From an uncultured Acidimicrobiia bacterium (GTDB lineage Bacteria; Actinomycetota; Acidimicrobiia; Spongiisociales; UBA11373): a DNA stretch of 64,000 nucleotides. Each line of letters starts with the position of its first letter. Position 1 is the stretch's first letter. Shown piece after piece: positions 1 to 64,000 of the stretch. The notes below the pieces were generated by a model. The model worked only from the letters and a program-made list of their open reading frames with translations, was not told where the DNA came from and ran no database searches. Position numbers and translations under genes: made by a program. The stretch is from positions 68,574 through 132,573 of the forward strand of contig CAZTJO010000001.1 in assembly GCA_964614095.1 (NCBI GenBank). The letters run 5' to 3'.

Positions 1-271
1 CTCCGTCGACCAGCAACTCGTCGACGATCCCCACGATGACCGCGCGGATCGGCGCCGTGGGATCGGAGACCACCTGGCGTGCCGCGTTGCCCTCGTCGAT
101 GATCAGCACGGTCTCCCCGTACCCGGCATCGACCGAATCGACGCAGATGAGGTAGTCGCCGGTATCCCGGCCGTCGGCATCGAGCAGATCACACATGAGC
201 AAGCGGCGGTGGTCGTAGACCGGGGCACTGATGGTGGAGATCACGGTGCCGGACACGCGTCCGATCTTCAC
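1..271 (-). CDS. BMC vertex (pentamer) shell protein, EutN/CcmL/PduN family (BMC-P); 3' end probably runs off the window
   Basis: Manual translation of the reverse strand from a GTG at 271 gives VKIGRVSGTVISTISAPVYDHRRLLMCDLLDADGRDTGDYLICVDSVDAGYGETVLIIDEGNAARQVVSDPTAPIRAVIVGIVDELLVDG, a typical EutN fold signature (GTVV.T...VDxVGAG.GE.VL...GS.AR; AxIVGIVD). The GTG overlaps the TGA of the upstream BMC-P (GTGA). This gene is not in the ORF track because it is edge-truncated. Confidence 0.7.
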   Translation of the reverse strand, partial: MKIGRVSGTVISTISAPVYDHRRLLMCDLLDADGRDTGDYLICVDSVDAGYGETVLIIDEGNAARQVVSDPTAPIRAVIVGIVDELLVDG

Positions 272-537
272 GATCGCTCCACGTGGTCGACGATCCCCAC
301 GACGGCATGATCGACCGGGACGAACGGATCGGGCATCGCCAGCGCGGCCTCCCGGCTCCCCACGATGTAAACCATCTCCCCAGGGCCGGCCATGTGCACT
401 CCGTCGCCGGCCACCACCTGGCGCCCGACCGGGTTCCGATCGCGATCCAGCGGCTGCACTACCAGGAAGCGGACCCCTGCCAAACCCTCACACTTAACCG
501 TGGCGACGACGGTCCCGGTGACCCTAGCGAGCTGCAT
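268..537 (-). CDS. BMC vertex (pentamer) shell protein, EutN/CcmL/PduN family (BMC-P)
   Basis: Track ORF 268..591(-). An internal Met gives MQLARVTGTVVATVKCEGLAGVRFLVVQPLD...AVDHAVVGIVD, the EutN/PduN signature. Start placed at the ATG at 537; the 18 aa upstream lack homology. Confidence 0.75.
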   Translation of the reverse strand: MQLARVTGTVVATVKCEGLAGVRFLVVQPLDRDRNPVGRQVVAGDGVHMAGPGEMVYIVGSREAALAMPDPFVPVDHAVVGIVDHVERS

Positions 538-1129
538 CCGGGCCTCCTCCCTTCCGGCCGGCCCGCGGCCCGAAGCGGGCATCGCCCTCAAGGTTCTCGG
601 TCATCTCGGGGTGCAGGCTGGGGATGACCGACGCCCGCACCAAATGGCCCTGCGGCACCCGTCCGGCGCCGATCTCCACCGCGGCCTCGACGTCGGGGAC
701 CTCGCCCCCGAACAACACATAGCCCTTGCCGCCCAGGCCGTCGGCCATACGCAGCTCCACGATGACGACATCGGCCCCCTTGACGCCCCCGTCGGCGGCC
801 TCCAGTATCGAGGCCACCGAGGTGGTCTCCACAACCCCCAGGGCCTCAATAGCACCGACAATGGTGGTCCCCCGCACCGCCGCCACCACGCCGGGATGGA
901 CGTCGGGGAGGAACACGATGTCGAGCATCGACTCGCCGGAAGCGCCCTGCCCGGCGTCGATCGCCTCCTCGACGCTGGCGGTGTCGCCGGCCACCAACAC
1001 CAGGTAGTGGCCGGGCTGCACCGTGCCCGCCACCAGCGCCGAGATCGGGGCTCGCTTCGCCATGGCGTCGCCGGCGACAATGCCCGCCGCCACCGAGTTG
1101 AATTCGAGCAGTGCTAGTGCGGGGTGCAT
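524..1129 (-). CDS. Tandem BMC-domain shell protein (BMC-T, PduT-like)
   Basis: 201 aa with two BMC domains: ALALLEFNSVAAGIVAGDAMAKRAPISAL...VAGDTASVEEAIDAG and GAIEALGVVETTSVASILEAADGGVKGADVVIVELRMADGLGGKGYVLFGGEVPDVEAAVEIG. Lies between an aldehyde dehydrogenase and BMC-P genes. Confidence 0.75.
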   Translation of the reverse strand: MHPALALLEFNSVAAGIVAGDAMAKRAPISALVAGTVQPGHYLVLVAGDTASVEEAIDAGQGASGESMLDIVFLPDVHPGVVAAVRGTTIVGAIEALGVVETTSVASILEAADGGVKGADVVIVELRMADGLGGKGYVLFGGEVPDVEAAVEIGAGRVPQGHLVRASVIPSLHPEMTENLEGDARFGPRAGRKGGGPDAAR

Positions 1130-1130
1130 G

Positions 1131-2585
1131 TCAGATGATCCTCAATGCGCCGACCACGGCGATGCGGCGCTCGCGGGTGAAGGTGAGCGGCCGGGTCATG
1201 CCGTCGCCGCTAGGGCTGGCGATGGAAAAGGAGGTGAAACCCTCACCCCCCTGGCCCAGGCCGGCGTAGTTGGGGCCATTGGCGATAAAGATGCTCACGC
1301 TGATGGTGCGCGCCATCCGGGTGATGGTGGAAACGTTGGTGGAGTGGATCGAGGCCGTGTGTCGGAAGCCGTGCTCGGCGCGCACCGCCAGATCGATCGC
1401 CTCGTCGATGTTCGACGCCCGGACCACGGGCATCACCGGCATCATCTGCTCGGTCCACACCAGGTTGTGCTCGGGGGGCACCTCAACGACCAGCAACCGG
1501 GGATCACCCTCGACCTCGACCCCGGCCGCCTGGGCGATCACCCCGGCGTCCTTTCCGATCCAGCGCGGGTTGATCACGCCCGGCTTTGAGGGCGGCCCCA
1601 TCGAGGAGAACACCAGGCGCTCCACCTTGCGCAGCTCGTGCTCCTTGAGGATGTGGGCCCCGTTGCGGCCCATGGCTCGCAGCAGCTCGTCCGCCACGGA
1701 GCGGACGACGATCGTCTCCTTCTCGTCGATGCAGATGATGTTGTTGTCGAAGGAGGCCCCGGCGACGATGTCGCGGCCCGCCTGCTCCAGGTTGGCGGTC
1801 TCATCCACCACCGCCGGCGGGTTGCCGGGCCCGGCGGTCACCGCTCGCTTGTCGGTCTTGAGCGCCTCTCGCACCACCCCCGGGCCCCCGGTGACGAGGA
1901 GAACCTGGATCTTGGGGTGGTGCATCAGCTCCTGGGCACTCTCGATGGTGGGGACGGCCATCGTGGTCACCAGGTCGGGGGGTCCGCCGGCAGCGAGAGT
2001 CGCCCGGTTCAGGAGCCGCACCGCTTCGGCGGACACCTTCTTGGCGTTGGGGTGAACGTTGAATACCACCCCGTTGCCGCCGGAGAGGATGGCGATGGCG
2101 TTGTTGATGATGGTGGCCGTGGGATTGGTGGTGGGGGTGATCGAGCCGATCAGGCCGAAGGGGGCCATCTCGGTGAGCATCATCCCGTCGTCCCCGGTCT
2201 CGATGATGGGATCCAGATCCTCCGGGCCCGGGGTGCGGGTGGCGACGAGCAGGTTCTTGCGAACCTTGTCCTCCACGCGCCCCAGCCCCGTCTCCTCCTG
2301 GGCCATTTTGGCCAGCCGCTCGGAGTTGTCCACCATGGTGCGCCGGATTGAGTCGATGACGGCCACCCGGATCTCCGACCCCTTTTGCTGGTACTGGGCG
2401 CAGGCGCGATCGGCGGCGACGACGGCCGCGTCCACGGTCTCGTAGATGCCCTCCCCAAGCTCGATCTCGGGCACTTCGACCGGGACCCGGGGCCTCTCGG
2501 GCACGGCTTCGGCCGTGCCTCCCAGACGGAGGCGGACCCGAGCGATGATCTCGTAGATCTCCTCCTGGTCCAAGCCGGTGGTCAT
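1131..2585 (-). CDS. CoA-acylating aldehyde dehydrogenase (PduP/EutE-like) with N-terminal encapsulation-peptide-like helix
   Basis: ALDH superfamily, acylating type (IVVRSVADELL..., GPNYAGLGQGGEGF, Cys-containing catalytic region IICIDEKE). ATG at 2585 gives MTTGLDQEEIYEIIARVRLRLGG, an amphipathic helix followed by a linker, as in PduP encapsulation peptides. The start sits 1 nt after the upstream BMC-P stop (TGAcATG). Confidence 0.8.
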   Translation of the reverse strand: MTTGLDQEEIYEIIARVRLRLGGTAEAVPERPRVPVEVPEIELGEGIYETVDAAVVAADRACAQYQQKGSEIRVAVIDSIRRTMVDNSERLAKMAQEETGLGRVEDKVRKNLLVATRTPGPEDLDPIIETGDDGMMLTEMAPFGLIGSITPTTNPTATIINNAIAILSGGNGVVFNVHPNAKKVSAEAVRLLNRATLAAGGPPDLVTTMAVPTIESAQELMHHPKIQVLLVTGGPGVVREALKTDKRAVTAGPGNPPAVVDETANLEQAGRDIVAGASFDNNIICIDEKETIVVRSVADELLRAMGRNGAHILKEHELRKVERLVFSSMGPPSKPGVINPRWIGKDAGVIAQAAGVEVEGDPRLLVVEVPPEHNLVWTEQMMPVMPVVRASNIDEAIDLAVRAEHGFRHTASIHSTNVSTITRMARTISVSIFIANGPNYAGLGQGGEGFTSFSIASPSGDGMTRPLTFTRERRIAVVGALRII

Positions 2586-2586
2586 G

Positions 2587-2883
2587 TCAGTCGCGGTACT
2601 TGTGGTACATGGTGTCGCCCCCAACCTCCCAGGTATCGACGATCGCCATCACGACGGCGTCGCAGGGCCGGTCCTTGGTGTGGATCGTCTGGCGCGCCGC
2701 CGACCCGGTGGCGTACATCACGATCTCCCCGATGCCGGCGCCGACGGCGTCGGCGGCCACCACGTAGGACCCGGTCTCGGTCTCGTCCACATCGATTTGG
2801 CGCAGCACGAGGAACTTGAGCCCCTCGAGCGTCGCCTCCTTGCGGGTGGCAACGAGCGTCCCGGCAACGCGGCCCAACAGCAT
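2587..2883 (-). CDS. BMC vertex (pentamer) shell protein, EutN/CcmL/PduN family (BMC-P)
   Basis: 98 aa: [31 protein letters not shown]...[23 protein letters not shown]...AVVMAIVD. Third EutN-family paralog in the locus. Confidence 0.8.
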
Positions 2884-2899
2884 GCGTGCCTCCCGACGC

Positions 2900-3205
2900 T
2901 CAGTCCGCGATCTCGGCTTCGGCCTCCTCGGCTCGGCCGAGCGGGAGTACCAGGTCGATATTGACGTGCGGGCGCGCGATCACGTGGGTGGCGATCACCT
3001 CGCCAACCTTCTCTGCGCCGCGGGTCCCGGCGTCGATGGCGGCCTTCACCGCGGCGACGTCGCCGCGCACCACCGCGGTCACATAACCGCCGCCCGTCTT
3101 CTCATAGGACACCAGCTCGACCTTGGCTGCCTTGACCATCGCGTCGGCCGCCTCGACCATCGCCGGAAAACCGCGGCATTCGATCATGCCGAGTGCTTGT
3201 GCCAT
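2900..3205 (-). CDS. BMC hexamer shell protein (BMC-H, PduA/EutM-like) with short acidic C-terminal tail
   Basis: [60 protein letters not shown]...VIARPH is a canonical PF00936 BMC domain. AAGGAGAG Shine-Dalgarno sequence upstream on the minus strand. Confidence 0.85.
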
Positions 3206-3241
3206 TGGCTCTCCTTGCTCCGTCCTTCTGTTCCGAAACCC

Positions 3242-3874
3242 CTACTCGTCCATGGGCCGGCCGTCCAGCCCCTCCAGGGCCGCCACCGCGGCCCGCCAGC
3301 CCACGTCGATGTCCCGCTCCTCGCCGCCAAGGTACACCCGGCCCAGCGAGCCGAAGGAGCGGACCTCGAGTATGTTGATCTCAGCGGCCTTCTCCGCCTC
3401 ATTGGCGGCGATGGCGGCGTAGGAGGCCGGCTCCATCTCGAGCACGTACAACGTCTGCCCCGGGATCAGCATCTGGCCGTGCCGCATGCGGTTGATCAGC
3501 TGCGCCTGGTGGTCGTCGATGCGACGAATGATCTGGCTGCTGGCGATACGGGGCTTGATGCGGCTCTCCTCCTTGGCTTCGATCGCATCGAGGATGGCGG
3601 CGCCGGCGGCCCTGGTCTCCGCCTGGTGGGGCGAATGCACCTCGAGCAACCCGAAGTAGCGCTCGACGATCTGCATGCCCGGTCGCACCGTGGTCGCCTT
3701 GAGGGCGACGTCGGTGAGACGGTTGATCTCGATCCCCGGGGAGATCTCCACAAACAGGGAAGCCTCTCCGGCCAGCGGGAGGAAACCCTGGGCGACCGTG
3801 CCCAGGAACGCGGCGTACTGGGGCTGCAGACTGTCGAGGAACGAATACCCCCGCAGGTCGACATTGTTGCTCAC
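3242..3874 (-). CDS. Tandem BMC-domain shell protein (BMC-T)
   Basis: 210 aa. Two BMC-like halves: ([39 protein letters not shown]...) and ([61 protein letters not shown]). GTG start overlaps the deoC stop (GTGA). Lacks the PduL motifs (no GxSNRHxHL / RHIHM), so it is not the phosphotransacylase. Confidence 0.6.
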
Positions 3875-4725
3875 TGAGCCCCTCCCGTCTCGCCGACGAT
3901 CTCGATTCCGGCCGAGGCGCCGATCCGGGTGGCCCCGGCGGCGATCATCTCCTCGGCGTCCCGGCGGGTGCGGATGCCGCCGGAGGCCTTCACTCCCATC
4001 TCCGGGCCGACGGCCTCCCTCATGAGGGCGACGTCGTAGACGGTGGCGCCCCCGGGCCCGAATCCCGTCGAGGTCTTGACGAAATGGGCTTTCGACTGCT
4101 TGGCGAGGCGGCTGACGATGACCTTCTCCTCATCGGTGAGCATCGCCGCCTCGATGATGACCTTGCACACCGCTCCGGCCTCCCGGCAGGCGTCGACGAC
4201 TCCGGCGATGTCCCGGGCCACCAGGTCGTATTCGCCCGATTTGAGGGCACCCACATTGATCACCATATCGATCTCACGCGCCCCGTCCCGAATGGCTTCG
4301 CGAGCCTCCATCGCCTTAATCCGCGGGGTGTGGGCTCCCAGGGGGAAGCCGATCACGGAACAGGTGATCACGTCGGAGCCGCGCAGTTTCTCGGCAACCC
4401 GCTTCACCCAGGCCGGGTTGACGCAGACCGCGGCGAAGCCATAGGTGATGGCCTCGTCGCACATCCGGTCGATGTCCCCGGAAGTGGCGTCGGCCTTGAG
4501 CAGGGTGTGATCGATGAAGCCGGCGAGGTCGGTGGGCACGTCGGCGCCGGCCCCGTTGTAGGAGATGCGGCTCGCCCCGGCCGCCACCACCTGACGCACC
4601 TTCTCGGAGGAATGCGAGGCGCAGTCGCCGAAGCACACCAGGCACTCGGCGAAGGCCCCACCGGTGAGTGCCGAGAGCACCTCCCGGGTCACCGCCTCCA
4701 CAATGGCATCGAAGTCGTCGCTCAT
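3871..4725 (-). CDS. deoC: Deoxyribose-phosphate aldolase (class I DeoC) with about 60-aa N-terminal extension (encapsulation-peptide-like helix plus Cys-containing linker)
   Basis: Core [12 protein letters not shown]...[10 protein letters not shown]...VIGFPLGAH...IDMVIN...FVKTSTGF...[10 protein letters not shown]...GASRIGAS aligns along its length with class I DeoC, including the Schiff-base Lys region (FVKTSTGF). The N-terminus from the ATG at 4725 is [23 protein letters not shown], followed by [21 protein letters not shown] overlap with the rpiB stop. Confidence 0.85.
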
Positions 4726-5381
4726 AGGGCCGACCGCCCCGCCGGCGCCAGGTACCTTCGCTCGATCTCGCCGATCTTCTTCACCCGGCGGGCGTGGCGG
4801 CCTTCGGCCCACGGCGTGTCGAGCCAGGTCTCGACGATCTGCCAGGCCAAGCCCTCGCCGATGAGTGCGGCGCCCAGCGTGAGCACATTGGCGTGGTTGT
4901 GCTCGCGGCTGTTGCGAGCCGAGGACAAGTCGTAGCAGAGCGCGGCCCTGATCCCCGGCACCTTGTTGGCTACCATGGCCGACCCGATCCCGGCGCCGTC
5001 CACGACGATTCCGTAGGTGCAGGCACCCGAGGAGACCTGCTCGGCCACCGCCAGCGCCAGGTCCGGATAGTCGACGGCCTCGGTGGAGTCGGTCCCGCAG
5101 TCCACCACAACGTAGCCTTGCTCCCGGAGCCGGAAGACCAGGCGCTCCTTGAGTTTGAAGCCCCCGTGATCGGCCCCGATGGCGATCGAAGCGGCGGTGC
5201 CGGACGCAGGACCGGCGGGAACGGGAGCAGGTGCGGCGACCGGCGCAGCGGCTGAGGATCGATCTGCCAGCACCCCGGTCACCACTCGGGTCACCAGGGC
5301 GCGAATCTCTTCCTCGTCTGGAAGTACCGGGCGAGTCACCAAGGCATTATTCCACGAAAGCCACCGCCCGGCGGTGGTCAT
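4722..5381 (-). CDS. rpiB: Ribose-5-phosphate isomerase B (RpiB/LacAB family) with N-terminal encapsulation-peptide-like helix and Ala/Pro-rich linker
   Basis: C-terminal 150 aa IAIGADHGGFKLKE...VVDCGTDS...DYPD...GIVVDGAGIGSAMVANKVPGIRAALCYD...NHANVLTLGA match RpiB. Start chosen at the ATG at 5381: MTTAGRWLSWNNALVTRPVLPDEEEIRALVTRVVTGVLADRSSAAAPVAAPAPVPAGPASGTAAS. Further-upstream in-frame codons exist, so start confidence is moderate. Confidence 0.75.
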   Translation of the reverse strand: MTTAGRWLSWNNALVTRPVLPDEEEIRALVTRVVTGVLADRSSAAAPVAAPAPVPAGPASGTAASIAIGADHGGFKLKERLVFRLREQGYVVVDCGTDSTEAVDYPDLALAVAEQVSSGACTYGIVVDGAGIGSAMVANKVPGIRAALCYDLSSARNSREHNHANVLTLGAALIGEGLAWQIVETWLDTPWAEGRHARRVKKIGEIERRYLAPAGRSAL

Positions 5382-5459
5382 CGCGCGGCACCTAGGCTGG
5401 GGCGAGCGACGCAGGAGCCGACTGTTGGCCGAAGACCCTACATCGATCTGGGAACAGCG

Positions 5460-5478
5460 GCGCCCGGGACGCGCCCGG
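5460..5478. promoter_or_regulatory. Direct repeat GCGCCCGG-N3-GCGCCCGG (contains CCCGGG palindrome) in the 100-bp divergent region between rpiB and the MerR-like regulator
   Basis: Read directly from the sequence. Lies immediately upstream of the regulator ATG (5482) and about 80 bp upstream of the BMC operon start (5381, minus strand). Confidence 0.3.
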
Positions 5479-5481
5479 CGT

Positions 5482-6033
5482 ATGCCCCGCTCCTCTCCCC
5501 AAGCAGCGACCGCGCCGTCTCCATCGCCCGATGAGATCGCCGCCGCGGCGGTCCCGATCGCCGCAGACCGGATCACCCTGCAGGAAGCAGCCAAGCGCTT
5601 CGGCGTCTCGGCTTCCACCCTGGGGTCGTGGTGCCGCTCCGGTGAGATCGATGCGGCGAAGCAGCAAGGCCGCTGGATGGTGGTCCCCCGCTCGGTCTCG
5701 ACGCGCCAGCGAGCCGGCCGAAGCCGCGGCGGCACCGCGCTGGCGGCCCGGAGCGGTCCCAGCGCCGATGGATCGGCGATGCTGGTGCCGCGCCATGCCT
5801 GGGACAAGCTGATGGACCAGCTGGGCAACCTCCATCAGGCCGGGCAGCAATTGGCCGAGGCCCGGGAGCGGGCGGCCCGCGCCGAGACGGAGGCCAGGTT
5901 CCTGCGGGAACGCCTGGGCGAGATGCGCCAAGAACGGGACACCTTGCGGCGGAGAGTCGGCGAGGAGCCAGCCCCGGCCCGGGGAACAGTGCCGCTGCGC
6001 ACCCGTCTGGCCCGAATCTTCGGGCGCGGCTGA
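5482..6033 (+). CDS. MerR/excisionase-like helix-turn-helix DNA-binding protein with C-terminal coiled coil; candidate regulator divergent from the BMC operon
   Basis: ITLQEAAKRFGVSASTLGSWCRSGEIDAAKQQGRWMVVP is a MerR-type HTH. C-terminus is Arg/Glu/Leu-rich (LAEARERAARAETEARFLRERLGEMRQERDTLRRR), predicted coiled coil. Start at the ATG at 5482 within track ORF 5179..6033; start is uncertain. Confidence 0.5.
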   Translation: MPRSSPQAATAPSPSPDEIAAAAVPIAADRITLQEAAKRFGVSASTLGSWCRSGEIDAAKQQGRWMVVPRSVSTRQRAGRSRGGTALAARSGPSADGSAMLVPRHAWDKLMDQLGNLHQAGQQLAEARERAARAETEARFLRERLGEMRQERDTLRRRVGEEPAPARGTVPLRTRLARIFGRG

Positions 6034-6204
6034 TTCCCTAGGTGTGATAACCGAGGACGTTGTCCCTGGTGCGGCGGTGTGATGGGTTGAGCCCTCCAAA
6101 CGAGACTGTGGGCTGAGAAGACTCACAACTCGTACATTCAGACGCCGATCATCTAACGACGCGAAGACGGTCTCTTAATCTCGCCGATCCGGTGATCGGC
6201 TAGT

Positions 6205-7182
6205 TTGCTCTCCGTGGCCGACGCCATCATCGCCACCCGCGACCTGCGATTCGCCTACGGCGACATCCTCGCGCTGCAGGATGTCAGCGTCGACGTGCCG
6301 CCCGGCAGCATTGGCCTGGTTGGCGCCAACGGCGCCGGCAAGACCACCCTGCTCAAGGTCCTGCTGGGAATCCTCCGCCCGCAGCGGGGCGAAGCCTGGC
6401 TGCTCGGTCAGCGAGTGAACCGGGCCACGCTGGAGGTGCGCTCACGCGTCGGCTACATGCCGGAGACGGCCTGCCTGCCTCCGGACCAGACCGCCGCCGA
6501 TTTCCTCATCTACGCCGCCGAGCTGGCCGGCCTGCCCACCAGGGCGGCCCGCCAGCGGGCCAGCGATGTGCTCACGCTGGTCGGGTTGCACGAAGAGCGG
6601 TTTCGCTACATGGGCGGCTTCAGCACCGGCATGGCCCAGCGGGCCAAGCTGGCTCAGGCCATCGTTCACGACCCCGATCTTGTGCTCCTAGATGAGCCCA
6701 CCGCCGGCCTTGACCCCGAGGGCCGGGAGGAGATGCTGGCCCTGATAGGCCGGCTCGGCAGTTTTGGGATCAACGCCATCATCTCCTCGCACATGCTTCC
6801 CGACATCGAACGCACCTGCGATTGGGTGATGATGCTCGACGGCGGGCGCTTGCTGCGTGCCGGGCCGCTCACCGAGTTGTCGGTGACCGGCGAGGTCACC
6901 CTCGAGGTCCTCGACGATCCTGCGCCGGTGCTGGCCGCCGTTGCGAAACATGGCGGCAGCGCCCACATCGAGGGCCGCACGATCGTGGTGGAGACCGAGA
7001 GGGGCGATCCGTTCGATCTCATCCGTGATGCCCTGGCCGAGACCGGCGCCGCCCTACGCCGGCTGGGCCCGCGCCGCACCACTTTGGAGGACATCTTCCT
7101 GGCCGGCGAGCAAATAGCGCCTGCCTCCTCCGACATCAAGACCGAACTCGACGAGGAATCGGCCAAAGGAGATCGAACGTGA
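6205..7182 (+). CDS. ABC transporter ATP-binding protein
   Basis: Walker A GANGAGKTTLL, signature/Walker B region LLDEPTAGLDPEG, H-loop. TTG/GTG start region. Confidence 0.85.
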   Translation: MLSVADAIIATRDLRFAYGDILALQDVSVDVPPGSIGLVGANGAGKTTLLKVLLGILRPQRGEAWLLGQRVNRATLEVRSRVGYMPETACLPPDQTAADFLIYAAELAGLPTRAARQRASDVLTLVGLHEERFRYMGGFSTGMAQRAKLAQAIVHDPDLVLLDEPTAGLDPEGREEMLALIGRLGSFGINAIISSHMLPDIERTCDWVMMLDGGRLLRAGPLTELSVTGEVTLEVLDDPAPVLAAVAKHGGSAHIEGRTIVVETERGDPFDLIRDALAETGAALRRLGPRRTTLEDIFLAGEQIAPASSDIKTELDEESAKGDRT

Positions 7183-8051
7183 CGGAAGGCGTCATCTTCG
7201 ATCTCGGCTACCAGCCTCACGAGGGCGAACGTCTGGGCCGCGCCGGCGCGGTGCGCGCCCTATATCGTGACGGCCTGCGCCGGGTTCTCGGACTGCGGCG
7301 CCGCGCCCGCAGCAAGGTCCTCCCCGTCCTGCTGCTCAGCATCGCCGTGCTGCCCGCCTTGTTCTTCGTCGGCATCAGCGTGTTCACCGGGGAGATTGGG
7401 CTCGACGAGGTGGAGTTCTTCACCCACGCCCAGTACTTCGGCATGACCTCGGCGATCGCGATGATCTTCACCGCACTCGCCGCCGGGGAGCTGCTGGTCC
7501 CCGATCGTACTTTCGGCACTCTGGCGGTGTATGCGTCCCGGCCGCTGACTATGGAGGACTACCTCGTCGGCCGTGCCGCATCGCTGATCACCGTGGTCTT
7601 CGGCTTCATGTATCTGCCCCAATTGGTGCTCTTCCTGGGCAGGGCCTGGGTCAGCACCGAGGGCTTCGGATCATTTGTGGCCGGAAATCTCGGCACTCTG
7701 TGGCGTACCGCGGCGGCGTCGGCCGTCTACTTCGTAGCCTTCGCCCCGTTGGCTTTTGTCATCTCCGCCTACGCCAAGCGCGCCTCCTTCGCCGCGGCAA
7801 CTTTCATCGGCCTCATGTTCATCAGCTCGGCGGTGCCCCAGGCCCTTACGGACGCCGGCTTCAAACCCGCCGCCTTTCTGGCGCTGCAGCAGCACCCGGG
7901 TTTGGTGCGGGATTGGATCATGGGAGAGAACACCAACCGGTGGATACCCGAGAGCGCCGGGTACGGGCCGATTCCATCTCTGATCATCATCCTTCTCGTC
8001 GCCGCCCTCACCATCTTCCTGGTGGTCCGCCGCTACCGGAGGCTGACGTGA
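7179..8051 (+). CDS. ABC-2 type transporter permease
   Basis: 290 aa with multiple hydrophobic spans. Coupled to the upstream ATPase by a 4-nt overlap. Confidence 0.7.
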   Translation: MTEGVIFDLGYQPHEGERLGRAGAVRALYRDGLRRVLGLRRRARSKVLPVLLLSIAVLPALFFVGISVFTGEIGLDEVEFFTHAQYFGMTSAIAMIFTALAAGELLVPDRTFGTLAVYASRPLTMEDYLVGRAASLITVVFGFMYLPQLVLFLGRAWVSTEGFGSFVAGNLGTLWRTAAASAVYFVAFAPLAFVISAYAKRASFAAATFIGLMFISSAVPQALTDAGFKPAAFLALQQHPGLVRDWIMGENTNRWIPESAGYGPIPSLIIILLVAALTIFLVVRRYRRLT

Positions 8052-8986
8052 CCACCGATTCTCCCGCCTGGGTCGCCGCGGCCACGGTCGAAGTCAACGG
8101 GATCTCAAAATGGTTCGGGCAGAAGGTGGCCGTTTCCGATGTGAGCTGCTCCTTCGGCCCCGGCATCACCGGGCTGCTTGGTCCCAATGGAGCCGGCAAG
8201 ACCACGTTGCTGAGGATGGTCTGCGGCCTGCTCACCCCATCCGACGGATCGGTCTCCGTGCTCGGGCAGAACCCACGGCGCCGGCCTCAGGTCTACCGAT
8301 CGCTCGCCCTCGTCCCGGAGGAGACCGCCCTCTACGGTTTTCAAACGGCACGCCAGTTCGTCAACTACTCGGCGGCGCTGTCCAAGGTCGATGTCGCCCG
8401 CGTCGACGACGCCATTGCATCCGTCAATCTCGAGGATGCCGCCGACCGGCCGCTATCCGGCTACAGCAAAGGAATGCGTCAGCGCGCCAAGGTGGCTGCC
8501 GCATTGGTCACCGGCGCCGAGGTACTGGTGCTCGATGAGCCGTTGAACGGAACCGACCCCGTGCAACGGAGCCACTTGATCGACATCTTCCGCCGCCTTG
8601 CCGCCGCCGGGCACACCGTCATCGTTTCGTCCCACGTGCTTGCCGAGGTGGAGCGAATGGCCGACCGGGTGCTCGCCATCGTCGACGGCAAACTCGCCGC
8701 CGCCGGTGATGTGTCCGCCATACGGCGGGCCATGCTCGATACCCCCTACCGGGTCCGTATCGAGGCGGGCGACCCGCGGCGGCTGGCTTCGGCGCTGCTG
8801 CAGTCCGAGGCGGTCGAGGCGGCAAGCCTCGCCGGCCGGGCCCTGCATGTGGAAACGTCGGATCTGGTGCAGCTGGGACGCGTCCTGCCGCCCTTGGCTC
8901 GCGATCTCGATCTCAGCCTCACCCTGTTCGAGCCCGAGGACCTGTCGCTGGAGAGCGTCTTCCGCTACTTGGTGAGGCGACGATGA
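8048..8986 (+). CDS. ABC transporter ATP-binding protein (second pair)
   Basis: GPNGAGKTTLLRMV Walker A, LSGYSKGMRQR signature, VLVLDEPLNGTD Walker B. GTG at 8048 overlaps the upstream stop. The track ORF from 7700 is an artefactual N-terminal extension. Confidence 0.85.
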   Translation: MTTDSPAWVAAATVEVNGISKWFGQKVAVSDVSCSFGPGITGLLGPNGAGKTTLLRMVCGLLTPSDGSVSVLGQNPRRRPQVYRSLALVPEETALYGFQTARQFVNYSAALSKVDVARVDDAIASVNLEDAADRPLSGYSKGMRQRAKVAAALVTGAEVLVLDEPLNGTDPVQRSHLIDIFRRLAAAGHTVIVSSHVLAEVERMADRVLAIVDGKLAAAGDVSAIRRAMLDTPYRVRIEAGDPRRLASALLQSEAVEAASLAGRALHVETSDLVQLGRVLPPLARDLDLSLTLFEPEDLSLESVFRYLVRRR

Positions 8987-9729
8987 GCGCCTTTCTCCGC
9001 ATGTTCCGCACCGCTCTGCGCCAGCTGCTGGGCGGCAAGGGCGGACTCATCGTGTCCCTGCTGCTTGCCGCCCTGCCCACGCTCGTCACTTTCGTCGAGA
9101 CTCGGAACGCGGCCCCAAGCCGGGCCGTCGCGGTCTTCCACGACGCCCCCATAGGCATCCTCTTCATCATCGTGCTGCCGGCGGTGTCCCTCGTCTTCGG
9201 CTCTTCCGCCCTCGGCGACGAACGCCGCGATCAGACCCTCTCATTCCTCCTGCTTCGCCCCCAGCCCCGGGCCGTCATCTCCGGCGCCAAGCTCCTGGCC
9301 GCGTGGACGCTCTCGTTCCTGGTGGTTGGAGGCGCCGCCGCCGCCGCGGCAACGGTCGTCGGAATCCGGAGCGGCGACTGGAGTGTCTTGGGCCCCATCG
9401 TGCTGGCCATGGCGATCTCCACGCTCGCCTACACCTCAGTTTTCCTGCTCCTGGGCTACGTGACCAAGTGGGCGGTGCTGGCCGGCCTTGCCTACGCTTT
9501 CATCTGGGAATCCGGGATCTCGTTTGCCGTCAGCGGCCTGTCCACCATCTCGCTGTTCCGTATCGGATTCAGCTCGTACGCCGCCCAGGTGGACATCCCC
9601 CGAAGCCTCCGCGACTTCCTGGGCACCCTGCAACCAGGCGCCGGCGGCGCCGCGGCGAAAGCAATCGTGATCGCCGGCATCGCCGTTCTCGTCGCCGCCA
9701 ATCTGCTTCGGCACCGCGACATCACCTGA
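8983..9729 (+). CDS. ABC-2 type transporter permease (second pair)
   Basis: 248 aa with 6 predicted transmembrane segments. ATGA overlap with the upstream ATPase. Confidence 0.7.
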   Translation: MSAFLRMFRTALRQLLGGKGGLIVSLLLAALPTLVTFVETRNAAPSRAVAVFHDAPIGILFIIVLPAVSLVFGSSALGDERRDQTLSFLLLRPQPRAVISGAKLLAAWTLSFLVVGGAAAAAATVVGIRSGDWSVLGPIVLAMAISTLAYTSVFLLLGYVTKWAVLAGLAYAFIWESGISFAVSGLSTISLFRIGFSSYAAQVDIPRSLRDFLGTLQPGAGGAAAKAIVIAGIAVLVAANLLRHRDIT

Positions 9730-9783
9730 CCCTCGTGCCTGGGCCATCGGCATGCCCCCGCGCCGGGCGACGCCGCGGCTAAG

Positions 9784-11349
9784 TTGCCTCACGTGACTGA
9801 GCCCGGAACGGCCTCGTCCCGACGAGGCCTCTACCGCCAGATGGGCATTGCCGCCGCCATCGTTGCCGGCGGCACCCTGCTGTCACGGGTACTGGGCCTG
9901 GTGCGGCAAATCGTCTTCGCCTGGCTGCTCGGGGCCGGGGCCGCAGGCGACGAGTACTTCGTCGCCTTCATAATTCCCGATTTCCTCAACTACCTCCTGG
10001 CCGGCGCCTACATGGCGATCACTCTGATCCCCATCCTCACCCGACGGTTCGCCACCGGAGACGACGAGGACGCGTGGCGGGCCTTCTGGGCGGTGGCACG
10101 GCCGCTCACCATCGGCTCCGTAGTACTGGTCGCCTTCGCCATGCCCTTCGTCGGCTCAGTGCTGGGCACCGTCGAGCCAGGTTTCACCGCCGAGCAGGTA
10201 GCCAACGCCTCCCGCCTCACCCGCATCGTGCTGCCCGCCCAGATCTTCTTCATCCTCGGCCAGCTGCTCACTGCGGTTCAGTTCGCTCGGGAGCGCTTCT
10301 TGATCCCCGTCCTCGGACCCATCGTCTACAACATCGGCATCATCGCCGGCGGCATCGCCGGCGGCATCGGACGAGATAATCCCACCGCCGACGGTTTCGC
10401 CTGGGGGGCTCTAGTGGGCGCCTTCCTCGGGATCTTCCTGCTGCAGGCCTGGGGCGCATGCCGCTGCGGCCTCAAGCTGCCCGAGGGGTCGATCCGCCGC
10501 CACCCTGCGGTCAAGCGCTACTTCGCCCTCGCCATCCCCCTGATGCTCGGTCAGTCGCTGGTGGTCCTCGACGAGCAGCTCGGCCGCACCTTCGGATCAC
10601 TCTGGGAGAACGGAGGGGTATCGTGGCTCACCTTCGCGCGTCAGACGATGCTCGTTCCCGTCGGAGTCATCGCCCAGGCCGCGGGAGTAGCCACCTATCC
10701 GTTCCTGGCCCGGCTCGTCGCCGAGGGCAAACACCGCGAGATGGCCCAAGCCGTCGGCCGCGCCCTGCGCTACATCGTGGTGTTCAGCCTGGCCGCCGCC
10801 GCTGGCCTCATCGCCCTGGCAGTGCCGACGGTGAGGCTTCTCTACGAGCGCGGCTCATTCGACGACGCCGACACTCTGGCCACCGCCGGCACCCTCGTCT
10901 TCTTCGCCCTCGGGGTGCCGCTGTGGGGCCTGCAGCAGATCCTGGCCCGCGGTTTCTACGCCCGCGAGGAGATGTGGACCCCGGTGATCGTGGGGACTCT
11001 GGCCACCGCCGCCGCCGTGCCTATCTACTGGGGCCTGAACGAGGCCATGGGGGTTGATGGCCTGGCGTTGGCCAGCACCGTGGCGATCCTCCTCTACACG
11101 GGCGCCCTCGCCGCCATCTGGTACCGACGCACCGGCTGGGAGGAGGCCCGCCCCGTAGGCATCACTTCATTGCGCAACCTGCCTCTGGCGATCGCCGCCG
11201 GCTTCGCCGCTTGGGGAACCGCAGGCTGGGTCATGGACCGTTTCCCCATTCAGGGCGAGATCTCGAGCCTCAGCGCCGTCGCCGCCGGAGGTGTGGTGCT
11301 GCTAGCGGTGGCACTGCTGCCGCCATCGGTACGCCGCGATCTGTCCTAG
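9784..11349 (+). CDS. murJ: Lipid II flippase MurJ (MviN family)
   Basis: LSRVLGLVRQIVFAWLLGAGAAGDEYFVAFIIPDFLNYLLAGAYMAITLIPIL is the MurJ N-terminal signature. 521 aa, polytopic. Confidence 0.8.
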   Translation: MPHVTEPGTASSRRGLYRQMGIAAAIVAGGTLLSRVLGLVRQIVFAWLLGAGAAGDEYFVAFIIPDFLNYLLAGAYMAITLIPILTRRFATGDDEDAWRAFWAVARPLTIGSVVLVAFAMPFVGSVLGTVEPGFTAEQVANASRLTRIVLPAQIFFILGQLLTAVQFARERFLIPVLGPIVYNIGIIAGGIAGGIGRDNPTADGFAWGALVGAFLGIFLLQAWGACRCGLKLPEGSIRRHPAVKRYFALAIPLMLGQSLVVLDEQLGRTFGSLWENGGVSWLTFARQTMLVPVGVIAQAAGVATYPFLARLVAEGKHREMAQAVGRALRYIVVFSLAAAAGLIALAVPTVRLLYERGSFDDADTLATAGTLVFFALGVPLWGLQQILARGFYAREEMWTPVIVGTLATAAAVPIYWGLNEAMGVDGLALASTVAILLYTGALAAIWYRRTGWEEARPVGITSLRNLPLAIAAGFAAWGTAGWVMDRFPIQGEISSLSAVAAGGVVLLAVALLPPSVRRDLS

Positions 11350-11388
11350 CGGAGCAGGGGGCCCGGTGCGTCCTACCATCACAGACAC

Positions 11389-12090
11389 ATGCACCTGTCT
11401 TCTGCCCTCTGGCGTGCTGCCCTCAAATGGCCCCGTCTGCAACGCCTCGAAGTCCTCGACCTCCCCGAGTTCGGCGCCCGAATCGTGCAGATACCCAAGG
11501 CGGGATCGGGCACGATCCGCATGCACGTGCTGCGCCGTCTTCGGGAGGTCTCCGGCAGCGATCTCCCCAAATCGCACCTGTGGCGCCATGTGCGGTTTGT
11601 GAAACCGGAGCGCCTTCCCCACCTCAACCCACCCCAATTCACCTTCGCCTTTGTGCGCTCGCCCTACCCGCGCCTCGTCTCCTGCTACCGCCACAAGATC
11701 GCGCAGCCCCGCGAGCGGGGGCACCGTATCTCTCCCCTCTTCGCCGTATACGGAGGCACCTTTTCTCTCCGCATGGATTTCCCCGCCTTCGTGCGAGCGG
11801 TAGCGAGCGTGCCGGACCGGCGGGCCGAAAAACACTTCCGATCGCAAACCGCGTTCCTCTACCACAACGGCAGGCTGCTCGTCGATTTTGTGGGCCACCT
11901 GGAACGGTTCGACGAGGGATGGACCGAGGTATGTCGCCAGACCAATCTGGGCCCGGTGGCACGGGCCTACAACGTCACCGGAGACGCCGACCTTGCCGCC
12001 TGGTACAACCCTGAGCTCCTCGGTCTCGTGAACGATCGATACCGAGACGACTTCAACGCCTTCGGCTACGAAGTCACCACAGGACTCTGA
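11389..12090 (+). CDS. Sulfotransferase family protein (PAPS-dependent, Sulfotransfer_2/3-like)
   Basis: IPKAGSGTI (5'-PSB P-loop-like) and FAFVRSPYPRLVSCYRHKI (3'-PB-like) motifs. 233 aa. Confidence 0.6.
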   Translation: MHLSSALWRAALKWPRLQRLEVLDLPEFGARIVQIPKAGSGTIRMHVLRRLREVSGSDLPKSHLWRHVRFVKPERLPHLNPPQFTFAFVRSPYPRLVSCYRHKIAQPRERGHRISPLFAVYGGTFSLRMDFPAFVRAVASVPDRRAEKHFRSQTAFLYHNGRLLVDFVGHLERFDEGWTEVCRQTNLGPVARAYNVTGDADLAAWYNPELLGLVNDRYRDDFNAFGYEVTTGL

Positions 12091-12096
12091 CCGCCT

Positions 12097-12348
12097 CTAG
12101 GCCTTTTTCGTCTCGGCAAAGATCTGGGCAATCTCATCGTTGAGCGCCAGCAGCTCTTCACCGACGGCGGGATCCATCGACTTCTTGGCATCGCCGGCCT
12201 TTTTGGTCGCCCTCCAGAAGAGGTCGTGGAGCTGCGGGAAACGTTCGACGTGGGGCGGCTTGAAGTAGTCGGTCCACAACACCCAGAGGTGATGTTTGAC
12301 GAGCTCGGCCCGCTGCTCCTTGATGATGACGCAGCGTTGGCGGAACAC
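12097..12348 (-). CDS. Hypothetical protein; downstream part of an ORF interrupted by an in-frame TAG (see findings)
   Basis: Track ORF, 83 aa, begins at GTG. The same frame continues upstream past a TAG (12373-12375) into a 36-codon ORF that has a strong AGGAGGT RBS and an ATG at 12483. Confidence 0.35.
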   Translation of the reverse strand: MFRQRCVIIKEQRAELVKHHLWVLWTDYFKPPHVERFPQLHDLFWRATKKAGDAKKSMDPAVGEELLALNDEIAQIFAETKKA

Positions 12349-12550
12349 CTCGTCGTCGGAGTCTTGGTACTTCTAAGCGATGGCCTTCACTGACTCTGCC
12401 TCGATGCGGGCCTGGGCCGGGTCGTAGACACCGCAGAACAGATCGCAGTGGGCGTGGGCGACACGACGGGGTCTGAGCAGCATGAGCTGGGTACCTCCTG
12501 ACTGAGATCGTTCACCCTACACTCGCCCCGATTGCTGTATGGAGGCCGTG

Positions 12551-12964
12551 ATGAAGCGTCTTGCGCTGCTGCTCGCCGGCGTCCTTGCCGCGGCCTATGT
12601 GGCACGACGCGTCGTGGCCTACGAGATCGCCGACCGGAGCATGGAGCCCACCTTGCGTCACGGCGACTGTGTCCTGGGCTGGCGCCGGCCGCGCCGCCTG
12701 CGCCGGGGACAAATAGTGGTAATCGAACACCCGATGCGGCCGGCCTTCGAGATGGTAAAAAGAATCGCCGCCGCTGCCGGCGAGGATGCCGACGGCCGCA
12801 CTCTCGGCCCCGGAGAGATCTGGGTACTCGGAGACAACGCCGATGCCGGGAGCGTCGACAGCCGCTCTCTGGGCATCCTCAGGACACGGTGGGTGAGGGC
12901 CATGGTGTTTCTCCGCTATCGGCCCTGGCCTCCGCTCGTTCTCGGCACCAACCCCGATCGCTAA
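12551..12964 (+). CDS. lepB: Signal peptidase I (S26 family, LepB-like)
   Basis: N-terminal transmembrane segment, catalytic SMEPTL motif, GDNADAGSVDSRSLG box. GGAGG Shine-Dalgarno 5 nt upstream of the ATG at 12551. Confidence 0.8.
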   Translation: MKRLALLLAGVLAAAYVARRVVAYEIADRSMEPTLRHGDCVLGWRRPRRLRRGQIVVIEHPMRPAFEMVKRIAAAAGEDADGRTLGPGEIWVLGDNADAGSVDSRSLGILRTRWVRAMVFLRYRPWPPLVLGTNPDR

Positions 12965-13002
12965 GGTAGCCGCATCCGCCACCTCATTCCGGAGGGACAC
13001 GC

Positions 13003-14733
13003 ATGACAACCGAAACTCCCGCCGAAGCTGGCAGCAAGTCCCATTTGGGCCGCAATCTCGCCATTTTTGTCGGTGGCACACTCGCCGCACTCCTCCTGGT
13101 GGGCGGGGCCGCCGCTCTGATGCGCAAGGGCGAGGCGCCCTTCCCCGGTGCCGAGATCATGCCGCCGGATCCCCTCGTGTACTTGCACGTCGACATCTCC
13201 GATCCCGACGCCGACCGGCTCATCGCCACGTTCGATGAGGCCAGCGCCGAGCTTGGTGGAGGCCTTGAGGCGATGATCGCAGACAGTGGGCTTCTGGAGA
13301 GTCTCGGGATCACCAACGGCATGGACCTGGACACCGACGTGCGGGCCCAGGTCGACACCTGGCTGGGAGAGACGCTCGGCACCGATCTCGAGGAGTTGCG
13401 TGATGTGGCCGGTGACGAGATGGCTCTGGGAATCTACAACGTCGATTTTGGACGTTTCCTGGACACAACGAATGCATCCATGCTCATCGCCGTGGAGATG
13501 AAGGGTGACGCCGCGGCCTTCCTGGACAAGACCATCGCTTTTGTGGAGACCGAGCAAGACGTCTCCTTCACCGAGACGAGCCATGGCGAAGACGTGATCC
13601 ACACCGCCGATGATGTCGGCGGTGAGTCCATGTCCCTGACCCTCTCCGACGGCGTCCTCATCATGGCTAACGATGCGGACCTGCTTGTTGCTGCACTCGA
13701 CGCCCGAGCCGGCGAATCACTTGCCGATGACCCGGACTTTGCGGACGTCCTGGCCGAGCTGCCCGAAGACCGTATGGTCACCGCCTACCTGGCCGTTGAC
13801 CCCCTCGCCGAGCTGTACGAGCAGCTGCTCGGCTCGCCGCTGCTGGCCGGCACCGCGGTCGCCGAAGACCAGCTGCAGGCCGGCCTCGAAGCAGTGCACG
13901 GCGTCGGAATGAGCGTTGTGCTCGACAGCGATTCCGCGCGTATCGACCTGGTGACGATCGACGATCCGGAGGACCCGGAGTTTGCCGCCGCAGGACCCAT
14001 GGTCGCCAGTGACATGCCCGACCGTCTCCCCGCCGACACTGTGGCCTACGCCGGATTCGGCCCGATCGACCTCGGCATCGATTGGCAGACGATACGAGAC
14101 GAGATGAGTGCGGCGATCGATGCACCGGAGATGGCGAGCGTCCAGGGACTGCTGGATTGGGTCGAATTCAACGCCGGGGTCAGTTTCCAGGAGGATCTCT
14201 TCGATCAGCTCACCGGCGAGATGGCATTCGGCCTCTTCCCGGCAACCGAAGGCGTCATCGCCGCCTCGGGCGAGGCCAACCTCGGTTTTGTGGCGGGTGC
14301 AGGGATCAACGACCCGGCCTCGATGGCGGACACCATCGAGGCCTTGCTGCCCATGGCTCAGATGCTGATCGGGATTGAGCCGACGCAGATCGCTCCCGGG
14401 CTATACAGCCTCCCCATGGGTGACGGCGGTGGCGTGGTCATCGGAATCGCCGGTGACTACGCGGTCATAGCCAGCCACGAGGACCATGCCAATCTGATCG
14501 GAGATGGCGCCGCGGAAGCGCTCTCCGGCTCGCCGGTCTACCAGCAGACCATGAGCGCCCTGCCCGACGGATCGGTGCCCGTCTTCTATCTGGATGTGAC
14601 CGGACTGATAAATGCCATCGAGGTGCCTGACGATGTTGCAGCCATGCTGGCTCCGCTGCAGTCGGCGGGAGTCTCGATACACAACACGCCCGGCGTCTCC
14701 CTGATCACCATGGTCGTGTTCATCGACTACTGA
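13003..14733 (+). CDS. Large acidic membrane-anchored protein of unknown function (DUF3352-like)
   Basis: 576 aa, single N-terminal transmembrane segment (LAIFVGGTLAALLLVGGAAAL), then a highly acidic (D/E-rich) soluble domain. GGAGGG Shine-Dalgarno sequence. Family assignment from memory only. Confidence 0.5.
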   Translation: MTTETPAEAGSKSHLGRNLAIFVGGTLAALLLVGGAAALMRKGEAPFPGAEIMPPDPLVYLHVDISDPDADRLIATFDEASAELGGGLEAMIADSGLLESLGITNGMDLDTDVRAQVDTWLGETLGTDLEELRDVAGDEMALGIYNVDFGRFLDTTNASMLIAVEMKGDAAAFLDKTIAFVETEQDVSFTETSHGEDVIHTADDVGGESMSLTLSDGVLIMANDADLLVAALDARAGESLADDPDFADVLAELPEDRMVTAYLAVDPLAELYEQLLGSPLLAGTAVAEDQLQAGLEAVHGVGMSVVLDSDSARIDLVTIDDPEDPEFAAAGPMVASDMPDRLPADTVAYAGFGPIDLGIDWQTIRDEMSAAIDAPEMASVQGLLDWVEFNAGVSFQEDLFDQLTGEMAFGLFPATEGVIAASGEANLGFVAGAGINDPASMADTIEALLPMAQMLIGIEPTQIAPGLYSLPMGDGGGVVIGIAGDYAVIASHEDHANLIGDGAAEALSGSPVYQQTMSALPDGSVPVFYLDVTGLINAIEVPDDVAAMLAPLQSAGVSIHNTPGVSLITMVVFIDY

Positions 14734-16184
14734 TCGGCAGGTTGCTCCGTGCTCGCCGCCGCTTTTTCGGCGCGCACATAGGTGGCGCGGTACTTCTCGG
14801 CCGTGCTTTGCCACGAGTAGTCGCCGGTCATGCCGTTGTACACGATGCGATGCCAGGCCTCCCTGTCGGCAAAGGTCTCCAGGGCCGCCGAGATCGCCGA
14901 GGTGAGCGCCGCTTTAGTGTGGGGTGAAAACAGGAAACCGCTGCCGGTGCCGGTGCTGGGATCCCACGGCTGCACGGAATCGGCGAGCCCTCCGGTGCGG
15001 TGCACCACCGGCACCGTGCCGTACTTCATGCTGTACATCTGATTGAGTCCACAGGGTTCATACTTCGACGGCATGAGGAAGAAGCTCGATCCGGCCTCGA
15101 TGAGGTGCGCCAACCCGGGATCGAAGTCATGAACGTACCCGGCGGCACCAGGAAACCGATCCTGGAGAGACCGGAACATCGTCTCGTACCGGGCCTCTCC
15201 CGTCCCCACGGCCGCCAATTGCATACGGCCCGAAGACAACAGCGGAGGCAGCGTGTCCCGCAGGAGGTCAAAACCCTTCTGCTCGGCCAGGCGTGACACT
15301 ACGCCGAAGATCGGAACGCCGGAGCGGTCGTCGAGACCAAGGCGTTCCCGCAGGGCAGCGGTGTTCTCCGCCTTGCCGGCCAGGTTGTAGTGGCCGTAGT
15401 TGCGGGGGATCCACGGGTCGGTCTCCGGGTCCCATTCGTCACCGATCCCGTTGAGGATGCCGACTAGATCTCCACGGCGTGAGCGCAGCACCTCGTCGAG
15501 GCCCATACCTCTCTGCGGAGTGAGGATCTCCCTGGCGTGACCGGGACTCACCGTCGTGACCATCGTGGCCGTGGCGATGCCGGTCTTCAGCGAGTTGATC
15601 CGTCCGGCAATGAGATCATCGGCGGGGAAAAGATCCGCCTGTTCGGCGAGGCCGAGCCTGCGCAGATCGGCTGCGGGGAAGATGCCTTGGTACGCCAGAT
15701 TGTGGATGGTGAACACGGTCGGTTTTGCCGCCCAGTAGTCCCCCGCCGCCCGCAGGTGGGGCACGATGAGCCCGGTGTGCCAGTCGTTGGCGTGGATCAC
15801 GTCGGGCACCCAGCCCATTGCGTCACACACGGCAGGCACCGATGCGGTCAGCACCCCATAGACGAGATGCTCGTCATCGCCTCCGGCATAGATTGCCCCC
15901 CGGTGGAAACGATCCGGCGCATCAATGAGATACACCCAAGGCAGGTCGGGCCCGGGGTCACCGAGCGTAAACACGTCCAGTTTCCCCAGCTCGCCGATGT
16001 CAACCCCAGAGACCACCTGGCGCACCGGCAGGTCGCCCGCCTCGAGCACGTCGTAGAAGGGAACAAAAACGCATACCTCATCACCACCGGCGGCGAGAGA
16101 GTGCGGCAGCCAGCGGGACACATCGCCCAAACCGCCCACGTGTGCGTGCGGAGCAAGTTCGGCGGTGATGAAGGCGATGCGCAT
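14727..16184 (-). CDS. glgA: Glycogen synthase (ADP-glucose type, GT5)
   Basis: MRIAFITAELAPHAHVGGLGDV (K/HxGGLxDV motif) and C-terminal GT-B domain. Start at the ATG at 16184 overlapping the glgC stop. Confidence 0.85.
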   Translation of the reverse strand: MRIAFITAELAPHAHVGGLGDVSRWLPHSLAAGGDEVCVFVPFYDVLEAGDLPVRQVVSGVDIGELGKLDVFTLGDPGPDLPWVYLIDAPDRFHRGAIYAGGDDEHLVYGVLTASVPAVCDAMGWVPDVIHANDWHTGLIVPHLRAAGDYWAAKPTVFTIHNLAYQGIFPAADLRRLGLAEQADLFPADDLIAGRINSLKTGIATATMVTTVSPGHAREILTPQRGMGLDEVLRSRRGDLVGILNGIGDEWDPETDPWIPRNYGHYNLAGKAENTAALRERLGLDDRSGVPIFGVVSRLAEQKGFDLLRDTLPPLLSSGRMQLAAVGTGEARYETMFRSLQDRFPGAAGYVHDFDPGLAHLIEAGSSFFLMPSKYEPCGLNQMYSMKYGTVPVVHRTGGLADSVQPWDPSTGTGSGFLFSPHTKAALTSAISAALETFADREAWHRIVYNGMTGDYSWQSTAEKYRATYVRAEKAAASTEQPADQ

Positions 16185-17446
16185 CAGACCTCTGTTCCTG
16201 CGGGGATCACCTCGCCGCGAGCCACAACGATGACTCCGTCTCGAATGAACCAGCCCGCACCGTCGGCTTCCCATACCCCGTCCTTGTTGACGAGGCGGCA
16301 GCCGTCCCCGACGCGGGAGTTCTTATCGACGATAGCGTTGCGGACGCAGCAATCGTGGCCGATGCCCTGCCCCGGCAGGCCCGGCGGAGGAGCGTACTCA
16401 AACTCGTCCGCCCCCATGATCACGGTGCTCTCGATCTCAGAGCCCGAGCGCACCACACCCCGAATCCCGATAATCGATCTGGTCAGACGAGAACCCTCCA
16501 CCACGGAGCCGTCGGAGAGGATCGACTCGAAGACCTGGCAATCGGTCACCTTGCTCCCGGGAAGGAAGCGGGGCCTCGTGTAGATGGGGAAATCGGGGTC
16601 GTAGAGGTCGAGCGCGGGCACCTGGCGAGTCAGTTCGAGGCTGGCCTCGTGGAACGACCTGATGGTCCCGATATCCCTCCAGTAGCCACGGTGGGCGTAT
16701 CCGTACACGGAGAGATTCGTAACCGCCTGTGGAATGAGATCCCCGCCGAAGTCGTCCCCCTTGTACTCATCCAGCAGGCGCACCAGGATCTCGGTTCTGA
16801 AGACGTACATCCCCATGCTGGCAAGCAGCGCACCGGGATCAGCGTCGATTCCGGTGGCATCGATGGTGTCGCTGTCCAGGGCAAGATGGGACATGGCCTC
16901 ATCGGTCTGGGGCTTCTCGACAAACTCGACGAGCCGGCCATCACGACCGAGGCGCATGATGCCCAGGCCTCCAGCCGCCTCGGCGCTCACCGGCTTGAGC
17001 GCGATGCTGATATCGGCCTCACGTTTTCGGTGTTGCTCGACGAATCCCGCCAGGTCCATGAGATAGAGCTGGTCACCCGAGAGGATGATGATCTCGGCGG
17101 GCCCCATGTCGACAAGCCGGTGAATGTTCTGGCGAACGGCATCGGCCGTGCCCTGGTACCAATCCCGGTTCTCCAGGCTCTGCTCTGCGGCGAGGATGTT
17201 CACGAAGCCTCGCGAGAACATGTCGAATCGATAGGTCTGGGCGATATGTCGGTGCAGGCTGGCGCTGTTGAACTGGGTGAGCACAAAGATGCGGTCGACG
17301 CCGGCATGCAGACTGTTGCTGATCGGAACGTCGATGAGCCGGAACTTGCCCGCCACGGGAACGGCGGGTTTGGCCCGATCCCGGGTCAGGGGCCACAGCC
17401 GTGACCCCCGGCCTCCGCCGAGGATGGCCGTCACCACGTTTCGCAT
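16184..17446 (-). CDS. glgC: Glucose-1-phosphate adenylyltransferase
   Basis: ILGGGRGSRLWPLTRDRAKPAVPVAGKFRLIDVPISNSLHAGVDRIFVLTQFNS is the GlgC N-terminal signature, followed by a C-terminal left-handed beta-helix. Confidence 0.9.
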   Translation of the reverse strand: MRNVVTAILGGGRGSRLWPLTRDRAKPAVPVAGKFRLIDVPISNSLHAGVDRIFVLTQFNSASLHRHIAQTYRFDMFSRGFVNILAAEQSLENRDWYQGTADAVRQNIHRLVDMGPAEIIILSGDQLYLMDLAGFVEQHRKREADISIALKPVSAEAAGGLGIMRLGRDGRLVEFVEKPQTDEAMSHLALDSDTIDATGIDADPGALLASMGMYVFRTEILVRLLDEYKGDDFGGDLIPQAVTNLSVYGYAHRGYWRDIGTIRSFHEASLELTRQVPALDLYDPDFPIYTRPRFLPGSKVTDCQVFESILSDGSVVEGSRLTRSIIGIRGVVRSGSEIESTVIMGADEFEYAPPPGLPGQGIGHDCCVRNAIVDKNSRVGDGCRLVNKDGVWEADGAGWFIRDGVIVVARGEVIPAGTEV

Positions 17447-17522
17447 CCGTCTCCCTCCAGGACACCGGACCGTGCGCTCACCCTACTCCGGGCGACGGCT
17501 GTACCCGATAGCATCTGCGCTC

Positions 17523-19853
17523 ATGAACTTGACCAAGCTTGCGCTGCGTTTGTTGGGAAAACGACTTCCCGTCACCTCGGGCCGGATTGAGGTGGAAGGC
17601 GTCTCCCAGCACGTCGTCATCCATCGTGATCGATTTGGAATCCCCCATATCGAGGCAAAGACCGACGCCGACGCCTGGTATGCCTTGGGTTTCTGTCATG
17701 GCCAAGACCGGCCATTCCAGATTGAGACTCGGCTGCGGGTAGTGCGCGGGACCCTCGCCGAGCTCATCGGAGCCGACGGGCTCGCCATTGACAGGCTGAT
17801 GCGTCGCATCGGCTTCCGGCACCACGGCGAGCAGCTCGTCGCCGCCCTGGGGGACCGTCACCGGCCCTTGGCCGAGGCATACGCCGCCGGGGTCACCGCC
17901 GGCGCCACCAGCGGCCTCTCCCGGCGCCCGCACCCCTTTGCTCTGCTCCGCTCCCGTCCCAGCCGGTACGAGGCAGCCGACACCCTCGGCTTCCTCTGCC
18001 TGCAAGCCTTTCTGCTCGCGGCCAACTGGGATGTGGAGCTGGCCCGCCTCCAGATACTCGTTGCCGATGGACCGGACGCGGTCGAGGCTCTGGATCCGGT
18101 GTACCCCGAGTGGCTGCCCGTGTGCGATCGGCCCGGCGAAGCCGCCGGTGCGGCCGCCTCCCGTCTCTCCGACGACCTGGCCCGGCTGGCTGCCACCATC
18201 GGCGTCACCGGAGCGTCCAACAATTGGGCGCTTGCCCCATCTCGCACCGCCACGGGACGTCCCATACTCGCCAACGACCCTCATCTCGCTCCTCTCCTGC
18301 CGCCTCATTGGTACCTCATGCACCTGGAAACCCCGGACTGGTCGCTGGCCGGCGCATCGCTGGCCGGCACCCCGGCGGTGGCCGCCGGGCACAACGGCCA
18401 CGCCGCCTGGGGCATCACCGCCGCCTTGACCGACACGACCGATCTGTTCCTGGAGGAAATTGGACCCGATGGCCGCAGTGTGCGGCGTGGGGACGAGTTT
18501 GTGCCGTGTGAAGTGCGAAGCGAGACGATCCCGGTCAAGGGGCAACGATCCGAGCAACTCGATGTGCTCGTCACCGACCGGGGGCCCATCGTCGGGCCCG
18601 CCCTGGAAGGTGGCTTCGAGGCGCTGTCAATGGCCGCCACCTGGCTGCAACCGCGTTCCCTGGGCGCCATCTTTGAGCTGGGACGAGCCCGTTCGTTCTC
18701 CGATCTGCGTAGTGCCTTCTCCGATTGGGCCGCTCTTCCCGTCAATTTCGCCTTCGCTGAGGCCGGGGGCACGATCGGGATCCAGGTCGTCGGCAACCTC
18801 CCGGTCCGGTGCCGTGGGATAGGCGCGGTACCCCTTCCCGCCGCCGATCCACAGAACTGCTGGGAAGATGATCTACTGCCCTTCGATGAGCTGCCGTCCG
18901 TGACTGATCCCGAGGTGGGTTTTGTCGTTACCGCCAACAACCTCCCCTCGACCTCCGCAGCCCATCTCGGATACGACTTCCTCGACGGGTATCGGGCCGC
19001 CCGCATCTGCGAGACACTCGACGCGCGCCATGACTGGGACCTGCCCTCCACCCTGCGCCTGCAGATGGACCGGCACTCGATCCCGTGGAGGGAACTGCGC
19101 CCCACCGTTCTCGCTTCGCTCGAAGGAGATGCCGAGCTGGGTACCGCCCTCGGCCTTCTCTCAGATTGGGACGGTGAGATCGAGTCGGGCTCGGCGGCAG
19201 CATCTCTCTTCGAGTTCTTCGCCGCCGAGATGACGTGCGCCGTTGCCGAGGCCAAGGCGCCGCACAGCGCCAAATGGGCTCTTGGTGAGGGCTTCACCCC
19301 ACTCGTGCCGCTGAATGCCTTCCTCGTACGCCGCGTCTCCCATCTGGTCCGGCTGCTCAAGCAGCAGCCGCCCGGCTGGTTCGCCGAGGGATGGGAGGCC
19401 GCCATTCGCCGGGCGATGCAGAACGCAGTGCGGCGGCTCACCAACACCTACGGACCCGACCCCGAGGGTTGGGCCTGGGGAAAGATCCGACCCCTCACCT
19501 TCACCCACCCGCTCGGGGCGCGCTGGCCCCTGAACAAGGTCTTCAATCTGGGCCCCCTTGCACATGGGGGTGACGCCAACACCGTGAATCCGGCACCCGT
19601 CGATCCTCGGCGGCCGACGGGTAATCCCGATTTTGCCGTGGCCTCGCTGCGTATGGTGATCGATGTCGGCAAGTGGGATCTCAGCCGGTTCGTGCTGCCC
19701 GGTGGGCAATCCGGCAACCCCTTCTCTCCCCACTACTCGGATCAACTGCGGCTGTGGCAGCTGGGCGATGCGCTGCCCATCCCGTGGTCGAAACAGGCGG
19801 TGCAGAGGGCCACTTGGTCCACACTTGTGCTCGAACCCGGTGCCCCTGCCTAA
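17523..19853 (+). CDS. Penicillin amidase / acyl-homoserine-lactone acylase family protein (Ntn hydrolase, S45)
   Basis: GIPHIEAKTDADAWYALGFCHGQDRPFQIE, SNNWALAPSRTATGRPILANDPHL (Ser-Asn-Asn autoproteolytic site). About 776 aa from the ATG at 17523; the track ORF N-terminal extension overlaps glgC and is rejected. Confidence 0.8.
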   Translation: MNLTKLALRLLGKRLPVTSGRIEVEGVSQHVVIHRDRFGIPHIEAKTDADAWYALGFCHGQDRPFQIETRLRVVRGTLAELIGADGLAIDRLMRRIGFRHHGEQLVAALGDRHRPLAEAYAAGVTAGATSGLSRRPHPFALLRSRPSRYEAADTLGFLCLQAFLLAANWDVELARLQILVADGPDAVEALDPVYPEWLPVCDRPGEAAGAAASRLSDDLARLAATIGVTGASNNWALAPSRTATGRPILANDPHLAPLLPPHWYLMHLETPDWSLAGASLAGTPAVAAGHNGHAAWGITAALTDTTDLFLEEIGPDGRSVRRGDEFVPCEVRSETIPVKGQRSEQLDVLVTDRGPIVGPALEGGFEALSMAATWLQPRSLGAIFELGRARSFSDLRSAFSDWAALPVNFAFAEAGGTIGIQVVGNLPVRCRGIGAVPLPAADPQNCWEDDLLPFDELPSVTDPEVGFVVTANNLPSTSAAHLGYDFLDGYRAARICETLDARHDWDLPSTLRLQMDRHSIPWRELRPTVLASLEGDAELGTALGLLSDWDGEIESGSAAASLFEFFAAEMTCAVAEAKAPHSAKWALGEGFTPLVPLNAFLVRRVSHLVRLLKQQPPGWFAEGWEAAIRRAMQNAVRRLTNTYGPDPEGWAWGKIRPLTFTHPLGARWPLNKVFNLGPLAHGGDANTVNPAPVDPRRPTGNPDFAVASLRMVIDVGKWDLSRFVLPGGQSGNPFSPHYSDQLRLWQLGDALPIPWSKQAVQRATWSTLVLEPGAPA

Positions 19854-19881
19854 TCCCACGCACGGCTACCCTTCACCCGCC

Positions 19882-20955
19882 ATGAAACGCCTCCCCATAG
19901 TCCTGCTGATCGCGCTCGCCGTCATCTTTGCTGCCTGCTCCGGCGACGATGCCGCCAAGACGCTGGCGGCGGAATCACCGGTCACGGCATCGTCGAGCAC
20001 GTCGACATCAACGAGCTCGACGTCCACGACGACCACAACCATGGACAAGGGGATCCCATCACCCATCAACGGGCTCCTGGTTTACGACCCCAGCCTGCTG
20101 GATCGGCGGGTCATCGCAGTCAAGATCGACAACCACCCCGCGGCGCGGCCGCAGTCGGGGCTCCAAGAGGCCGATGCCGTCATCGAGTACCTGGCCGAAG
20201 GGGGCATTGGACGGTTTGTCGCCCTCTTCCACCACAGCGACAGCGAATACCTGGGTCCGGTGCGTTCGATCCGTCCCACCGACTTCACAATTCTTGCCCG
20301 CCTCGATGCCACCCTGGTGGTCTCTGGCGGCCAGCAGTGGGTGCAGAACCTCACTGCGGCCAACGGAGTGAGTTATATGGGCGAAGGGATCAGCGGGCTC
20401 TTCCGTGTCTCGCTGGACCGCACCTGGGAGCACACTCTCTACGCCAACACCACCGTTCTGCGCGAGAACGCAGATGCCTACGGGTTCGATGATGGACTCG
20501 CCGGTGCTCTGTACGGCATCGAAGAATGGGAGGCGCTGCCCGAAGAGCCCGTGGAGAGGGTCAGCCTCGATTGGGCTCCGTATAACACCGTCACCTGGGT
20601 CTACGAGGACGGGAGCTACAAGCGCTTCGAGGGCGTCCACGCCCTCGAGTGGATAGACGTTGACGGCAATCGGGGACAGCTCGCCTTCGACGTCCTGATC
20701 ATCATCGAAGGCAACCAGTACTTTTACTATCCGCCCCCAGGTGATACGACACGGGCGCTGCCGGCGATAGAGACCACCGGATCCGGCAACGTCTACATCC
20801 TCAGTGAGGGCCGTATGCTGCGCGGGACCTGGCAACGGGGCAGCATCACCGGCTACTTCAGCTTCTACGACCTCGACGGGAACGAGGTCGCCGTGCCACC
20901 GGGTGTCCCGTGGATCTCGTTCTTCCCTGCGGGCCGCTCCATCAGCTTCTCCTAG
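19882..20955 (+). CDS. Lipoprotein, DUF3048-like, with Ser/Thr-rich linker
   Basis: Signal peptide plus lipobox (LIALAVIFAAC), then an S/T run (SSSTSTSTSSTSTTTTT), then VIAVKIDNHPAARPQSGLQEADAVIEYLAEGGIGRFVALFHHSD. Confidence 0.65.
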   Translation: MKRLPIVLLIALAVIFAACSGDDAAKTLAAESPVTASSSTSTSTSSTSTTTTTMDKGIPSPINGLLVYDPSLLDRRVIAVKIDNHPAARPQSGLQEADAVIEYLAEGGIGRFVALFHHSDSEYLGPVRSIRPTDFTILARLDATLVVSGGQQWVQNLTAANGVSYMGEGISGLFRVSLDRTWEHTLYANTTVLRENADAYGFDDGLAGALYGIEEWEALPEEPVERVSLDWAPYNTVTWVYEDGSYKRFEGVHALEWIDVDGNRGQLAFDVLIIIEGNQYFYYPPPGDTTRALPAIETTGSGNVYILSEGRMLRGTWQRGSITGYFSFYDLDGNEVAVPPGVPWISFFPAGRSISFS

Positions 20956-21022
20956 TCGTTCCGCTCATGCAGCCACCACCTCCCTTCCAGCACAAGCCAG
21001 GACATGGCTACGCTGTGCGGCC

Positions 21023-22195
21023 ATGAGACGGTCTTTTCTTGTGCTTGCGGCGGCGACGGTTGTGATCGCCGTCGCCGTGATCGTGCTGGTGCCCGCAGGC
21101 GGCGATGAGCCGGCCACCACCACCGTCAACAACATCGCCGGCCCATCCACTACAGGTGGCCCCACCATCTCAACGAGCACAACTTCGAACTCCACATCAA
21201 CCACCGCCGTGCCGGGACCTCCCTCACCGCTCAACGGGCTACCGGTGGCCGACCCAGACCTGCTCGATCGCCGTGTGGTGGCGGTGAAAATCGACAACTA
21301 CCCCTCGGCGCCCCGGCCCCAATCGGGACTGCAGGACGCCGACGCCGTTTTTGAATACCTCGTCTACGGCGACTCCACTCGCCTTCTGGTCCTCTTCCAC
21401 CACAGCGACAGCGAATGTCTGGGTCCAATTCGGTCGATCCGGCCCACCGACTCCGCCCTCCTTGCCCGCATCGCGCCGGTGATCTTCATCTCCGGAGGCC
21501 AGGCCTACATCCGTTCGCTGTCTTGGGACCGTGGCGTCGGCATCCTCAACTACGAGCGGTACGGATACTGGATCATCAACGCCCCCGGCCCACACGAGTT
21601 CACCAAATACAGCACCACGTCCGGCATGCGTCAGGCCGCCGACGATTACGGCTACGCCGACGAATTCTCCGGATGGCTCTACGAGATCGCCGAGTGGGAC
21701 GATCTGCCCGAGAAGAGCGCCACCAATATCTCTCTCGAGTGGTCCAACTCATACACCGCCGGCTGGGTCTACGAGGACGGCGTCTACAAACGATATGCCA
21801 ACGGCGACCCCGACTTGTGGATCGACCAGGAGGGCCTCGACAGGTGGATCCTGGCAGAGGACTACGGAGAATCACTGAATTCGGTGGCCGCCGAGATCAT
21901 CGAGGAAGGCCATGGGGCCCAGCTGGCCCACGACGTCCTGGTGGTCATGCTGGGGCACCAGGGCTATGCCTTTCCACCGGAGGGCGTCGACGGTTCGCCG
22001 GTCCCGCAGTTCTACACCACCGGATCCGGCGACCTGCTCATCTTCTATCAGGGCCGCGTGCTCGAAGGCACCTGGGAACGCAACCTCATGACCGACGAGT
22101 TCCTCCTGCTCGACAATGAGGGGAATCCGGTGACCGTCCCGCCCGGCCTTCCCTGGATCTCGTTGTTCCCCGATACCTACTCCATCACCTACTGA
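21023..22195 (+). CDS. DUF3048-like secreted/membrane-anchored protein (paralog of 19882..20955)
   Basis: N-terminal transmembrane/signal segment, then S/T/G-rich linker, then VVAVKIDNYPSAPRPQSGLQDADAVFEYLVYGDSTRLLVLFHHSD. High identity with the upstream gene along the whole length. Confidence 0.65.
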   Translation: MRRSFLVLAAATVVIAVAVIVLVPAGGDEPATTTVNNIAGPSTTGGPTISTSTTSNSTSTTAVPGPPSPLNGLPVADPDLLDRRVVAVKIDNYPSAPRPQSGLQDADAVFEYLVYGDSTRLLVLFHHSDSECLGPIRSIRPTDSALLARIAPVIFISGGQAYIRSLSWDRGVGILNYERYGYWIINAPGPHEFTKYSTTSGMRQAADDYGYADEFSGWLYEIAEWDDLPEKSATNISLEWSNSYTAGWVYEDGVYKRYANGDPDLWIDQEGLDRWILAEDYGESLNSVAAEIIEEGHGAQLAHDVLVVMLGHQGYAFPPEGVDGSPVPQFYTTGSGDLLIFYQGRVLEGTWERNLMTDEFLLLDNEGNPVTVPPGLPWISLFPDTYSITY

Positions 22196-22384
22196 GCGCA
22201 AGCGGAGGGGACAGACGGGCTCCACGTCTGCGGCGCTCATCCCACACCGACACCCCAATCGTGCACTACGAGTTGCCTCGAGCGCACCCATACAATGCGC
22301 TGGCCAGCCAACGGAGGACCACTACGGCGTCACCCGGCAGATGCCACTGCCGTTTTCTCACACCGACGGGGAGATGATCGACGC

Positions 22385-24265
22385 GTGCCCGCGAAGACCC
22401 CAATCTCCGAGCCGAGCCAATCCGCCGGGGAGAACGAGAAGGCCGAGAACATCGATCACGTCCGGATCCGGTTTGCCGGGGACTCCGGCGATGGCATGCA
22501 GCTGGTTGGAGCCCGATTCACGGAGGCATCGGCCATCTTCGGCAACGACGTAGCCACACTTCCCAGCTTCCCGGCCGAGATTCGGGCCCCGGCGGGCTCC
22601 CTATCGGGAGTGTCCTCGTTCCAGATCCACATTGCCGACCGTGACATCCTCACCCCCGGCGACAATCCCGACGTCCTCGTCGCCATGAACCCGGCCGCGC
22701 TCAAGGCCAACCTCGCTGATCTGGCACCGGCCGGCATGCTTGTCCTCAACTCCGATGCTTTCACCGAGCGCAACCTGACCAAGGCGGAGTACACAGAGAA
22801 CCCCCTCGAGGATGGCTCCCTCAATGGGTACCAGATCGTCAAGGTGCCCATGGAGCAGCTGACTCGGGACGCAGTCAAGGACACCGGCATTTCCGGCCGC
22901 AGCGTGCTGCGTTCCAAGAACTTCTTCGCTCTCGGCCTGCTGGCCTGGATGTTCAGCCGTCCGCTGCAACCCACGCTCGGATGGATCGCCAACAGATTCG
23001 CCAAGGACCTGGCAACAAAAGAAGCCAACACCCTCGCCCTCCGGGCCGGCTACAACTTCGGCATCGTCACCCAGCTGTTCCGGCACACATTCCAGGTGAA
23101 GCCCGCCAAACTCCCCAGCGGCGAGTACACCAACGTGACCGGGAGCCAGGCGCTCTCCTGGGGTCTGATAGCCGGCGCCGAAGCGGCCCATCTGCCCCTG
23201 TTCTACGCCTCCTACCCCATCACACCGGCATCCGAGCTGCTTCACGAGCTGGTGCGTCACCAGCGTTTTGGGTTGAGGACCTTCCAGGCCGAAGATGAGA
23301 TCGCCGCCGCCGGTGCCGCGCTGGGAGCATCCTTCGCCGGCCATCTCGGCGTCACCGGCACCAGCGGCCCCGGGCTTGCCCTCAAATCGGAGACGATCGG
23401 CCTCGCCGTCATGACTGAGCTGCCCCTCGTCATCGTCGATGTACAGCGAGGCGGCCCGTCCACCGGGCTGCCCACCAAAACCGAGCAAGCCGATCTGCTC
23501 ATGGCCATGTACGGCCGCCACGGTGAGGCGCCGCTGCCCGTCTTGGCGGCACCCTCCCCCGCAGGCGCCTTCGATGCCGCCCTTGAGGCGGTGCGTATCG
23601 CCGTCAAGTACATGACACCGGTAATCCTGCTGTCCGACGGCTACATCGCCAACAGCGCCGAGCCGTGGCGGCTGCCCGACCTGGCGAGTCTCCCCGGCTT
23701 CCCAGCCCGGTTCGCCACCCAGCCCAACTCCGACGGCCGGTTCCTGCCCTACCTGCGCGACCCGGAGACCCTGGCCCGTCCCTGGGCCCTCCCCGGCACC
23801 CCCGGCCTCGAACACCGCGTTGGAGGCCTGGAGAAAGAAGATCTCACCGGCAACGTCTCCTACGACCCGCTCAACCACGAGAAGATGGTGCGGCTACGCG
23901 AGTCGAAAATCGCCGCCATTGCCGACGACATCCCGGAGGCGGTGCCCGACGACGATGGAGCAGAACTGCTCTTGCTCGGCTGGGGCTCCACTTTCCCCGC
24001 CACCACCGCCGCCATGCGTGAGGTGCGCGAGACCGGGAAAAAGGTGGCACGGCTCCATCTGCGCCACCTGAATCCGTTTCCGCGCAACCTGGGTGAAGTG
24101 CTGAGCCGGTACCCAAAGATCCTGGTGCCGGAGCTGAATCGGGGGCACCTGCTCCGCTTGATCAGGGCCGAGTTCCTCGTCGACGCCGTCGGATTGTCGA
24201 AGGTGACGGGACAGCCGTTCAGATCCGCCGAGATCGCGGACAAGGTCCAGGAGATGCTCTCATGA
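22385..24265 (+). CDS. korA: 2-oxoglutarate:ferredoxin oxidoreductase alpha subunit (fused gamma-alpha, KorA)
   Basis: IRFAGDSGDGMQLVG (gamma domain) and GYPITPASE...GTSGPGLALKSE (alpha/PFOR domain). About 626 aa from the GTG at 22385; start uncertain. Confidence 0.8.
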   Translation: MPAKTPISEPSQSAGENEKAENIDHVRIRFAGDSGDGMQLVGARFTEASAIFGNDVATLPSFPAEIRAPAGSLSGVSSFQIHIADRDILTPGDNPDVLVAMNPAALKANLADLAPAGMLVLNSDAFTERNLTKAEYTENPLEDGSLNGYQIVKVPMEQLTRDAVKDTGISGRSVLRSKNFFALGLLAWMFSRPLQPTLGWIANRFAKDLATKEANTLALRAGYNFGIVTQLFRHTFQVKPAKLPSGEYTNVTGSQALSWGLIAGAEAAHLPLFYASYPITPASELLHELVRHQRFGLRTFQAEDEIAAAGAALGASFAGHLGVTGTSGPGLALKSETIGLAVMTELPLVIVDVQRGGPSTGLPTKTEQADLLMAMYGRHGEAPLPVLAAPSPAGAFDAALEAVRIAVKYMTPVILLSDGYIANSAEPWRLPDLASLPGFPARFATQPNSDGRFLPYLRDPETLARPWALPGTPGLEHRVGGLEKEDLTGNVSYDPLNHEKMVRLRESKIAAIADDIPEAVPDDDGAELLLLGWGSTFPATTAAMREVRETGKKVARLHLRHLNPFPRNLGEVLSRYPKILVPELNRGHLLRLIRAEFLVDAVGLSKVTGQPFRSAEIADKVQEMLS

Positions 24266-25284
24266 GCGAAGCCACAACTGCCGCCCGCTACACCCGAGCC
24301 GATTTCCAGAGCGGCCAAGAGGTCCGCTGGTGCCCGGGCTGCGGGGACTACACGCTCCTTGCTTCGATGCAGAGCTTCCTTGCCGACCTCGATCTCGACC
24401 GGGAGAAGCTCGTCTTCGTGTCCGGCATCGGTTGCTCATCTCGCTTCCCGTACTACATGAACACCTACGGCCTGCACGGAATCCACGGACGAGCCCCGGC
24501 AATCGCCACCGGCATCGCCCTCGCCAACCCGGAGCTCTCGGTCTGGGTGATCACCGGCGACGGCGACGGTCTCTCAATTGGTGGGAATCACCTGATCCAT
24601 GTGCTGCGGAGAAATATCAACGTCAAGATTCTCCTCTTCAACAACCAGATCTACGGCTTGACCAAGGGCCAGTACTCGCCCACCAGTGAGACTGGCAAAC
24701 GTACCAAATCGAGCCCGAGGGGATCCTTGGCACATCCCTTCAATCCGGTGAGCCTTGCCATTGGGGCCGAGGCTCCGTTTGTGGCCAGGACCGTCGACAT
24801 GGATCGGGAGCACACCTTGAAGATGCTGCAGCGGGCCTACGAACATCGGGGAGCCGCCTTCATCGAGATCTACCAGAACTGCAATGTCTTCAACGACAAA
24901 GCTTTTGCCGAACTCACGGGTCGCAGCGAACGAGTCGAGAACTGCATCAATCTTGAGCACGGCAAGCCGGTCACCTTTGGGAAGGACCACGGGCGCGGGG
25001 TGGTCATAGACGACGGAACCGCCCGAATCGAGCAGATCGCGGAGGTCGGTGTCGAGGCCATACATGTGCACGATGAGCACGCGGCACGTCCCGACGCCGC
25101 CTTCGCCCTGAGCCGCCTGTCACACGGACCGTACGGGCCAACCCCCATGGGGGTGTTCCGTGATGTGGAACGGCCCTCCTTCGGCGACGGCCTCGAAGAG
25201 CGGGTGCGTTCGGCTCGGGAAGAACACGGGCCCGGCGACCTGAACGAGCTGGTTCGCCAGACCGGAACCTGGCTCGTCGAGTAG
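24262..25284 (+). CDS. korB: 2-oxoglutarate:ferredoxin oxidoreductase beta subunit (TPP-binding, KorB)
   Basis: WCPGCGDY, GIGCSSRFPYY, ITGDGDGLSIGGNHL (TPP-binding motif). ATGA overlap with korA. Confidence 0.85.
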   Translation: MSEATTAARYTRADFQSGQEVRWCPGCGDYTLLASMQSFLADLDLDREKLVFVSGIGCSSRFPYYMNTYGLHGIHGRAPAIATGIALANPELSVWVITGDGDGLSIGGNHLIHVLRRNINVKILLFNNQIYGLTKGQYSPTSETGKRTKSSPRGSLAHPFNPVSLAIGAEAPFVARTVDMDREHTLKMLQRAYEHRGAAFIEIYQNCNVFNDKAFAELTGRSERVENCINLEHGKPVTFGKDHGRGVVIDDGTARIEQIAEVGVEAIHVHDEHAARPDAAFALSRLSHGPYGPTPMGVFRDVERPSFGDGLEERVRSAREEHGPGDLNELVRQTGTWLVE

Positions 25285-25373
25285 CACGGCCCACTGCCGC
25301 GCCACGCCGGATCTCCTCCTAACAGATCGAGGCGGCACTCCCGGTAGCCTGGTCACGCCGATCGGAGGTAGCC

Positions 25374-25739
25374 GTGATCTCATTGTTCGTCGTGTTCAAG
25401 CGTCTGTTCCAAGCCGCGCGGCGAGGGTGGCGCGACCCCGCCTTCAGAGGTCTGCTCATCCTCGCCTTCACCATCCTGGTCGTCGGCATGTTCTTCTACC
25501 GACGGGTGGAGGGCTGGACTCTCCTCAACTCCCTCTACTTCAGCGTGGTAACTCTCACCACGGTGGGGTACGGCGACCTATCTCCTCAGACCGGCGCCGG
25601 GCGGGCGTTCACCATTTTCTACGTACTGATCGGGCTTGGCATCATCATCGGCCTGGTCACCCAGCTCGCCTCGAAAGCGGTGGAAGCCCAGGCGGAACGG
25701 ACCGAACAGCGCCAGAAGAAGCGCAAGACGGGGGAATGA
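25374..25739 (+). CDS. Two-transmembrane K+ channel family protein (Ion_trans_2)
   Basis: Selectivity filter TTVGYGD flanked by two hydrophobic helices. 121 aa. Confidence 0.7.
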   Translation: MISLFVVFKRLFQAARRGWRDPAFRGLLILAFTILVVGMFFYRRVEGWTLLNSLYFSVVTLTTVGYGDLSPQTGAGRAFTIFYVLIGLGIIIGLVTQLASKAVEAQAERTEQRQKKRKTGE

Positions 25740-25828
25740 CGCTGAGGGACCTCTCAGGCTCCTATGGATGGCCGCCGTTGAAATCCGCTAACGTCTGTGC
25801 TCGGACTGCGCGCTACGGAGTAGAACCT

Positions 25829-26125
25829 ATGGCCGCTTCCTTGTTGAGAACCTTCCCACGGCCTCCGTGGGAGGTATTCGATGTTGCCGTCCACTCCGCC
25901 CAGGAGTTGGGCCTCGACATCTCCATCGTCGACCGCAACTCTCGTCATCTCTTCTTCCGCGCCCCGCTCCGCCGCAAGCGCCCGCAACTCGCACTTTCGG
26001 TCACCGACACCGGCCTCGGGTCTGCGGCTCTCCACGTATCGTGGAACGGCGGCAAGGCCAGAGCTGCCGGCAGATGTGCGTCGCGGCTCTGCCGACAGGT
26101 GGAAACCACCTTCAGGTCTATCTAG
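25829..26125 (+). CDS. Hypothetical small protein
   Basis: 99-codon ORF within a 490-bp gap (part of track ORF 25427..26125). Weak GGAG upstream. No recognisable motif. Confidence 0.25.
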   Translation: MAASLLRTFPRPPWEVFDVAVHSAQELGLDISIVDRNSRHLFFRAPLRRKRPQLALSVTDTGLGSAALHVSWNGGKARAAGRCASRLCRQVETTFRSI

Positions 26126-26226
26126 CTCGACTCCGCCTCCCAGGCGAGCGGAGCGGTTCCGGATCTCCCCACCGACAGGCGTCTTCGAGAACAGGCTTCC
26201 CTGATCGCCGCGAGAGCGCCCTGCTC

Positions 26227-27069
26227 TCAGCGCAGGCCCGCAAAAAGGTCGGCTGCGCCGGCCGGAGCATCGATCCGCGAGAAGGCCAGGATGAAGGCCT
26301 CCTCGCCAAACCCCTCGCGTCGCAGATCGTCGGGCAGGGTACGCAGCCACGAGTCCTCGGCTATCTGGGTGTGGTGCGCCAACACCGCCTCCCATTTGCG
26401 GTTGAACCAGGTCCGCACATCGAGGCAGGTGGTTATGTGCTCATCGAGAGTGCCGGCCCCCGGTTCCCGCTCCGCCTCTTCGGGTGAGATATCCCCGGTC
26501 AGCGCCATAAGGCGGCGGACCCTCCGGGTTCTCTCCCGCGGCCACGTGGTCCAGTAGAGCTTCGACGGCTGCCAGGCTTCCTCACCGTTGTCGGGGGGAA
26601 ACCGTCCCACATCGGCCGCTCCAAAGAAGGCTGCAGTGCCCACCCGATGCACCTGGATGTGATCGGGGTGCCCGTAACCCCCGTAGGGATCGTACGCGGT
26701 GACCACCTCGGGCCGGTGCTCGCGTATGACGCGAACCAGACGCCCCACCGCCTCCATGAAGTCGGCCATCCAGAAAGCATCTGGATGCTCGTTGTCCTTG
26801 GTGCCCATCATGCCCGAGTCGCGGTATCCCAGGAACTCCACGGCCGACAAGCCGAGAATCCGGCCTGCATCCCTTAGCTCCTGTTCCCGCAGCTCACCGA
26901 GGCGCGAGCCGACGGATTCTGCATCCACATTGTGGACCTCACCCACCTCTCCCCGGGTGGCGGTGACGACGACCACGTGCTCCCCGGCATCGGCGTACCG
27001 GGCCAGGGTGCCCCCCATGGAGAGGGATTCGTCATCGGGGTGGGCGTGGAATGCCAGAAGACCGGACAT
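26227..27069 (-). CDS. PIG-L/LmbE family deacetylase, Mca/MshB-like (mycothiol pathway-type amidase/deacetylase)
   Basis: AHPDDE motif, LARYADAGEHVVVVTATRGE, YDPYGGYGHPDHIQVH, KLYW. Overall colinearity with mycobacterial Mca. Start at the ATG at 27069. Confidence 0.7.
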   Translation of the reverse strand: MSGLLAFHAHPDDESLSMGGTLARYADAGEHVVVVTATRGEVGEVHNVDAESVGSRLGELREQELRDAGRILGLSAVEFLGYRDSGMMGTKDNEHPDAFWMADFMEAVGRLVRVIREHRPEVVTAYDPYGGYGHPDHIQVHRVGTAAFFGAADVGRFPPDNGEEAWQPSKLYWTTWPRERTRRVRRLMALTGDISPEEAEREPGAGTLDEHITTCLDVRTWFNRKWEAVLAHHTQIAEDSWLRTLPDDLRREGFGEEAFILAFSRIDAPAGAADLFAGLR

Positions 27070-27120
27070 GCGGCGGCAAGCGTAGCCAGGCCCGGCGCCC
27101 AGCATGCAGCCCGGTTTCAC

Positions 27121-27431
27121 TCAAGACGCGACGGACACCGTCGGCCCATCCCCGGGTGCCGCATCCTCCTTCACCGGCACCGCCCGATCGGTAAGCAGCG
27201 TCACCATGTTCGCCGAGATCTGGAGAAAACCCCCGTGCACGGACAGCTGCACCTGATCCCCGGTAACCGGCGTAATGACGGTGGTCCCCGACGCCAGGGC
27301 CGCCATCAGCGGCTCATGTCCGGCGAGCACCCCCATCTCACCCTCGGTGGTGCGGGTGACGAGCATCTCGGCCTGGCCTGCCCACACGATCGCTTCCGGC
27401 GACACCACCTCGAGCCGGAAGCCCACCGTCA

Positions 27432-27432
<1 letters not shown>
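27121..27432 (-). CDS. atpC: F1 ATP synthase epsilon subunit
   Basis: 103 aa, LEVVSPE...VLAGHEPL... epsilon signature. Last gene of the atp operon. Confidence 0.8.
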
Positions 27433-29727
<2,295 letters not shown>

Positions 29728-29733
29728 GGTTCG

Positions 29734-31248
29734 CTACCCCTCCTCCGTCGATTCCCGATATGCATCGATGGCCGCCCTAAACGCCTTGGCCTCGGGCATC
29801 TCGCCGGTATCGGCTATTTGCGTCAGCAGATCTGGGTGTCTGGACCGCATCCACTCACGCAGGCCCAACTCGAACCGTGCCACGTCGTCGGCAGCCACAC
29901 CGTCCATAAAGCCGTTGGTCACCGCATAGATGACAAGCACCTGCTCGGCCACCGGAACGGGCTCGTACTGAGCCTGCTTGAGCACCTCGACCACCCGGCG
30001 GCCCCGCTCCAGCTGAGCCTGGCTGACGGCGTCGAGCTCCGACCCGAACTCGGCAAAGGCCTCGAGCTCCCGGTACTGGGCCAGATTCAGGCGCAGCGGG
30101 CCGGTGACCTGTTTCATCGCCTTCACCTGGGCGGCGCCGCCGACGCGAGACACCGAGATGCCGGCATTCATGGCGGGGCGCACCCCTGAGTAAAAGAGAT
30201 CGGTCTCCAGGTAGATCTGGCCGTCGGTGATGGAGATGGCATTGGTTGGGATATAGGCCGAGATGTCGTTGGCCTTGGTCTCCACCACCGGCAACCCGGT
30301 GAGAGAACCGCCACCCAGCTCGTCGCTGAGCTTGGCGCAGCGCTCGAGCAGGCGGCTGTGCAGATAGAACACGTCTCCCGGATAGGCCTCACGCCCCGGA
30401 GGACGGCGCAGCAGCAGGGAGATCTCCCGGTAGGCCACCGCCTGCTTGGACAGATCATCAAAAATGACGAGAGCGTGCTCGCCGTTGTACATCCAGTGCT
30501 GGCCGATGGCCGAGCCGGCATACGGGGCGTACATCTGCAGAGCCGGCGAGGACGATGCCGGAGCATTAACCACCACCGTGTATTCCATGGCCCCATTCCC
30601 CTCGAGCATTTCCACGATCCCGGCAACGGTCGAGGCCTTTTGGCCGGTGGCGACGTAGATGCACTTCACGCCGCTGTCTCGCTGATTGAGCATGGTGTCG
30701 ATGAGGATCGCCGTCTTTCCGGTCTGCCTGTCACCGATCATCAGCTCCCGCTGGCCCCGGCCGATAGGGGTAAGGGCATCGATGGCCTTGATGCCGGTCT
30801 GCAGCGGCTCGTGGACCGGCTGCCGCTCCACCACCGAAGGTGCCTGTGTCTCCAGCAGACGAAACTCCCTGCTGTCTATCGGCCCCTTGCCGTCGAGTGG
30901 GTTGCCGAGCGGGTCGATGACCCGCCCCAAAAGCGCATCGCCGACCGGCACCGAGAGCAACCTGCCGGTCTGCTTCACCGGGTCTCCCTCCTGGACATGG
31001 CTCGCCTCGCCGAGGATGACGGCACCAATGGAATCCTCATCGAGGTTCAGGGCAACTCCCAACAGACCCCCGGGGAACTCGAGCAGCTCGCTTGCCATGG
31101 TGCCGGGCAGTCCAGATACCCGGGCCACCCCGTCGCCGATGGTGGTGACGTAGCCGACGGTCTCGGCGGCCAGTTTGGGCGACCACCCTTCGAGGTGTTT
31201 GCGCAGGGCGGCGCTGATCTCCTCGGGGTTGATGCTGAAATCAGCCAT
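29734..31248 (-). CDS. atpA: F1 ATP synthase alpha subunit
   Basis: [11 protein letters not shown]-loop and alpha-specific regions. Start at the ATG at 31248 with GGGGG upstream. Confidence 0.95.
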
Positions 31249-31783
31249 CTGCACCCCCGGCAAGGGAATCGCGCAGCTGCCCGAATCGGTGGCGCAGCGA
31301 TCCATCGATGACCACGTCCCCGACTCGAGCGACGATACCGCCGATGACAGAAGGGTCCACCACCGTCTTCACTTCGATGTCCTTGCCGGTGGCCCTGCCG
31401 AGCGATTCCTCGAGCCGAGCCACCGTTGCGGAATCGAGGCTTTGGGCGCAGCGGACCTCGGCAACCACACGGTTCTCCTCGGCAGCGGCCGACTCAGCGA
31501 GGCGGTCGGCGATTGCGGACAGGTCTGTGGCCCGGCCCGTCGCCACGATCAGGTCGACCAGAGCGGCGGTGAGCGCCGAAGCCTTCCCCGACACGAGCTC
31601 TCCTATCACGCCCCGCTTCCTCTCGAGGGGAACCCGAATATCGCTCAGGGTCCGGCGCAGCTCGGCCGAGCCTTCAAAGGCGTGGCCAATGGCATAGAGC
31701 TCGTCGACAACCACGCCGAGCAACCCCTCGGCACGGGCCAATGCGAGCACGGCGGCCGCATATCCATCGATGCGAGCGGTCAC
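31241..31783 (-). CDS. atpH: F1 ATP synthase delta subunit (OSCP)
   Basis: 180 aa, delta/OSCP-like. Position between atpF and atpA. Confidence 0.8.
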
Positions 31784-32340
31784 TCGCCCATCTCCGTCAC
31801 CTCTTCAATGAAACGATCCACCAGATCTTGTTGCGCGTGCTCGTCGAGAGCCTCGGCAACAACCTTCTGCGCCAGCTCGAGGGAGAGTGATGCCACCTGA
31901 TCCCGCACCTCAGCTCCGGCACGGTCCTTCTCGGCGGTTGCCTCCTCCCGGGCACGGCGGGTGATCTCCCCGGCCTCCCGGCGGGCCCGTTCCACCAGCT
32001 CGGACCGCACCGATTCCGCCGATCGGCGCGCCTCCTCGACGATGTCTCCCGCTTCCTTGCGGGCATCGCCAAGCTGCTTCCGGTAGCCCTCGAGCAGCTT
32101 CGCGGCCTCGGCCTTGGCCTGCTCCGCCTCGGTGAGGCGGCCGCTGATGGTCTCCTGCCGGTGGGCGATCATCCGGCTGATGTGGGGACGAACCCACACC
32201 CAGATGACAACAAAGACGATCAGGAAGGCGATGATTCCGGCAACAAGCTCCTCGATATCGGGAATGATCAGCTTGGCTCCGTCCGCCTCCTCGACGGTCT
32301 CCTGGGCCAGGGACGGCAGCTGTGCAAGCAGGCTCAGCAT
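31780..32340 (-). CDS. atpF: Fo ATP synthase subunit b
   Basis: N-terminal transmembrane helix then long charged helix (EAEQAKAEAAKLLEGYRKQL...). Start at the ATG at 32340; the upstream track extension is rejected. Confidence 0.8.
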   Translation of the reverse strand: MLSLLAQLPSLAQETVEEADGAKLIIPDIEELVAGIIAFLIVFVVIWVWVRPHISRMIAHRQETISGRLTEAEQAKAEAAKLLEGYRKQLGDARKEAGDIVEEARRSAESVRSELVERARREAGEITRRAREEATAEKDRAGAEVRDQVASLSLELAQKVVAEALDEHAQQDLVDRFIEEVTEMGE

Positions 32341-32344
32341 GGCT

Positions 32345-33374
<1,030 letters not shown>

Positions 33375-33387
<13 letters not shown>

Positions 33388-33776
33388 TCCAGCTCCCTCT
33401 CGGCGCCCCTGGCCACGGCGACCGTCTCCCAGGCCAGGAGCACCACATAGGCGGCGACCACAGCGACGCCAAGGGCGAGACGATCGACATCAAAGATCCA
33501 GGTCACGGCGAACATGGTGAGGGCAACAAGCCCCAGGCGCAGGAAGAACCCGAAGAGGGCGGCCGCCTGATAGAAACCCAGCGAGACGCGCGCCGCCGCC
33601 GAGAGCATGGCTCCAAACAACAGGTAATGGCCGGCGACGATGGCAATCCCGATGACGGCCGCCAGCGCCCCGGGCCAGCCTCGCGTTGCCCCCAAGACGC
33701 CGATCAGCACCGGCCCCACAATCGAGGAGCGTCGTGCCGTATGGGCAGCGAGCACAGACTCAACTTCTTTGGTCAT
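33375..33776 (-). CDS. atpI: ATP synthase protein I-like small membrane protein
   Basis: 133-aa hydrophobic protein immediately upstream of atpB. Start at the ATG at 33776. Confidence 0.55.
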
Positions 33777-33987
33777 GCGCCCTCTCTGCGTATCGCCACA
33801 TCCTCCAGAAGCCCGTTGCCGAGCCGGCGATGATACCCAGAGCGACCAGTAAGGGCTCGGTCCCCAACAGGTGATCGCCCAACAGACCCAACAGGAGCCC
33901 GGAGAGGATGGAGGCGAAGAACCCGGCCGTCTCAGAGCCGGCACCTACGGACGCGCCGATATCGCGGTATACGGACGATCGGCTCAT
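33760..33987 (-). CDS. AtpZ-like putative F0F1-ATPase subunit (small membrane protein)
   Basis: 75 aa from the ATG at 33987 (MSRSSVYRDIGASVGAGSE...LLGLLGDHLLGTEP), resembling the actinobacterial AtpZ/PF09527 family at the head of atp operons. Confidence 0.5.
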   Translation of the reverse strand: MSRSSVYRDIGASVGAGSETAGFFASILSGLLLGLLGDHLLGTEPLLVALGIIAGSATGFWRMWRYAERAHDQRS

Positions 33988-34059
33988 GGGATACGGCCTC
34001 TCCGCCTCTGGCAACCGGAAACCGAATCTACCGGTGCCACTTGGCGCACACCAAACCAC

Positions 34060-35331
34060 TCACACATGGCCCGGGAAATCGCGGGGATACGGGGGAAACG
34101 CGGCAACAAGCTCCTGCACCTCCTTGGCCACCACTTTGAGGACGCCGGCATCCTCACGCCCCCGGAGCGCCCGTGCCAGGAGATTGGCAACGGTACGGAT
34201 CTCGGCCTCACCCATGCCGCACGTCGTGGCCGCCGGAGTGCCGATACGAAGGCCACTGGCGTGGAACGGGGGACGCGGATCGAATGGCACCGTGTTGAAA
34301 TTGAGGGTGATACCGATCGAATCCAGCAGCCGCGCCGCCTCACGCCCGCTGAGATCCTCATCCACCGATCGCAGATCAACCAGGAACAGGTGGTTGTCGG
34401 TGCCGCCGCTGACGACCCGCACCTCCTCGGCCGCCATCTGATCGGCCATGGCGGCGGCATTGGCCACCACTTGGTGGGCGTAAACGCCGAACTCCGGAGT
34501 CGAGGCCTCGTGGAAACACACCGCCTTGGCTGCGATGTGGTTGTTGAGGGGCCCGCCCTGCGCATTCGGGAAGATGCCCCGGTCGATCACCTTGGCGAAG
34601 GATTCCCTACAAAGGATAAAACCGCCGCGCGGCCCACGCAGCGCTTTGTGGGTCGTCGCGGTCACGATGTGGGCATGCGACACCGGATTGGGGTGGGCGC
34701 CACCGGCGATTAGCCCGATGATGTGGGCGGCATCAACGACAAGTGTGGCCCCGACCTCGTCGGCGATCTCGCGGAAGGCAGCCCAATCCAGCAGCCGCGA
34801 GTACGCCGTGTACCCGGCAACGATCAGCTTCGGTTTCTCCTGCAGAGCAACCCGCCTGACCTCATCCATGTCGACCCGCTCGCTGTCCGGATCGACCCCG
34901 TAAGCGACAAACTCGAAGAGGATGCCCGAGAAATTCACCGGGGATCCATGGGTGAGGTGACCCCCCTGATCCAGCCGCATGCCGAGCACCTTGTCACCCG
35001 GCTCGAGCAACGCAAAGTACATGCCCATGTTGGCCTGGGCCCCGCTGTGAGCCTGCACGTTGGCGTGCTCTGCACCGAACAGCGCCTTTGCCCTCTCCCT
35101 GGCCAGGTTCTCCATCTCATCGACGACGGCACAGCCCTCGTAGTAGCGGCGGCCGGGGAGACCCTCCGAGTACTTATTGGTGAACACGGATCCGCTCGCC
35201 TGCATGACGGCGCGTGACACGAAGTTCTCCGAGGCGATGAGCTGCACGTGGGTGCGCTCCCGCTCGACGTCCTTTGCCACAAGGGCGGCCATCTCGGGAT
35301 CAACCTGGGACAAAGAGCGCATGTCGGTCAT
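34060..35331 (-). CDS. glyA: Serine hydroxymethyltransferase
   Basis: ASENFVSRAVMQASGSVFTNKYSEG..., PLP-Lys region TTHKALRGPRGG. AGGAGG Shine-Dalgarno 10 nt upstream of the ATG at 35331. Confidence 0.95.
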   Translation of the reverse strand: MTDMRSLSQVDPEMAALVAKDVERERTHVQLIASENFVSRAVMQASGSVFTNKYSEGLPGRRYYEGCAVVDEMENLARERAKALFGAEHANVQAHSGAQANMGMYFALLEPGDKVLGMRLDQGGHLTHGSPVNFSGILFEFVAYGVDPDSERVDMDEVRRVALQEKPKLIVAGYTAYSRLLDWAAFREIADEVGATLVVDAAHIIGLIAGGAHPNPVSHAHIVTATTHKALRGPRGGFILCRESFAKVIDRGIFPNAQGGPLNNHIAAKAVCFHEASTPEFGVYAHQVVANAAAMADQMAAEEVRVVSGGTDNHLFLVDLRSVDEDLSGREAARLLDSIGITLNFNTVPFDPRPPFHASGLRIGTPAATTCGMGEAEIRTVANLLARALRGREDAGVLKVVAKEVQELVAAFPPYPRDFPGHV

Positions 35332-35447
35332 GACTTGCCGTTCCTCCTGGAGGGTTGGCCCAGCGTAGCGCGCCGCTCTCCCGGCCCGGCCACCATAAAG
35401 GTGGAGACCACAACGCCGAGCGAGGCCCGGCAACGCTCTCTACTCGA

Positions 35448-36023
35448 TCAACCTGCCGACCAGGCGACCGGCCCCGGGCGCAGCACCCGGGCGATGGGAC
35501 CGGTGAGGTCAACAACCGTGGATGGGGCCCACCCCGACCCGCCTCCGGCCAAGTACACGGCGATCTCGTCACCGAGGGTCGCCCGGGCCCCGGCATCGTC
35601 GACCGCCGGCTCGCCACCACTTCGATTGGCGCTCGTCACGGCCAGCGGCCCGGCGGTGGCAAGCAGCGACAGCGCCACCGCGTGATCGGGAACCCGCACC
35701 CCTATGGAGCCCCGCTCGAGATCACCCAGCCAAGAGGGAAGACCCGGCGCCCGGGGGAGCACCAGCGTAAGCGGGCCCGGCCAGTACCGCTCCGCCGCCT
35801 CGTACGCCCGTTCATCGAATCGGGCCACGCCGGCTACAGCCTTGGCATCGGCGGCCAGGATGGGGAGCGGACGGTCCTCGGGCCGCCCCTTGAGGCAAAA
35901 GAGACCATCGACGGCCTCTGCGGAGAAGGGATCGGCGGCAATGCCGTAGACCGTCTCGGTGGGAACACCGACGAGGAGTCCGGAGGAGAGGGCGTCGAGG
36001 GCAGCTTGCAGTTCAGGGTTCAT
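35448..36023 (-). CDS. tsaC: L-threonylcarbamoyladenylate synthase (TsaC/YrdC/Sua5 family)
   Basis: VGVPTETVYGIAADP, LCLKGRPEDRPLPIL, PGPLTLVL, VTSANRSG motifs. Start at the ATG at 36023. Confidence 0.8.
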   Translation of the reverse strand: MNPELQAALDALSSGLLVGVPTETVYGIAADPFSAEAVDGLFCLKGRPEDRPLPILAADAKAVAGVARFDERAYEAAERYWPGPLTLVLPRAPGLPSWLGDLERGSIGVRVPDHAVALSLLATAGPLAVTSANRSGGEPAVDDAGARATLGDEIAVYLAGGGSGWAPSTVVDLTGPIARVLRPGPVAWSAG

Positions 36024-36134
36024 CGGTGATCCTCCAAGAATGCAGAATGCACTGGGCAGAATGCGCCTCCGACATGCGGCAGCCTGCTGCATCCCATATT
36101 CCGTATCCTCCGCTCGGGGATCTGCCCACAACCG

Positions 36135-36899
36135 TCACGCGCTCCTCCGCGCCACCAGAATCCGCTCCTTGCCCGCCAGGTCCTTTTGCACCTCACGCTG
36201 ATAGGCGCCGAAGAGATCGAGCACGGCACCACCCTGCTGCTCTCCAATCTCACACACCAGCCACCCCCCGACCGCAAGCCAGGGGTGCGCCTCTTCGGCA
36301 ATTCGGGCCAGCATTTCGGTGCCGTCGGGACCGGCGACGAGAGCCTGCACGGGCTCGTGATCACGGATCTCAAGGGGGAGCCGTTCGAACTCGGCCTCGG
36401 ACACGTACGGGGGATTGCACACCACCAGCTCAACGTGTCCTTGCAGATCGCCTGGCAGCGGATCAAACAGATCACCGTGCAAAAACTCGACCTGGAGGCC
36501 GCCGGCTGCGGCGTTCTCCCTTGCCAGCGCCAATGCCTCTTCGCTGGCGTCCGTGCCGTACACCGAGGCGGATGGGAAGGTGTGCTTGAGCGCCAGCGCC
36601 AGCACCCCCGAGCCGCTCCCGAGGTCGACAATCGGCGTTCCGACTCCCGCCTGCTGCAGGACGGATACTGCCGTCTCCCAGACCTGTTCGGTCTCGGGAC
36701 GGGGGATGAGCGCCCTCGCATCTACGTGTATCTCGATCGGGCCAAACGCGACTGTCCCTTCGAGATACTGGAGTGGCTCTCCGGCCAGCCTCCGCGCCAC
36801 CATCTCCCCCAGGCGTCGCTGCTCCTCTTCGCCCAGCCGTCGATCTAGGGCCAGCCGGGCCCGAGGCCGGCCGGTCACCGCCTGCATCAGACGCTCCAT
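36135..36899 (-). CDS. prmC: Release factor glutamine N5-methyltransferase (PrmC/HemK)
   Basis: DLGSGSGVLALAL SAM motif and NPPY substrate motif. Start ambiguous (ATG at 36899 or GTG at 36920). Confidence 0.8.
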   Translation of the reverse strand: MERLMQAVTGRPRARLALDRRLGEEEQRRLGEMVARRLAGEPLQYLEGTVAFGPIEIHVDARALIPRPETEQVWETAVSVLQQAGVGTPIVDLGSGSGVLALALKHTFPSASVYGTDASEEALALARENAAAGGLQVEFLHGDLFDPLPGDLQGHVELVVCNPPYVSEAEFERLPLEIRDHEPVQALVAGPDGTEMLARIAEEAHPWLAVGGWLVCEIGEQQGGAVLDLFGAYQREVQKDLAGKERILVARRSA

Positions 36900-36986
36900 C
36901 TCGTGGCGAGGAATCGGCACCCGATCATGTTCGCAGAGACCGGAGAGAATGAATCGCTAGCGTGGGCAACCAAGACGGGAGGACCC

Positions 36987-38918
36987 ATGGTGAACACCGC
37001 ACCCTTCGGCTCGTGGGAGTCGCCGATCACCACAGATCTGGTCGCCAGCAGCGGCGTCCGGTTCGATGACAGCATCGAGGTCGAAGCCGACGATGTGTAT
37101 TGGGTGGAAAGCCGTCCCCAAGAGGAGGGCCGCAGCGTCGTCGTTCGCCTCCGTTCCGGCGAAACCACACCCGAGGACGTGACTCCGCCCGGGTTCGACG
37201 CTCGCAGCCGGGTGCACGAGTACGGCGGCGGGGCTTACGCCGTCGACAACGGCGAGACCTTCTTCATCAACTTCGCCGACCAGCGCATCTACCGCCAGCG
37301 CCCCGGAGAGGAACCGCGGCCAATCACACCAGAACCCGCAATCGCCGCCGGCGACCGCTACGCCGACTTGTGTTTTGGCAACGGTGTCGTCGTCTGCGTG
37401 CGGGAGCGCCACAGGGCCGATGCAGAACCCTCAAACGAGCTCGTGCTCCTGCCGCGTGATGGCTCGGCCGCGCCTGAGGTCATCACCTCCGGCCACGACT
37501 TTTTTGCATCACCGACTCTCTCCCCCGACGGCCGCACCCTCGCCTGGCTCACCTGGGATCACCCCAACATGCCCTGGAACGGCACCCACCTGTGGATCGC
37601 CGCAATGAGGGCCGACGGCAGTATCGCCGAGCCCAAACTCGTCGCCGGCGGCGCAGAAGAGTCCGTGTTCCAGCCGGAATGGTCGCCCGACGGGAAGCTG
37701 TACTTCGCTTCGGACCGCACCGGATGGTGGAACCTCTACCGCTACGGCGAAGGGCCGACGGTGCCGGTTGCGCCCACCGAGGCCGACGCCGGGCTGCCTC
37801 AGTGGACGTTCCGCCGACGCTGCTTCGCCTTCACCGGTGACGGATCGCTCGCCGTCGCCTACCGCTCGGCGGCGGGAGCCCGCCTGGCCATACACCATCC
37901 CGACGGCACCAGCGCCGATTTGCCATCCCCGGGTTCATCACTGGCGCACACATTCGCCGCGGCTGGTGAGAACGTGTACGTCATCGCCGGGGCACCCGAC
38001 CAAATACCTGCCCTGACCCGAATTCACGCCGGCAGCGGCAAGATCGAGGTGCTCCACACCCCGGCGCACGCCGAGATCGACTCTGCCTTCTTTTCAACTC
38101 CCGAGCACATCGTCTTCAGCACTCCCGACGCCAGCGCCCATGCCTACTACTACCCACCAACAAACCCGGGATACACCGGCCCCAAAGACGAACTCCCTCC
38201 TCTTGTCGTGTTCAATCATGGAGGGCCCACCTCGGCAACGACCCTCGCCCTGTCCCTCTACATGCAGTTCTGGACGAGCCGCGGCCTCGGTGTTGTCGAT
38301 GTCGACTATGGAGGGTCAACCGGCTACGGGCGCTCTTACTGGGAACGGCTCCATCTCCGCTGGGGCATCGTCGATATCCGCGACTGCGAGCTGGCGGCCC
38401 GACACCTGGTCGACACCGGCCGGGCCGATCCCAAGCGTCTCGCTATTCGGGGAGGCAGCGCCGGCGGTTACACCACACTCGGTGCATTGGCGTTCACCGA
38501 CACCTTTGCTGCCGGAGCCAGCTACTTCGGTGTCGCCGATCCGGCGCTGCTGGCCCGCGATACTCACAAGTTCGAGTCGCGCTACCTGGACTGGCTCATC
38601 GGCCCCTACCCGGAACAGGAGGATCTCTACCGGGATCGCTCCCCCCTGCATCACGCCGACGGAATTAGCTGCCCGGTCATTCTCCTCCAGGGGCTGGACG
38701 ACCGTGTCGTGCCGCCGGAGCAAGCAGAGATCATGGCAGACACGCTGCGCGGCAACGGCGTTCCGGTGGCTTACATCACCTTTGAGGGAGAGGGCCACGG
38801 CTTCCGCAAGGCAGAGAACTGGATTCGAGCCCTGGAGGCCGAGTTCTCTTTCTACGCCCAGGTGTTTGGATTCGAGCCAGCCGGCGACATCGAGCCGGTG
38901 GAGGTGGAAGGGCTCTAA
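36987..38918 (+). CDS. S9 family serine peptidase (prolyl oligopeptidase / acylaminoacyl-peptidase-like)
   Basis: N-terminal beta-propeller region and C-terminal alpha/beta hydrolase with GGSAGGY nucleophile elbow, plus D and H of the catalytic triad (LLQGLDDRVV, GEGHGF). GGGAGG Shine-Dalgarno 4 nt upstream of the ATG at 36987. Confidence 0.8.
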   Translation: MVNTAPFGSWESPITTDLVASSGVRFDDSIEVEADDVYWVESRPQEEGRSVVVRLRSGETTPEDVTPPGFDARSRVHEYGGGAYAVDNGETFFINFADQRIYRQRPGEEPRPITPEPAIAAGDRYADLCFGNGVVVCVRERHRADAEPSNELVLLPRDGSAAPEVITSGHDFFASPTLSPDGRTLAWLTWDHPNMPWNGTHLWIAAMRADGSIAEPKLVAGGAEESVFQPEWSPDGKLYFASDRTGWWNLYRYGEGPTVPVAPTEADAGLPQWTFRRRCFAFTGDGSLAVAYRSAAGARLAIHHPDGTSADLPSPGSSLAHTFAAAGENVYVIAGAPDQIPALTRIHAGSGKIEVLHTPAHAEIDSAFFSTPEHIVFSTPDASAHAYYYPPTNPGYTGPKDELPPLVVFNHGGPTSATTLALSLYMQFWTSRGLGVVDVDYGGSTGYGRSYWERLHLRWGIVDIRDCELAARHLVDTGRADPKRLAIRGGSAGGYTTLGALAFTDTFAAGASYFGVADPALLARDTHKFESRYLDWLIGPYPEQEDLYRDRSPLHHADGISCPVILLQGLDDRVVPPEQAEIMADTLRGNGVPVAYITFEGEGHGFRKAENWIRALEAEFSFYAQVFGFEPAGDIEPVEVEGL

Positions 38919-38921
38919 CGC

Positions 38922-39995
38922 TCAACCGCTGAGACGGCGGGCCTCATCGTCGACGGTCAGCGCATCGACCAGATTGTCCAGGTCCCCGTCGAGGATCTCG
39001 GGCAACCGCTTGATGGTGAGGCCGATGCGGTGATCGGTGACCCGATTCTCCTTGAAGTTGTAGGTACGGATCTTCTCGGCGCGCTCGCCGCTCCCCACCT
39101 GGGAACGGCGGTTCTCCGCCACCTCGGCCATCTGGCGCTCCAGCTCCAGTTGGTACAGACGAGCCCTCAGCACCCGCATTGCCTTCAGCTTGTTCTGCAG
39201 CTGGCTCTTCTCGTCCTGGCAGGTGACCACCAGCCCGGTGGGGCGGTGAGTGATACGGACCGCCGAGTCGGTGGTATTGACCGATTGCCCGCCGGGGCCG
39301 GTGGAGCGGAAGACATCCACATCGATGTCGTGGTCGTTGATCTCGATCTCCACATCCTTGGCTTCGGGAAGCACGGCCACGGTGGCGATCGACGTGTGCA
39401 CCCGCCCCTGGGACTCCGTCTTGGGCACCCGCTGTACCCGATGCGACCCCGCCTCAAACTTGAGACGCGAGTACGCCCCCTTGCCCTTCACGGCAAAAGT
39501 GACCTCCTTGAATCCACCCACCTCCGAAATGGACGAAGAGATGGACTCGATCTCCCAGCTGCGGCGTTCGGCATACCGTTCATACATGCGGAACAGGTCG
39601 CCAGCCCATATGGCGGCCTCGTCGCCGCCCGCAGCCGCCCGAACCTCAACGATCACGTCCTTGTCGTCGTTGGGATCCCGGGGAACCAGCATCAGACGAA
39701 GCCGGTGCTCAAGCTCCTTCGCATCGGCGGCCCGCTCGGCGGCAAGTGCCTCCAACTCCTCTCTGACTGCCGGGTCGCTCTCCTCGGAGGCGAGCTCGGC
39801 TGCGTCCTCAGATTCCTTCTCCGCCTCCCGGCAGGCGGCAAAAGCAGCCACTACCGGCCTCATCTCGGCGTGGTGCCTGGCAATCTCGGTGTACCTCGCC
39901 TGGTCTTCGAGTGCGGCGGGGTCCGCCAGCTGCTCCTCGGCCTCGGCCAGCGCCAATTCGACCTCCTCGAGCCGAGCCAGCATCTGCGCATCCAT
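38922..39995 (-). CDS. prfA: Peptide chain release factor 1
   Basis: [12 protein letters not shown]-like [20 protein letters not shown] motif ([17 protein letters not shown]). Confidence 0.95.
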
Positions 39996-40924
39996 CAGTG
40001 GTACTCCGCCTCGAGAGCAGCAGCCGCCACCGGGCCCCGCTGGGCCACATCCTTGCGCTCCTCCTCATTGAGGGCGGCGAGCAGAGCGGTCACGGCGACC
40101 TCTATCTGATCGTCCGAAGGCGAGCGGGTGGTCAACCGTTGCAGCCACATCCCGGGACGTGACGCCAAATGCATCCAGCGCCTATCGGCTGCCGCTTTCA
40201 GCACCTCATAGGCCAGCCCGGCGATGATCGGGATCCCGAGAATCCGGCTGGTGATGAGCCAGGGCCACGCCGGCCGGCCGAGCATGGTGAACAGAATCAG
40301 AGCGATGAGCACGACGAGGAGCAGAAAGTTGGTGCCACAGCGCGGGTGCCTCGGGCTGTAGACCTCGATGGCATCAACGGTTAGCGGATCGCCGGCCTCG
40401 TAGGCGTGGATCGTCTGATGCTCGGCACCGTGGAACTCGAACACCCTGCGGATCTCGGCGGAGCGGCCGATGGCCCAGATGTATCCGACAAAGATGGCAA
40501 TGCGGACGAGGCCGTCGACAACGTTGAAGAGGATCGAGGATTCGCCGAGGAGCTTCTCGGCGCCCTTGGCGACGAGAAGCGGCAGGACCATGAAGATGGC
40601 GACGAGAAGCACAAGCGCCATTACGAGAGAAAACGCCATCTGCCGACGTGTGATCTCCTCGCCATCCTCCATACCTGCCTTGCCAGCCGACCACGACAGG
40701 GCGCGAAGACCAAGATTCAGCGACTCGGCGAGAACGAGCACGCCGCGCACAAACGGCACCTTGGCCCAACGGGAACGAGCCGAAAGACGGGGCAGCTCAT
40801 GCGAGACCGCCTCGATTACGCCGTCGGGTCGCCGCACCGCCACCGACCACCTACTGGGGGCGCGCATCATCACACCCTCAATTACGGCTTGCCCGCCGAC
40901 GGTCGCGCCCGGGGGGCGGCTCAC
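39995..40924 (-). CDS. DUF1385 family membrane-associated protein
   Basis: [13 protein letters not shown]-terminal signature, HGAEH...CGTNF motif, internal transmembrane segments. Conserved prfA-rpmE neighbourhood. Confidence 0.6.
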
Positions 40925-41227
40925 CTATGCCTCCGTGTTGGAGTCGGCCTCGGCTGCTCCTTCGTCGCCCTCGCGAGTGAACGACGTCCGCCCGTAGCGG
41001 CGGCGGAATCGCTCCACCCGACCTCCGGAGTCGACGAGGATCTGCTTCCCGGTGTAGAACGGATGACTGGCACTCGATATCTCGACACGCGCCATCGGGT
41101 AGGTGTTGCCGTCCTCCCAGTCGATGGTCTCGTCGGTCTCGATGGTGGATCGGGTCAGGAACTTGAAGTCCGACGCCGTATCGACAAACACGACTTCCCG
41201 GTACTCAGGATGGATGCCCTTTTTCAC
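40925..41227 (-). CDS. rpmE: 50S ribosomal protein L31
   Basis: [17 protein letters not shown]31 signature from the GTG at 41227 (GAGGAG Shine-Dalgarno upstream). C-terminal extension present. Upstream track extension rejected. Confidence 0.8.
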
Positions 41228-41252
41228 ACAATCTCCTCTGCGGCCCGTGATC

Positions 41253-42776
41253 CTACGTCGTTCCGGTACCCGACTTGGCCACGTCGGCGAGGAACTCTGA
41301 ATTCGACTTGGTCTTCCTGAGCCGGTCAATGAGGAGTTCGAGACCCGCCGCCGGTTCTGCAAGCGCCAGAAGCACCCGGCGGAGCTTCCACACCTGCACC
41401 AGCTCGTTGGGCTCAAAGAGCAGTTCTTCCTTGCGGGTCCCCGACGCCTCGATGTCGATGGCCGGATAGACACGCTTGTCGGCAAGCTTGCGGTCGAGCC
41501 GCAACTCCATGTTCCCGGTGCCCTTGAACTCCTCGAAGATAACCTCATCCATACGCGAGCCGGTCTCGACGAGGGCTGTGCCCAAAATGGTGCAGCTGCC
41601 CCCTTCTTCGATGTTGCGCGCCGCGCCGAAAAAACGCTTCGGCGGGTACAGGGCGGTGGAGTCCACACCGCCGGACAGGATGCGGCCGCTGGCCGGGGTG
41701 GCCAGGTTATAGGCACGGGCCAGACGAGTGATCGAGTCGAGCAAGATCACAACATCGGTTCCCATCTCGACGAGGCGCTTGGCCCGCTCCAGGGCAAGCT
41801 CGGCAACCTGAGTGTGCTCCTCTGCAGGACGATCAAACGTTGAGTAGACCACCTCACCTTTCACCGAGCGCTGCATGTCGGTGACCTCTTCGGGGCGCTC
41901 GTCGACGAGCACCACGATGAGCTTGCACTCCGGATTGTTGTTGGAGATGGAGTTGGCAATCTCCTTGAGCACCGTGGTCTTGCCCGCCTTGGGCGGCGAC
42001 ACGATAAGGCCACGCTGGCCCTTGCCGATGGGCGCAATCAGATCAACGATACGAGCCAAAACGTGATTGGGCTGCCCGTCAACCTCGAGGTGGAGCCGCT
42101 CATCGGGGAAAAGCGGGGTGAGATCACCAAACTTGGGGCGCTTGCGCATCTCCTCCGCATCCGCGTTGTTCACACTCAGGATGCGGGTGAGGGCGGGGAA
42201 CTTCTCCTGGGACCGCGGTGGACGGATGGGGCCGCTGACCACGTCGCCCTTGCGCAGCCCGAACTTGCGGATCTGGCTGGCCGAGACGTACACGTCCTTC
42301 TCCCCGGGGAGATAGCCGGTGACCCTGAGGAATCCATACGATTCGGGAAGGATGTCGAGGATGCCCTCACGCACCTCGAGTTCCGACTCGTCGTACTCGC
42401 GCGGCCCGCCACCGCCGCTGCGGCGACGGCGCTTCCTCGCCTGGGCGTCGCCGCCGTAATCCCGGGCCTGCTGCTGAGACCTGGGCGGGGCCTTTGTGGT
42501 CCGAGTTTCGGCCTCCGCCTTCTCGGGATCACCCGAGTCGGCGTCGGCGGTATCGGCTTTGACCTTCCCGGCCTCGCCGTCGCCTGAGCGCACCTCTTCG
42601 ATGGCGGGCAGCTCGACCTGTTCCGGCTCGGCGCTCGCATCAAACCCGTCGGCGTCGAGAATGGCTGCGATGAGTTTCGACTTCTGCAACTTCCCGTGGT
42701 CCGCCACGTCGAGCCCGGCGGCAATGGCGCGCAGCTCGTCGAGGTTCTTCTCCTGGAGCTTGGATCTGCTCGTCAT
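41253..42776 (-). CDS. rho: Transcription termination factor Rho (with N-terminal insertion domain)
   Basis: N-terminal [13 protein letters not shown] Rho_N, Arg/Gly-rich insertion, RecA-like core [10 protein letters not shown]-terminal [13 protein letters not shown]. Confidence 0.95.
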
Positions 42777-42793
42777 ATGGTCCTTTCGGTGGC

Positions 42794-43450
42794 CTACTTC
42801 TGCAGCGTTTGCTGGTAGACCTCCCAGTCCTGATTGAACCGCTCGACCCCAATATCGGTGAGCGGGTGATTGAACAACTTCTCCATGACGGCGAACGGCA
42901 TGGTGGAGACATCGGCGCCGATCTTCGCCGCATCGACAACGTGCTGGGGATGTCTGAGGCTCGCCGCCAGCACCTCGGTGGCGTATCCCTGAACGGCGTA
43001 GATGTCGACGATCTCGCTCAGCAATGCGAGCCCGTCGCCGCCGACGTCATCAATCCTTCCCAGGAATGGAGACACGAAGGTGGCGCCGATGTTGGCGGCA
43101 AGCAGCGCCTGGGCCGGTGAGAAGACGAGGGTCACGTTGATGGGAATGCCCATCTCGGTCAGCTTGGCTCCGGCGGCGACTCCCTCCCGGGTGAGAGGCA
43201 CCTTGATGACCACGTTGTCGGCGATCTTCACGAGTTCCTGTGCCTGGGCCACCATCTCATCGCGGCCCTCGGCCACGACCTCGGCCGACACCGGTCCGGG
43301 AGTGATGTCGGCTATCGCTCTGACGAGGTCGTTGAAGGCAAGGCCCTCTTTGGCGGCGAGCGAGGGATTGGTGGTAATCCCGTCCAGCACGCCCCAGTCG
43401 TGAGCGGTCTGGATGTCGGCCAAGTGGGCCGTGTCGAGGAACAGTCTCAT
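42794..43450 (-). CDS. tal: Transaldolase / fructose-6-phosphate aldolase family (short, type 3B)
   Basis: [13 protein letters not shown]...GITTNPSL...VIKVP...NVTLVFS...[11 protein letters not shown] motifs. 218 aa. GGAGG Shine-Dalgarno 5 nt upstream of the ATG at 43450. Confidence 0.85.
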
Positions 43451-43635
43451 AGTGCCTCCATGAACCGGGAGCTGCTGTACCCGTCGAGCCGGCGCATGCA
43501 CGCGACGGAGGCCGGCGCTTGTCGGGAAACGTGGGGTCGAAGACCCGGCGGTGATTGTAGAACGTTCGGCGACGAGAGCCAAGGCGCGTCGCCAAATTCC
43601 GATACCCGGCCGGAGTTGCGGCGCGGCCGCTGCCC

Positions 43636-45105
43636 CTATCCGGAGCCTATCGGCTCGTATACGAGATAGACCTCGGCGTCTCTCCAGCCCTGCTTGAGCA
43701 CAAAGAGCAGGTCTTCGGCCTCGGCGATGTAGGCCTCGCGCAGATCGCCTTCCGGCTGCCGGCGGTCGGCTTCGACAAGAAGCATGTACACGACGTCGTC
43801 CCCAGGTTCGGGCAGAACCAGGTCGCTGGTGTTGAACCCCCGGGTACTGCAGCCCGAATACCAGCTCACCTGTGCCACCCGATTGGTCATCACCAGGCAA
43901 TCCCGGCCCCCGGCATCCTCTGATATCTGCAGGGCAGCGCGGCGCATCACCGAAAGCGCCTTGTTGTCGTCGCGGTTGCGTTCACGCCCGAAATCGGTGC
44001 CCCCGGCCACCAGCACAAGAACAAGCGCCACCGCCACTGCAGGGCGGCCCAGCGGCGGTAAGGCTTCGGCGGCAAGAGCCAAACCCGGGGCCGCGGCAAC
44101 CCACAACCAGGGCAGTACCGGCGACAGATAGCGAACCTCACCGTGCAGCACGGTGGCGATGACGAGAAACATGACGAGCCCGATGCCGGCCGAGGTGAAA
44201 AAGGCGCCGGCATCAATGTCCCCGCGCCGCGCCCAGAGAATGGCGACAACGATTCCGATGACGGCGATGACGATCGCCGCCGATCCAATGAGGTCCCTGC
44301 TCTCGCCCAGATAATCGGCGAAGCCCTGAAACCAGGATCGGATCCGAGACACCCTTGCCGAGAATGGCGATACATCGGAGCCGGTGAGCCAAGGCAAAAA
44401 CAGAACCGCAGCCACCCCGGAGAAGCTCAGCACGCCGGCAATGCCAACGGGCAGCAAGCTGCGGAGAATGGTTCGGCGGCGCCATATGGCGATGCCGACA
44501 AAACCCACAAACATCGGCAGGATCGCTCCGAAGCGTAGGAAGGTGGCCGAAATCACCAGCACCGGCACCGTCAGCACCCACCACGACGCCCGCCGCCCGT
44601 GGGTGGCGAACACAAACACGGCGAGAGCGGTGAAGCCAACCGCGGCACCGGGCACATCGGGCCAGAACTGAGTCGTCGCGCCCAGCAGAGCCGGAGTCAG
44701 GGCCAGACCACCGGCGGCGATGACGCCGGCCCGCCGGCCGAAGAGGCGCCGGGCCAGAGCCCAGGTTGAGAGCACGAGCAGGAGGCCGAACCCGACGACC
44801 ACCATTCGCAGGTACGGCACCGTGGGGCCGTTGATCCAGAACAGATGGGCCACCCAGGGCAGGCCGGGAGCCCGGTAGCTCTGCCAGTAGTTGCCCGCGG
44901 GAACGCCTTCGTGGAAGGCTTGGGCGCGGAGCGCATACACCGACTCGTCCCAGCCCAGGGGAGCACCGAAACGCACGATGAGCGTGGCGACCAGAAGGAA
45001 CGCCACCAGGACGAGGCCCAAGCCCCACCACTCCCAGCGCTCAAGGCGTCCACCGATGGAGAACCTGTGATCATCGGCCGTGGTCATGCCGGGCGATGTT
45101 ATCAA
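43636..45105 (-). CDS. Polytopic membrane glycosyltransferase, PMT/ArnT-like (GT39/GT83 family)
   Basis: 489 aa, about 11 transmembrane segments, N-terminal loop with a conserved D/E (GWDESVY), C-terminal soluble domain. Confidence 0.55.
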   Translation of the reverse strand: MITSPGMTTADDHRFSIGGRLERWEWWGLGLVLVAFLLVATLIVRFGAPLGWDESVYALRAQAFHEGVPAGNYWQSYRAPGLPWVAHLFWINGPTVPYLRMVVVGFGLLLVLSTWALARRLFGRRAGVIAAGGLALTPALLGATTQFWPDVPGAAVGFTALAVFVFATHGRRASWWVLTVPVLVISATFLRFGAILPMFVGFVGIAIWRRRTILRSLLPVGIAGVLSFSGVAAVLFLPWLTGSDVSPFSARVSRIRSWFQGFADYLGESRDLIGSAAIVIAVIGIVVAILWARRGDIDAGAFFTSAGIGLVMFLVIATVLHGEVRYLSPVLPWLWVAAAPGLALAAEALPPLGRPAVAVALVLVLVAGGTDFGRERNRDDNKALSVMRRAALQISEDAGGRDCLVMTNRVAQVSWYSGCSTRGFNTSDLVLPEPGDDVVYMLLVEADRRQPEGDLREAYIAEAEDLLFVLKQGWRDAEVYLVYEPIGSG

Positions 45106-45114
45106 TCGGCGCCT

Positions 45115-46140
45115 CTACCAGCCGAGCCAGGCAGCCAGAGCGGCAATCGATGCCTCGATGACCTCGACATCGGGAAAGCCAAGGAGAGCCGTCTCTGGAT
45201 CCTTGAGGCCGTGCCCGGTGAGCGTGCACACCACGTTCCCTGGGGGCAGGCGCTCGGCGAAGGCGACAACGCCGGCCACCGATGCCGCAGAGGCTGGCTC
45301 GGCGAAGACACCTTCCTCTTCGGCCAGGAACCGGTAGGCGGCAAGGATCTGCTCGTCGCTGACCGCCTCGATGATGCCTTCCGATTCGTCACGCGCCGCC
45401 ACCGCCCCGTCCCACGAGGCCGGAGAGCCGATACGAATCGCGGTGGCGATGGTCTCCGGGTCCAGCACCGGCTCGCCGCGCACGATGGGAGCGGCGCCCT
45501 CGGCTTGAAAACCCCACATGCGGGGCCGCGCCCCCACGGCCTGGTAACCCTTCCAGTAGGCGGTGATGTTGCCGGCATTGCCGACGGGCAGCGCGTGCAC
45601 CGCGGGCGGGCCGCCCAAAACGTCGACGATCTCCCAGGCCGCGGTCTGCTGGCCATCGATGCGGTACGGATTGAGCGAGTTCACCAGCACAGCGTCGTAG
45701 TCGGCGGTGAATTTGCGAATCACTTCGAGAGCGGCATCGAAGGCCCCCCCGACGGCTACCACCCGGGCGCCGTGGCGTATCGCCTGGGCCAGCTTGCCCA
45801 GGGCGACGGCGCCGGCGGGCAGCACCACAATGCACTCCAGGCCGGCTCGAGCAGCATAGGCGGCAGCCGCAGCCGAGGTGTTGCCGGTCGAGGCACATGC
45901 CACCGCTCGCGCCCCTTCCTCCAGCGCCTTGGAGACGGCCAGAGTCATGCCCCGATCCTTGAAGGATCCCGTGGGATTGACCCCGTCGTACTTGAGGAGC
46001 ACTTCCCGGCCCACACGTTCGGAGAGCCTCGGCGCCGGTATCAGGGGGGTGTTGCCCTCCAGCAGCGTGATCACCGGGGTGGTATCGCTCACGGGAAGAC
46101 GGTCTCGGTACGCCTCGATAAGCCCGGGCCAGGCGTTCAC
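45115..46140 (-). CDS. thrC: Threonine synthase
   Basis: [14 protein letters not shown]-Lys motif and fold-type II PLP enzyme. 341 aa. Confidence 0.9.
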
Positions 46141-47423
46141 TCTTCCTCGCTCTCCACCCGGATCGCGGCCGCCACCTCTCGAACCACGTCCAGTTGTTCC
46201 AGCGTGGCCGCGGCGGCGCGCTGCTGCCGCTCGGCGGCGGCATGTGTGATCAGCAGGAGAGTGGCCCAGTCGCCACGGCCCTCCTGCCAGACCGACTTGA
46301 TGCTGACCCCGGCATCGCCAAACACTGTGGCGATCTGGGCCAGCACGCCGGGCTGATCGGTCACCTCGAGCCGGAGGTACCAGCTGGTCGGCACCTCGGC
46401 AAAATTCACCACGGAACCCGGGGCAAAACGGATTCTCGGCGCCACCTGCGAGCCGGAAAGAAGCTCACGGGCCGCGTCGATGACGTCGCCGAGCACTGCC
46501 GTTGCGGTGGGCTCGGCCCCGGCGCCGGGGCCTGAGAACAACAGCTCCCCCACCGAGGGTCCCTCGATGAAGATGGCATTGGTGGCACCCCGAATCGACG
46601 CCAGCGGGTGGCCGACGGGCACCAGGGCCGGGTGCACCCGGGCGCTCACCCCGCCTTCGCTGCGTTCGGCGATGGCGAGCAGCTTGACCGCGTAGCCGAG
46701 ATCGGTGGCATGACGAAGATCCACAACATCAAAATCTTCGATGCCTTCCCGGTACACGTTTTCCGGCCCCACCCAGGTGCCAAAGGCGAGGCTGCCGAGT
46801 ATCGATGCCTTCGAGGCCGCGTCGGCGCCGGAGACGTCGTCGGTGGGATCGGGCTCGGCGTAGCCGAGTGCCTGGGCTTCACCGAGCGCGTCCTGGTAGC
46901 TCTGACCGGCCTCGGACATTTTGGTGAGTATGTAGTTGGTGGTGCCGTTGACGATCCCCATCACCTTGCCCACCGGCTCGCCGGCAAGGGTCTCGGCAAG
47001 AGGGCGGATGATGGGAATGCCCCCGCCGACGGCGGCTTCGAACAGCAGCGGCACGCCGGAGCGCGCGGCTGCGGCAAAAAGAGCCGGGCCATCGGCGGCG
47101 ATCAGCTCTTTGTTGGCGGTCACCACCGGCTTTCCGGCCTCCAGGGCGGCCAGCACGAGATCCCCTGCCGGGTGCCGGCCTCCCATCAGCTCGACGACCA
47201 GATCGATGGCCGGATCACCGACCACCTCCTCGGGCCGATCGGTCAAGACTCCTTTGGGCACGCTGAAGTCGCGCTTCTTGGAGAGCGACCGCACCGCCAC
47301 CCGCCGCACCTCGAGTTCGAGCCCGGTCTTGGCGGCCACGGCGTTGTCCTCTTGAGTGAGACGGCGAACCACCGTGCCGCCGACCGTGCCTGCGCCGAGC
47401 AACCCAATTCCGATTGCCATCAC
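46137..47423 (-). CDS. hom: Homoserine dehydrogenase (with C-terminal ACT domain)
   Basis: [22 protein letters not shown]-binding region, catalytic region, C-terminal ACT. Confidence 0.9.
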
Positions 47424-47511
47424 TCCTCCTGCGCCGATGCTACCGGGCCGGGCCGGGCCCCCAATCGCATCTCGTCCCAGAGCCCGGCGCCACCGCCGGT
47501 AGCCGCCTCGG

Positions 47512-49176
47512 CTACATACGCTCCGGGGCCGAGAGGCCCAGGATGCCGAGCACGGCGAGGATCACGCTCTTGGCCGCTTCCACCAGCCAGAGACGGGCCT
47601 GGGTCAGCTCCGGATCGTCGGTCACGATGCGGCAGTCGGTGTAGAAGCGGTGGAACGCCGTGGCCACCTCCTGGCCGTAGGCGGCGATGCGGTGAGGCGC
47701 CCGATGCAACGCCGCGTCGGCCACCACCTCACGGAGGCGGTCGGCCTGTTTGAGGACCTCGATCTCGGCGGGATCGGTCAGCAGCTCCAGGTCGACCACA
47801 TCAAGCTCTCTCCGGACCACCCCCTGCTCAACGGCAAAACCTTCGAGGCTGCACATGCGGGCGTGGGCGTACTGCAGGTAATAAACCGGGTTGTCCATGC
47901 TCTGGCGTTTCGCCTCTTCGAGATCGAAGTTGATGGTGGTGTCGGGGCTCACCGCAGCCAGGAAGTAACGGGCGGCGTCGGCGCCGACCTCTTCGATGAT
48001 GTCGCGCATCGTGATGAACTCGCCCGCTCGCATCGACATGCGTGCCGGTTCACCGGCCCGGAACAGGTTCACCATCTGGGTGATGACGATCTCGAGACGA
48101 TCGGGATCAAATCCCAAGGCGGCCACTGCGGCCTTGAGCCGAGCAATGTAGCCATGGTGGTCGGCGCCCCACACGTTGATGAGCCGGTCGAAACCGCGCC
48201 CGAATTTGTCGAGGTGATAGGCCACGTCGGGAGCCAGGTAGGTGTAGCTGCCGTCGGATTTGACCAGAACCCGGTCCACTTCGTCGCCGAACTCGGTAGT
48301 ACGAAACCACACCGCCCCGTCATGGCGATACACGTGCCCTCGTTTGTCGATCAGCTTCAGCGCAGCCTCGACCTCACCCTTACGATGCAGCTCGGTCTCG
48401 CTCACCCAGGTGTCGAAGGGGATGTGGGCCAGCTCCAGCGTCTCCTCGATGTCTCGCATCGCCCGCTGCAGGCCCCAGGCGCGGATCTCATCGCGCCGCT
48501 GCTCCTCAGGCAAGTCGGCAAGATTCTCCCCCACCTCGGCGGCCAGCTCGCTGGCCCACTCTTCGATGTAGCGGCCCTGGTACCCGTCTTCGGGCATGGT
48601 TGCCTCACGCCCGAGCGCCTGCAGGTATTTGGCCGCGAGGCTGGCCGCATACCGGTCCATTTGCACCCCGGCGTCGTTGTAGTAGTACTCCCGCTCGACT
48701 TCGTGCCCGGCGTAGGCGAGCAGGCGACACAGCACGTCGCCGTAGACCCCCCCCCGGCCGTGCCCGATGTGCAGCGGTCCGTTGGGGTTCGACGACACGA
48801 ACTCCACCTGGATGCGCTCGGCCGGTCCAGCTTCGCCCGAGACGTGATTGGGGCCTCCTGCGGCGGCGCGGCGCAGCACCTCCAGGTACCAGCTGCGACC
48901 CAGGGTGAAGTTCACAAAGCCGGGCCCGGCCACATCGACGGCTTCCAGGTACGGGATCTCGGGCAGGTGGCGCACGATGATCTCGGCCACTTGGCGCGGC
49001 GCCATCTGCGCCGGTTTTGCCGCCAAAAGAGCAGTGTTGGCGGCCCAGTCGCCGTAGCTCCGATCTCGGGGCCGCTCGACCACGAAGTCGATCCGGCCCA
49101 GGTCGGACAGGTCGCCTGCAGCAGCTGCCGCCGCCAGCGCCGTGTCCACCGCTTGGTAGAGAGTCTCAGGAAACAT
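47512..49176 (-). CDS. argS: Arginine--tRNA ligase
   Basis: HIGHGRGGVYGD (HIGH) and class I core. Start at the ATG at 49176 (alternative TTG at 49227). Confidence 0.9.
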   Translation of the reverse strand: MFPETLYQAVDTALAAAAAAGDLSDLGRIDFVVERPRDRSYGDWAANTALLAAKPAQMAPRQVAEIIVRHLPEIPYLEAVDVAGPGFVNFTLGRSWYLEVLRRAAAGGPNHVSGEAGPAERIQVEFVSSNPNGPLHIGHGRGGVYGDVLCRLLAYAGHEVEREYYYNDAGVQMDRYAASLAAKYLQALGREATMPEDGYQGRYIEEWASELAAEVGENLADLPEEQRRDEIRAWGLQRAMRDIEETLELAHIPFDTWVSETELHRKGEVEAALKLIDKRGHVYRHDGAVWFRTTEFGDEVDRVLVKSDGSYTYLAPDVAYHLDKFGRGFDRLINVWGADHHGYIARLKAAVAALGFDPDRLEIVITQMVNLFRAGEPARMSMRAGEFITMRDIIEEVGADAARYFLAAVSPDTTINFDLEEAKRQSMDNPVYYLQYAHARMCSLEGFAVEQGVVRRELDVVDLELLTDPAEIEVLKQADRLREVVADAALHRAPHRIAAYGQEVATAFHRFYTDCRIVTDDPELTQARLWLVEAAKSVILAVLGILGLSAPERM

Positions 49177-49236
49177 CTTCGGCGCCGCATCGTAGCCCCA
49201 GGGCCAGGCGAGATGGCCTTGATACAATCAACGGCG

Positions 49237-49308
49237 GCCCTCGTAGCTCAGGGGATAGAGCACCGGCCTCCGGAGCCGGGTGCGCAGGTTCGAATCCTGC
49301 CGAGGGCG
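49237..49308 (+). tRNA. tRNA-Arg (anticodon CCG)
   Basis: Manual fold. Acceptor GCCCTCG/CGAGGGC. D-arm GCTC-AGGGGATA-GAGC. Anticodon stem CCGGC/GCCGG with loop cuCCGga. T-arm GCAGG-TTCGAAT-CCTGC. Discriminator G. CCA not encoded. Confidence 0.75.
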
Positions 49309-49318
49309 CGGGAGAGAA

Positions 49319-49367
49319 GGAATCCAGAATTCCGCATCGGTCCAGCGCGACTCTGAACTCTGGATCC
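49319..49367. terminator. Imperfect inverted repeat between tRNA-Arg and a convergent CPBP gene (putative bidirectional terminator)
   Basis: GGAATCCAGAATTC ... GAACTCTGGATCC arms of about 13 bp (1 indel) with a 22-nt spacer, followed by a T-rich stretch (ctcttctc). Confidence 0.3.
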
Positions 49368-49377
49368 TGGACTCTTC

Positions 49378-50265
49378 TCAAAACACCGCCCGCACCATCT
49401 TCCCGAACCCGATCTCGTGGCCTATGGCGAACAGGTCCATGGTCATGGCCACCGACCAGTGCAGGGCGGCGCCCCAGAGGAACGAGCGCGAACGCAACGC
49501 CAGATAGCCGAGCAGGAAACCGGCCACGATGGCGGCAAACGTCTCGGGAGCGGGTTTTCCGAAATGGATCATCACGTAGGGCACCACCATGACCGGGATG
49601 GCGTAGTAGCCGAGGCGGGGAAAGAGCCCGAAGAGCAGGAAGCCGCGGAAGAAGGCCTCGACGCCGAGAAACTGGAGCCCGTAAAAGAGCTCGAACCCCC
49701 AGTAGTGCCAGCCCCCGGCCACCGCACCCGCGTAGAAGGGGTACTTGGCCTGGAACGACGGGAAGGCGGAGACCCACAACAGAATCGGCACCATCACCGC
49801 GTAGAACACGACGTAGGGGCGGATATGGCGCCACTGCCCTTTGATCCGGTAACCCCAGTCCCGCGGTGACTCGCGCAGGGCCAGGATGATGAGGAGCGGC
49901 ACCAGAACCCTGAAAAGGACCGACGAGATCCCCCAGTACTGGTAGGGCAGCAGGTTGTAGTACTGGGCATAATCGTCGCCGAGGGCATCGGCAACCCGCC
50001 GGTGCAGCCACGAATCCTCGAACACCCCGGCGATGCCCCAGTACTCGAAGACGATCAGCAGCACCGTTGCCGAAACCAGCACCACAAGGGCGCGCCGCTC
50101 CAGAGCCGGCGCCTCCTGGGGCGGCGGCAGCAAGGGGGCTTCGGTCTCGGCTGCCACGAAGTGCTCTCCGGACGGGTCCGTAAACGCTAGCCGAACCGCC
50201 TCCGACGGCTCCAAACGAACGTCAGCCCGGTATGGAACGAACCGGCAAAGGCGCATGCGGACCAC
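49378..50265 (-). CDS. CPBP family intramembrane glutamic endopeptidase (CAAX protease/Abi-like)
   Basis: EEAFFRGFLL motif (VEAFFRGFLLFGL), FxxxH (ALHWSV), polytopic. Start uncertain. Confidence 0.65.
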   Translation of the reverse strand: MVRMRLCRFVPYRADVRLEPSEAVRLAFTDPSGEHFVAAETEAPLLPPPQEAPALERRALVVLVSATVLLIVFEYWGIAGVFEDSWLHRRVADALGDDYAQYYNLLPYQYWGISSVLFRVLVPLLIILALRESPRDWGYRIKGQWRHIRPYVVFYAVMVPILLWVSAFPSFQAKYPFYAGAVAGGWHYWGFELFYGLQFLGVEAFFRGFLLFGLFPRLGYYAIPVMVVPYVMIHFGKPAPETFAAIVAGFLLGYLALRSRSFLWGAALHWSVAMTMDLFAIGHEIGFGKMVRAVF

Positions 50266-50282
50266 CTGGAACGGCCCCGCTG

Positions 50283-50744
50283 TCAGTCGGCCCCAAGTTC
50301 CTCGCGCACGATGCGGGCCACCACGGCGCCGTCGAGGCCTTCAGTGCCGGATTTCATTACATGGCCGGTGACCCGGCCAGCCATCTTCGGGTCGCTGGCG
50401 GCGAGCTCGGCGATGGCGGCACGCACGAGCACCCGGGTCTCTTCGTCGGTCAAGGCCTCGGGCAGCCAGCGCGCCAGGTAATCGATCTCGAAAGCGAGCT
50501 TTGTGGAGTGCGCCCGGCCCGGTTCCCCGAGCTCGTCGAACTCCTGGCGCGCCTTCTCCATCTTCTTGACGAACGCGCCGATGACGCGCACGTAGAGATC
50601 ATCGTCGATCTCGCCCTTGAAACCGGGTTCGGCACGCGCCACCGAGACCTCGGTCTTCACCTGCCGAATCACATCCATACGACGTCTGTCGTGCTGGCGC
50701 TGGGCATCTTCCAGCTCGGCATTCAGTTCTTCATGTATCGACAT
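50283..50744 (-). CDS. GatB/YqeY domain-containing protein
   Basis: 153 aa, YqeY-like helical protein (LEDAQRQHDRRRMDVIRQVKTEV...). Confidence 0.6.
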   Translation of the reverse strand: MSIHEELNAELEDAQRQHDRRRMDVIRQVKTEVSVARAEPGFKGEIDDDLYVRVIGAFVKKMEKARQEFDELGEPGRAHSTKLAFEIDYLARWLPEALTDEETRVLVRAAIAELAASDPKMAGRVTGHVMKSGTEGLDGAVVARIVREELGAD

Positions 50745-50854
50745 CGAGCAGAGAGTACAACGGTGCCGATCGAGCCGGAAAGACCCGGCGTCCTCCGGCC
50801 TGCAGAAACCACTTGACCCGCCCAGTAGCAGAGCCTATCTTTTCACGGACTGCT

Positions 50855-50870
50855 TGTGAATACGTTCACA
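50855..50870. promoter_or_regulatory. Perfect CRP/FNR-family palindrome TGTGA-N6-TCACA about 37 bp upstream of whiB
   Basis: TGTGAATACGTTCACA read directly from the sequence in a lower-GC intergenic region. Confidence 0.6.
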
Positions 50871-50906
50871 TTCGCAAGCCTGATATGAGAGTGAGACAAC
50901 GGAAAT

Positions 50907-51173
50907 ATGCTGACGATCACCGATTGGCGCGAAATCGCCGCCTGTCGTGATTCCGAGCCGAACCTGTTCTTCCCGATCGGCACTACGGGACCGGCCATCG
51001 ACCAGATCGAGATTGCCAAGACGATCTGCATCGATTGTTCGGTCCGTGAGGAGTGCCTCAACTACGCCCTGGCCACCAATCAGGAGGCCGGGGTCTGGGG
51101 TGGGTACGCCGAGGATGAGCGTCGCCGGTTGCGCAAGCGCTGGCTCGCAGAGCGTCGCCGTCGTGCCAGCTGA
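50907..51173 (+). CDS. whiB: WhiB family transcriptional regulator (WhiB1-like, 4Fe-4S)
   Basis: 88 aa with four Cys (C-x(n)-C-x2-C-x5-C: AACRDSEP...CIDCSVREEC) and a C-terminal G[VI]WGG turn plus basic tail. Confidence 0.85.
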   Translation: MLTITDWREIAACRDSEPNLFFPIGTTGPAIDQIEIAKTICIDCSVREECLNYALATNQEAGVWGGYAEDERRRLRKRWLAERRRRAS

Positions 51174-51222
51174 TTGACCGTGTCCGCCAATGTTTCGGGG
51201 CCCGCACCTGCGGGCCCCGAAC

Positions 51223-51447
51223 TCATTCTCTGCCGAACCCGATCCGTTTGTCTCGATCCGGCTCCACCTCGCAGAACACGATCTTGTCGACGACCAGGCC
51301 GTATCGTCTCCCATCCAGCTCGGTGATCCACAACACTTGCTTGGATTCGGCGAGCGCTGCCTCGAATGCGGAAATGACCTCTTCGCCGTCTTCGACCTCC
51401 AGGTCGAGCTCTCGCGGCACGAAACTCATGCCGATCTTCACCCGCAC
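51223..51447 (-). CDS. DUF3107-like small protein
   Basis: 74 aa, VRVKIGMSFVPRELDLEVEDGEEVISAFEAAL... typical of the actinobacterial DUF3107 family. Confidence 0.55.
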   Translation of the reverse strand: MRVKIGMSFVPRELDLEVEDGEEVISAFEAALAESKQVLWITELDGRRYGLVVDKIVFCEVEPDRDKRIGFGRE

Positions 51448-51459
51448 CCTCTGTACCTC

Positions 51460-52545
51460 CTACTCGATGACCAGCTCCGGGGGCCGGCGCACCCGGGGCC
51501 GGGATTCCACAATTCGAGCGGCGATGGTATCGAACACCTGCGCCGCCTCCGAGTCGGGCGCCGTCATCACAGCCGGCTCGCCGCGGTCTGCACCCTCGCG
51601 GAGCGCGGGCACAAGCGGTATCTGACCGAGCAGCGGCACACCAAGCTCATTGGCCAGTGCCGCCCCGCCGCCCGAGCCGAACAGCTCGTAGCGGACACCA
51701 TCGTCCCCGGTGAACCAAGACATGTTCTCGACTACCCCGGTGACCTCCTGCTCCACCTGCCGCGCCATAAGGGCGGCCCGCCTCGCCACTTGCTGTGCCG
51801 TCGGCTGCGGCGTGGTGACGATGACCACTTCCGCGGAGGGCAGGAACTGCGCCAGTGAGATGGCGATATCTCCGGTGCCCGGGGGAAGGTCAACAAGCAG
51901 GAAATCGGGCTCGTCCCAGAAGACATCGTCGAGGAATTGCTCCAGAGCCTTGTGGAGCAACGGGCCTCTCCAGATGACCGCCTGGTCCGGACCAACAAAA
52001 AAGCCCATCGAGATAACCCTGACCCCGTGGGCCCGGGCCGGCACGATCAATCCCTGCTCCTCCCCGCCCAGAGCCGCTGGTGAACCGTCCACTCCTAGCA
52101 TGCGCGGTACCGAGAACCCCCAAACATCGGCGTCGACAACGGCGACGTCGTGCCCGGCTTTGGCCATAGAGACCGCCAGGTTCACCGTCACCGACGATTT
52201 GCCCACTCCCCCTTTGCCCGATGCAACGGTGAGGACCCTGGTGGATGATCCTTTGCCACCTGGCCGGTTCGGCCGACCACTGCGGAGCTTCTCCACGAGT
52301 TCCGACTGCTCGTCCATGCCCATCTGTACGACGTCTATGGCCGCCTCGGCGCCTTTGGAGACGGCGGTGCGAACGGCACGAATCATCGGCTCGGGATCGA
52401 TGCCCGGCGACGCGACGGAGATTCTTTGCGTGCCATCTGCGGCTACCTCGACAGAGCGGATGAGACCCAGCTCGCCAAGTGTGCGGCGCAGATCGGGGTG
52501 CGGCAAAGCCTCCAAGACGGCGAGGATGGCAGCTTGATCGGCCAC
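51460..52545 (-). CDS. apbC: Mrp/ApbC family Fe-S cluster carrier ATPase
   Basis: N-terminal DUF59-like domain, deviant Walker A VASGKGGVGKSSVTVNLA, CxxC region. Confidence 0.85.
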   Translation of the reverse strand: MADQAAILAVLEALPHPDLRRTLGELGLIRSVEVAADGTQRISVASPGIDPEPMIRAVRTAVSKGAEAAIDVVQMGMDEQSELVEKLRSGRPNRPGGKGSSTRVLTVASGKGGVGKSSVTVNLAVSMAKAGHDVAVVDADVWGFSVPRMLGVDGSPAALGGEEQGLIVPARAHGVRVISMGFFVGPDQAVIWRGPLLHKALEQFLDDVFWDEPDFLLVDLPPGTGDIAISLAQFLPSAEVVIVTTPQPTAQQVARRAALMARQVEQEVTGVVENMSWFTGDDGVRYELFGSGGGAALANELGVPLLGQIPLVPALREGADRGEPAVMTAPDSEAAQVFDTIAARIVESRPRVRRPPELVIE

Positions 52546-52609
52546 GAAGCTCCTTAAGAGGGCGGGATTCGGACTATAGCGACGCAGGTCGCTCTACCCT
52601 CCCGGCGGT

Positions 52610-53299
52610 ATGGAGCAGCACGATTTCGGGCAGACGCTCGGCGACCTTGCCTCCACGCTCGGCGACGGTACCCGGCGCGGCATCTACATAACCGTGCGCG
52701 AATCGGCCCAGCCCATGACCGCGGCCCACATCGCCAAGGCATTCGACATTCACCCGAACGTGGCTCGCCACCACCTCGACCGCCTGGCGGAGGATGGGTA
52801 CCTCCAGGCAGAAACCTCACAGCCGCCCGGTGATCAGCCGCGCAAGGTGGGACGCCCGGCCAAGGGGTACACCGCCACCAGAAAGGAGATCAGCGTCGCC
52901 TACCCGATTCGCCGCTACGACCTCCTTTCCGAGCTTCTCGTGCAGGTGGTCGAGCGCCTCTCCCCAGAGCGTGCCCCCCAAGTGGCCGAGGATGTCGGCC
53001 GCAAGTACGGCCGTGAGGTCGCTGCTGCCGTAGGTATGCCCGGTGACAACGGCTACTCCGACACCATGGGCGCGGTGGTGCGGGCCCTCACCGGAATCGG
53101 AGCCGGCGTCAAAGACATTGAGGGCCGCCTGGTGACAAGGGACTGTCCTTTCCACCAGACGGCCGCCGATCACCCCGAGATCGTGTGCCGCCTCGACCAG
53201 GGCATCATCAAGGGCCTGCTCGACGCGGTGGACGCTGCCGACGGCGCCGTCTTCAACCCCCGCAGCGGACCCGACGACAGCTGCGTCACCGAGATCTAG
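52610..53299 (+). CDS. Winged-helix (ArsR/DeoR-like) transcriptional regulator with C-terminal Cys motif (SufR-like; possible Fe-S/redox sensor)
   Basis: N-terminal HTH (GIYITVRESAQPMTAAHIAKAFDIHPNVARHHLDRLAEDGYL). C-terminal Cys at DCPFHQ...EIVC...DDSC. Family call is tentative. Confidence 0.45.
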   Translation: MEQHDFGQTLGDLASTLGDGTRRGIYITVRESAQPMTAAHIAKAFDIHPNVARHHLDRLAEDGYLQAETSQPPGDQPRKVGRPAKGYTATRKEISVAYPIRRYDLLSELLVQVVERLSPERAPQVAEDVGRKYGREVAAAVGMPGDNGYSDTMGAVVRALTGIGAGVKDIEGRLVTRDCPFHQTAADHPEIVCRLDQGIIKGLLDAVDAADGAVFNPRSGPDDSCVTEI

Positions 53300-53368
53300 C
53301 CCTCCCGCCGGCATGCTGGTGGCTCTCCGGCGCCGGTATGCTCCAGCCCGGCCTCCAGGAGCCCTCAC

Positions 53369-56056
<2,688 letters not shown>

Positions 56057-56094
56057 AAGGCGAACAGGGACGGCCCACTGATACCGTTCCGCCG

Positions 56095-56703
56095 ATGAAC
56101 GACGAGAAGAGGCACGACCACACCTGCCTCTGGTTTCTCCTGGCGGCAGCCCTGCTGCTGGTCGTGATCGTCACTGTGGTGATTGTGCTCAGCGTCGGCC
56201 ACGACACGACGACGACAGCAACCACCGATCCGGATTCCGGAAGCGCCACGACGCAGGGTGCTCCTCCTGAGCCGGACCCTGAAGTTGCCCTGGCCCCCGA
56301 CTTCAGCGTCACCCTCTTCGACGGCACCGAGTTCAGCCTGAACAAGCATCTAGCCGACGACGGCCGCCCCGTGCTACTGAATCTGTGGGCATCGTGGTGC
56401 GATCCCTGCAGGGACGAGATGCCGGACATCGACTCTGCAGCCGGTGAGCATCCAAACGTGTTCTTCCTGGGAATCGCCGTCGACGACACGAGAGAGGCGG
56501 CTCGGGCGTTTGCCGAGACGATCGGTGTGATGTACCCCCTGGGCGCGGATGATTCCGGCGAAGTAGGTGACGCCTACCCGATACTCGGGCTGCCCGTCAC
56601 TTTCCTCATCGACGGCGACGGCACCATCGCCGTCGTGGCGTATGGCCAGCTCTCCGCGGATCGGATTGAAGAGCTGCTCTCAACCGTGGGAGACAGATCC
56701 TAG
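56095..56703 (+). CDS. TlpA/ResA-like thiol-disulfide oxidoreductase (membrane-anchored redoxin)
   Basis: N-terminal transmembrane segment, thioredoxin fold with WASWCDPCRDE (CxxC). Confidence 0.75.
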   Translation: MNDEKRHDHTCLWFLLAAALLLVVIVTVVIVLSVGHDTTTTATTDPDSGSATTQGAPPEPDPEVALAPDFSVTLFDGTEFSLNKHLADDGRPVLLNLWASWCDPCRDEMPDIDSAAGEHPNVFFLGIAVDDTREAARAFAETIGVMYPLGADDSGEVGDAYPILGLPVTFLIDGDGTIAVVAYGQLSADRIEELLSTVGDRS

Positions 56704-58502
56704 AACGGCCAGAACACCGGAGTCAGCGCCACCAGACCACCCACCGTGATGATGGTCAGCGGCAGGCCGAGTCGTGCGTAATCGGAGAACTTGTAGCCGC
56801 CGGGCCCCCACACCATCGTGTTGGTCTGGTACCCGATAGGAGTGAGGAACGATGCCGATGCCGACAAGGCGACGGCCACAATGAAGCCACGCGGCTCGAC
56901 CCCGAGCCCGGCAGCAGCCGCCACCGCGATGGGAAACATGAGGATGGCGGCAGCATTGTTGGTGATCAGCTCCGTCAGCAAGATCGTGGCGAGCACGAGG
57001 CCCAAAAGCACCCCGCGCTCGTTGAGGGGGGCAAACCCATCCACGATGATCTCGGCGATCTTGTCGGCGAGGCCGTGTTTGGCCACAGCCTCGCCGATGC
57101 CGAACGCCGATCCGATCACCAGCAGCACGTTCAGGTCGATGGCGTTGCGCACCTCCCCCGCAGTAAGCGTTCCGGTGAGAAAGATGGCAAGGGCTCCCAC
57201 CAGCGAAGCTTCGAGGATGCCGACGAGCCCCGAAGCCGCCGCCACAACAACGCCGAGTGTGATGAGCCCGGCGAACATCGCTTTCTCGGAACGGGCCGGC
57301 TCCACTCCACTCAGGCGGGACACCACGAGGAAATCGCTGCGGTCCCTCCAGCGCGGCAGAAAGCTGGAACCGGCCAGCAGCAGCAGCGTGTCACCGACCC
57401 GAAGCCGTACCTCGCCGAGCTTGCCCTCCACCCGCTGTCCTGCCCGGTGGATGGCCACCACCGCAGCCTGGTAGCGGGCCCGGAAACCAACGTCCCGAAG
57501 CGATCGCCCCACCAGTGGCGATGCCGACCCCACCACCGCCTCAAAGAAGACGAGACGTGCCGTATCGAAACCCTCCATGTCCCCGGCCTCGGCAGTAAGT
57601 CCTTTTGTGTTGTGGAGGTCGGCCACGTCGTCGGCCTTGCCGACAAACCGGAGGCGATCTCCGCCGTGCAGCTCGACACTCGGCGACACCGGCGCGATCA
57701 CTTGGCCTCCACGGTCGATCTGCACCAGGAAGAGGCCGGAGAGATGACGCAAGCCACCATCGCGTACGGTGGCGCCGTCGATTGACCCCCCAGGCACCAC
57801 CGTCATGTCGACAACAAACTCGCGGATATCGCTTTCGAGATCGCGTCGTGCCGGCCGTCGTATCGGAAGCATGATCGGGGCCAGCACCAGGAGAACGGCG
57901 AGCCCGGCCAGGGCGATGGGAAGGCCGGCCTTCCCTATCTCGAAGAACCCGAGTGCATCCCTGCCCGTCTCCTCCAGCAGTCCGGAGATCACCACGTTTG
58001 TCGAAGTGCCGATGACGGTGACCATGCCGCCCAGGATCGCGGCAAAAGACAACGGCATGAGGAACCCGGAGACCGAGCGCCGATTCCTGTCGGCCCAACG
58101 CGACACCGCAGGCACGAGGGTGGCGACGATCGGCGTGTTATTGAGGAATGCGGAAGTCGCCGCCGAGGGCAAGGCCACACGAGCCAGAGCGGCCCGTTCG
58201 CCGAGGGGCTTGCCCAGCACTCGATCCAGCAGAGGTCCCAACAAGCCGGTTCGCTCCACGGCCGCAGCGACGACGTAGAGGGCGGCAACGGTGATGGGAG
58301 CCGGATTGCTGAAGCCGGAGAATGCCTCCGCCGGCTCGAGTACTCCGGACACAAGCAGCACCACGGTCGCGCCAAAGATGAGCACCGACGGCGCGGTGAT
58401 CTCGCGCGCCACGGCCACGATGGTGAGCACAACCACGCCGAGGGTGAACCAGGCTTCCCAGGTCACGAACCACCCCCCAACCTTGAGGGCCCAGGAGCAC
58501 AT
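56700..58502 (-). CDS. DASS/SLC13 (CitT/ArsB-like) family anion transporter with central TrkA-C domains
   Basis: 600 aa, N- and C-terminal polytopic repeats with two cytoplasmic TrkA_C-like beta-rich domains between them. Confidence 0.65.
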   Translation of the reverse strand: MCSWALKVGGWFVTWEAWFTLGVVVLTIVAVAREITAPSVLIFGATVVLLVSGVLEPAEAFSGFSNPAPITVAALYVVAAAVERTGLLGPLLDRVLGKPLGERAALARVALPSAATSAFLNNTPIVATLVPAVSRWADRNRRSVSGFLMPLSFAAILGGMVTVIGTSTNVVISGLLEETGRDALGFFEIGKAGLPIALAGLAVLLVLAPIMLPIRRPARRDLESDIREFVVDMTVVPGGSIDGATVRDGGLRHLSGLFLVQIDRGGQVIAPVSPSVELHGGDRLRFVGKADDVADLHNTKGLTAEAGDMEGFDTARLVFFEAVVGSASPLVGRSLRDVGFRARYQAAVVAIHRAGQRVEGKLGEVRLRVGDTLLLLAGSSFLPRWRDRSDFLVVSRLSGVEPARSEKAMFAGLITLGVVVAAASGLVGILEASLVGALAIFLTGTLTAGEVRNAIDLNVLLVIGSAFGIGEAVAKHGLADKIAEIIVDGFAPLNERGVLLGLVLATILLTELITNNAAAILMFPIAVAAAAGLGVEPRGFIVAVALSASASFLTPIGYQTNTMVWGPGGYKFSDYARLGLPLTIITVGGLVALTPVFWPF

Positions 58503-58600
58503 TCGGCCAACATTTGCTCCCTAGAGGTTCGGGGCGGCATATCGGTAGCCCGGCACGGCACGGATCTCCCGGCTTGGTCCGGCGAGCATACCGGTCCAGG

Positions 58601-59797
58601 CTAGGTGCCTGCTACGCCGCGCCGCTGCAACACGCGGCGCAGCGCGGCCACGATCACCGGGTCGTAGTCGTAGGCGGCCCCACGATGAAGAACCTCGAGC
58701 GCATCCACGGGCTCCATGCCCTCGGAGATGGCGAGGTCGTAAGCCGCCGTCACCCTCACCACCTGTGCCGCAACGGGCAGATCCTCGTCACGAACTTCCC
58801 CCGGGCGACGGTAGCCCCGGTGCGTCTCGCTCACGATCGACGCCACCGGCTCCAGATACGGCGCCTCGGCGATGATGGCCGAGCTCCACTGCGCCACATC
58901 ACGGTCGGTGTGCCCGCCGCCCGCCACAGCCGGGTCGGCCAGAACAACCCGCCCAATGTCATGCAGGTGAGCGGCAAACTCGATGCGCTCCGTGGCGCCG
59001 CGGCTCAACCCAAGCTCACCGGCCACCGCGACCGCGCCGTCGGCCACGCGAGCTCCATGGCCCGGCGGAGTCAGCCCGGCGGCCTCGGGAATCCTGCCCA
59101 AGGTCCGGATGGTCTGCCGATACGTCTCCTCCGTTGCCGCCAGGCGGCGCAGCGAGACGTGGGCAAACCCGTAGGGCACCGTCGCCAGAAGCAGGGCCCA
59201 CCACCCCACGTCCGGCTCGGTGACACCATAGATCGCTCCCGAAGCCAGCAGCACAAAGTGGGCCGGCCAGTCGGCCAGCCCCGAAAAGAACACCAGCCTT
59301 CGGGTCAGGCGCTGATGTGTGCCCGACAAAAGCGCCCGCACGAACACCGACATCAGGTACCAGGCGACGCTCGCCGCCACCACTATCGAGAGGTGCGGCC
59401 ATCCGGCACCGTGAGAGTGCGGCATCCACTCGTGTATGCCGCCAGCCACCGCAATGAACACGCCCAGCCCGGCGAGCTGGGCGGGAAGCAGGTCGTCTGC
59501 TGAACGAATGCCGTGGCGAATGCGGATGAACAACCAGCCTGCGGGAATTCCGATTGCACCGGCGCAAGCGAGCGTCGCCATAGAGAAACGCAGTGTCAAG
59601 GTCGCCGCCACCGCCACTGCAGAACTCAGCGGCTGCACCCTCGTCACCCGGCTCGGCATAGCGGCGGCATGACCCGCCAGAAAAGCAGCTCCAACGGCAA
59701 GAACCGCCAACAGGTCGCCCCACAGTGCCGCCGCAACCAATCCCGCCGCGGGCAATCCCGCCAGCAGAGTCACCCGAAGAAGAGTCCAGCTAGGCAC
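58601..59797 (-). CDS. Membrane-anchored HD-domain protein (HD-GYP-like phosphohydrolase, divergent motifs)
   Basis: About 6 N-terminal transmembrane segments, then a cytoplasmic HD domain (AAHLHDIGRVVL; HRG...YD). Paralogous to the next gene. Confidence 0.55.
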   Translation of the reverse strand: MPSWTLLRVTLLAGLPAAGLVAAALWGDLLAVLAVGAAFLAGHAAAMPSRVTRVQPLSSAVAVAATLTLRFSMATLACAGAIGIPAGWLFIRIRHGIRSADDLLPAQLAGLGVFIAVAGGIHEWMPHSHGAGWPHLSIVVAASVAWYLMSVFVRALLSGTHQRLTRRLVFFSGLADWPAHFVLLASGAIYGVTEPDVGWWALLLATVPYGFAHVSLRRLAATEETYRQTIRTLGRIPEAAGLTPPGHGARVADGAVAVAGELGLSRGATERIEFAAHLHDIGRVVLADPAVAGGGHTDRDVAQWSSAIIAEAPYLEPVASIVSETHRGYRRPGEVRDEDLPVAAQVVRVTAAYDLAISEGMEPVDALEVLHRGAAYDYDPVIVAALRRVLQRRGVAGT

Positions 59798-61085
59798 GCA
59801 TTGCCCTATCTCTCACCAGCCGTTCCACTTCGGCGGCGGTGGCCTCGTCGGGGGACCCGTAGACCTCACCGCGCCCGGTAATGGCCCCGATGAGAGCTTC
59901 CACGACCTCGGACCCAAACTCATCCGCATGCTGCCGCAGCTCGTCGAAGGCCTCAGCCTGGGTGACTGCAGCCCGGTACGAACGGGCCGTCGTCAGCGTG
60001 TCGAATCGGTCGGCGGCGGCAAACAGCCTCTCCTCGAGTGAACCGTCGGGACGCTCCGCCAGCGTACGGCTTCCGGTGACGATCTCGACCATGGGGGCCA
60101 GGAACTGCACGTCGGAGAGCAGCTCCTCCACCACTCTCATATGGCGCTCGACCCGGGCATTCTCATCTGCGGTGAGCCGCGATTCGGTGTGCAGCAGCGA
60201 AGGGGGGACCGCCACCCTTCCCATGCCGTGAATGAGAGCCGCCCACCGCAGCCGCTGCACGGTCTCTGGGGCAAGATCGAGTTCGGCAGCGCTGATGTCT
60301 ATGAAGTAGGCTACCCGCTCACTGTGGCCCCGGGTATAGGGATCGAGCGCCTCCACCGCCTTCACCACACCACGAATCGTCGCCTCGTGCGCTTCCCTCA
60401 GCTGGGCGTAGCTGGCGAAGGCGATCTGCCCGACACCAAAGGCGAACACCCCAATCGGAAGGATCACCGGGCCGACGATCAGATAGGCCACACCAAGACC
60501 GGCCCCCAGCACGGCAAGCACGGAAAGGGCAAGATGATTGGGCAGTAGCTGCGTCCACGGCCGTACCTCGCGCTCCGGGTACAGGACACTGGTAGCGATG
60601 GCAACGATACGAAAACTCAGCCAGTCGTAGACGATGGCGGCTAGGGCGGCACCGGCGATGATCAGCGGCAGGTCGCCGCGTGTGGTCTCGCCGACCGGCA
60701 GGAAAAGCGAGAAGACGGCAATGGCAAGTGTCATCGACACCACAAACTGCCCGAAGTTGGCCAAGGCCAGAGCCCATTGCCGCCGCTTCAGATCCTGAGG
60801 ATGCAGGATCGAGGGCACAACCATGAGCACCGCGGCGAGAACGGCGCTCTCCCGCCCAAAGACAACCGCGCCGGCAAACACAACCATGACCGCCGAAGAC
60901 ACAAGAAGGCGGTCGTTGACCTCCACGGCGGAGTAGTCGAGGGCAACAAAAAAGACGGCAAATAGGGACCACAGCCAAAACGGTTCGGGAAGGTCCTGAA
61001 CCAGGAAGAGTCCGACGAGCGCGCAAACACCGGCGCCGGCAAAGCCGACCCCTAGCACAGTCCGACGTTGTGCTCTTGTCTCCAT
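59790..61085 (-). CDS. Membrane-anchored HD-domain protein (HD-GYP-like, degenerate HD to HG) paralog
   Basis: Polytopic N-terminus. LDPYTRGHSERVAYFIDISAAELDL (HD-GYP-type first motif) but AALIHGMGRV where HDIGK is expected. Confidence 0.55.
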   Translation of the reverse strand: METRAQRRTVLGVGFAGAGVCALVGLFLVQDLPEPFWLWSLFAVFFVALDYSAVEVNDRLLVSSAVMVVFAGAVVFGRESAVLAAVLMVVPSILHPQDLKRRQWALALANFGQFVVSMTLAIAVFSLFLPVGETTRGDLPLIIAGAALAAIVYDWLSFRIVAIATSVLYPEREVRPWTQLLPNHLALSVLAVLGAGLGVAYLIVGPVILPIGVFAFGVGQIAFASYAQLREAHEATIRGVVKAVEALDPYTRGHSERVAYFIDISAAELDLAPETVQRLRWAALIHGMGRVAVPPSLLHTESRLTADENARVERHMRVVEELLSDVQFLAPMVEIVTGSRTLAERPDGSLEERLFAAADRFDTLTTARSYRAAVTQAEAFDELRQHADEFGSEVVEALIGAITGRGEVYGSPDEATAAEVERLVRDRAMRA

Positions 61086-61511
61086 ATGGGCAGCGGGCGC
61101 CCGGGTCGGGCGTCTATCCGATTCTCCAGCAGTCCATGCGGAGAACGACAGGCGCCCCGGGTCTCGCTTTTCCTGCAGATGCGACCATCCGGCTCACCTA
61201 CCGCTTCCCTTCCAACGGATTCGACGCCGGCGCTAATCCGGCGCCATTCTTCCGCTCCGCTGAGTCGAAGGTTGGCCGTACTGTGACCCGGGCGGCCCCT
61301 TCCAGGAGTTCACCCGCGCATGTGCTTCTTCGGCACGTTGCGCGTCGGTCTTCACCGATGCGCGACCTCCCGGTGCTACCCAATCGACACGGGGTCGACT
61401 GGCAAAGAGTACCTGGTTCTGTCGCTACGTGCCGGGCGAAGTTGGCTGTGTGACAGATCGTTGCCACCCCGGCTACGCTATGTGGCGGGCACCTCACGGT
61501 GGAGGCGGAGC

Positions 61512-62129
61512 ATGGATTACCGCGAGCTAGAGGAGACACTGACTCGTCTCCCCTCGGTGAACGCGGTTCGTGTCAGCGGCGACCGCTCCCGGGTACGCGA
61601 AGTGCATGTTCTCGCTGCTCCCGACAAAGCGGCCAAACAGGTGGTCCGCGACGTGCAGACCCTGGCCCTGGCCCGCTTCGGCATCGACCTCGATCGGCGG
61701 GTTATCTCGGTGGTGCAGATTGGACCCGACCTCATACGGGCCGAAGAAGACCGCCCCGCCATCATCGGTGTTCACGAGATACCCGAAGGCACCCGTACCA
61801 CTGTGGCGGTCACCCTGCGCTGGCACAACGAAGAGTACGTGGGAACGGCATCCGGGCCGGCGGCCCCGTCGGCCCGGCTCCGCCTGGTGGGTGAGGCTGC
61901 ACTTCGCGCCAGCGAGGCCATCATCGCCGGCGATCCCCTCGCCCTCGACGCAATAGGGGCTCCCGGCGTCGGCATGCGCACGGTGATCATCGCCGTGGTG
62001 GTGAGCACGGGAACCCGCGGCGAAGAAGTCGCCGTCGGCTCGGCCCTCAGCACCGGCGATGACAGCGAGGCCACAGTGCGCGCCGTGCTCGATGCAGTAA
62101 ACCGGCGCATCCACCGCCCCGACGGCTAA
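61512..62129 (+). CDS. Asp23/Gls24-like (DUF322-type) hypothetical protein
   Basis: LPSVNAVRVSGDRSRVREVHVLAAPDKAAKQVVRDVQTLALARFGIDLDRRVISVVQIG resembles the Asp23 family. GGAGG Shine-Dalgarno 6 nt upstream of the ATG at 61512. Track ORF 61320 extension rejected. Confidence 0.45.
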   Translation: MDYRELEETLTRLPSVNAVRVSGDRSRVREVHVLAAPDKAAKQVVRDVQTLALARFGIDLDRRVISVVQIGPDLIRAEEDRPAIIGVHEIPEGTRTTVAVTLRWHNEEYVGTASGPAAPSARLRLVGEAALRASEAIIAGDPLALDAIGAPGVGMRTVIIAVVVSTGTRGEEVAVGSALSTGDDSEATVRAVLDAVNRRIHRPDG

Positions 62130-62168
62130 CAACGGGGACCCGGCAGTACAATCGGCGCTGGAGGACAC

Positions 62169-62525
62169 GTGAAACGTTCATCTCTCGCAGGCATCCTTAC
62201 CGTCGCCGCCGCCGCCGTAGCCATCTGGGTGCTCAAGGATCGCCTTGCCGCCCCCAAACCCGTTGGTTCCGTCGAACCAGTGAGAGTCCCGCCTGCGCCG
62301 CCGCCACGGCCCAGGGCAAAAACGGCGGCCGCCGAACCGCCGGACGACCTGACCGTCGTCAAGGGCATCGGCCCCGTATACCGGGCTCGGCTCGCTGCCG
62401 CCGGAATCACCAGCTTCGGCGCTCTGGCCACTGCCGACGCGGCGGACGTTGCCACAGCTGCCGAGGTCCCTGAGGTACGCGCCCGCGATTGGATCACCCA
62501 GGCAGGCGGCCTGGCCGGGCACTGA
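62169..62525 (+). CDS. Small membrane-anchored protein with C-terminal helix-hairpin-helix motif
   Basis: N-terminal transmembrane segment (LAGILTVAAAAVAIWVL), Pro-rich linker, HhH-like LTVVKGIGPVYRARLAAAGITSFGALA. GTG start with GGAGG Shine-Dalgarno. Confidence 0.5.
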   Translation: MKRSSLAGILTVAAAAVAIWVLKDRLAAPKPVGSVEPVRVPPAPPPRPRAKTAAAEPPDDLTVVKGIGPVYRARLAAAGITSFGALATADAADVATAAEVPEVRARDWITQAGGLAGH

Positions 62526-63607
62526 AAATCCCGTTGCCGTATCTGACGCCGCCTGAGGATCTGGCGTCGCTGCTGCCGGGAGAGCCGCCCTTTCGGGTCC
62601 GCCAGTTGCGTGCCTGGCTCTATCAAACCCCGGTTCTCCACGCCGCCGGCATGACGAATCTGCCCGCGACGCTGCGGGACCACATCGAGCCCACGTTGTG
62701 GCCGTTTGCCGTCGAGGAGGAGCAGATCGCCGACCGCGGCAAGACGGTCAAGTGGCTGTTTCGATCCGGTGATGGTGCCACCATCGAGGCCGTGCTGATC
62801 GACTACCCCTCCCGGACGACCCTTTGCATCTCCTCGCAGGCAGGGTGCGCCATGTCGTGCGCGTTCTGCGCAACCGGCCAGTTCGGCTTCGAGCGCCACC
62901 TCAGTGCAGGTGAGATCACCGCCCAAGTGGCCTACGCCTCAGCATGGCTGCGCAGTGTCGGCCTGCCGAGATGTCCCGACCGTCTATCCAACGTGGTGTT
63001 TATGGGCATGGGTGAGCCCCTGGCCAACTATGACTCGGTGCGAGAGGCCATCCGCCGTTTCACCGTGGAGATGGGCATCTCGGCCCGGTCGATCACGGTG
63101 TCCACCGTGGGCGTCATTCCCGGAATGCTGCGCCTTGCCGAGGAGCCCTGGCCCCTGACTCTGGCCCTCAGCCTCCACGCCGCCGACGATGACCTGCGCA
63201 GCCGTCTCGTCCCCCTGAATCGGCGCTACCCAATCGCCGATTTGGTGGCTGCAGCCACCGCTTTCCACCAAAGCAAGAGACGGAGGGTGTCGCTGGAATG
63301 GGCGTTGATCGCAGGCGTCAACGACACCCGAGAGCAGGCCCGAGGTCTGGCCGCAATTGCAGCCGAGCTGCGCGCCCACGTGAACGTCATACCACTCAAC
63401 CCCACTCCACTTTCCCCGCTGCGGGCGCCGTCGATGCCCGCCGCCCGCTCTTTTGTTGCCCAAGTCCGGGCCGCCGGAGCCAACGTCACTCTGCGCCACA
63501 CCCGCGGCCAGAACATCGACGCTGCCTGCGGACAGCTGCGAGCCCGCAAGGCAGAGGACGCGGCGGGTGATTCCACCAACCGCGGCACAGTGCACGGTCG
63601 CCGGTAA
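62489..63607 (+). CDS. rlmN: 23S rRNA/tRNA (adenine-C2)-methyltransferase RlmN (radical SAM)
   Basis: CISSQAGCAMSCAFCATGQ (radical-SAM CxxxCxxC), GMGEPLANYD, C-terminal Cys. Start uncertain (TTG at 62489 overlaps the upstream gene). Confidence 0.85.
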   Translation: MDHPGRRPGRALKIPLPYLTPPEDLASLLPGEPPFRVRQLRAWLYQTPVLHAAGMTNLPATLRDHIEPTLWPFAVEEEQIADRGKTVKWLFRSGDGATIEAVLIDYPSRTTLCISSQAGCAMSCAFCATGQFGFERHLSAGEITAQVAYASAWLRSVGLPRCPDRLSNVVFMGMGEPLANYDSVREAIRRFTVEMGISARSITVSTVGVIPGMLRLAEEPWPLTLALSLHAADDDLRSRLVPLNRRYPIADLVAAATAFHQSKRRRVSLEWALIAGVNDTREQARGLAAIAAELRAHVNVIPLNPTPLSPLRAPSMPAARSFVAQVRAAGANVTLRHTRGQNIDAACGQLRARKAEDAAGDSTNRGTVHGRR

Positions 63608-63637
63608 TCTCCCCAGCCGCATCTCTGGAGAGGGACA

Positions 63638-64000
63638 ATGACGCTGAGCCCAGGAGACCCAGCCCCGCGTTTTGTACTACAAGACGACGCCGGCACCGTC
63701 GTGTCACTCGACGATTTCACCGGCCGGCACCTCGTGGTTTTCTTCTATCCGAAGGCCTTCACCCCCGGCTGCACCACTGAAGCCTGCGACTTCCGGGATC
63801 GCCACGAGACATTCCTCGCCGCCGGCTATGACATCGTCGGAATCAGCCCGGACCCGCCGGAGCTGCTCGGCGATTTCCGCCACGAGCACTCGCTCCCCTT
63901 CCCTCTGCTGTCCGACCCGAACCACAAGATTGCCTCCGCTTTCGGCGTGTGGGGAACAAGAAGGCGCTACGGCAAAGAATCCGAAGGACTCATCCGCTCC
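63638..64000 (+). CDS. bcp: Peroxiredoxin Bcp (thioredoxin-dependent thiol peroxidase), 3'-truncated by window end
   Basis: VVFFYPKAFTPGCTTEACDFRD peroxidatic Cys motif. GGAGAGGG Shine-Dalgarno upstream of the ATG at 63638. Confidence 0.85.
   Translation, partial: MTLSPGDPAPRFVLQDDAGTVVSLDDFTGRHLVVFFYPKAFTPGCTTEACDFRDRHETFLAAGYDIVGISPDPPELLGDFRHEHSLPFPLLSDPNHKIASAFGVWGTRRRYGKESEGLIRS

Follow-up and report, generated by a model that had tools for sequence, protein, structure and literature searches.

A probable SPU3-type sugar-phosphate-utilizing microcompartment operon in an uncultured Acidimicrobiia bacterium

Do the shell-protein and enzyme genes that lie side by side at one end of a 64-kb stretch of an uncultured Acidimicrobiia (Actinomycetota) chromosome encode an organelle and, if so, which of the known bacterial microcompartments (BMCs) is it? 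The sugar-phosphate-utilizing (SPU) type of BMC goes back to Axen et al. 2014, who defined it, and has comprised seven subtypes since Sutter et al. 2021 (Nat Commun 12:3809). Judged from its sequence, the region is very probably an SPU operon of subtype SPU3, complete but for 6 codons.

Layout and conservation of the operon

In the window (the whole 64-kb stretch that was analyzed), positions 1-5339 of the minus strand hold nine tightly packed co-directional genes in the order, 5' to 3', RpiB-like protein, deoxyribose-5-phosphate aldolase (DERA/DeoC), BMC-Tdp, BMC-H, BMC-P, acylating aldehyde dehydrogenase (AldDH), BMC-Ts, BMC-P and BMC-P; a first-pass annotation of this DNA had also described nine co-directional genes, and all are indeed minus-strand ORFs. 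The predicted features are:

5425..6033, plus strand: divergent HTH_17 (excisionase/MerR-like) protein (Pfam HTH_17, 35 bits; cutoff 27)
5346..5354, minus strand: putative promoter, extended -10-like element TGGAATAAT, 6 nt upstream of GTG 5339
4722..5339, minus strand: RpiB-like protein, 205 aa (Pfam LacAB_rpiB, 180 bits; ORF 4722-5828)
3871..4725, minus strand: DERA/DeoC, 284 aa, the signature enzyme (Pfam DeoC; ORF 3871-4812)
3242..3874, minus strand: BMC-Tdp, CcmP-like double-stacking trimer with gated pore, 210 aa (CcmP 4ht5, E=3.6e-83)
2900..3205, minus strand: BMC-H, 101 aa, the sole hexamer gene (Pfam BMC, 103.7 bits)
2587..2883, minus strand: BMC-P number 1 (P1), 98 aa (Pfam EutN_CcmL, 101.6 bits)
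1131..2585, minus strand: CoA-acylating AldDH, 484 aa (Pfam Aldedh; ORF 1131-2624)
524..1129, minus strand: BMC-Ts, tandem BMC domains, PduT-like pseudohexamer (Pfam BMC, two stretches, 111.5 bits)
268..537, minus strand: BMC-P number 2 (P2), 89 aa, adjoining P3 (Pfam EutN_CcmL, 85 bits; ORF 268-591)
1..271, minus strand: BMC-P number 3 (P3), the last operon gene, truncated at the window edge after 90 of its 96 codons

The length of P2 is that of the gene called on L001, a 100%-identical metagenome contig, and the full length of P3 (96 aa) is that of the identical L001 gene at 4823-5113. True 4-nt overlaps, as previously proposed, join RpiB-like and DERA (ATGA at 4725-4722), DERA and Tdp (GTGA at 3874-3871), and P2 and P3 (GTGA at 271-268, the GTG start of P3 lying over the P2 stop); a further overlap proposed at 2585-2589 is instead TGAcATG (2589-2583, between P1 and AldDH), with a gap of 1 nt. 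The AldDH/Ts junction is likewise TGAcATG, and the Ts and P2 genes overlap by 14 nt. The first-pass annotation had taken position 1 for the upstream side of the operon and 6033 for its end; however, transcription runs towards position 1, the operon 3' end, and therefore the window edge costs the last gene no more than its final 6 codons, while 6033 is the end of the divergent plus-strand HTH gene.

The most likely start of the RpiB-like protein is GTG 5339 (or ATG 5381, giving 219 aa), rather than 5828. The sequence CGTGG(G/A)ATAAT-N6-GTG is kept in the window and its 13 nearest relatives; its flanks diverge, and the reading frame through the -10-like element is not conserved. A generic sigma-70 scan gave no match at 5346..5354. 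Operon transcription probably starts leaderless at this GTG, from the conserved extended -10 element. For the HTH_17 protein, the start (TTG 5425) was picked by N-terminal conservation; it is preceded by AGGAG at 5413-5417 and TAGGCT at 5393-5398, and the C-terminal region has, by eye, the look of a coiled coil. A homolog is divergent and adjoining in 38 of the 58 related loci with upstream sequence, and we regard the protein as a probable candidate regulator of the operon. Small extras of this locus are the likely leaderless promoter, the conserved divergent regulator candidate and an otherwise invariant RpiB pocket with Cys→Asp and Thr→Ala.

Relatives of the AldDH are encoded by at least 559 stretches, the best match (83% identical) being in Acidimicrobiia MAGs. 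All 80 related loci retrieved from GTDB genomes have the same gene order, with all nine genes colinear in 61 loci without truncation by contig ends; the 80 span Acidimicrobiia, Thermoleophilia and other lineages, with AldDH identity down to about 63%. Because the order recurs in all 80, the gene arrangement is not due to chance. It is thus exceedingly improbable that the shell and enzyme genes came together by accident, or are in decay, and yield no functional organelle: each of the nine ORFs is intact, the coupling is tight, the gene order is kept across several lineages, and the catalytic, gating and encapsulation-peptide (EP) motifs are conserved. The earlier annotation had named accidental adjacency as the reading that relatives might reveal; the presence of shell and enzyme genes together in 80/80 loci contradicts it.

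Shell proteins and enzymes

Matches in Pfam, PDB and NCBIfam bear out the shell set first proposed (3 BMC-P, 2 BMC-T and 1 BMC-H). They equally support the reading of the locus as that of an SPU-type metabolosome whose enzymes are DeoC/DERA, a CoA-acylating AldDH and an RpiB-like protein. The products score above their Pfam cutoffs with the exception of Tdp (22.4 bits against PF00936, short of the 24.5 cutoff), which is nevertheless a strong CcmP homolog: it matches the CcmP structures 4ht5 and 5lsr with E about 4e-83 and the Haliangium ochraceum (HO) BMC-T 5v76 with E=4e-72, scores 329.6 bits against NCBIfam CcmP (just under the cutoff of 340), has a PF27545 CsoS1D_N match on record for its gene, and retains the gating Glu-Arg pair as E71-R72. 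We thus assign the 210-aa product of 3242-3874 as a BMC-Tdp despite the sub-threshold Pfam BMC score.

The Ts (98.7 bits against NCBIfam eut_PduT, below cutoff) has zero cysteines in 201 aa and hence no pore cysteine. The BMC-H carries the edge motifs KAAK and ARPH, and 6 public contigs (metagenome or SRA) encode an identical protein. P2 shares 42% identity with P1 and 34% with P3, and therefore the three BMC-P are distinct paralogs; the 96-aa P3 protein matches NCBIfam CcmL (E=8e-19) and EutN (E=2e-16), both below the equivalog cutoffs. Between them, the BMC-H, the CcmP-like gated Tdp, the cysteine-free Ts and the three BMC-P supply facets as well as vertices for the predicted shell. The full-length match of Tdp to CcmP, with its gating pair, is shared with the β-carboxysome; we found no gene for RuBisCO, CcmM/N or carbonic anhydrase in the window, and the locus encodes a predicted catabolic metabolosome, not a carboxysome.

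DERA scores 255 bits against the PDB DERA 8qps and 273 bits against the NCBIfam deoC equivalog (cutoff 117); its D153/K217/K246 have a 64/29 spacing, equal to that of D165/K229/K258 in the active SPU6 DERA. The AldDH matches PDB 5jfl (annotated aldehyde dehydrogenase) with E=1e-124, scores 609 bits against NCBIfam PRK15398 (cutoff 403) and retains the catalytic Cys of FDNNxxC as C285. We take 5jfl to be the BMC-associated PduP-type enzyme of Rhodopseudomonas palustris. By these alignments, the catalytic residues of both enzymes are retained. The N-terminus of DERA is extended by ~65 aa, made up of an EP-like helix and, after it, a Cys/His-rich loop, and that of the AldDH carries an EP-like helix, EE(I/V)xEIIxRVRxRLGG, followed by a linker, both kept in relatives; the RpiB-like protein begins with an EP-like helix, whose EP motif, E(E/D)E(I/V)RALVxR(V/I)V, is likewise conserved, and a Pro/Ala-rich linker. 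All three thus have conserved, predicted amphipathic-helix extensions at the N-terminus, like those that direct cargo into shells.

Aligned with Clostridium thermocellum RpiB, the RpiB-like protein has IVVDGAG in place of IVICGTG. The catalytic Cys is Asp in 63 of 64 related RpiB-like sequences and the catalytic Thr is Ala in 64/64; nine tabulated pocket positions (including the equivalents of D9, H10, Y43, H99, N100, R133, H134 and R137) are invariant in the 64, which diverge down to about 57% identity. Housekeeping RpiB paralogs on the same contigs as the relatives' loci retain the CGSG motif. The Asp-variant protein could be an active isomerase within the same SPU organelle that uses a substrate other than ribose-5-P, for example a triose or tetrose phosphate (e.g., GAP/DHAP) or a deoxy-sugar phosphate, rather than a dead packaging factor. 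The RpiB family already includes enzymes for C4 to C6 sugar phosphates, and an invariant pocket with fixed substitutions fits a selected pocket with altered chemistry; also, the protein weakly matches NCBIfam models for LacA/LacB and erythrulose-4-P isomerase, and several other SPU subtypes, not SPU3, encode TPI in-locus. However, we consider this unlikely: the SPU6 ortholog isomerizes R5P only negligibly, and no substrate was found for it, LacA likewise has Asp at the Cys position and is the non-catalytic partner of LacB (PMC11585597), and pocket conservation could reflect binding or complex formation alone.

We prefer the packaging role, for which the biochemical basis is the SPU6 locus of Chloroflexi, whose AldDH and Tdp belong to clades other than those of the window. 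The first-pass annotation held that the SPU class had never been biochemically characterized; this is outdated, as the SPU6 DERA and RPI were purified and assayed by Dwyer, Sutter & Kerfeld 2024 (Commun Biol 7:1562; PMC11585597), and in a 2025 preprint SPU-type shells from Asgard archaea are reported to self-assemble (PMC12747264). Activity of the SPU6 DERA on dR5P was measured, the RPI (Cys66→Asp) was essentially inactive on R5P, a DERA-RPI complex was shown, and EPs were described (PMC11585597). The annotation's statement that an encapsulated RpiB has no known role is only partly true, as the 2024 paper supports packaging or complex formation (PMC11585597). By analogy, the RpiB-like protein, which carries Cys→Asp as well as Thr→Ala, is probably not a ribose-5-P isomerase, and it likely binds DERA and helps to organize the cargo core.

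Subtype and relation to known systems

Compared by verbal description, not with the authors' HMM/color-clade classifier, the locus matches the published SPU3 account (Sutter et al. 2021) point by point: the only enzymes are AldDH, pf02502 and pf01791, with pf02502 before pf01791; AldDH and DERA have N-terminal EPs; there are one BMC-H, a BMC-P triplet with two members adjacent, a CcmP-like Tdp, and a Ts without a PduS partner or pore cysteine; and Actinobacteria, to which the window's host belongs, are among the listed host phyla. The differences are that RPI and DERA are separate in the window, with a 4-nt overlap, whereas they are fused in 12 to 20 catalogued SPU3 loci, and that the divergent HTH_17 regulator and leaderless-type promoter are absent from the published description.

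The SPU6 locus of Chloroflexi bacterium GWB2_54_36, the only SPU locus with purified enzymes, shares the DERA N-terminal extension and Asp/Lys/Lys spacing, the RPI Cys→Asp with His99 kept and an EP plus linker, the set of three BMC-P, one BMC-H and a Tdp, and the absence of PTAC. However, its AldDH belongs to the EUT3 branch and has a C-terminal EP (N-terminal in the window), its Tdp is in the 'blue' clade and not CcmP-like, its listed shell genes do not include a Ts, its regulator, a GntR/UTRA protein, is co-directional, and SPU6 is found in Chloroflexi only. The HO BMC and MIC7 share the BMC-P triplet, Tdp and Ts and have AldDHs akin to those of SPU3/5/7, but their main loci lack DERA and RPI. 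In EUT/PDU/GRM, as proposed here, a signature enzyme yields an aldehyde within the shell that an acylating AldDH (the window's being homologous to 5jfl) consumes, with cargo targeted by EPs; in the window, by contrast, the signature enzyme is DERA and there is no PTAC/ADH for internal cofactor recycling.

The lack of PTAC and ADH within the locus had been recognized in the first-pass annotation, which suggested that PduL and ADH might lie beyond position 1; they were not found there. L001 has ~208 bp without a called gene beyond the last BMC-P, and in the 5 closest relatives examined mostly opposite-strand genes follow P3. These convergent genes (6-phosphogluconolactonase/NagB-like, PPK-NUDIX, housekeeping RpiB, EPSP-synthase-family and MeaB) are housekeeping, as judged from those scanned in 3 of the 5, and past the operon end the closest Acidimicrobiia relatives that we checked yielded no PduL, ADH or PduS. 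The ORFs that were scanned over the 64 kb of the window included no PTAC, PduS, ADH, TPI or further shell gene.

The locus could be the main part only, with an EP-bearing PTAC/PduL, PduS or ADH in a satellite locus and a subtype that is perhaps not SPU3: split or satellite loci occur in several SPU types, our inspection covered 64 kb of the genome, and cofactor recycling is otherwise without explanation. We judge this quite improbable, given that SPU3 is described with AldDH, RPI and DERA only and satellite loci are 'not common', that neither the scanned window ORFs nor the downstream flanks of the examined relatives contain such a gene, and that the Ts lacks the pore cysteine, a lack that accompanies PduS absence in other subtypes. 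As published, SPU3 loci normally lack PTAC, ADH and PduS (Sutter et al. 2021, Supplementary Data 2).

Predicted function

Following published SPU work, we propose that 2-deoxyribose-5-phosphate from DNA or nucleoside breakdown would enter the shell interior; in the window, we saw no gene for a nucleoside phosphorylase, phosphopentomutase or deoxyribokinase. DERA would cleave it to glyceraldehyde-3-phosphate, which would exit to glycolysis, and acetaldehyde, which the shell would hold until AldDH converts it to acetyl-CoA with formation of NADH. With PTAC, ADH and PduS all missing from the locus, CoA and NAD+ would have to be exchanged with the cytosol, plausibly via the large gated Tdp pore.

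As hundreds of genomes are already on record with the SPU type, and part of its biochemistry was worked out in 2024, the locus is a further, ordinary example of a catalogued organelle type, with SPU3 as its very probable subtype.

Gene content and subtype of the operon

Judged from its sequence and by its match to the published description of the subtype, the locus at the start of the window is a genuine, intact and well-conserved bacterial microcompartment (BMC) operon of the sugar-phosphate-utilising (SPU) type, subtype SPU3. Nine co-directional ORFs fill the first 5.4 kb of the window (G+C ~66%) on the minus strand and are transcribed from 5339 to 1, in the following order:

4722-5339, minus strand: RpiB-like protein (RPI, pf02502), gene 1
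3871-4725, minus strand: DERA/DeoC aldolase (pf01791), gene 2
3242-3874, minus strand: BMC-Tdp, gated CcmP-like trimer, gene 3
2900-3205, minus strand: BMC-H hexamer, gene 4
2587-2883, minus strand: BMC-P1, gene 5
1131-2585, minus strand: CoA-acylating aldehyde dehydrogenase (AldDH), gene 6
524-1129, minus strand: BMC-Ts, PduT-like pseudohexamer, gene 7
268-537, minus strand: BMC-P2, gene 8
1-271, minus strand: BMC-P3, gene 9, cut by the window edge

Because transcription runs towards position 1, the window edge truncates the 3' end of the operon and not, as the first-pass annotation had it, the upstream side. In L001, a metagenome contig that is 100% identical, BMC-P3 has 96 amino acids, 90 of which are inside the window, and is followed by ~208 bp without a called gene. 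Three of the four gene overlaps described earlier are confirmed as 4-nt overlaps, at 4725-4722 (ATGA), 3874-3871 (GTGA) and 271-268 (GTGA); at the fourth, 2589-2583, the two genes are separated by 1 nt (TGAcATG). The assignments of shell proteins and enzymes were borne out by Pfam, with all scores above the gathering score except that of Tdp (PF00936, 22.4 vs 24.5 bits). Tdp is a full-length homologue of CcmP, which provides its top PDB matches (4ht5, E=3.6e-83, vs 2.8e-52 for CsoS1D) and its sole NCBIfam match (329.6 bits); PF27545 is on record for the gene, and the gating Glu-Arg pair is retained. The PduT-like Ts has zero cysteines in 201 aa, the single BMC-H has the edge motifs KAAK and ARPH (that is, PRPH with Ala first), and the three BMC-P genes, of which P2 adjoins P3, belong to the EutN family and encode proteins with pairwise identities of 34-42%.

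With AldDH as the query, one scan of GTDB species-representative genomes identified at least 559 encoded relatives. The best 80 of these share 63-83% identity with the query and come mostly from Acidimicrobiia MAGs, with some from Thermoleophilia/Gaiellaceae and a few from bins with other labels; the window's own species is absent. When mapped by tblastn, every one of the 80 loci has the order RPI-DERA-Tdp-H-P-AldDH-Ts-P-P, and the 61 among them that contig ends do not truncate have the full set of nine genes in colinear arrangement. This constant gene order excludes accidental adjacency.

First defined in 2014 (PMC4207490), the SPU type was expanded in a 2021 survey to more than 280 loci in 26 phyla, which were divided into seven subtypes (PMC8217296). 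In that description, SPU3 has, besides AldDH, just two enzymes, pf02502 followed by pf01791, with N-terminal encapsulation peptides (EPs); the shell consists of one BMC-H, a BMC-P triplet, a CcmP-like Tdp and a Ts that has no PduS partner and lacks a pore cysteine; and the host phyla include Actinobacteria (PMC8217296). Compared by published description, the window locus has each of these features, including pf02502 upstream. It also has the features general to SPU loci, that is, DERA with an N-terminal extension, an EP-bearing AldDH, an RpiB-type protein with Cys66 replaced by Asp and His99 kept, and three BMC-P. No Acidimicrobiia name was found in the searched portions of the Sutter 2021 supplementary files.

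Two other subtypes and one other organelle were considered and rejected. SPU6 calls for a C-terminal AldDH EP, a blue-clade Tdp and Chloroflexi hosts, and the locus has an N-terminal EP, a CcmP-like Tdp and relatives in Acidimicrobiia. SPU2 has four BMC-P (the triplet and an extra green-clade copy), a Ts usually with a pore Cys, and hosts among Bacteroidetes, Spirochaetes and candidate phyla; the three BMC-P, the cysteine-free Ts and the actinobacterial host rule it out. A beta-carboxysome is rejected: no RuBisCO, CcmM/CcmN or carbonic anhydrase was found in the window, and the NCBIfam equivalog scores for CcmP, CcmL and CcmO are all below their cutoffs.

Cargo enzymes and encapsulation signals

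The DERA gene lies inside the shell-protein locus, and its product scores 53.5 bits against Pfam PF01791, 273 bits against the NCBIfam deoC equivalog (which it passes) and 255 bits against solved DERAs in the PDB. The catalytic Asp/Lys/Lys are retained as D153/K217/K246, with a spacing (64/29) identical to that of D165/K229/K258 in the experimentally active SPU6 DERA; K217, the Schiff-base lysine, is in FVKTSTG, the third catalytic residue, K246, is in GVKASGG, and the lysine of CKVIIE corresponds to E. coli K137. The DERA domain is preceded by ~65 residues that are conserved in relatives; in alignments with solved non-BMC DERAs, the match begins only at residue 95 of the 313-aa ORF (residue 66 of the 284-aa protein). 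The 313-aa long-ORF start was rejected because its upstream part is not conserved as protein. AldDH (PF00171) matches the solved aldehyde dehydrogenase 5jfl with E=1e-124, keeps the catalytic Cys (in FDNNIIC), and aligns at its C-terminus through to the end of the solved fold.

RPI, DERA and AldDH each carry an N-terminal extension that is conserved across relatives. The RPI extension reads PSE(E/D)E(I/V)RALVxRVV and continues into a Pro/Ala-rich linker; that of DERA reads (D/E)[14 protein letters not shown] and leads into a semi-conserved Cys/His loop and a KVRxVVxxGAxRISY segment; and that of AldDH, in which the EP is N-terminal, reads EE(I/V)xEIIxRVRxRLGG, followed by a linker. The hydrophobic moments computed from sequence for the extension helices are moderate (0.45-0.58). 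The Cys/His loop of DERA, C-x2-C-x-G-x-C-x2-H, lies between the EP helix and the barrel at residues ~27-39 (window 4530-4570, minus strand; [12 protein letters not shown]); it is found in many related loci and missing from some, and could be a metal or redox site. A term search of the main text of the 2024 SPU paper returned no mention of the motif. Separately, in the distant relative L080, which is binned as Chloroflexia, a second DeoC-family paralogue (13785-14687, plus strand; 44% identical to the window DERA) is located ~1 kb downstream of the BMC operon, beyond an RCC1-repeat protein.

In the RpiB-like protein, compared with C. thermocellum RpiB (3he8/3ph3), the catalytic Cys (E. coli Cys66) is replaced by Asp and the adjacent Thr by Ala. 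Asp is found in 63 of 64 related RpiB-like sequences, and Ala as well as the equivalent of His99 in all 64; there is likewise no variation at the positions equivalent to D9, H10, Y43, H99, N100, R133, H134 and R137. The protein agrees with the published statement that all SPU RPIs have Asp at the Cys66 position (PMC11585597). Despite the missing catalytic Cys, its score against the NCBIfam model "ribose 5-phosphate isomerase B" (153 bits vs a cutoff of 139) would give it that name.

Many relatives also encode a second, canonical housekeeping RpiB in which the catalytic CGSG motif is retained, 5-8 kb downstream of the BMC operon and beyond the counterpart of position 1; this copy is an internal control for the Asp variant:

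L008 17105-17701, minus strand: canonical RpiB; likewise in the related loci L009, L011, L014, L022, L028, L030 and others

Putative promoter and regulators, and surrounding genes

Directly 5' of the EP-coding region, the window and the 13 relatives nearest to it share the DNA motif CGTGG(G/A)ATAAT-N6-GTG, on either side of which the sequences diverge and across which the reading frame is not kept. At the same place, members of a second clade carry TAGGAT-N6-9-ATG/GTG. The motif CGTGG(G/A)ATAAT is probably an extended -10 element, and the transcript would then be leaderless, beginning at GTG 5339. Neither the HTH/RPI intergenic region nor the L001 tail gave a hit in generic scans for promoters and terminators, so the proposal rests on cross-species DNA conservation; an inverted-repeat search of 5340-5560 returned weak GC-rich pairs only, and no riboswitch was detected near the operon with Rfam at gathering thresholds over the whole window. 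Metagenome gene calls on record start the RpiB-like gene at ATG 5381, within the apparent promoter. Given a conserved DNA motif and an unconserved frame, the automated starts (ATG 5381, and the long ORF to 5828) likely over-extend the gene; the 368-aa long-ORF start was rejected because its upstream part shows no conservation at the protein level and the long ORF runs into the divergent HTH gene. The elements at this end of the operon are:

5346-5354, minus strand: putative extended -10 element, with GTG at 5339; also upstream of the RPI genes in the related loci L007-L030
probably 5425-6033, plus strand: HTH_17 (excisionase/MerR-like) gene, divergent from the BMC operon

The N-terminal motif DPxxIWE of the HTH_17 protein is conserved, and the C-terminal region is coiled-coil-like by eye; the protein's matches among PDB sequences are insignificant. 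A homologue adjoins the BMC operon in 38 of the 58 related loci with upstream sequence, which suggests a lineage-specific regulator of the operon. In other clades the place is taken by a co-directional GntR/UTRA regulator or by a protein with a PF04198 sugar-binding domain, a domain that occurs in SorC/DeoR-type regulators. Bacillus subtilis DeoR, of the SorC/DeoR family, responds to deoxyribose-5-P; by this analogy, a link to deoxyribose-5-P sensing may be a lead.

The other end was examined in the five closest genome relatives, where most of the genes beyond P3 run in the opposite direction; those scanned in L008, L009 and L011 encode 6-phosphogluconolactonase/NagB-like, PPK-NUDIX fusion, housekeeping RpiB, EPSP-synthase-family and MeaB proteins. 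The first-pass annotation had looked to the region beyond position 1 for PduL and an alcohol dehydrogenase (ADH); the scanned flanks of these three loci contain no PduL/phosphotransacylase (PTAC), PduS or ADH. Nor is any PTAC, PduS, TPI or ADH Pfam family present among the scanned ORFs of the window or of the examined relatives' flanks.

Scanned ORFs in the remainder of the 64-kb window included no further BMC gene; all of them are housekeeping, including ABC-2 transporters, MurJ, GlgA, GlgC, SHMT, RF1, Rho, a transaldolase-family protein, homoserine dehydrogenase, ArgRS and aconitase. Other features are:

12097-12372, minus strand: Ni-SOD (Sod_Ni)
12506-12964, plus strand: S26-type peptidase, adjoining Sod_Ni
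17235-19853: penicillin-amidase-family gene
19660-22195, plus strand: two tandem paralogous DUF3048 genes, following the penicillin-amidase-family gene
22196-25284, plus strand: 2-oxoacid:ferredoxin oxidoreductase (POR + POR_N gene, then TPP-binding subunit gene)
27121-33489, minus strand: F1Fo ATP synthase operon (epsilon, beta, gamma, alpha, b and a subunits identified)
49237-49308, plus strand: tRNA (68 bits), just upstream of ArgRS; the sole Rfam match in the window

The Sod_Ni and peptidase pair, which resembles SodN with its maturation protease SodX, suggests that the organism copes with oxygen.

Proposed pathway and role of the RpiB-like protein

The first-pass annotation described the SPU class as never biochemically characterised. 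That claim is out of date, given the 2024 study of SPU6 enzymes (PMC11585597) and a 2025 preprint on SPU-type compartments in Hodarchaeales and the self-assembly of their shells (PMC12747264). The SPU6 DERA is active on deoxyribose-5-phosphate (dR5P), RPI is negligibly active on R5P, and the two proteins form a complex; for subtypes lacking PTAC, exit of acetyl-CoA via the Tdp pore has been proposed (PMC11585597).

From published work on the family and the sequence features described here, we infer the following pathway: dR5P would enter the shell and be cleaved by DERA to GAP and acetaldehyde; AldDH would trap the acetaldehyde as acetyl-CoA, with formation of NADH; and, because no internal recycling enzyme is encoded, cofactors would be exchanged through the gated Tdp pore. 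The RpiB-like protein would bind DERA and help build the cargo core.

Alternatively, the encapsulated RpiB-like protein may be not a dead scaffold but a re-tooled sugar-phosphate isomerase that uses the Asp carboxylate as base, together with the retained His, on a DERA-linked metabolite. The argument for this reading is the strict conservation of the listed pocket residues and of both substitutions across 64 diverged sequences; we nevertheless consider it unlikely. One candidate reaction for such an isomerase is GAP<->DHAP, in which it would stand in for the TPI that other SPU subtypes encode; if so, it would provide a second catalytic step in the minimal SPU3 core. The pocket conservation pattern of the RpiB-like protein sharpens the question of its role. 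For annotation, automated gene calls probably misplace the start of this protein, and NCBIfam scoring would label it "ribose 5-phosphate isomerase B" in spite of the missing catalytic Cys.

The organelle type, the subtype and its actinobacterial occurrence were already catalogued, and the core enzymes already studied, so the value of the locus as a discovery is small. What it adds is a compact nine-gene SPU3 operon, strictly conserved in many uncultured members of the Acidimicrobiia and Thermoleophilia; at the level of sequence, this conservation is in keeping with the proposal that deoxyribose from DNA serves as a carbon source.

Follow-up and report, generated by a model that had tools for sequence, protein, structure and literature searches.

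The encapsulation peptides (EPs) of the classical cargo proteins PduP, PduD, and EutC are N-terminal helices of ~18 amino acids with hydrophobic residues at positions i, i+3, i+4, i+7, and i+8. Sugar-phosphate-utilising (SPU) bacterial microcompartments (BMCs), of which more than 280 loci in 26 phyla are described, have deoxyribose-5-phosphate aldolase (DERA) and an RpiB-type isomerase (RPI) as their signature enzymes, and N-terminal EPs were reported on SPU DERA and aldehyde dehydrogenase (AldDH) in 2021, with SPU RpiB following in 2024. The SPU3 subtype, found in Actinobacteria, is described as combining AldDh, a pfam02502 gene upstream of a pfam01791 gene, BMC-H, a BMC-P triplet, BMC-Tdp, and a BMC-Ts without pore cysteine or PduS, with N-terminal EPs on AldDh and the pfam01791 protein (Sutter et al. 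2021, Nat Commun, Supplementary Data 2; PMC8217296). In the HMM classification of these authors, the SPU3 Tdp is CcmP-like and the BMC-P proteins belong to the green, grey, and orange clades. Biochemical work on SPU enzymes is confined to DERA and RPI of a Chloroflexi SPU6 system (Dwyer, Sutter & Kerfeld 2024, Commun Biol; PMC11585597). According to the same study, SPU RPI bears a typical EP at its N-terminus, joined by a linker, all SPU DERAs carry an N-terminal extension of ~70 amino acids, AldDH EPs are N-terminal in every subtype except SPU6, Cys66 is replaced by Asp in all SPU RPIs, DERA associates with RPI at a 1:1 ratio, and automated annotation systematically truncates the SPU extensions. 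SPU5 loci contain DERA and lack RPI. The DERA extension has been stated to be confined to BMC-associated DERA, and fragmented or satellite BMC loci have been offered as an explanation for extension-bearing DERA genes far from shell genes. In SPU-like microcompartments of Hodarchaeales, the predicted EPs sit either at protein termini or between domains, and GFP-tagged enzymes are no longer recruited to shells after EP deletion (preprint, PMC12747264).

Our analysis concerned a 64,000-nucleotide stretch of DNA from an uncultured Acidimicrobiia bacterium (the window), for which a preliminary description had proposed EP-like N-terminal helices on RpiB, DeoC (DERA), and AldDH. The quoted peptides were all located on the minus strand, within a co-directional nine-gene operon spanning positions 1-5381 according to Pfam matches, and the extensions on the three enzymes were confirmed by the open reading frames and by comparison with solved homologues. 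The genes, in operon order and followed by a divergent neighbor, are as follows:

4722..5339, minus strand: RpiB-type sugar-phosphate isomerase (SPU RPI), probable GTG start; Pfam LacAB_rpiB, E 8e-54
3871..4725, minus strand: DeoC/DERA, deoxyribose-5-phosphate aldolase, SPU signature enzyme; Pfam DeoC, 39 solved DERA sequences
3242..3874, minus strand: BMC-T(dp) tandem-domain shell protein, CsoS1D/CcmP-like; PF27545 CsoS1D_N (precomputed for the identical protein)
2900..3205, minus strand: BMC-H hexamer shell protein; Pfam BMC, E 5e-30
2587..2883, minus strand: BMC-P pentamer protein 1; Pfam EutN_CcmL, E 3e-29
1131..2585, minus strand: CoA-acylating aldehyde dehydrogenase of the PduP/EutE class; Pfam Aldedh (PF00171)
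524..1129, minus strand: BMC-T(s) tandem shell protein without pore cysteine; two Pfam BMC domains
268..537, minus strand: BMC-P pentamer protein 2; Pfam EutN_CcmL, called as 89 amino acids on the identical contig L001
1..271, minus strand: BMC-P pentamer protein 3, truncated by the window start; tblastn match 265-2, complete 96-amino-acid gene on L001
5482..6033, plus strand: HTH_17 (MerR/excisionase-type) gene, divergent, a candidate locus regulator; Pfam HTH_17, E 3e-8

The start contexts are of operon type, with a 1-nt gap and the ATGA overlap of the DeoC start (ATG 4725) with the RpiB stop codon. The same gene order was found on identical metagenome contigs, on which independent gene callers likewise gave 219, 284, and 484 amino acids for RpiB, DeoC, and AldDH. 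The BMC-domain match of the BMC-T(dp) protein was weak. The BMC-Ts protein has QPGH at the position of the CPGK motif of PduT-type proteins, and the BMC-P paralogues form a triplet (2883-2587, 537-268, and 271-1, the third being the truncated one). Two relatives (L005 and L007) carry a nine-gene operon of the same make-up, without PduS, PTAC, or alcohol dehydrogenase, and shell genes adjoin in all 16 of the Acidimicrobiia/Gaiellales relatives (L009-L024). A gene of 183 amino acids is called at the position of the HTH_17 gene on contig L003, and L005 and L007 likewise have a divergent gene there. No housekeeping paralogue of DeoC or RpiB was found within the window.

As in SPU loci in general, DERA (PF01791) adjoins BMC shell genes (PF00936 and PF03319), and an acylating aldehyde dehydrogenase (PF00171) belongs to the locus. 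The enzyme set agrees with SPU3 (Sutter 2021) in AldDh, in pfam02502 directly upstream of pfam01791, and in the absence of PTAC and PduS, and the shell set agrees in its single BMC-H, its three BMC-P paralogues, BMC-Tdp, and a BMC-Ts that lacks both a pore cysteine and a PduS partner; we found no substantive differences in these features. The operon therefore very probably encodes a BMC of SPU3 type whose three N-terminal helices are EPs, the subtype being assigned by its match to the published description and PF27545 CsoS1D_N being a generic match. SPU6 was considered because the locus lacks PduS, and was rejected since the AldDH EP is N-terminal and BMC-Ts is present here, whereas in SPU6 the AldDH EP is C-terminal and BMC-Ts is absent. 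The AldDH of this operon has no C-terminal extension, its C-terminus being the domain end ('...VVGALRII'). Features shared with the Chloroflexi SPU6 enzymes (Dwyer 2024) are a DERA extension of ~65-70 amino acids in which a confidently predicted helix gives way to a region of low confidence, a retained DERA Asp/Lys/Lys triad, and an RPI that has an EP helix with linker and Asp where Cys66 would stand. The 'VTPLA' module between helix and domain in the Chloroflexi-type RPI of the loci compared here is absent from this RpiB; when isolated extensions were searched against Pfam, this module, taken from other lineages, yielded nothing beyond a sub-threshold PDU_like match. RPI and DERA are separate, overlapping genes in this lineage, in contrast to their fusion in a close relative (P0017; 80% identity). 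The Hodarchaeales system shares the DERA and AldDH core but is archaeal, has DERA fused to a flavoprotein domain, and differs from the present locus in including MNdh/PduS, PTAC, and citrate synthase.

The extension of RpiB consists of a conserved helix and a variable linker, preceded by a promoter-like element:

5346..5354, minus strand: extended -10-like element TGGAATAAT, from which GTG 5339 is separated by 6 nt
5259..5315, minus strand: RpiB EP helix EEEIRALVTRVVTGVLADR; AlphaFold2 helix, conserved motif
5190..5258, minus strand: Ala/Pro-rich RpiB linker of variable length; composition, conservation, AlphaFold2 coil

The helix is predicted by AlphaFold2 at residues 9-27 (pLDDT 85-95), and its motif P-x-E-[DE]-E-[IV]-R-x-L-V is kept in ~115 homologues. 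The linker (42% Ala, 21% Pro) is predicted to be coil (pLDDT 51-60), has a conservation of 0.33 against 0.85 for the domain, and varies such that the distance from helix to domain ranges from 34 to 52 amino acids among homologues. The LacAB_rpiB domain begins at residue 66 of the 219-amino-acid reading (Pfam), and 22 solved RpiB sequences align from residue 65-66; solved non-BMC RpiB proteins thus lack the first ~50-65 residues. In the alignment with these sequences, the position of the catalytic Cys66 is occupied by Asp ('ivvDgagig' versus 'ivicgtglg'). This residue, D114, is invariant in 63 homologues, and RpiB, with Asp114 and Ala116, has no equivalents of the catalytic Cys66 and Thr68. We infer that RpiB is most likely an EP-bearing partner of DERA in the main, rather than a ribose-5-phosphate isomerase.

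The RpiB open reading frame (5381-4722) offers an upstream in-frame ATG at 5381, giving 219 amino acids, and a GTG at 5339, giving 205. The -10-like element suggests a leaderless operon transcript, and the start is probably GTG 5339 rather than ATG 5381. Given this likely start, the RpiB extension, estimated at about 70 amino acids in the preliminary description, is confirmed as present but is probably closer to ~50. The pattern TGnGATAAT-N6-GTG is kept in L005, L007, L009, and L010, and L016-L019 show -10-like hexamers (TAGGCT/TAGGGT) 6-8 nt upstream of an ATG. In three of these last four (L016, L017, and L019), the hexamer comes with an in-frame stop directly before the ATG from which the helix is read. 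A generic scan for sigma-70 promoters and terminators gave no match at 5150-6250; the -10-only leaderless pattern became visible only when the upstream regions of orthologues were aligned. A leaderless start of the first operon gene would explain the disagreement of annotators on the RpiB N-terminus. The NCBI annotation of L005 gives an RpiB of 157 amino acids without the extension.

AldDH, whose open reading frame starts at ATG 2585, shows a comparable arrangement:

2523..2570, minus strand: AldDH N-terminal EP helix DQEEIYEIIARVRLRL; heptad-like pattern conserved in orthologues
2460..2522, minus strand: Pro/Glu/Val-rich, poorly conserved AldDH linker; composition, orthologue comparison

The motif x-E-[IV]-Q/Y-x-I-I-x-R-V is kept in the AldDH orthologues of ~35 shell-linked loci, while the linker differs between orthologues in both sequence and length. 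Among solved structures, PduP-type enzymes are the closest relatives; they cover residues 39-483 (starts 39-46), and solved and non-BMC homologues lack the first ~40 residues. Direct reading of the sequences showed that the AldDH and RpiB helices have the pattern E-E-I-x-x-hydrophobic-hydrophobic-x-R-V in common. A conserved helix followed by a variable linker, as seen in RpiB and AldDH, is what is expected of EPs. For RpiB and DeoC, AlphaFold2 predicted a helix of EP-like length (~15-20 residues), whereas for AldDH the evidence is the conserved heptad-like pattern only. The hydrophobic moments of the RpiB, DeoC, and AldDH helices were 0.51, 0.58, and 0.45 (shuffle p = 0.12, 0.016, and 0.30), compared with 0.43-0.71 for three known EPs; because the RpiB and AldDH helices were not distinguished from shuffled sequences, the moment test was dropped as primary evidence. 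The EP-like character of the three helices agrees with the literature on this locus type (Sutter 2021, Dwyer 2024). As in the Pdu/Eut metabolosome EPs of PduP, PduD, and EutC, an N-terminal helix and then a flexible linker precede an acylating aldehyde dehydrogenase or a signature enzyme, but there is no significant sequence homology with these peptides, the cargo here includes DERA and RpiB, and the DERA helix leads into a conserved Cys segment instead of a free linker.

The DeoC extension has three parts:

4663..4719, minus strand: DeoC N-terminal EP-like helix; AlphaFold2, conservation, hydrophobic moment
4612..4644, minus strand: DeoC Cys/His motif C28-x2-C31-x-G-x-C35-x2-H38; conservation
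4546..4605, minus strand: second part of the DeoC extension; resembles DERA's C-terminal helix, strand 8, phosphate loop

Alignments with the 39 solved DERA sequences begin no earlier than residue 66-70 and run to residue 281 of 284, so that solved non-BMC DERA lacks the first ~65 residues. In the catalytic domain, D153, K217, and K246 lie within conserved motifs, K217 and K246 being invariant in a homologue alignment (A1). The helix is predicted at residues 3-21 (AlphaFold2, pLDDT 66-76) and is conserved in ~116 homologues, with 'LIExITxEVL' recurring across phyla. In the following motif, 61 close homologues show no variation at C31, G33, and C35 and a conservation of at least 90% at H38, and the cross-phylum consensus is Cx2CxGxCx3CP. 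When the second part is aligned with the protein itself, its best match falls within the final ~45 barrel residues in 91% of 78 loci, with a median z of 3.1. Residues 22-65 are gap-free, with a conservation of 0.73-0.82 against 0.86 for the barrel, and the extension thus breaks the rule that an EP is a helix plus a poorly conserved linker. The helix and low-complexity linker proposed for all three enzymes accordingly hold for RpiB and AldDH, with their variable linkers, but not for DeoC, where a conserved Cys/His module takes the place of the linker. The module alone matched no Pfam family. Searches of its profile against PDB sequences gave weak matches, with the DERA C-terminus at E 0.24; an armadillo-repeat match was dismissed as spurious. 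With a shallow alignment (at least 71% identity), AlphaFold2 left residues 22-63, including the Cys motif region, below a pLDDT of 50, so the model lends no structural support to a metal site. A term search of the text of two SPU papers found no mention of the Cys motif or the internal repeat.

A tentative reading, which we regard as possible although somewhat improbable, is that the ~65-amino-acid N-terminus of SPU DERA is a three-part conserved module, with an EP-like helix, a putative metal-binding Cys-rich motif, and a C-terminal pseudo-repeat, rather than an EP and linker. Such a module could have a role beyond targeting, such as regulating the aldolase or letting the cargo core self-associate in response to metal or redox state, because it also occurs in RpiB-DERA pairs without nearby shell genes. 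In a rival reading, the module would be mainly a functional domain of the aldolase rather than a shell-targeting peptide; in it, a putative metal/redox Cys/His site and an extra strand-8-like element would control oligomerisation or activity, and DERA would be encapsulated through the EP of RpiB. The conservation of the module throughout, the four cysteines of the cross-phylum consensus, and the pseudo-repeat of the protein's own C-terminus would fit this idea, as would the 1:1 DERA-RPI complex (Dwyer 2024, PMC11585597) and the internal position of the module in RPI-DERA and flavoprotein-DERA fusions. Moreover, among 80 related loci whose DeoC bears the extension with helix and Cys module, 37 lack shell genes over a distance of 7 kb; these include loci on CAVRVT010000004.1 and CAVWSQ010000003.1, and one of the 37 lies in a nucleotide-catabolism neighborhood. 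However, the DeoC helix shows the EP pattern, and the helix-plus-Cys profile bears a weak, non-significant likeness (E 0.13) to the N-terminus of E. coli EutC, which we take to be its EP region. The Cys motif is deleted in three shell-linked loci (L011, L020, and L022) and is therefore dispensable, SPU5 loci have DERA without RPI, and SPU6 DERA becomes soluble once its extension is deleted, as with other EPs, while the truncated enzyme still binds RPI. We consider it quite unlikely that the module is mainly such a functional domain, and EPs on all three enzymes remain our preferred reading.

The other explanations carry far less weight. If the extensions were start-codon artefacts, the true proteins would begin downstream, without helices; the 157-amino-acid annotation of RpiB in L005 and ATG 5381, which the preliminary description had taken as the start and which probably lies too far upstream, point in that direction. 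Automated annotation is nonetheless known to truncate SPU extensions (Dwyer 2024, PMC11585597), and the extensions survived the check for alternative starts, as the stretch from each helix to the essential catalytic residues holds no start codon, with no ATG, GTG, or TTG between the RpiB helix and the essential GADHGG motif. The helices are also kept at the protein level in more than 100 orthologues from several phyla, and orthologue starts lie directly before the helix, with in-frame stops ahead of them in L016, L017, and L019. Mis-called starts were therefore rejected as the source of the extensions and are, in our judgement, highly improbable. Even less credible is a coincidence in which generic amphipathic N-termini, serving oligomerisation or membrane association, happened to lie in a BMC operon. 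The hydrophobic moments are unexceptional and would permit it, yet three different enzymes of one shell-gene operon each carry such a helix, two of them with a common motif, the extensions are absent from solved non-BMC homologues, and the helix-bearing architecture recurs in SPU loci of many phyla. In the comparison with homologues outside BMCs, proposed earlier as a check, the solved DERA and RpiB and the non-BMC AldDH sequences lack the extensions, but the 37 shell-distant DeoC loci keep them. The outcome for DeoC is thus mixed, and these 37 may be fragmented or satellite BMC loci.

Following the published SPU model, from which we infer the pathway, a shell of BMC-H, BMC-Tdp, BMC-Ts, and three BMC-P proteins would enclose DERA, and the CoA-acylating aldehyde dehydrogenase would convert acetaldehyde to acetyl-CoA. 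The EP helices on AldDH, RpiB, and DERA may recruit the cargo or co-aggregate cargo and shell during assembly. Gene content and order, extension boundaries, helix conservation, the predicted RpiB and DeoC helices, and the active-site substitutions were established by the analysis, whereas actual targeting, the substrate, and the role of RpiB are proposals.

Publications of 2014, 2021, and 2024 already cover SPU BMCs, their cargo enzymes DERA, RPI, and AldDH, and the targeting extensions at the N-termini of all three. Recognition of the helices was therefore a correct rediscovery of the published SPU targeting peptides, and the view of encapsulated DeoC and RpiB as unusual cargo was mistaken, these being the signature enzymes of the system. 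The locus itself consequently has little discovery value. Details of use beyond the published work are the probable leaderless start, the Cys/His motif and internal repeat of DERA, and the DERA genes distant from shell genes. That nearly half of the related extension-bearing DERA genes lie away from shell genes qualifies the published confinement of the extension to BMC-associated DERA. The window provides a clean, nearly complete actinobacterial example of SPU3, and its compact nine-gene operon could serve as a test system for SPU encapsulation.

The three enzymes for which the preliminary description had reported N-terminal helices are encoded in one co-directional operon on the minus strand, which extends from about 5381 down to the start of the window. 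By Pfam, its gene order is LacAB_rpiB, DeoC, a weak BMC match (210 aa), BMC (BMC-H), EutN_CcmL, Aldedh, a two-domain BMC and EutN_CcmL. Independent gene calls on identical metagenome contigs recovered the same genes (219, 284, 210, 101, 98, 484, 201, 89, and 96 aa), and the CsoS1D_N label borne there by the 210-aa protein identifies it as BMC-Tdp. Two further genes flank this set:

271-1, minus strand: third BMC-P, cut by the window edge
5482-6033, plus strand: divergent HTH_17 gene (Pfam; MerR/excisionase-like) with a coiled-coil-like C-terminus

Relatives L003, L005, and L007 likewise have a divergent gene at the HTH_17 position, and the gene at 5482-6033 is a candidate regulator of the operon. 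Upstream, 6205-11349 (plus strand) encodes two ABC-transporter ATPase/permease pairs and MurJ; this synteny is common to L005 and L007, indicating a stable chromosomal setting for the locus rather than a recently acquired island. Everything else in the window belongs to the core chromosome, with genes for ATP synthase, Rho, RF1, ArgRS, aconitase, and glycogen synthesis. The window contains no further DeoC or RpiB, and the best relatives are MAGs of Acidimicrobiia and other Actinomycetota.

Sugar-phosphate-utilising (SPU) microcompartment loci were named in 2014, and the 2021 expansion comprised more than 280 such loci in 26 phyla, with a DeoC-type aldolase and RpiB as signature enzymes. DeoC and RpiB, which had been called unusual cargo, are thus nothing of the kind. 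The 2021 supplement (PMC8217296) describes subtype SPU3, reported in Actinobacteria, as having an aldehyde dehydrogenase (AldDH), pfam02502 ahead of pfam01791 and fused to it in some cases, one BMC-H, a BMC-P triplet, BMC-Tdp, BMC-Ts without a PduS partner or pore cysteine, and encapsulation peptides (EPs) at the N-termini of AldDH and pfam01791. Our operon matches SPU3, assigned by description, point by point: PTAC, PduS, and alcohol dehydrogenase are absent from the full operon of relatives L005 and L007, and the BMC-Ts of the window has QPGH at the site of CPGK in PduT-type proteins. Dwyer, Sutter, and Kerfeld (2024; PMC11585597) reported that every SPU DeoC aldolase (DERA) has an N-terminal extension of ~70 residues, an amphipathic helix followed by low-confidence strands; that SPU RpiB-type isomerases (RPI) carry a typical N-terminal EP and linker; that AldDH EPs are N-terminal, SPU6 excepted; that automated annotation often truncates these extensions; and that the catalytic Cys66 is replaced by Asp in all SPU RPIs. 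All of these features also hold for the window locus. D114 and A116 of its RpiB stand at the Cys66 and Thr68 equivalents in an alignment to solved RpiB, and the catalytic Asp/Lys/Lys positions of DERA are conserved in its DeoC. What had been noted here is therefore a rediscovery of traits published for a microcompartment type that is among the commonest.

The peptides quoted for the three enzymes occur in the window sequence exactly as given. Solved DERA structures cover only residues 66-281 of DeoC, beginning at chain residues 2-15; alignment with solved RpiB structures begins at residue 65-66 (219-aa reading), and that of AldDH with PduP-type aldehyde dehydrogenases at residue 39-46. All three enzymes thus bear N-terminal extensions without a counterpart in non-BMC homologues. 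AlphaFold2 models of RpiB (205-aa numbering) contain a helix at 9-27 (pLDDT 85-95), a 23-residue low-confidence coil, and the RpiB fold; those of DeoC contain a helix at 3-21 (pLDDT 66-76), a stretch below 50 at residues 22-63, and a confident TIM barrel. Helical hydrophobic moments for RpiB, DeoC, and AldDH were 0.51, 0.58, and 0.45 (shuffle p = 0.12, 0.016, and 0.30), moderate and not clearly above shuffles, so amphipathicity alone is weak evidence. About 115 homologues retain the RpiB helix motif P-x-E-[DE]-E-[IV]-R-x-L-V-x-R-[IV]-V, ahead of a variable Pro/Ala/Ser/Glu-rich spacer that places helix and domain 34-52 aa apart (mean conservation: helix 0.60, linker 0.33, domain 0.85). Orthologues of AldDH in ~35 shell-linked loci share x-E-[IV]-Q-x-I-I-x-R-V, after which the linker varies, and none of them has a C-terminal tail; the RpiB and AldDH helices of the window both contain EEIxx-hydrophobic-hydrophobic-xRV. 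The reading of the helices as EPs is supported in substance. The proposed architecture of a helix plus a low-complexity linker holds for RpiB and AldDH but not for DeoC, in which the segment after the conserved helix is itself conserved (0.73-0.82, no gaps).

The DeoC ATG overlaps the RpiB stop (ATGA), the AldDH ATG lies 1 nt past the BMC-P stop, and orthologues of both proteins start 4-8 residues ahead of the helix. In RpiB, no ATG, GTG, or TTG separates the helix from the essential GADHGG motif; hence, translation must include both helix and linker. The start itself is probably not ATG 5381, since a conserved upstream pattern favours GTG 5339:

5337-5354, minus strand: extended -10-like element TGGAATAAT plus GTG, with a spacing of exactly 6 nt to the in-frame GTG

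TG(G/A)(G/A)ATAAT lies exactly 6 nt 5' of an in-frame GTG in the window, L005, L007, L009, and L010. L016-L019 have a TAGGCT or TAGGGT hexamer 6-8 nt upstream of an ATG directly before the EP helix, and in three of these four loci the hexamer provides an in-frame stop. By comparison with actinobacterial promoters, this arrangement fits a -10 element from which a leaderless mRNA is transcribed. A generic sigma-70 promoter and terminator scan across 5150-6250 gave no hits. The pattern suggests that the operon mRNA is leaderless and that RpiB starts at 5339, not 5381, in which case its product would probably be a 205-aa protein with an extension of ~50 aa. This pattern also accounts for the odd SWNN/SWDN conservation in over-extended RpiB calls. 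For L005 (9528-10001), the NCBI annotation gives an RpiB of 157 aa without the EP, and another assembly with the same sequence gives 206 aa; the shorter call is an instance of the annotation problem described by Dwyer 2024 (PMC11585597).

The conserved part of the DeoC extension contains a cysteine-rich motif:

4612-4644, minus strand: Cys/His motif C-x2-C-x-G-x-C-x2-H (C28, C31, C35, H38; residues 28-38) in the DeoC extension

Across phyla, the post-helix consensus in the DeoC alignment is Cx2CxGxCx3CP-D-x-V-R-x-V-x-x-A-G-A-x-R, the fourth Cys of which is Ser in the window. C31, G33, and C35 are invariant among homologues, H38 is at least 90% conserved, and the motif may be a metal site. Its deletion in shell-linked loci L011, L020, and L022 means that it is not essential for encapsulation. 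Residues 41-60 (4546-4605) resemble the C-terminus of the same protein at ~254-273 (3907-3966; AAGASRIS versus AAGATRIG), so that the second half of the extension looks, from sequence, like a repeat of the DERA C-terminal helix, strand 8, and phosphate loop. Self-alignment of the extension places its best match within the final ~45 residues of the barrel for 91% of 78 loci (median z 3.1). A profile of the extension matched solved DERA C-termini at E 0.24, and its helix-plus-Cys part matched the E. coli EutC N-terminus at E 0.13; both matches were weak and neither was significant. A term search in the text of two SPU papers found neither the motif nor the repeat. In SPU6, deletion of the extension rendered DERA soluble and RPI binding was retained (Dwyer 2024, PMC11585597), which argues against the extension as an RPI-docking element. 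A close relative has a fused RpiB-DeoC protein (P0017; 496 aa, 80% identity), and more distant RpiB-DERA or flavoprotein-DERA fusions (P0244, P0265; P0249, P0250) carry the helix and Cys module between domains.

A one-genome-per-species scan yielded 80 loci with DeoC relatives at 50-84% identity. Shell genes lay within 7 kb in 43 of them, including all 16 Acidimicrobiia/Gaiellales loci (L009-L024). The other 37 RpiB-DeoC loci, chiefly from Acidobacteriota/Vicinamibacterales, lack any BMC shell or AldDH gene within that 7-kb range (L025, L029, L031, L033, L042-L043, L045-L051, L054-L055, L057-L062, L067-L069, L071-L073, L075-L077, L079, L082-L084, L086-L088). DeoC in these loci retains the helix together with, in most cases, four Cys (CxCH...CCP). 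L079, in a nucleotide-catabolism setting, has uracil phosphoribosyltransferase, amidohydrolase, xanthine dehydrogenase, and malate synthase genes as neighbours. Their RpiB has a different N-terminal module of ~45 aa (ITEADAR..G..V.L..G..VTPLA.D.L) before the RpiB domain, located at 6366-6563 in L079 and also found at the RpiB N-termini of L026, L032, L036, L044, and L053; its match to Pfam PF15953 PDU_like is sub-threshold (E 0.001-0.004). Chloroflexi-type RPI also has the module, inside its "unstructured linker"; the window RpiB lacks it. The literature records fragmented and satellite BMC loci in which the pfam01791 gene stands apart, so the 37 loci may be satellites. The extension has been reported as absent from non-BMC DERA (Dwyer 2024, PMC11585597); the 37 of 80 loci that are shell-less in a 7-kb neighbourhood qualify that statement for this clade.

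Following the published SPU model, deoxyribose-5-phosphate would enter the shell and be cleaved by DERA, giving glyceraldehyde-3-phosphate plus acetaldehyde, AldDH would trap the acetaldehyde as acetyl-CoA, and the three N-terminal helices would drive cargo-shell co-assembly. By analogy with the SPU6 DERA-RPI pair, which associates 1:1 and shows little isomerase activity (Dwyer 2024, PMC11585597), RpiB is probably a packaging partner of DERA.
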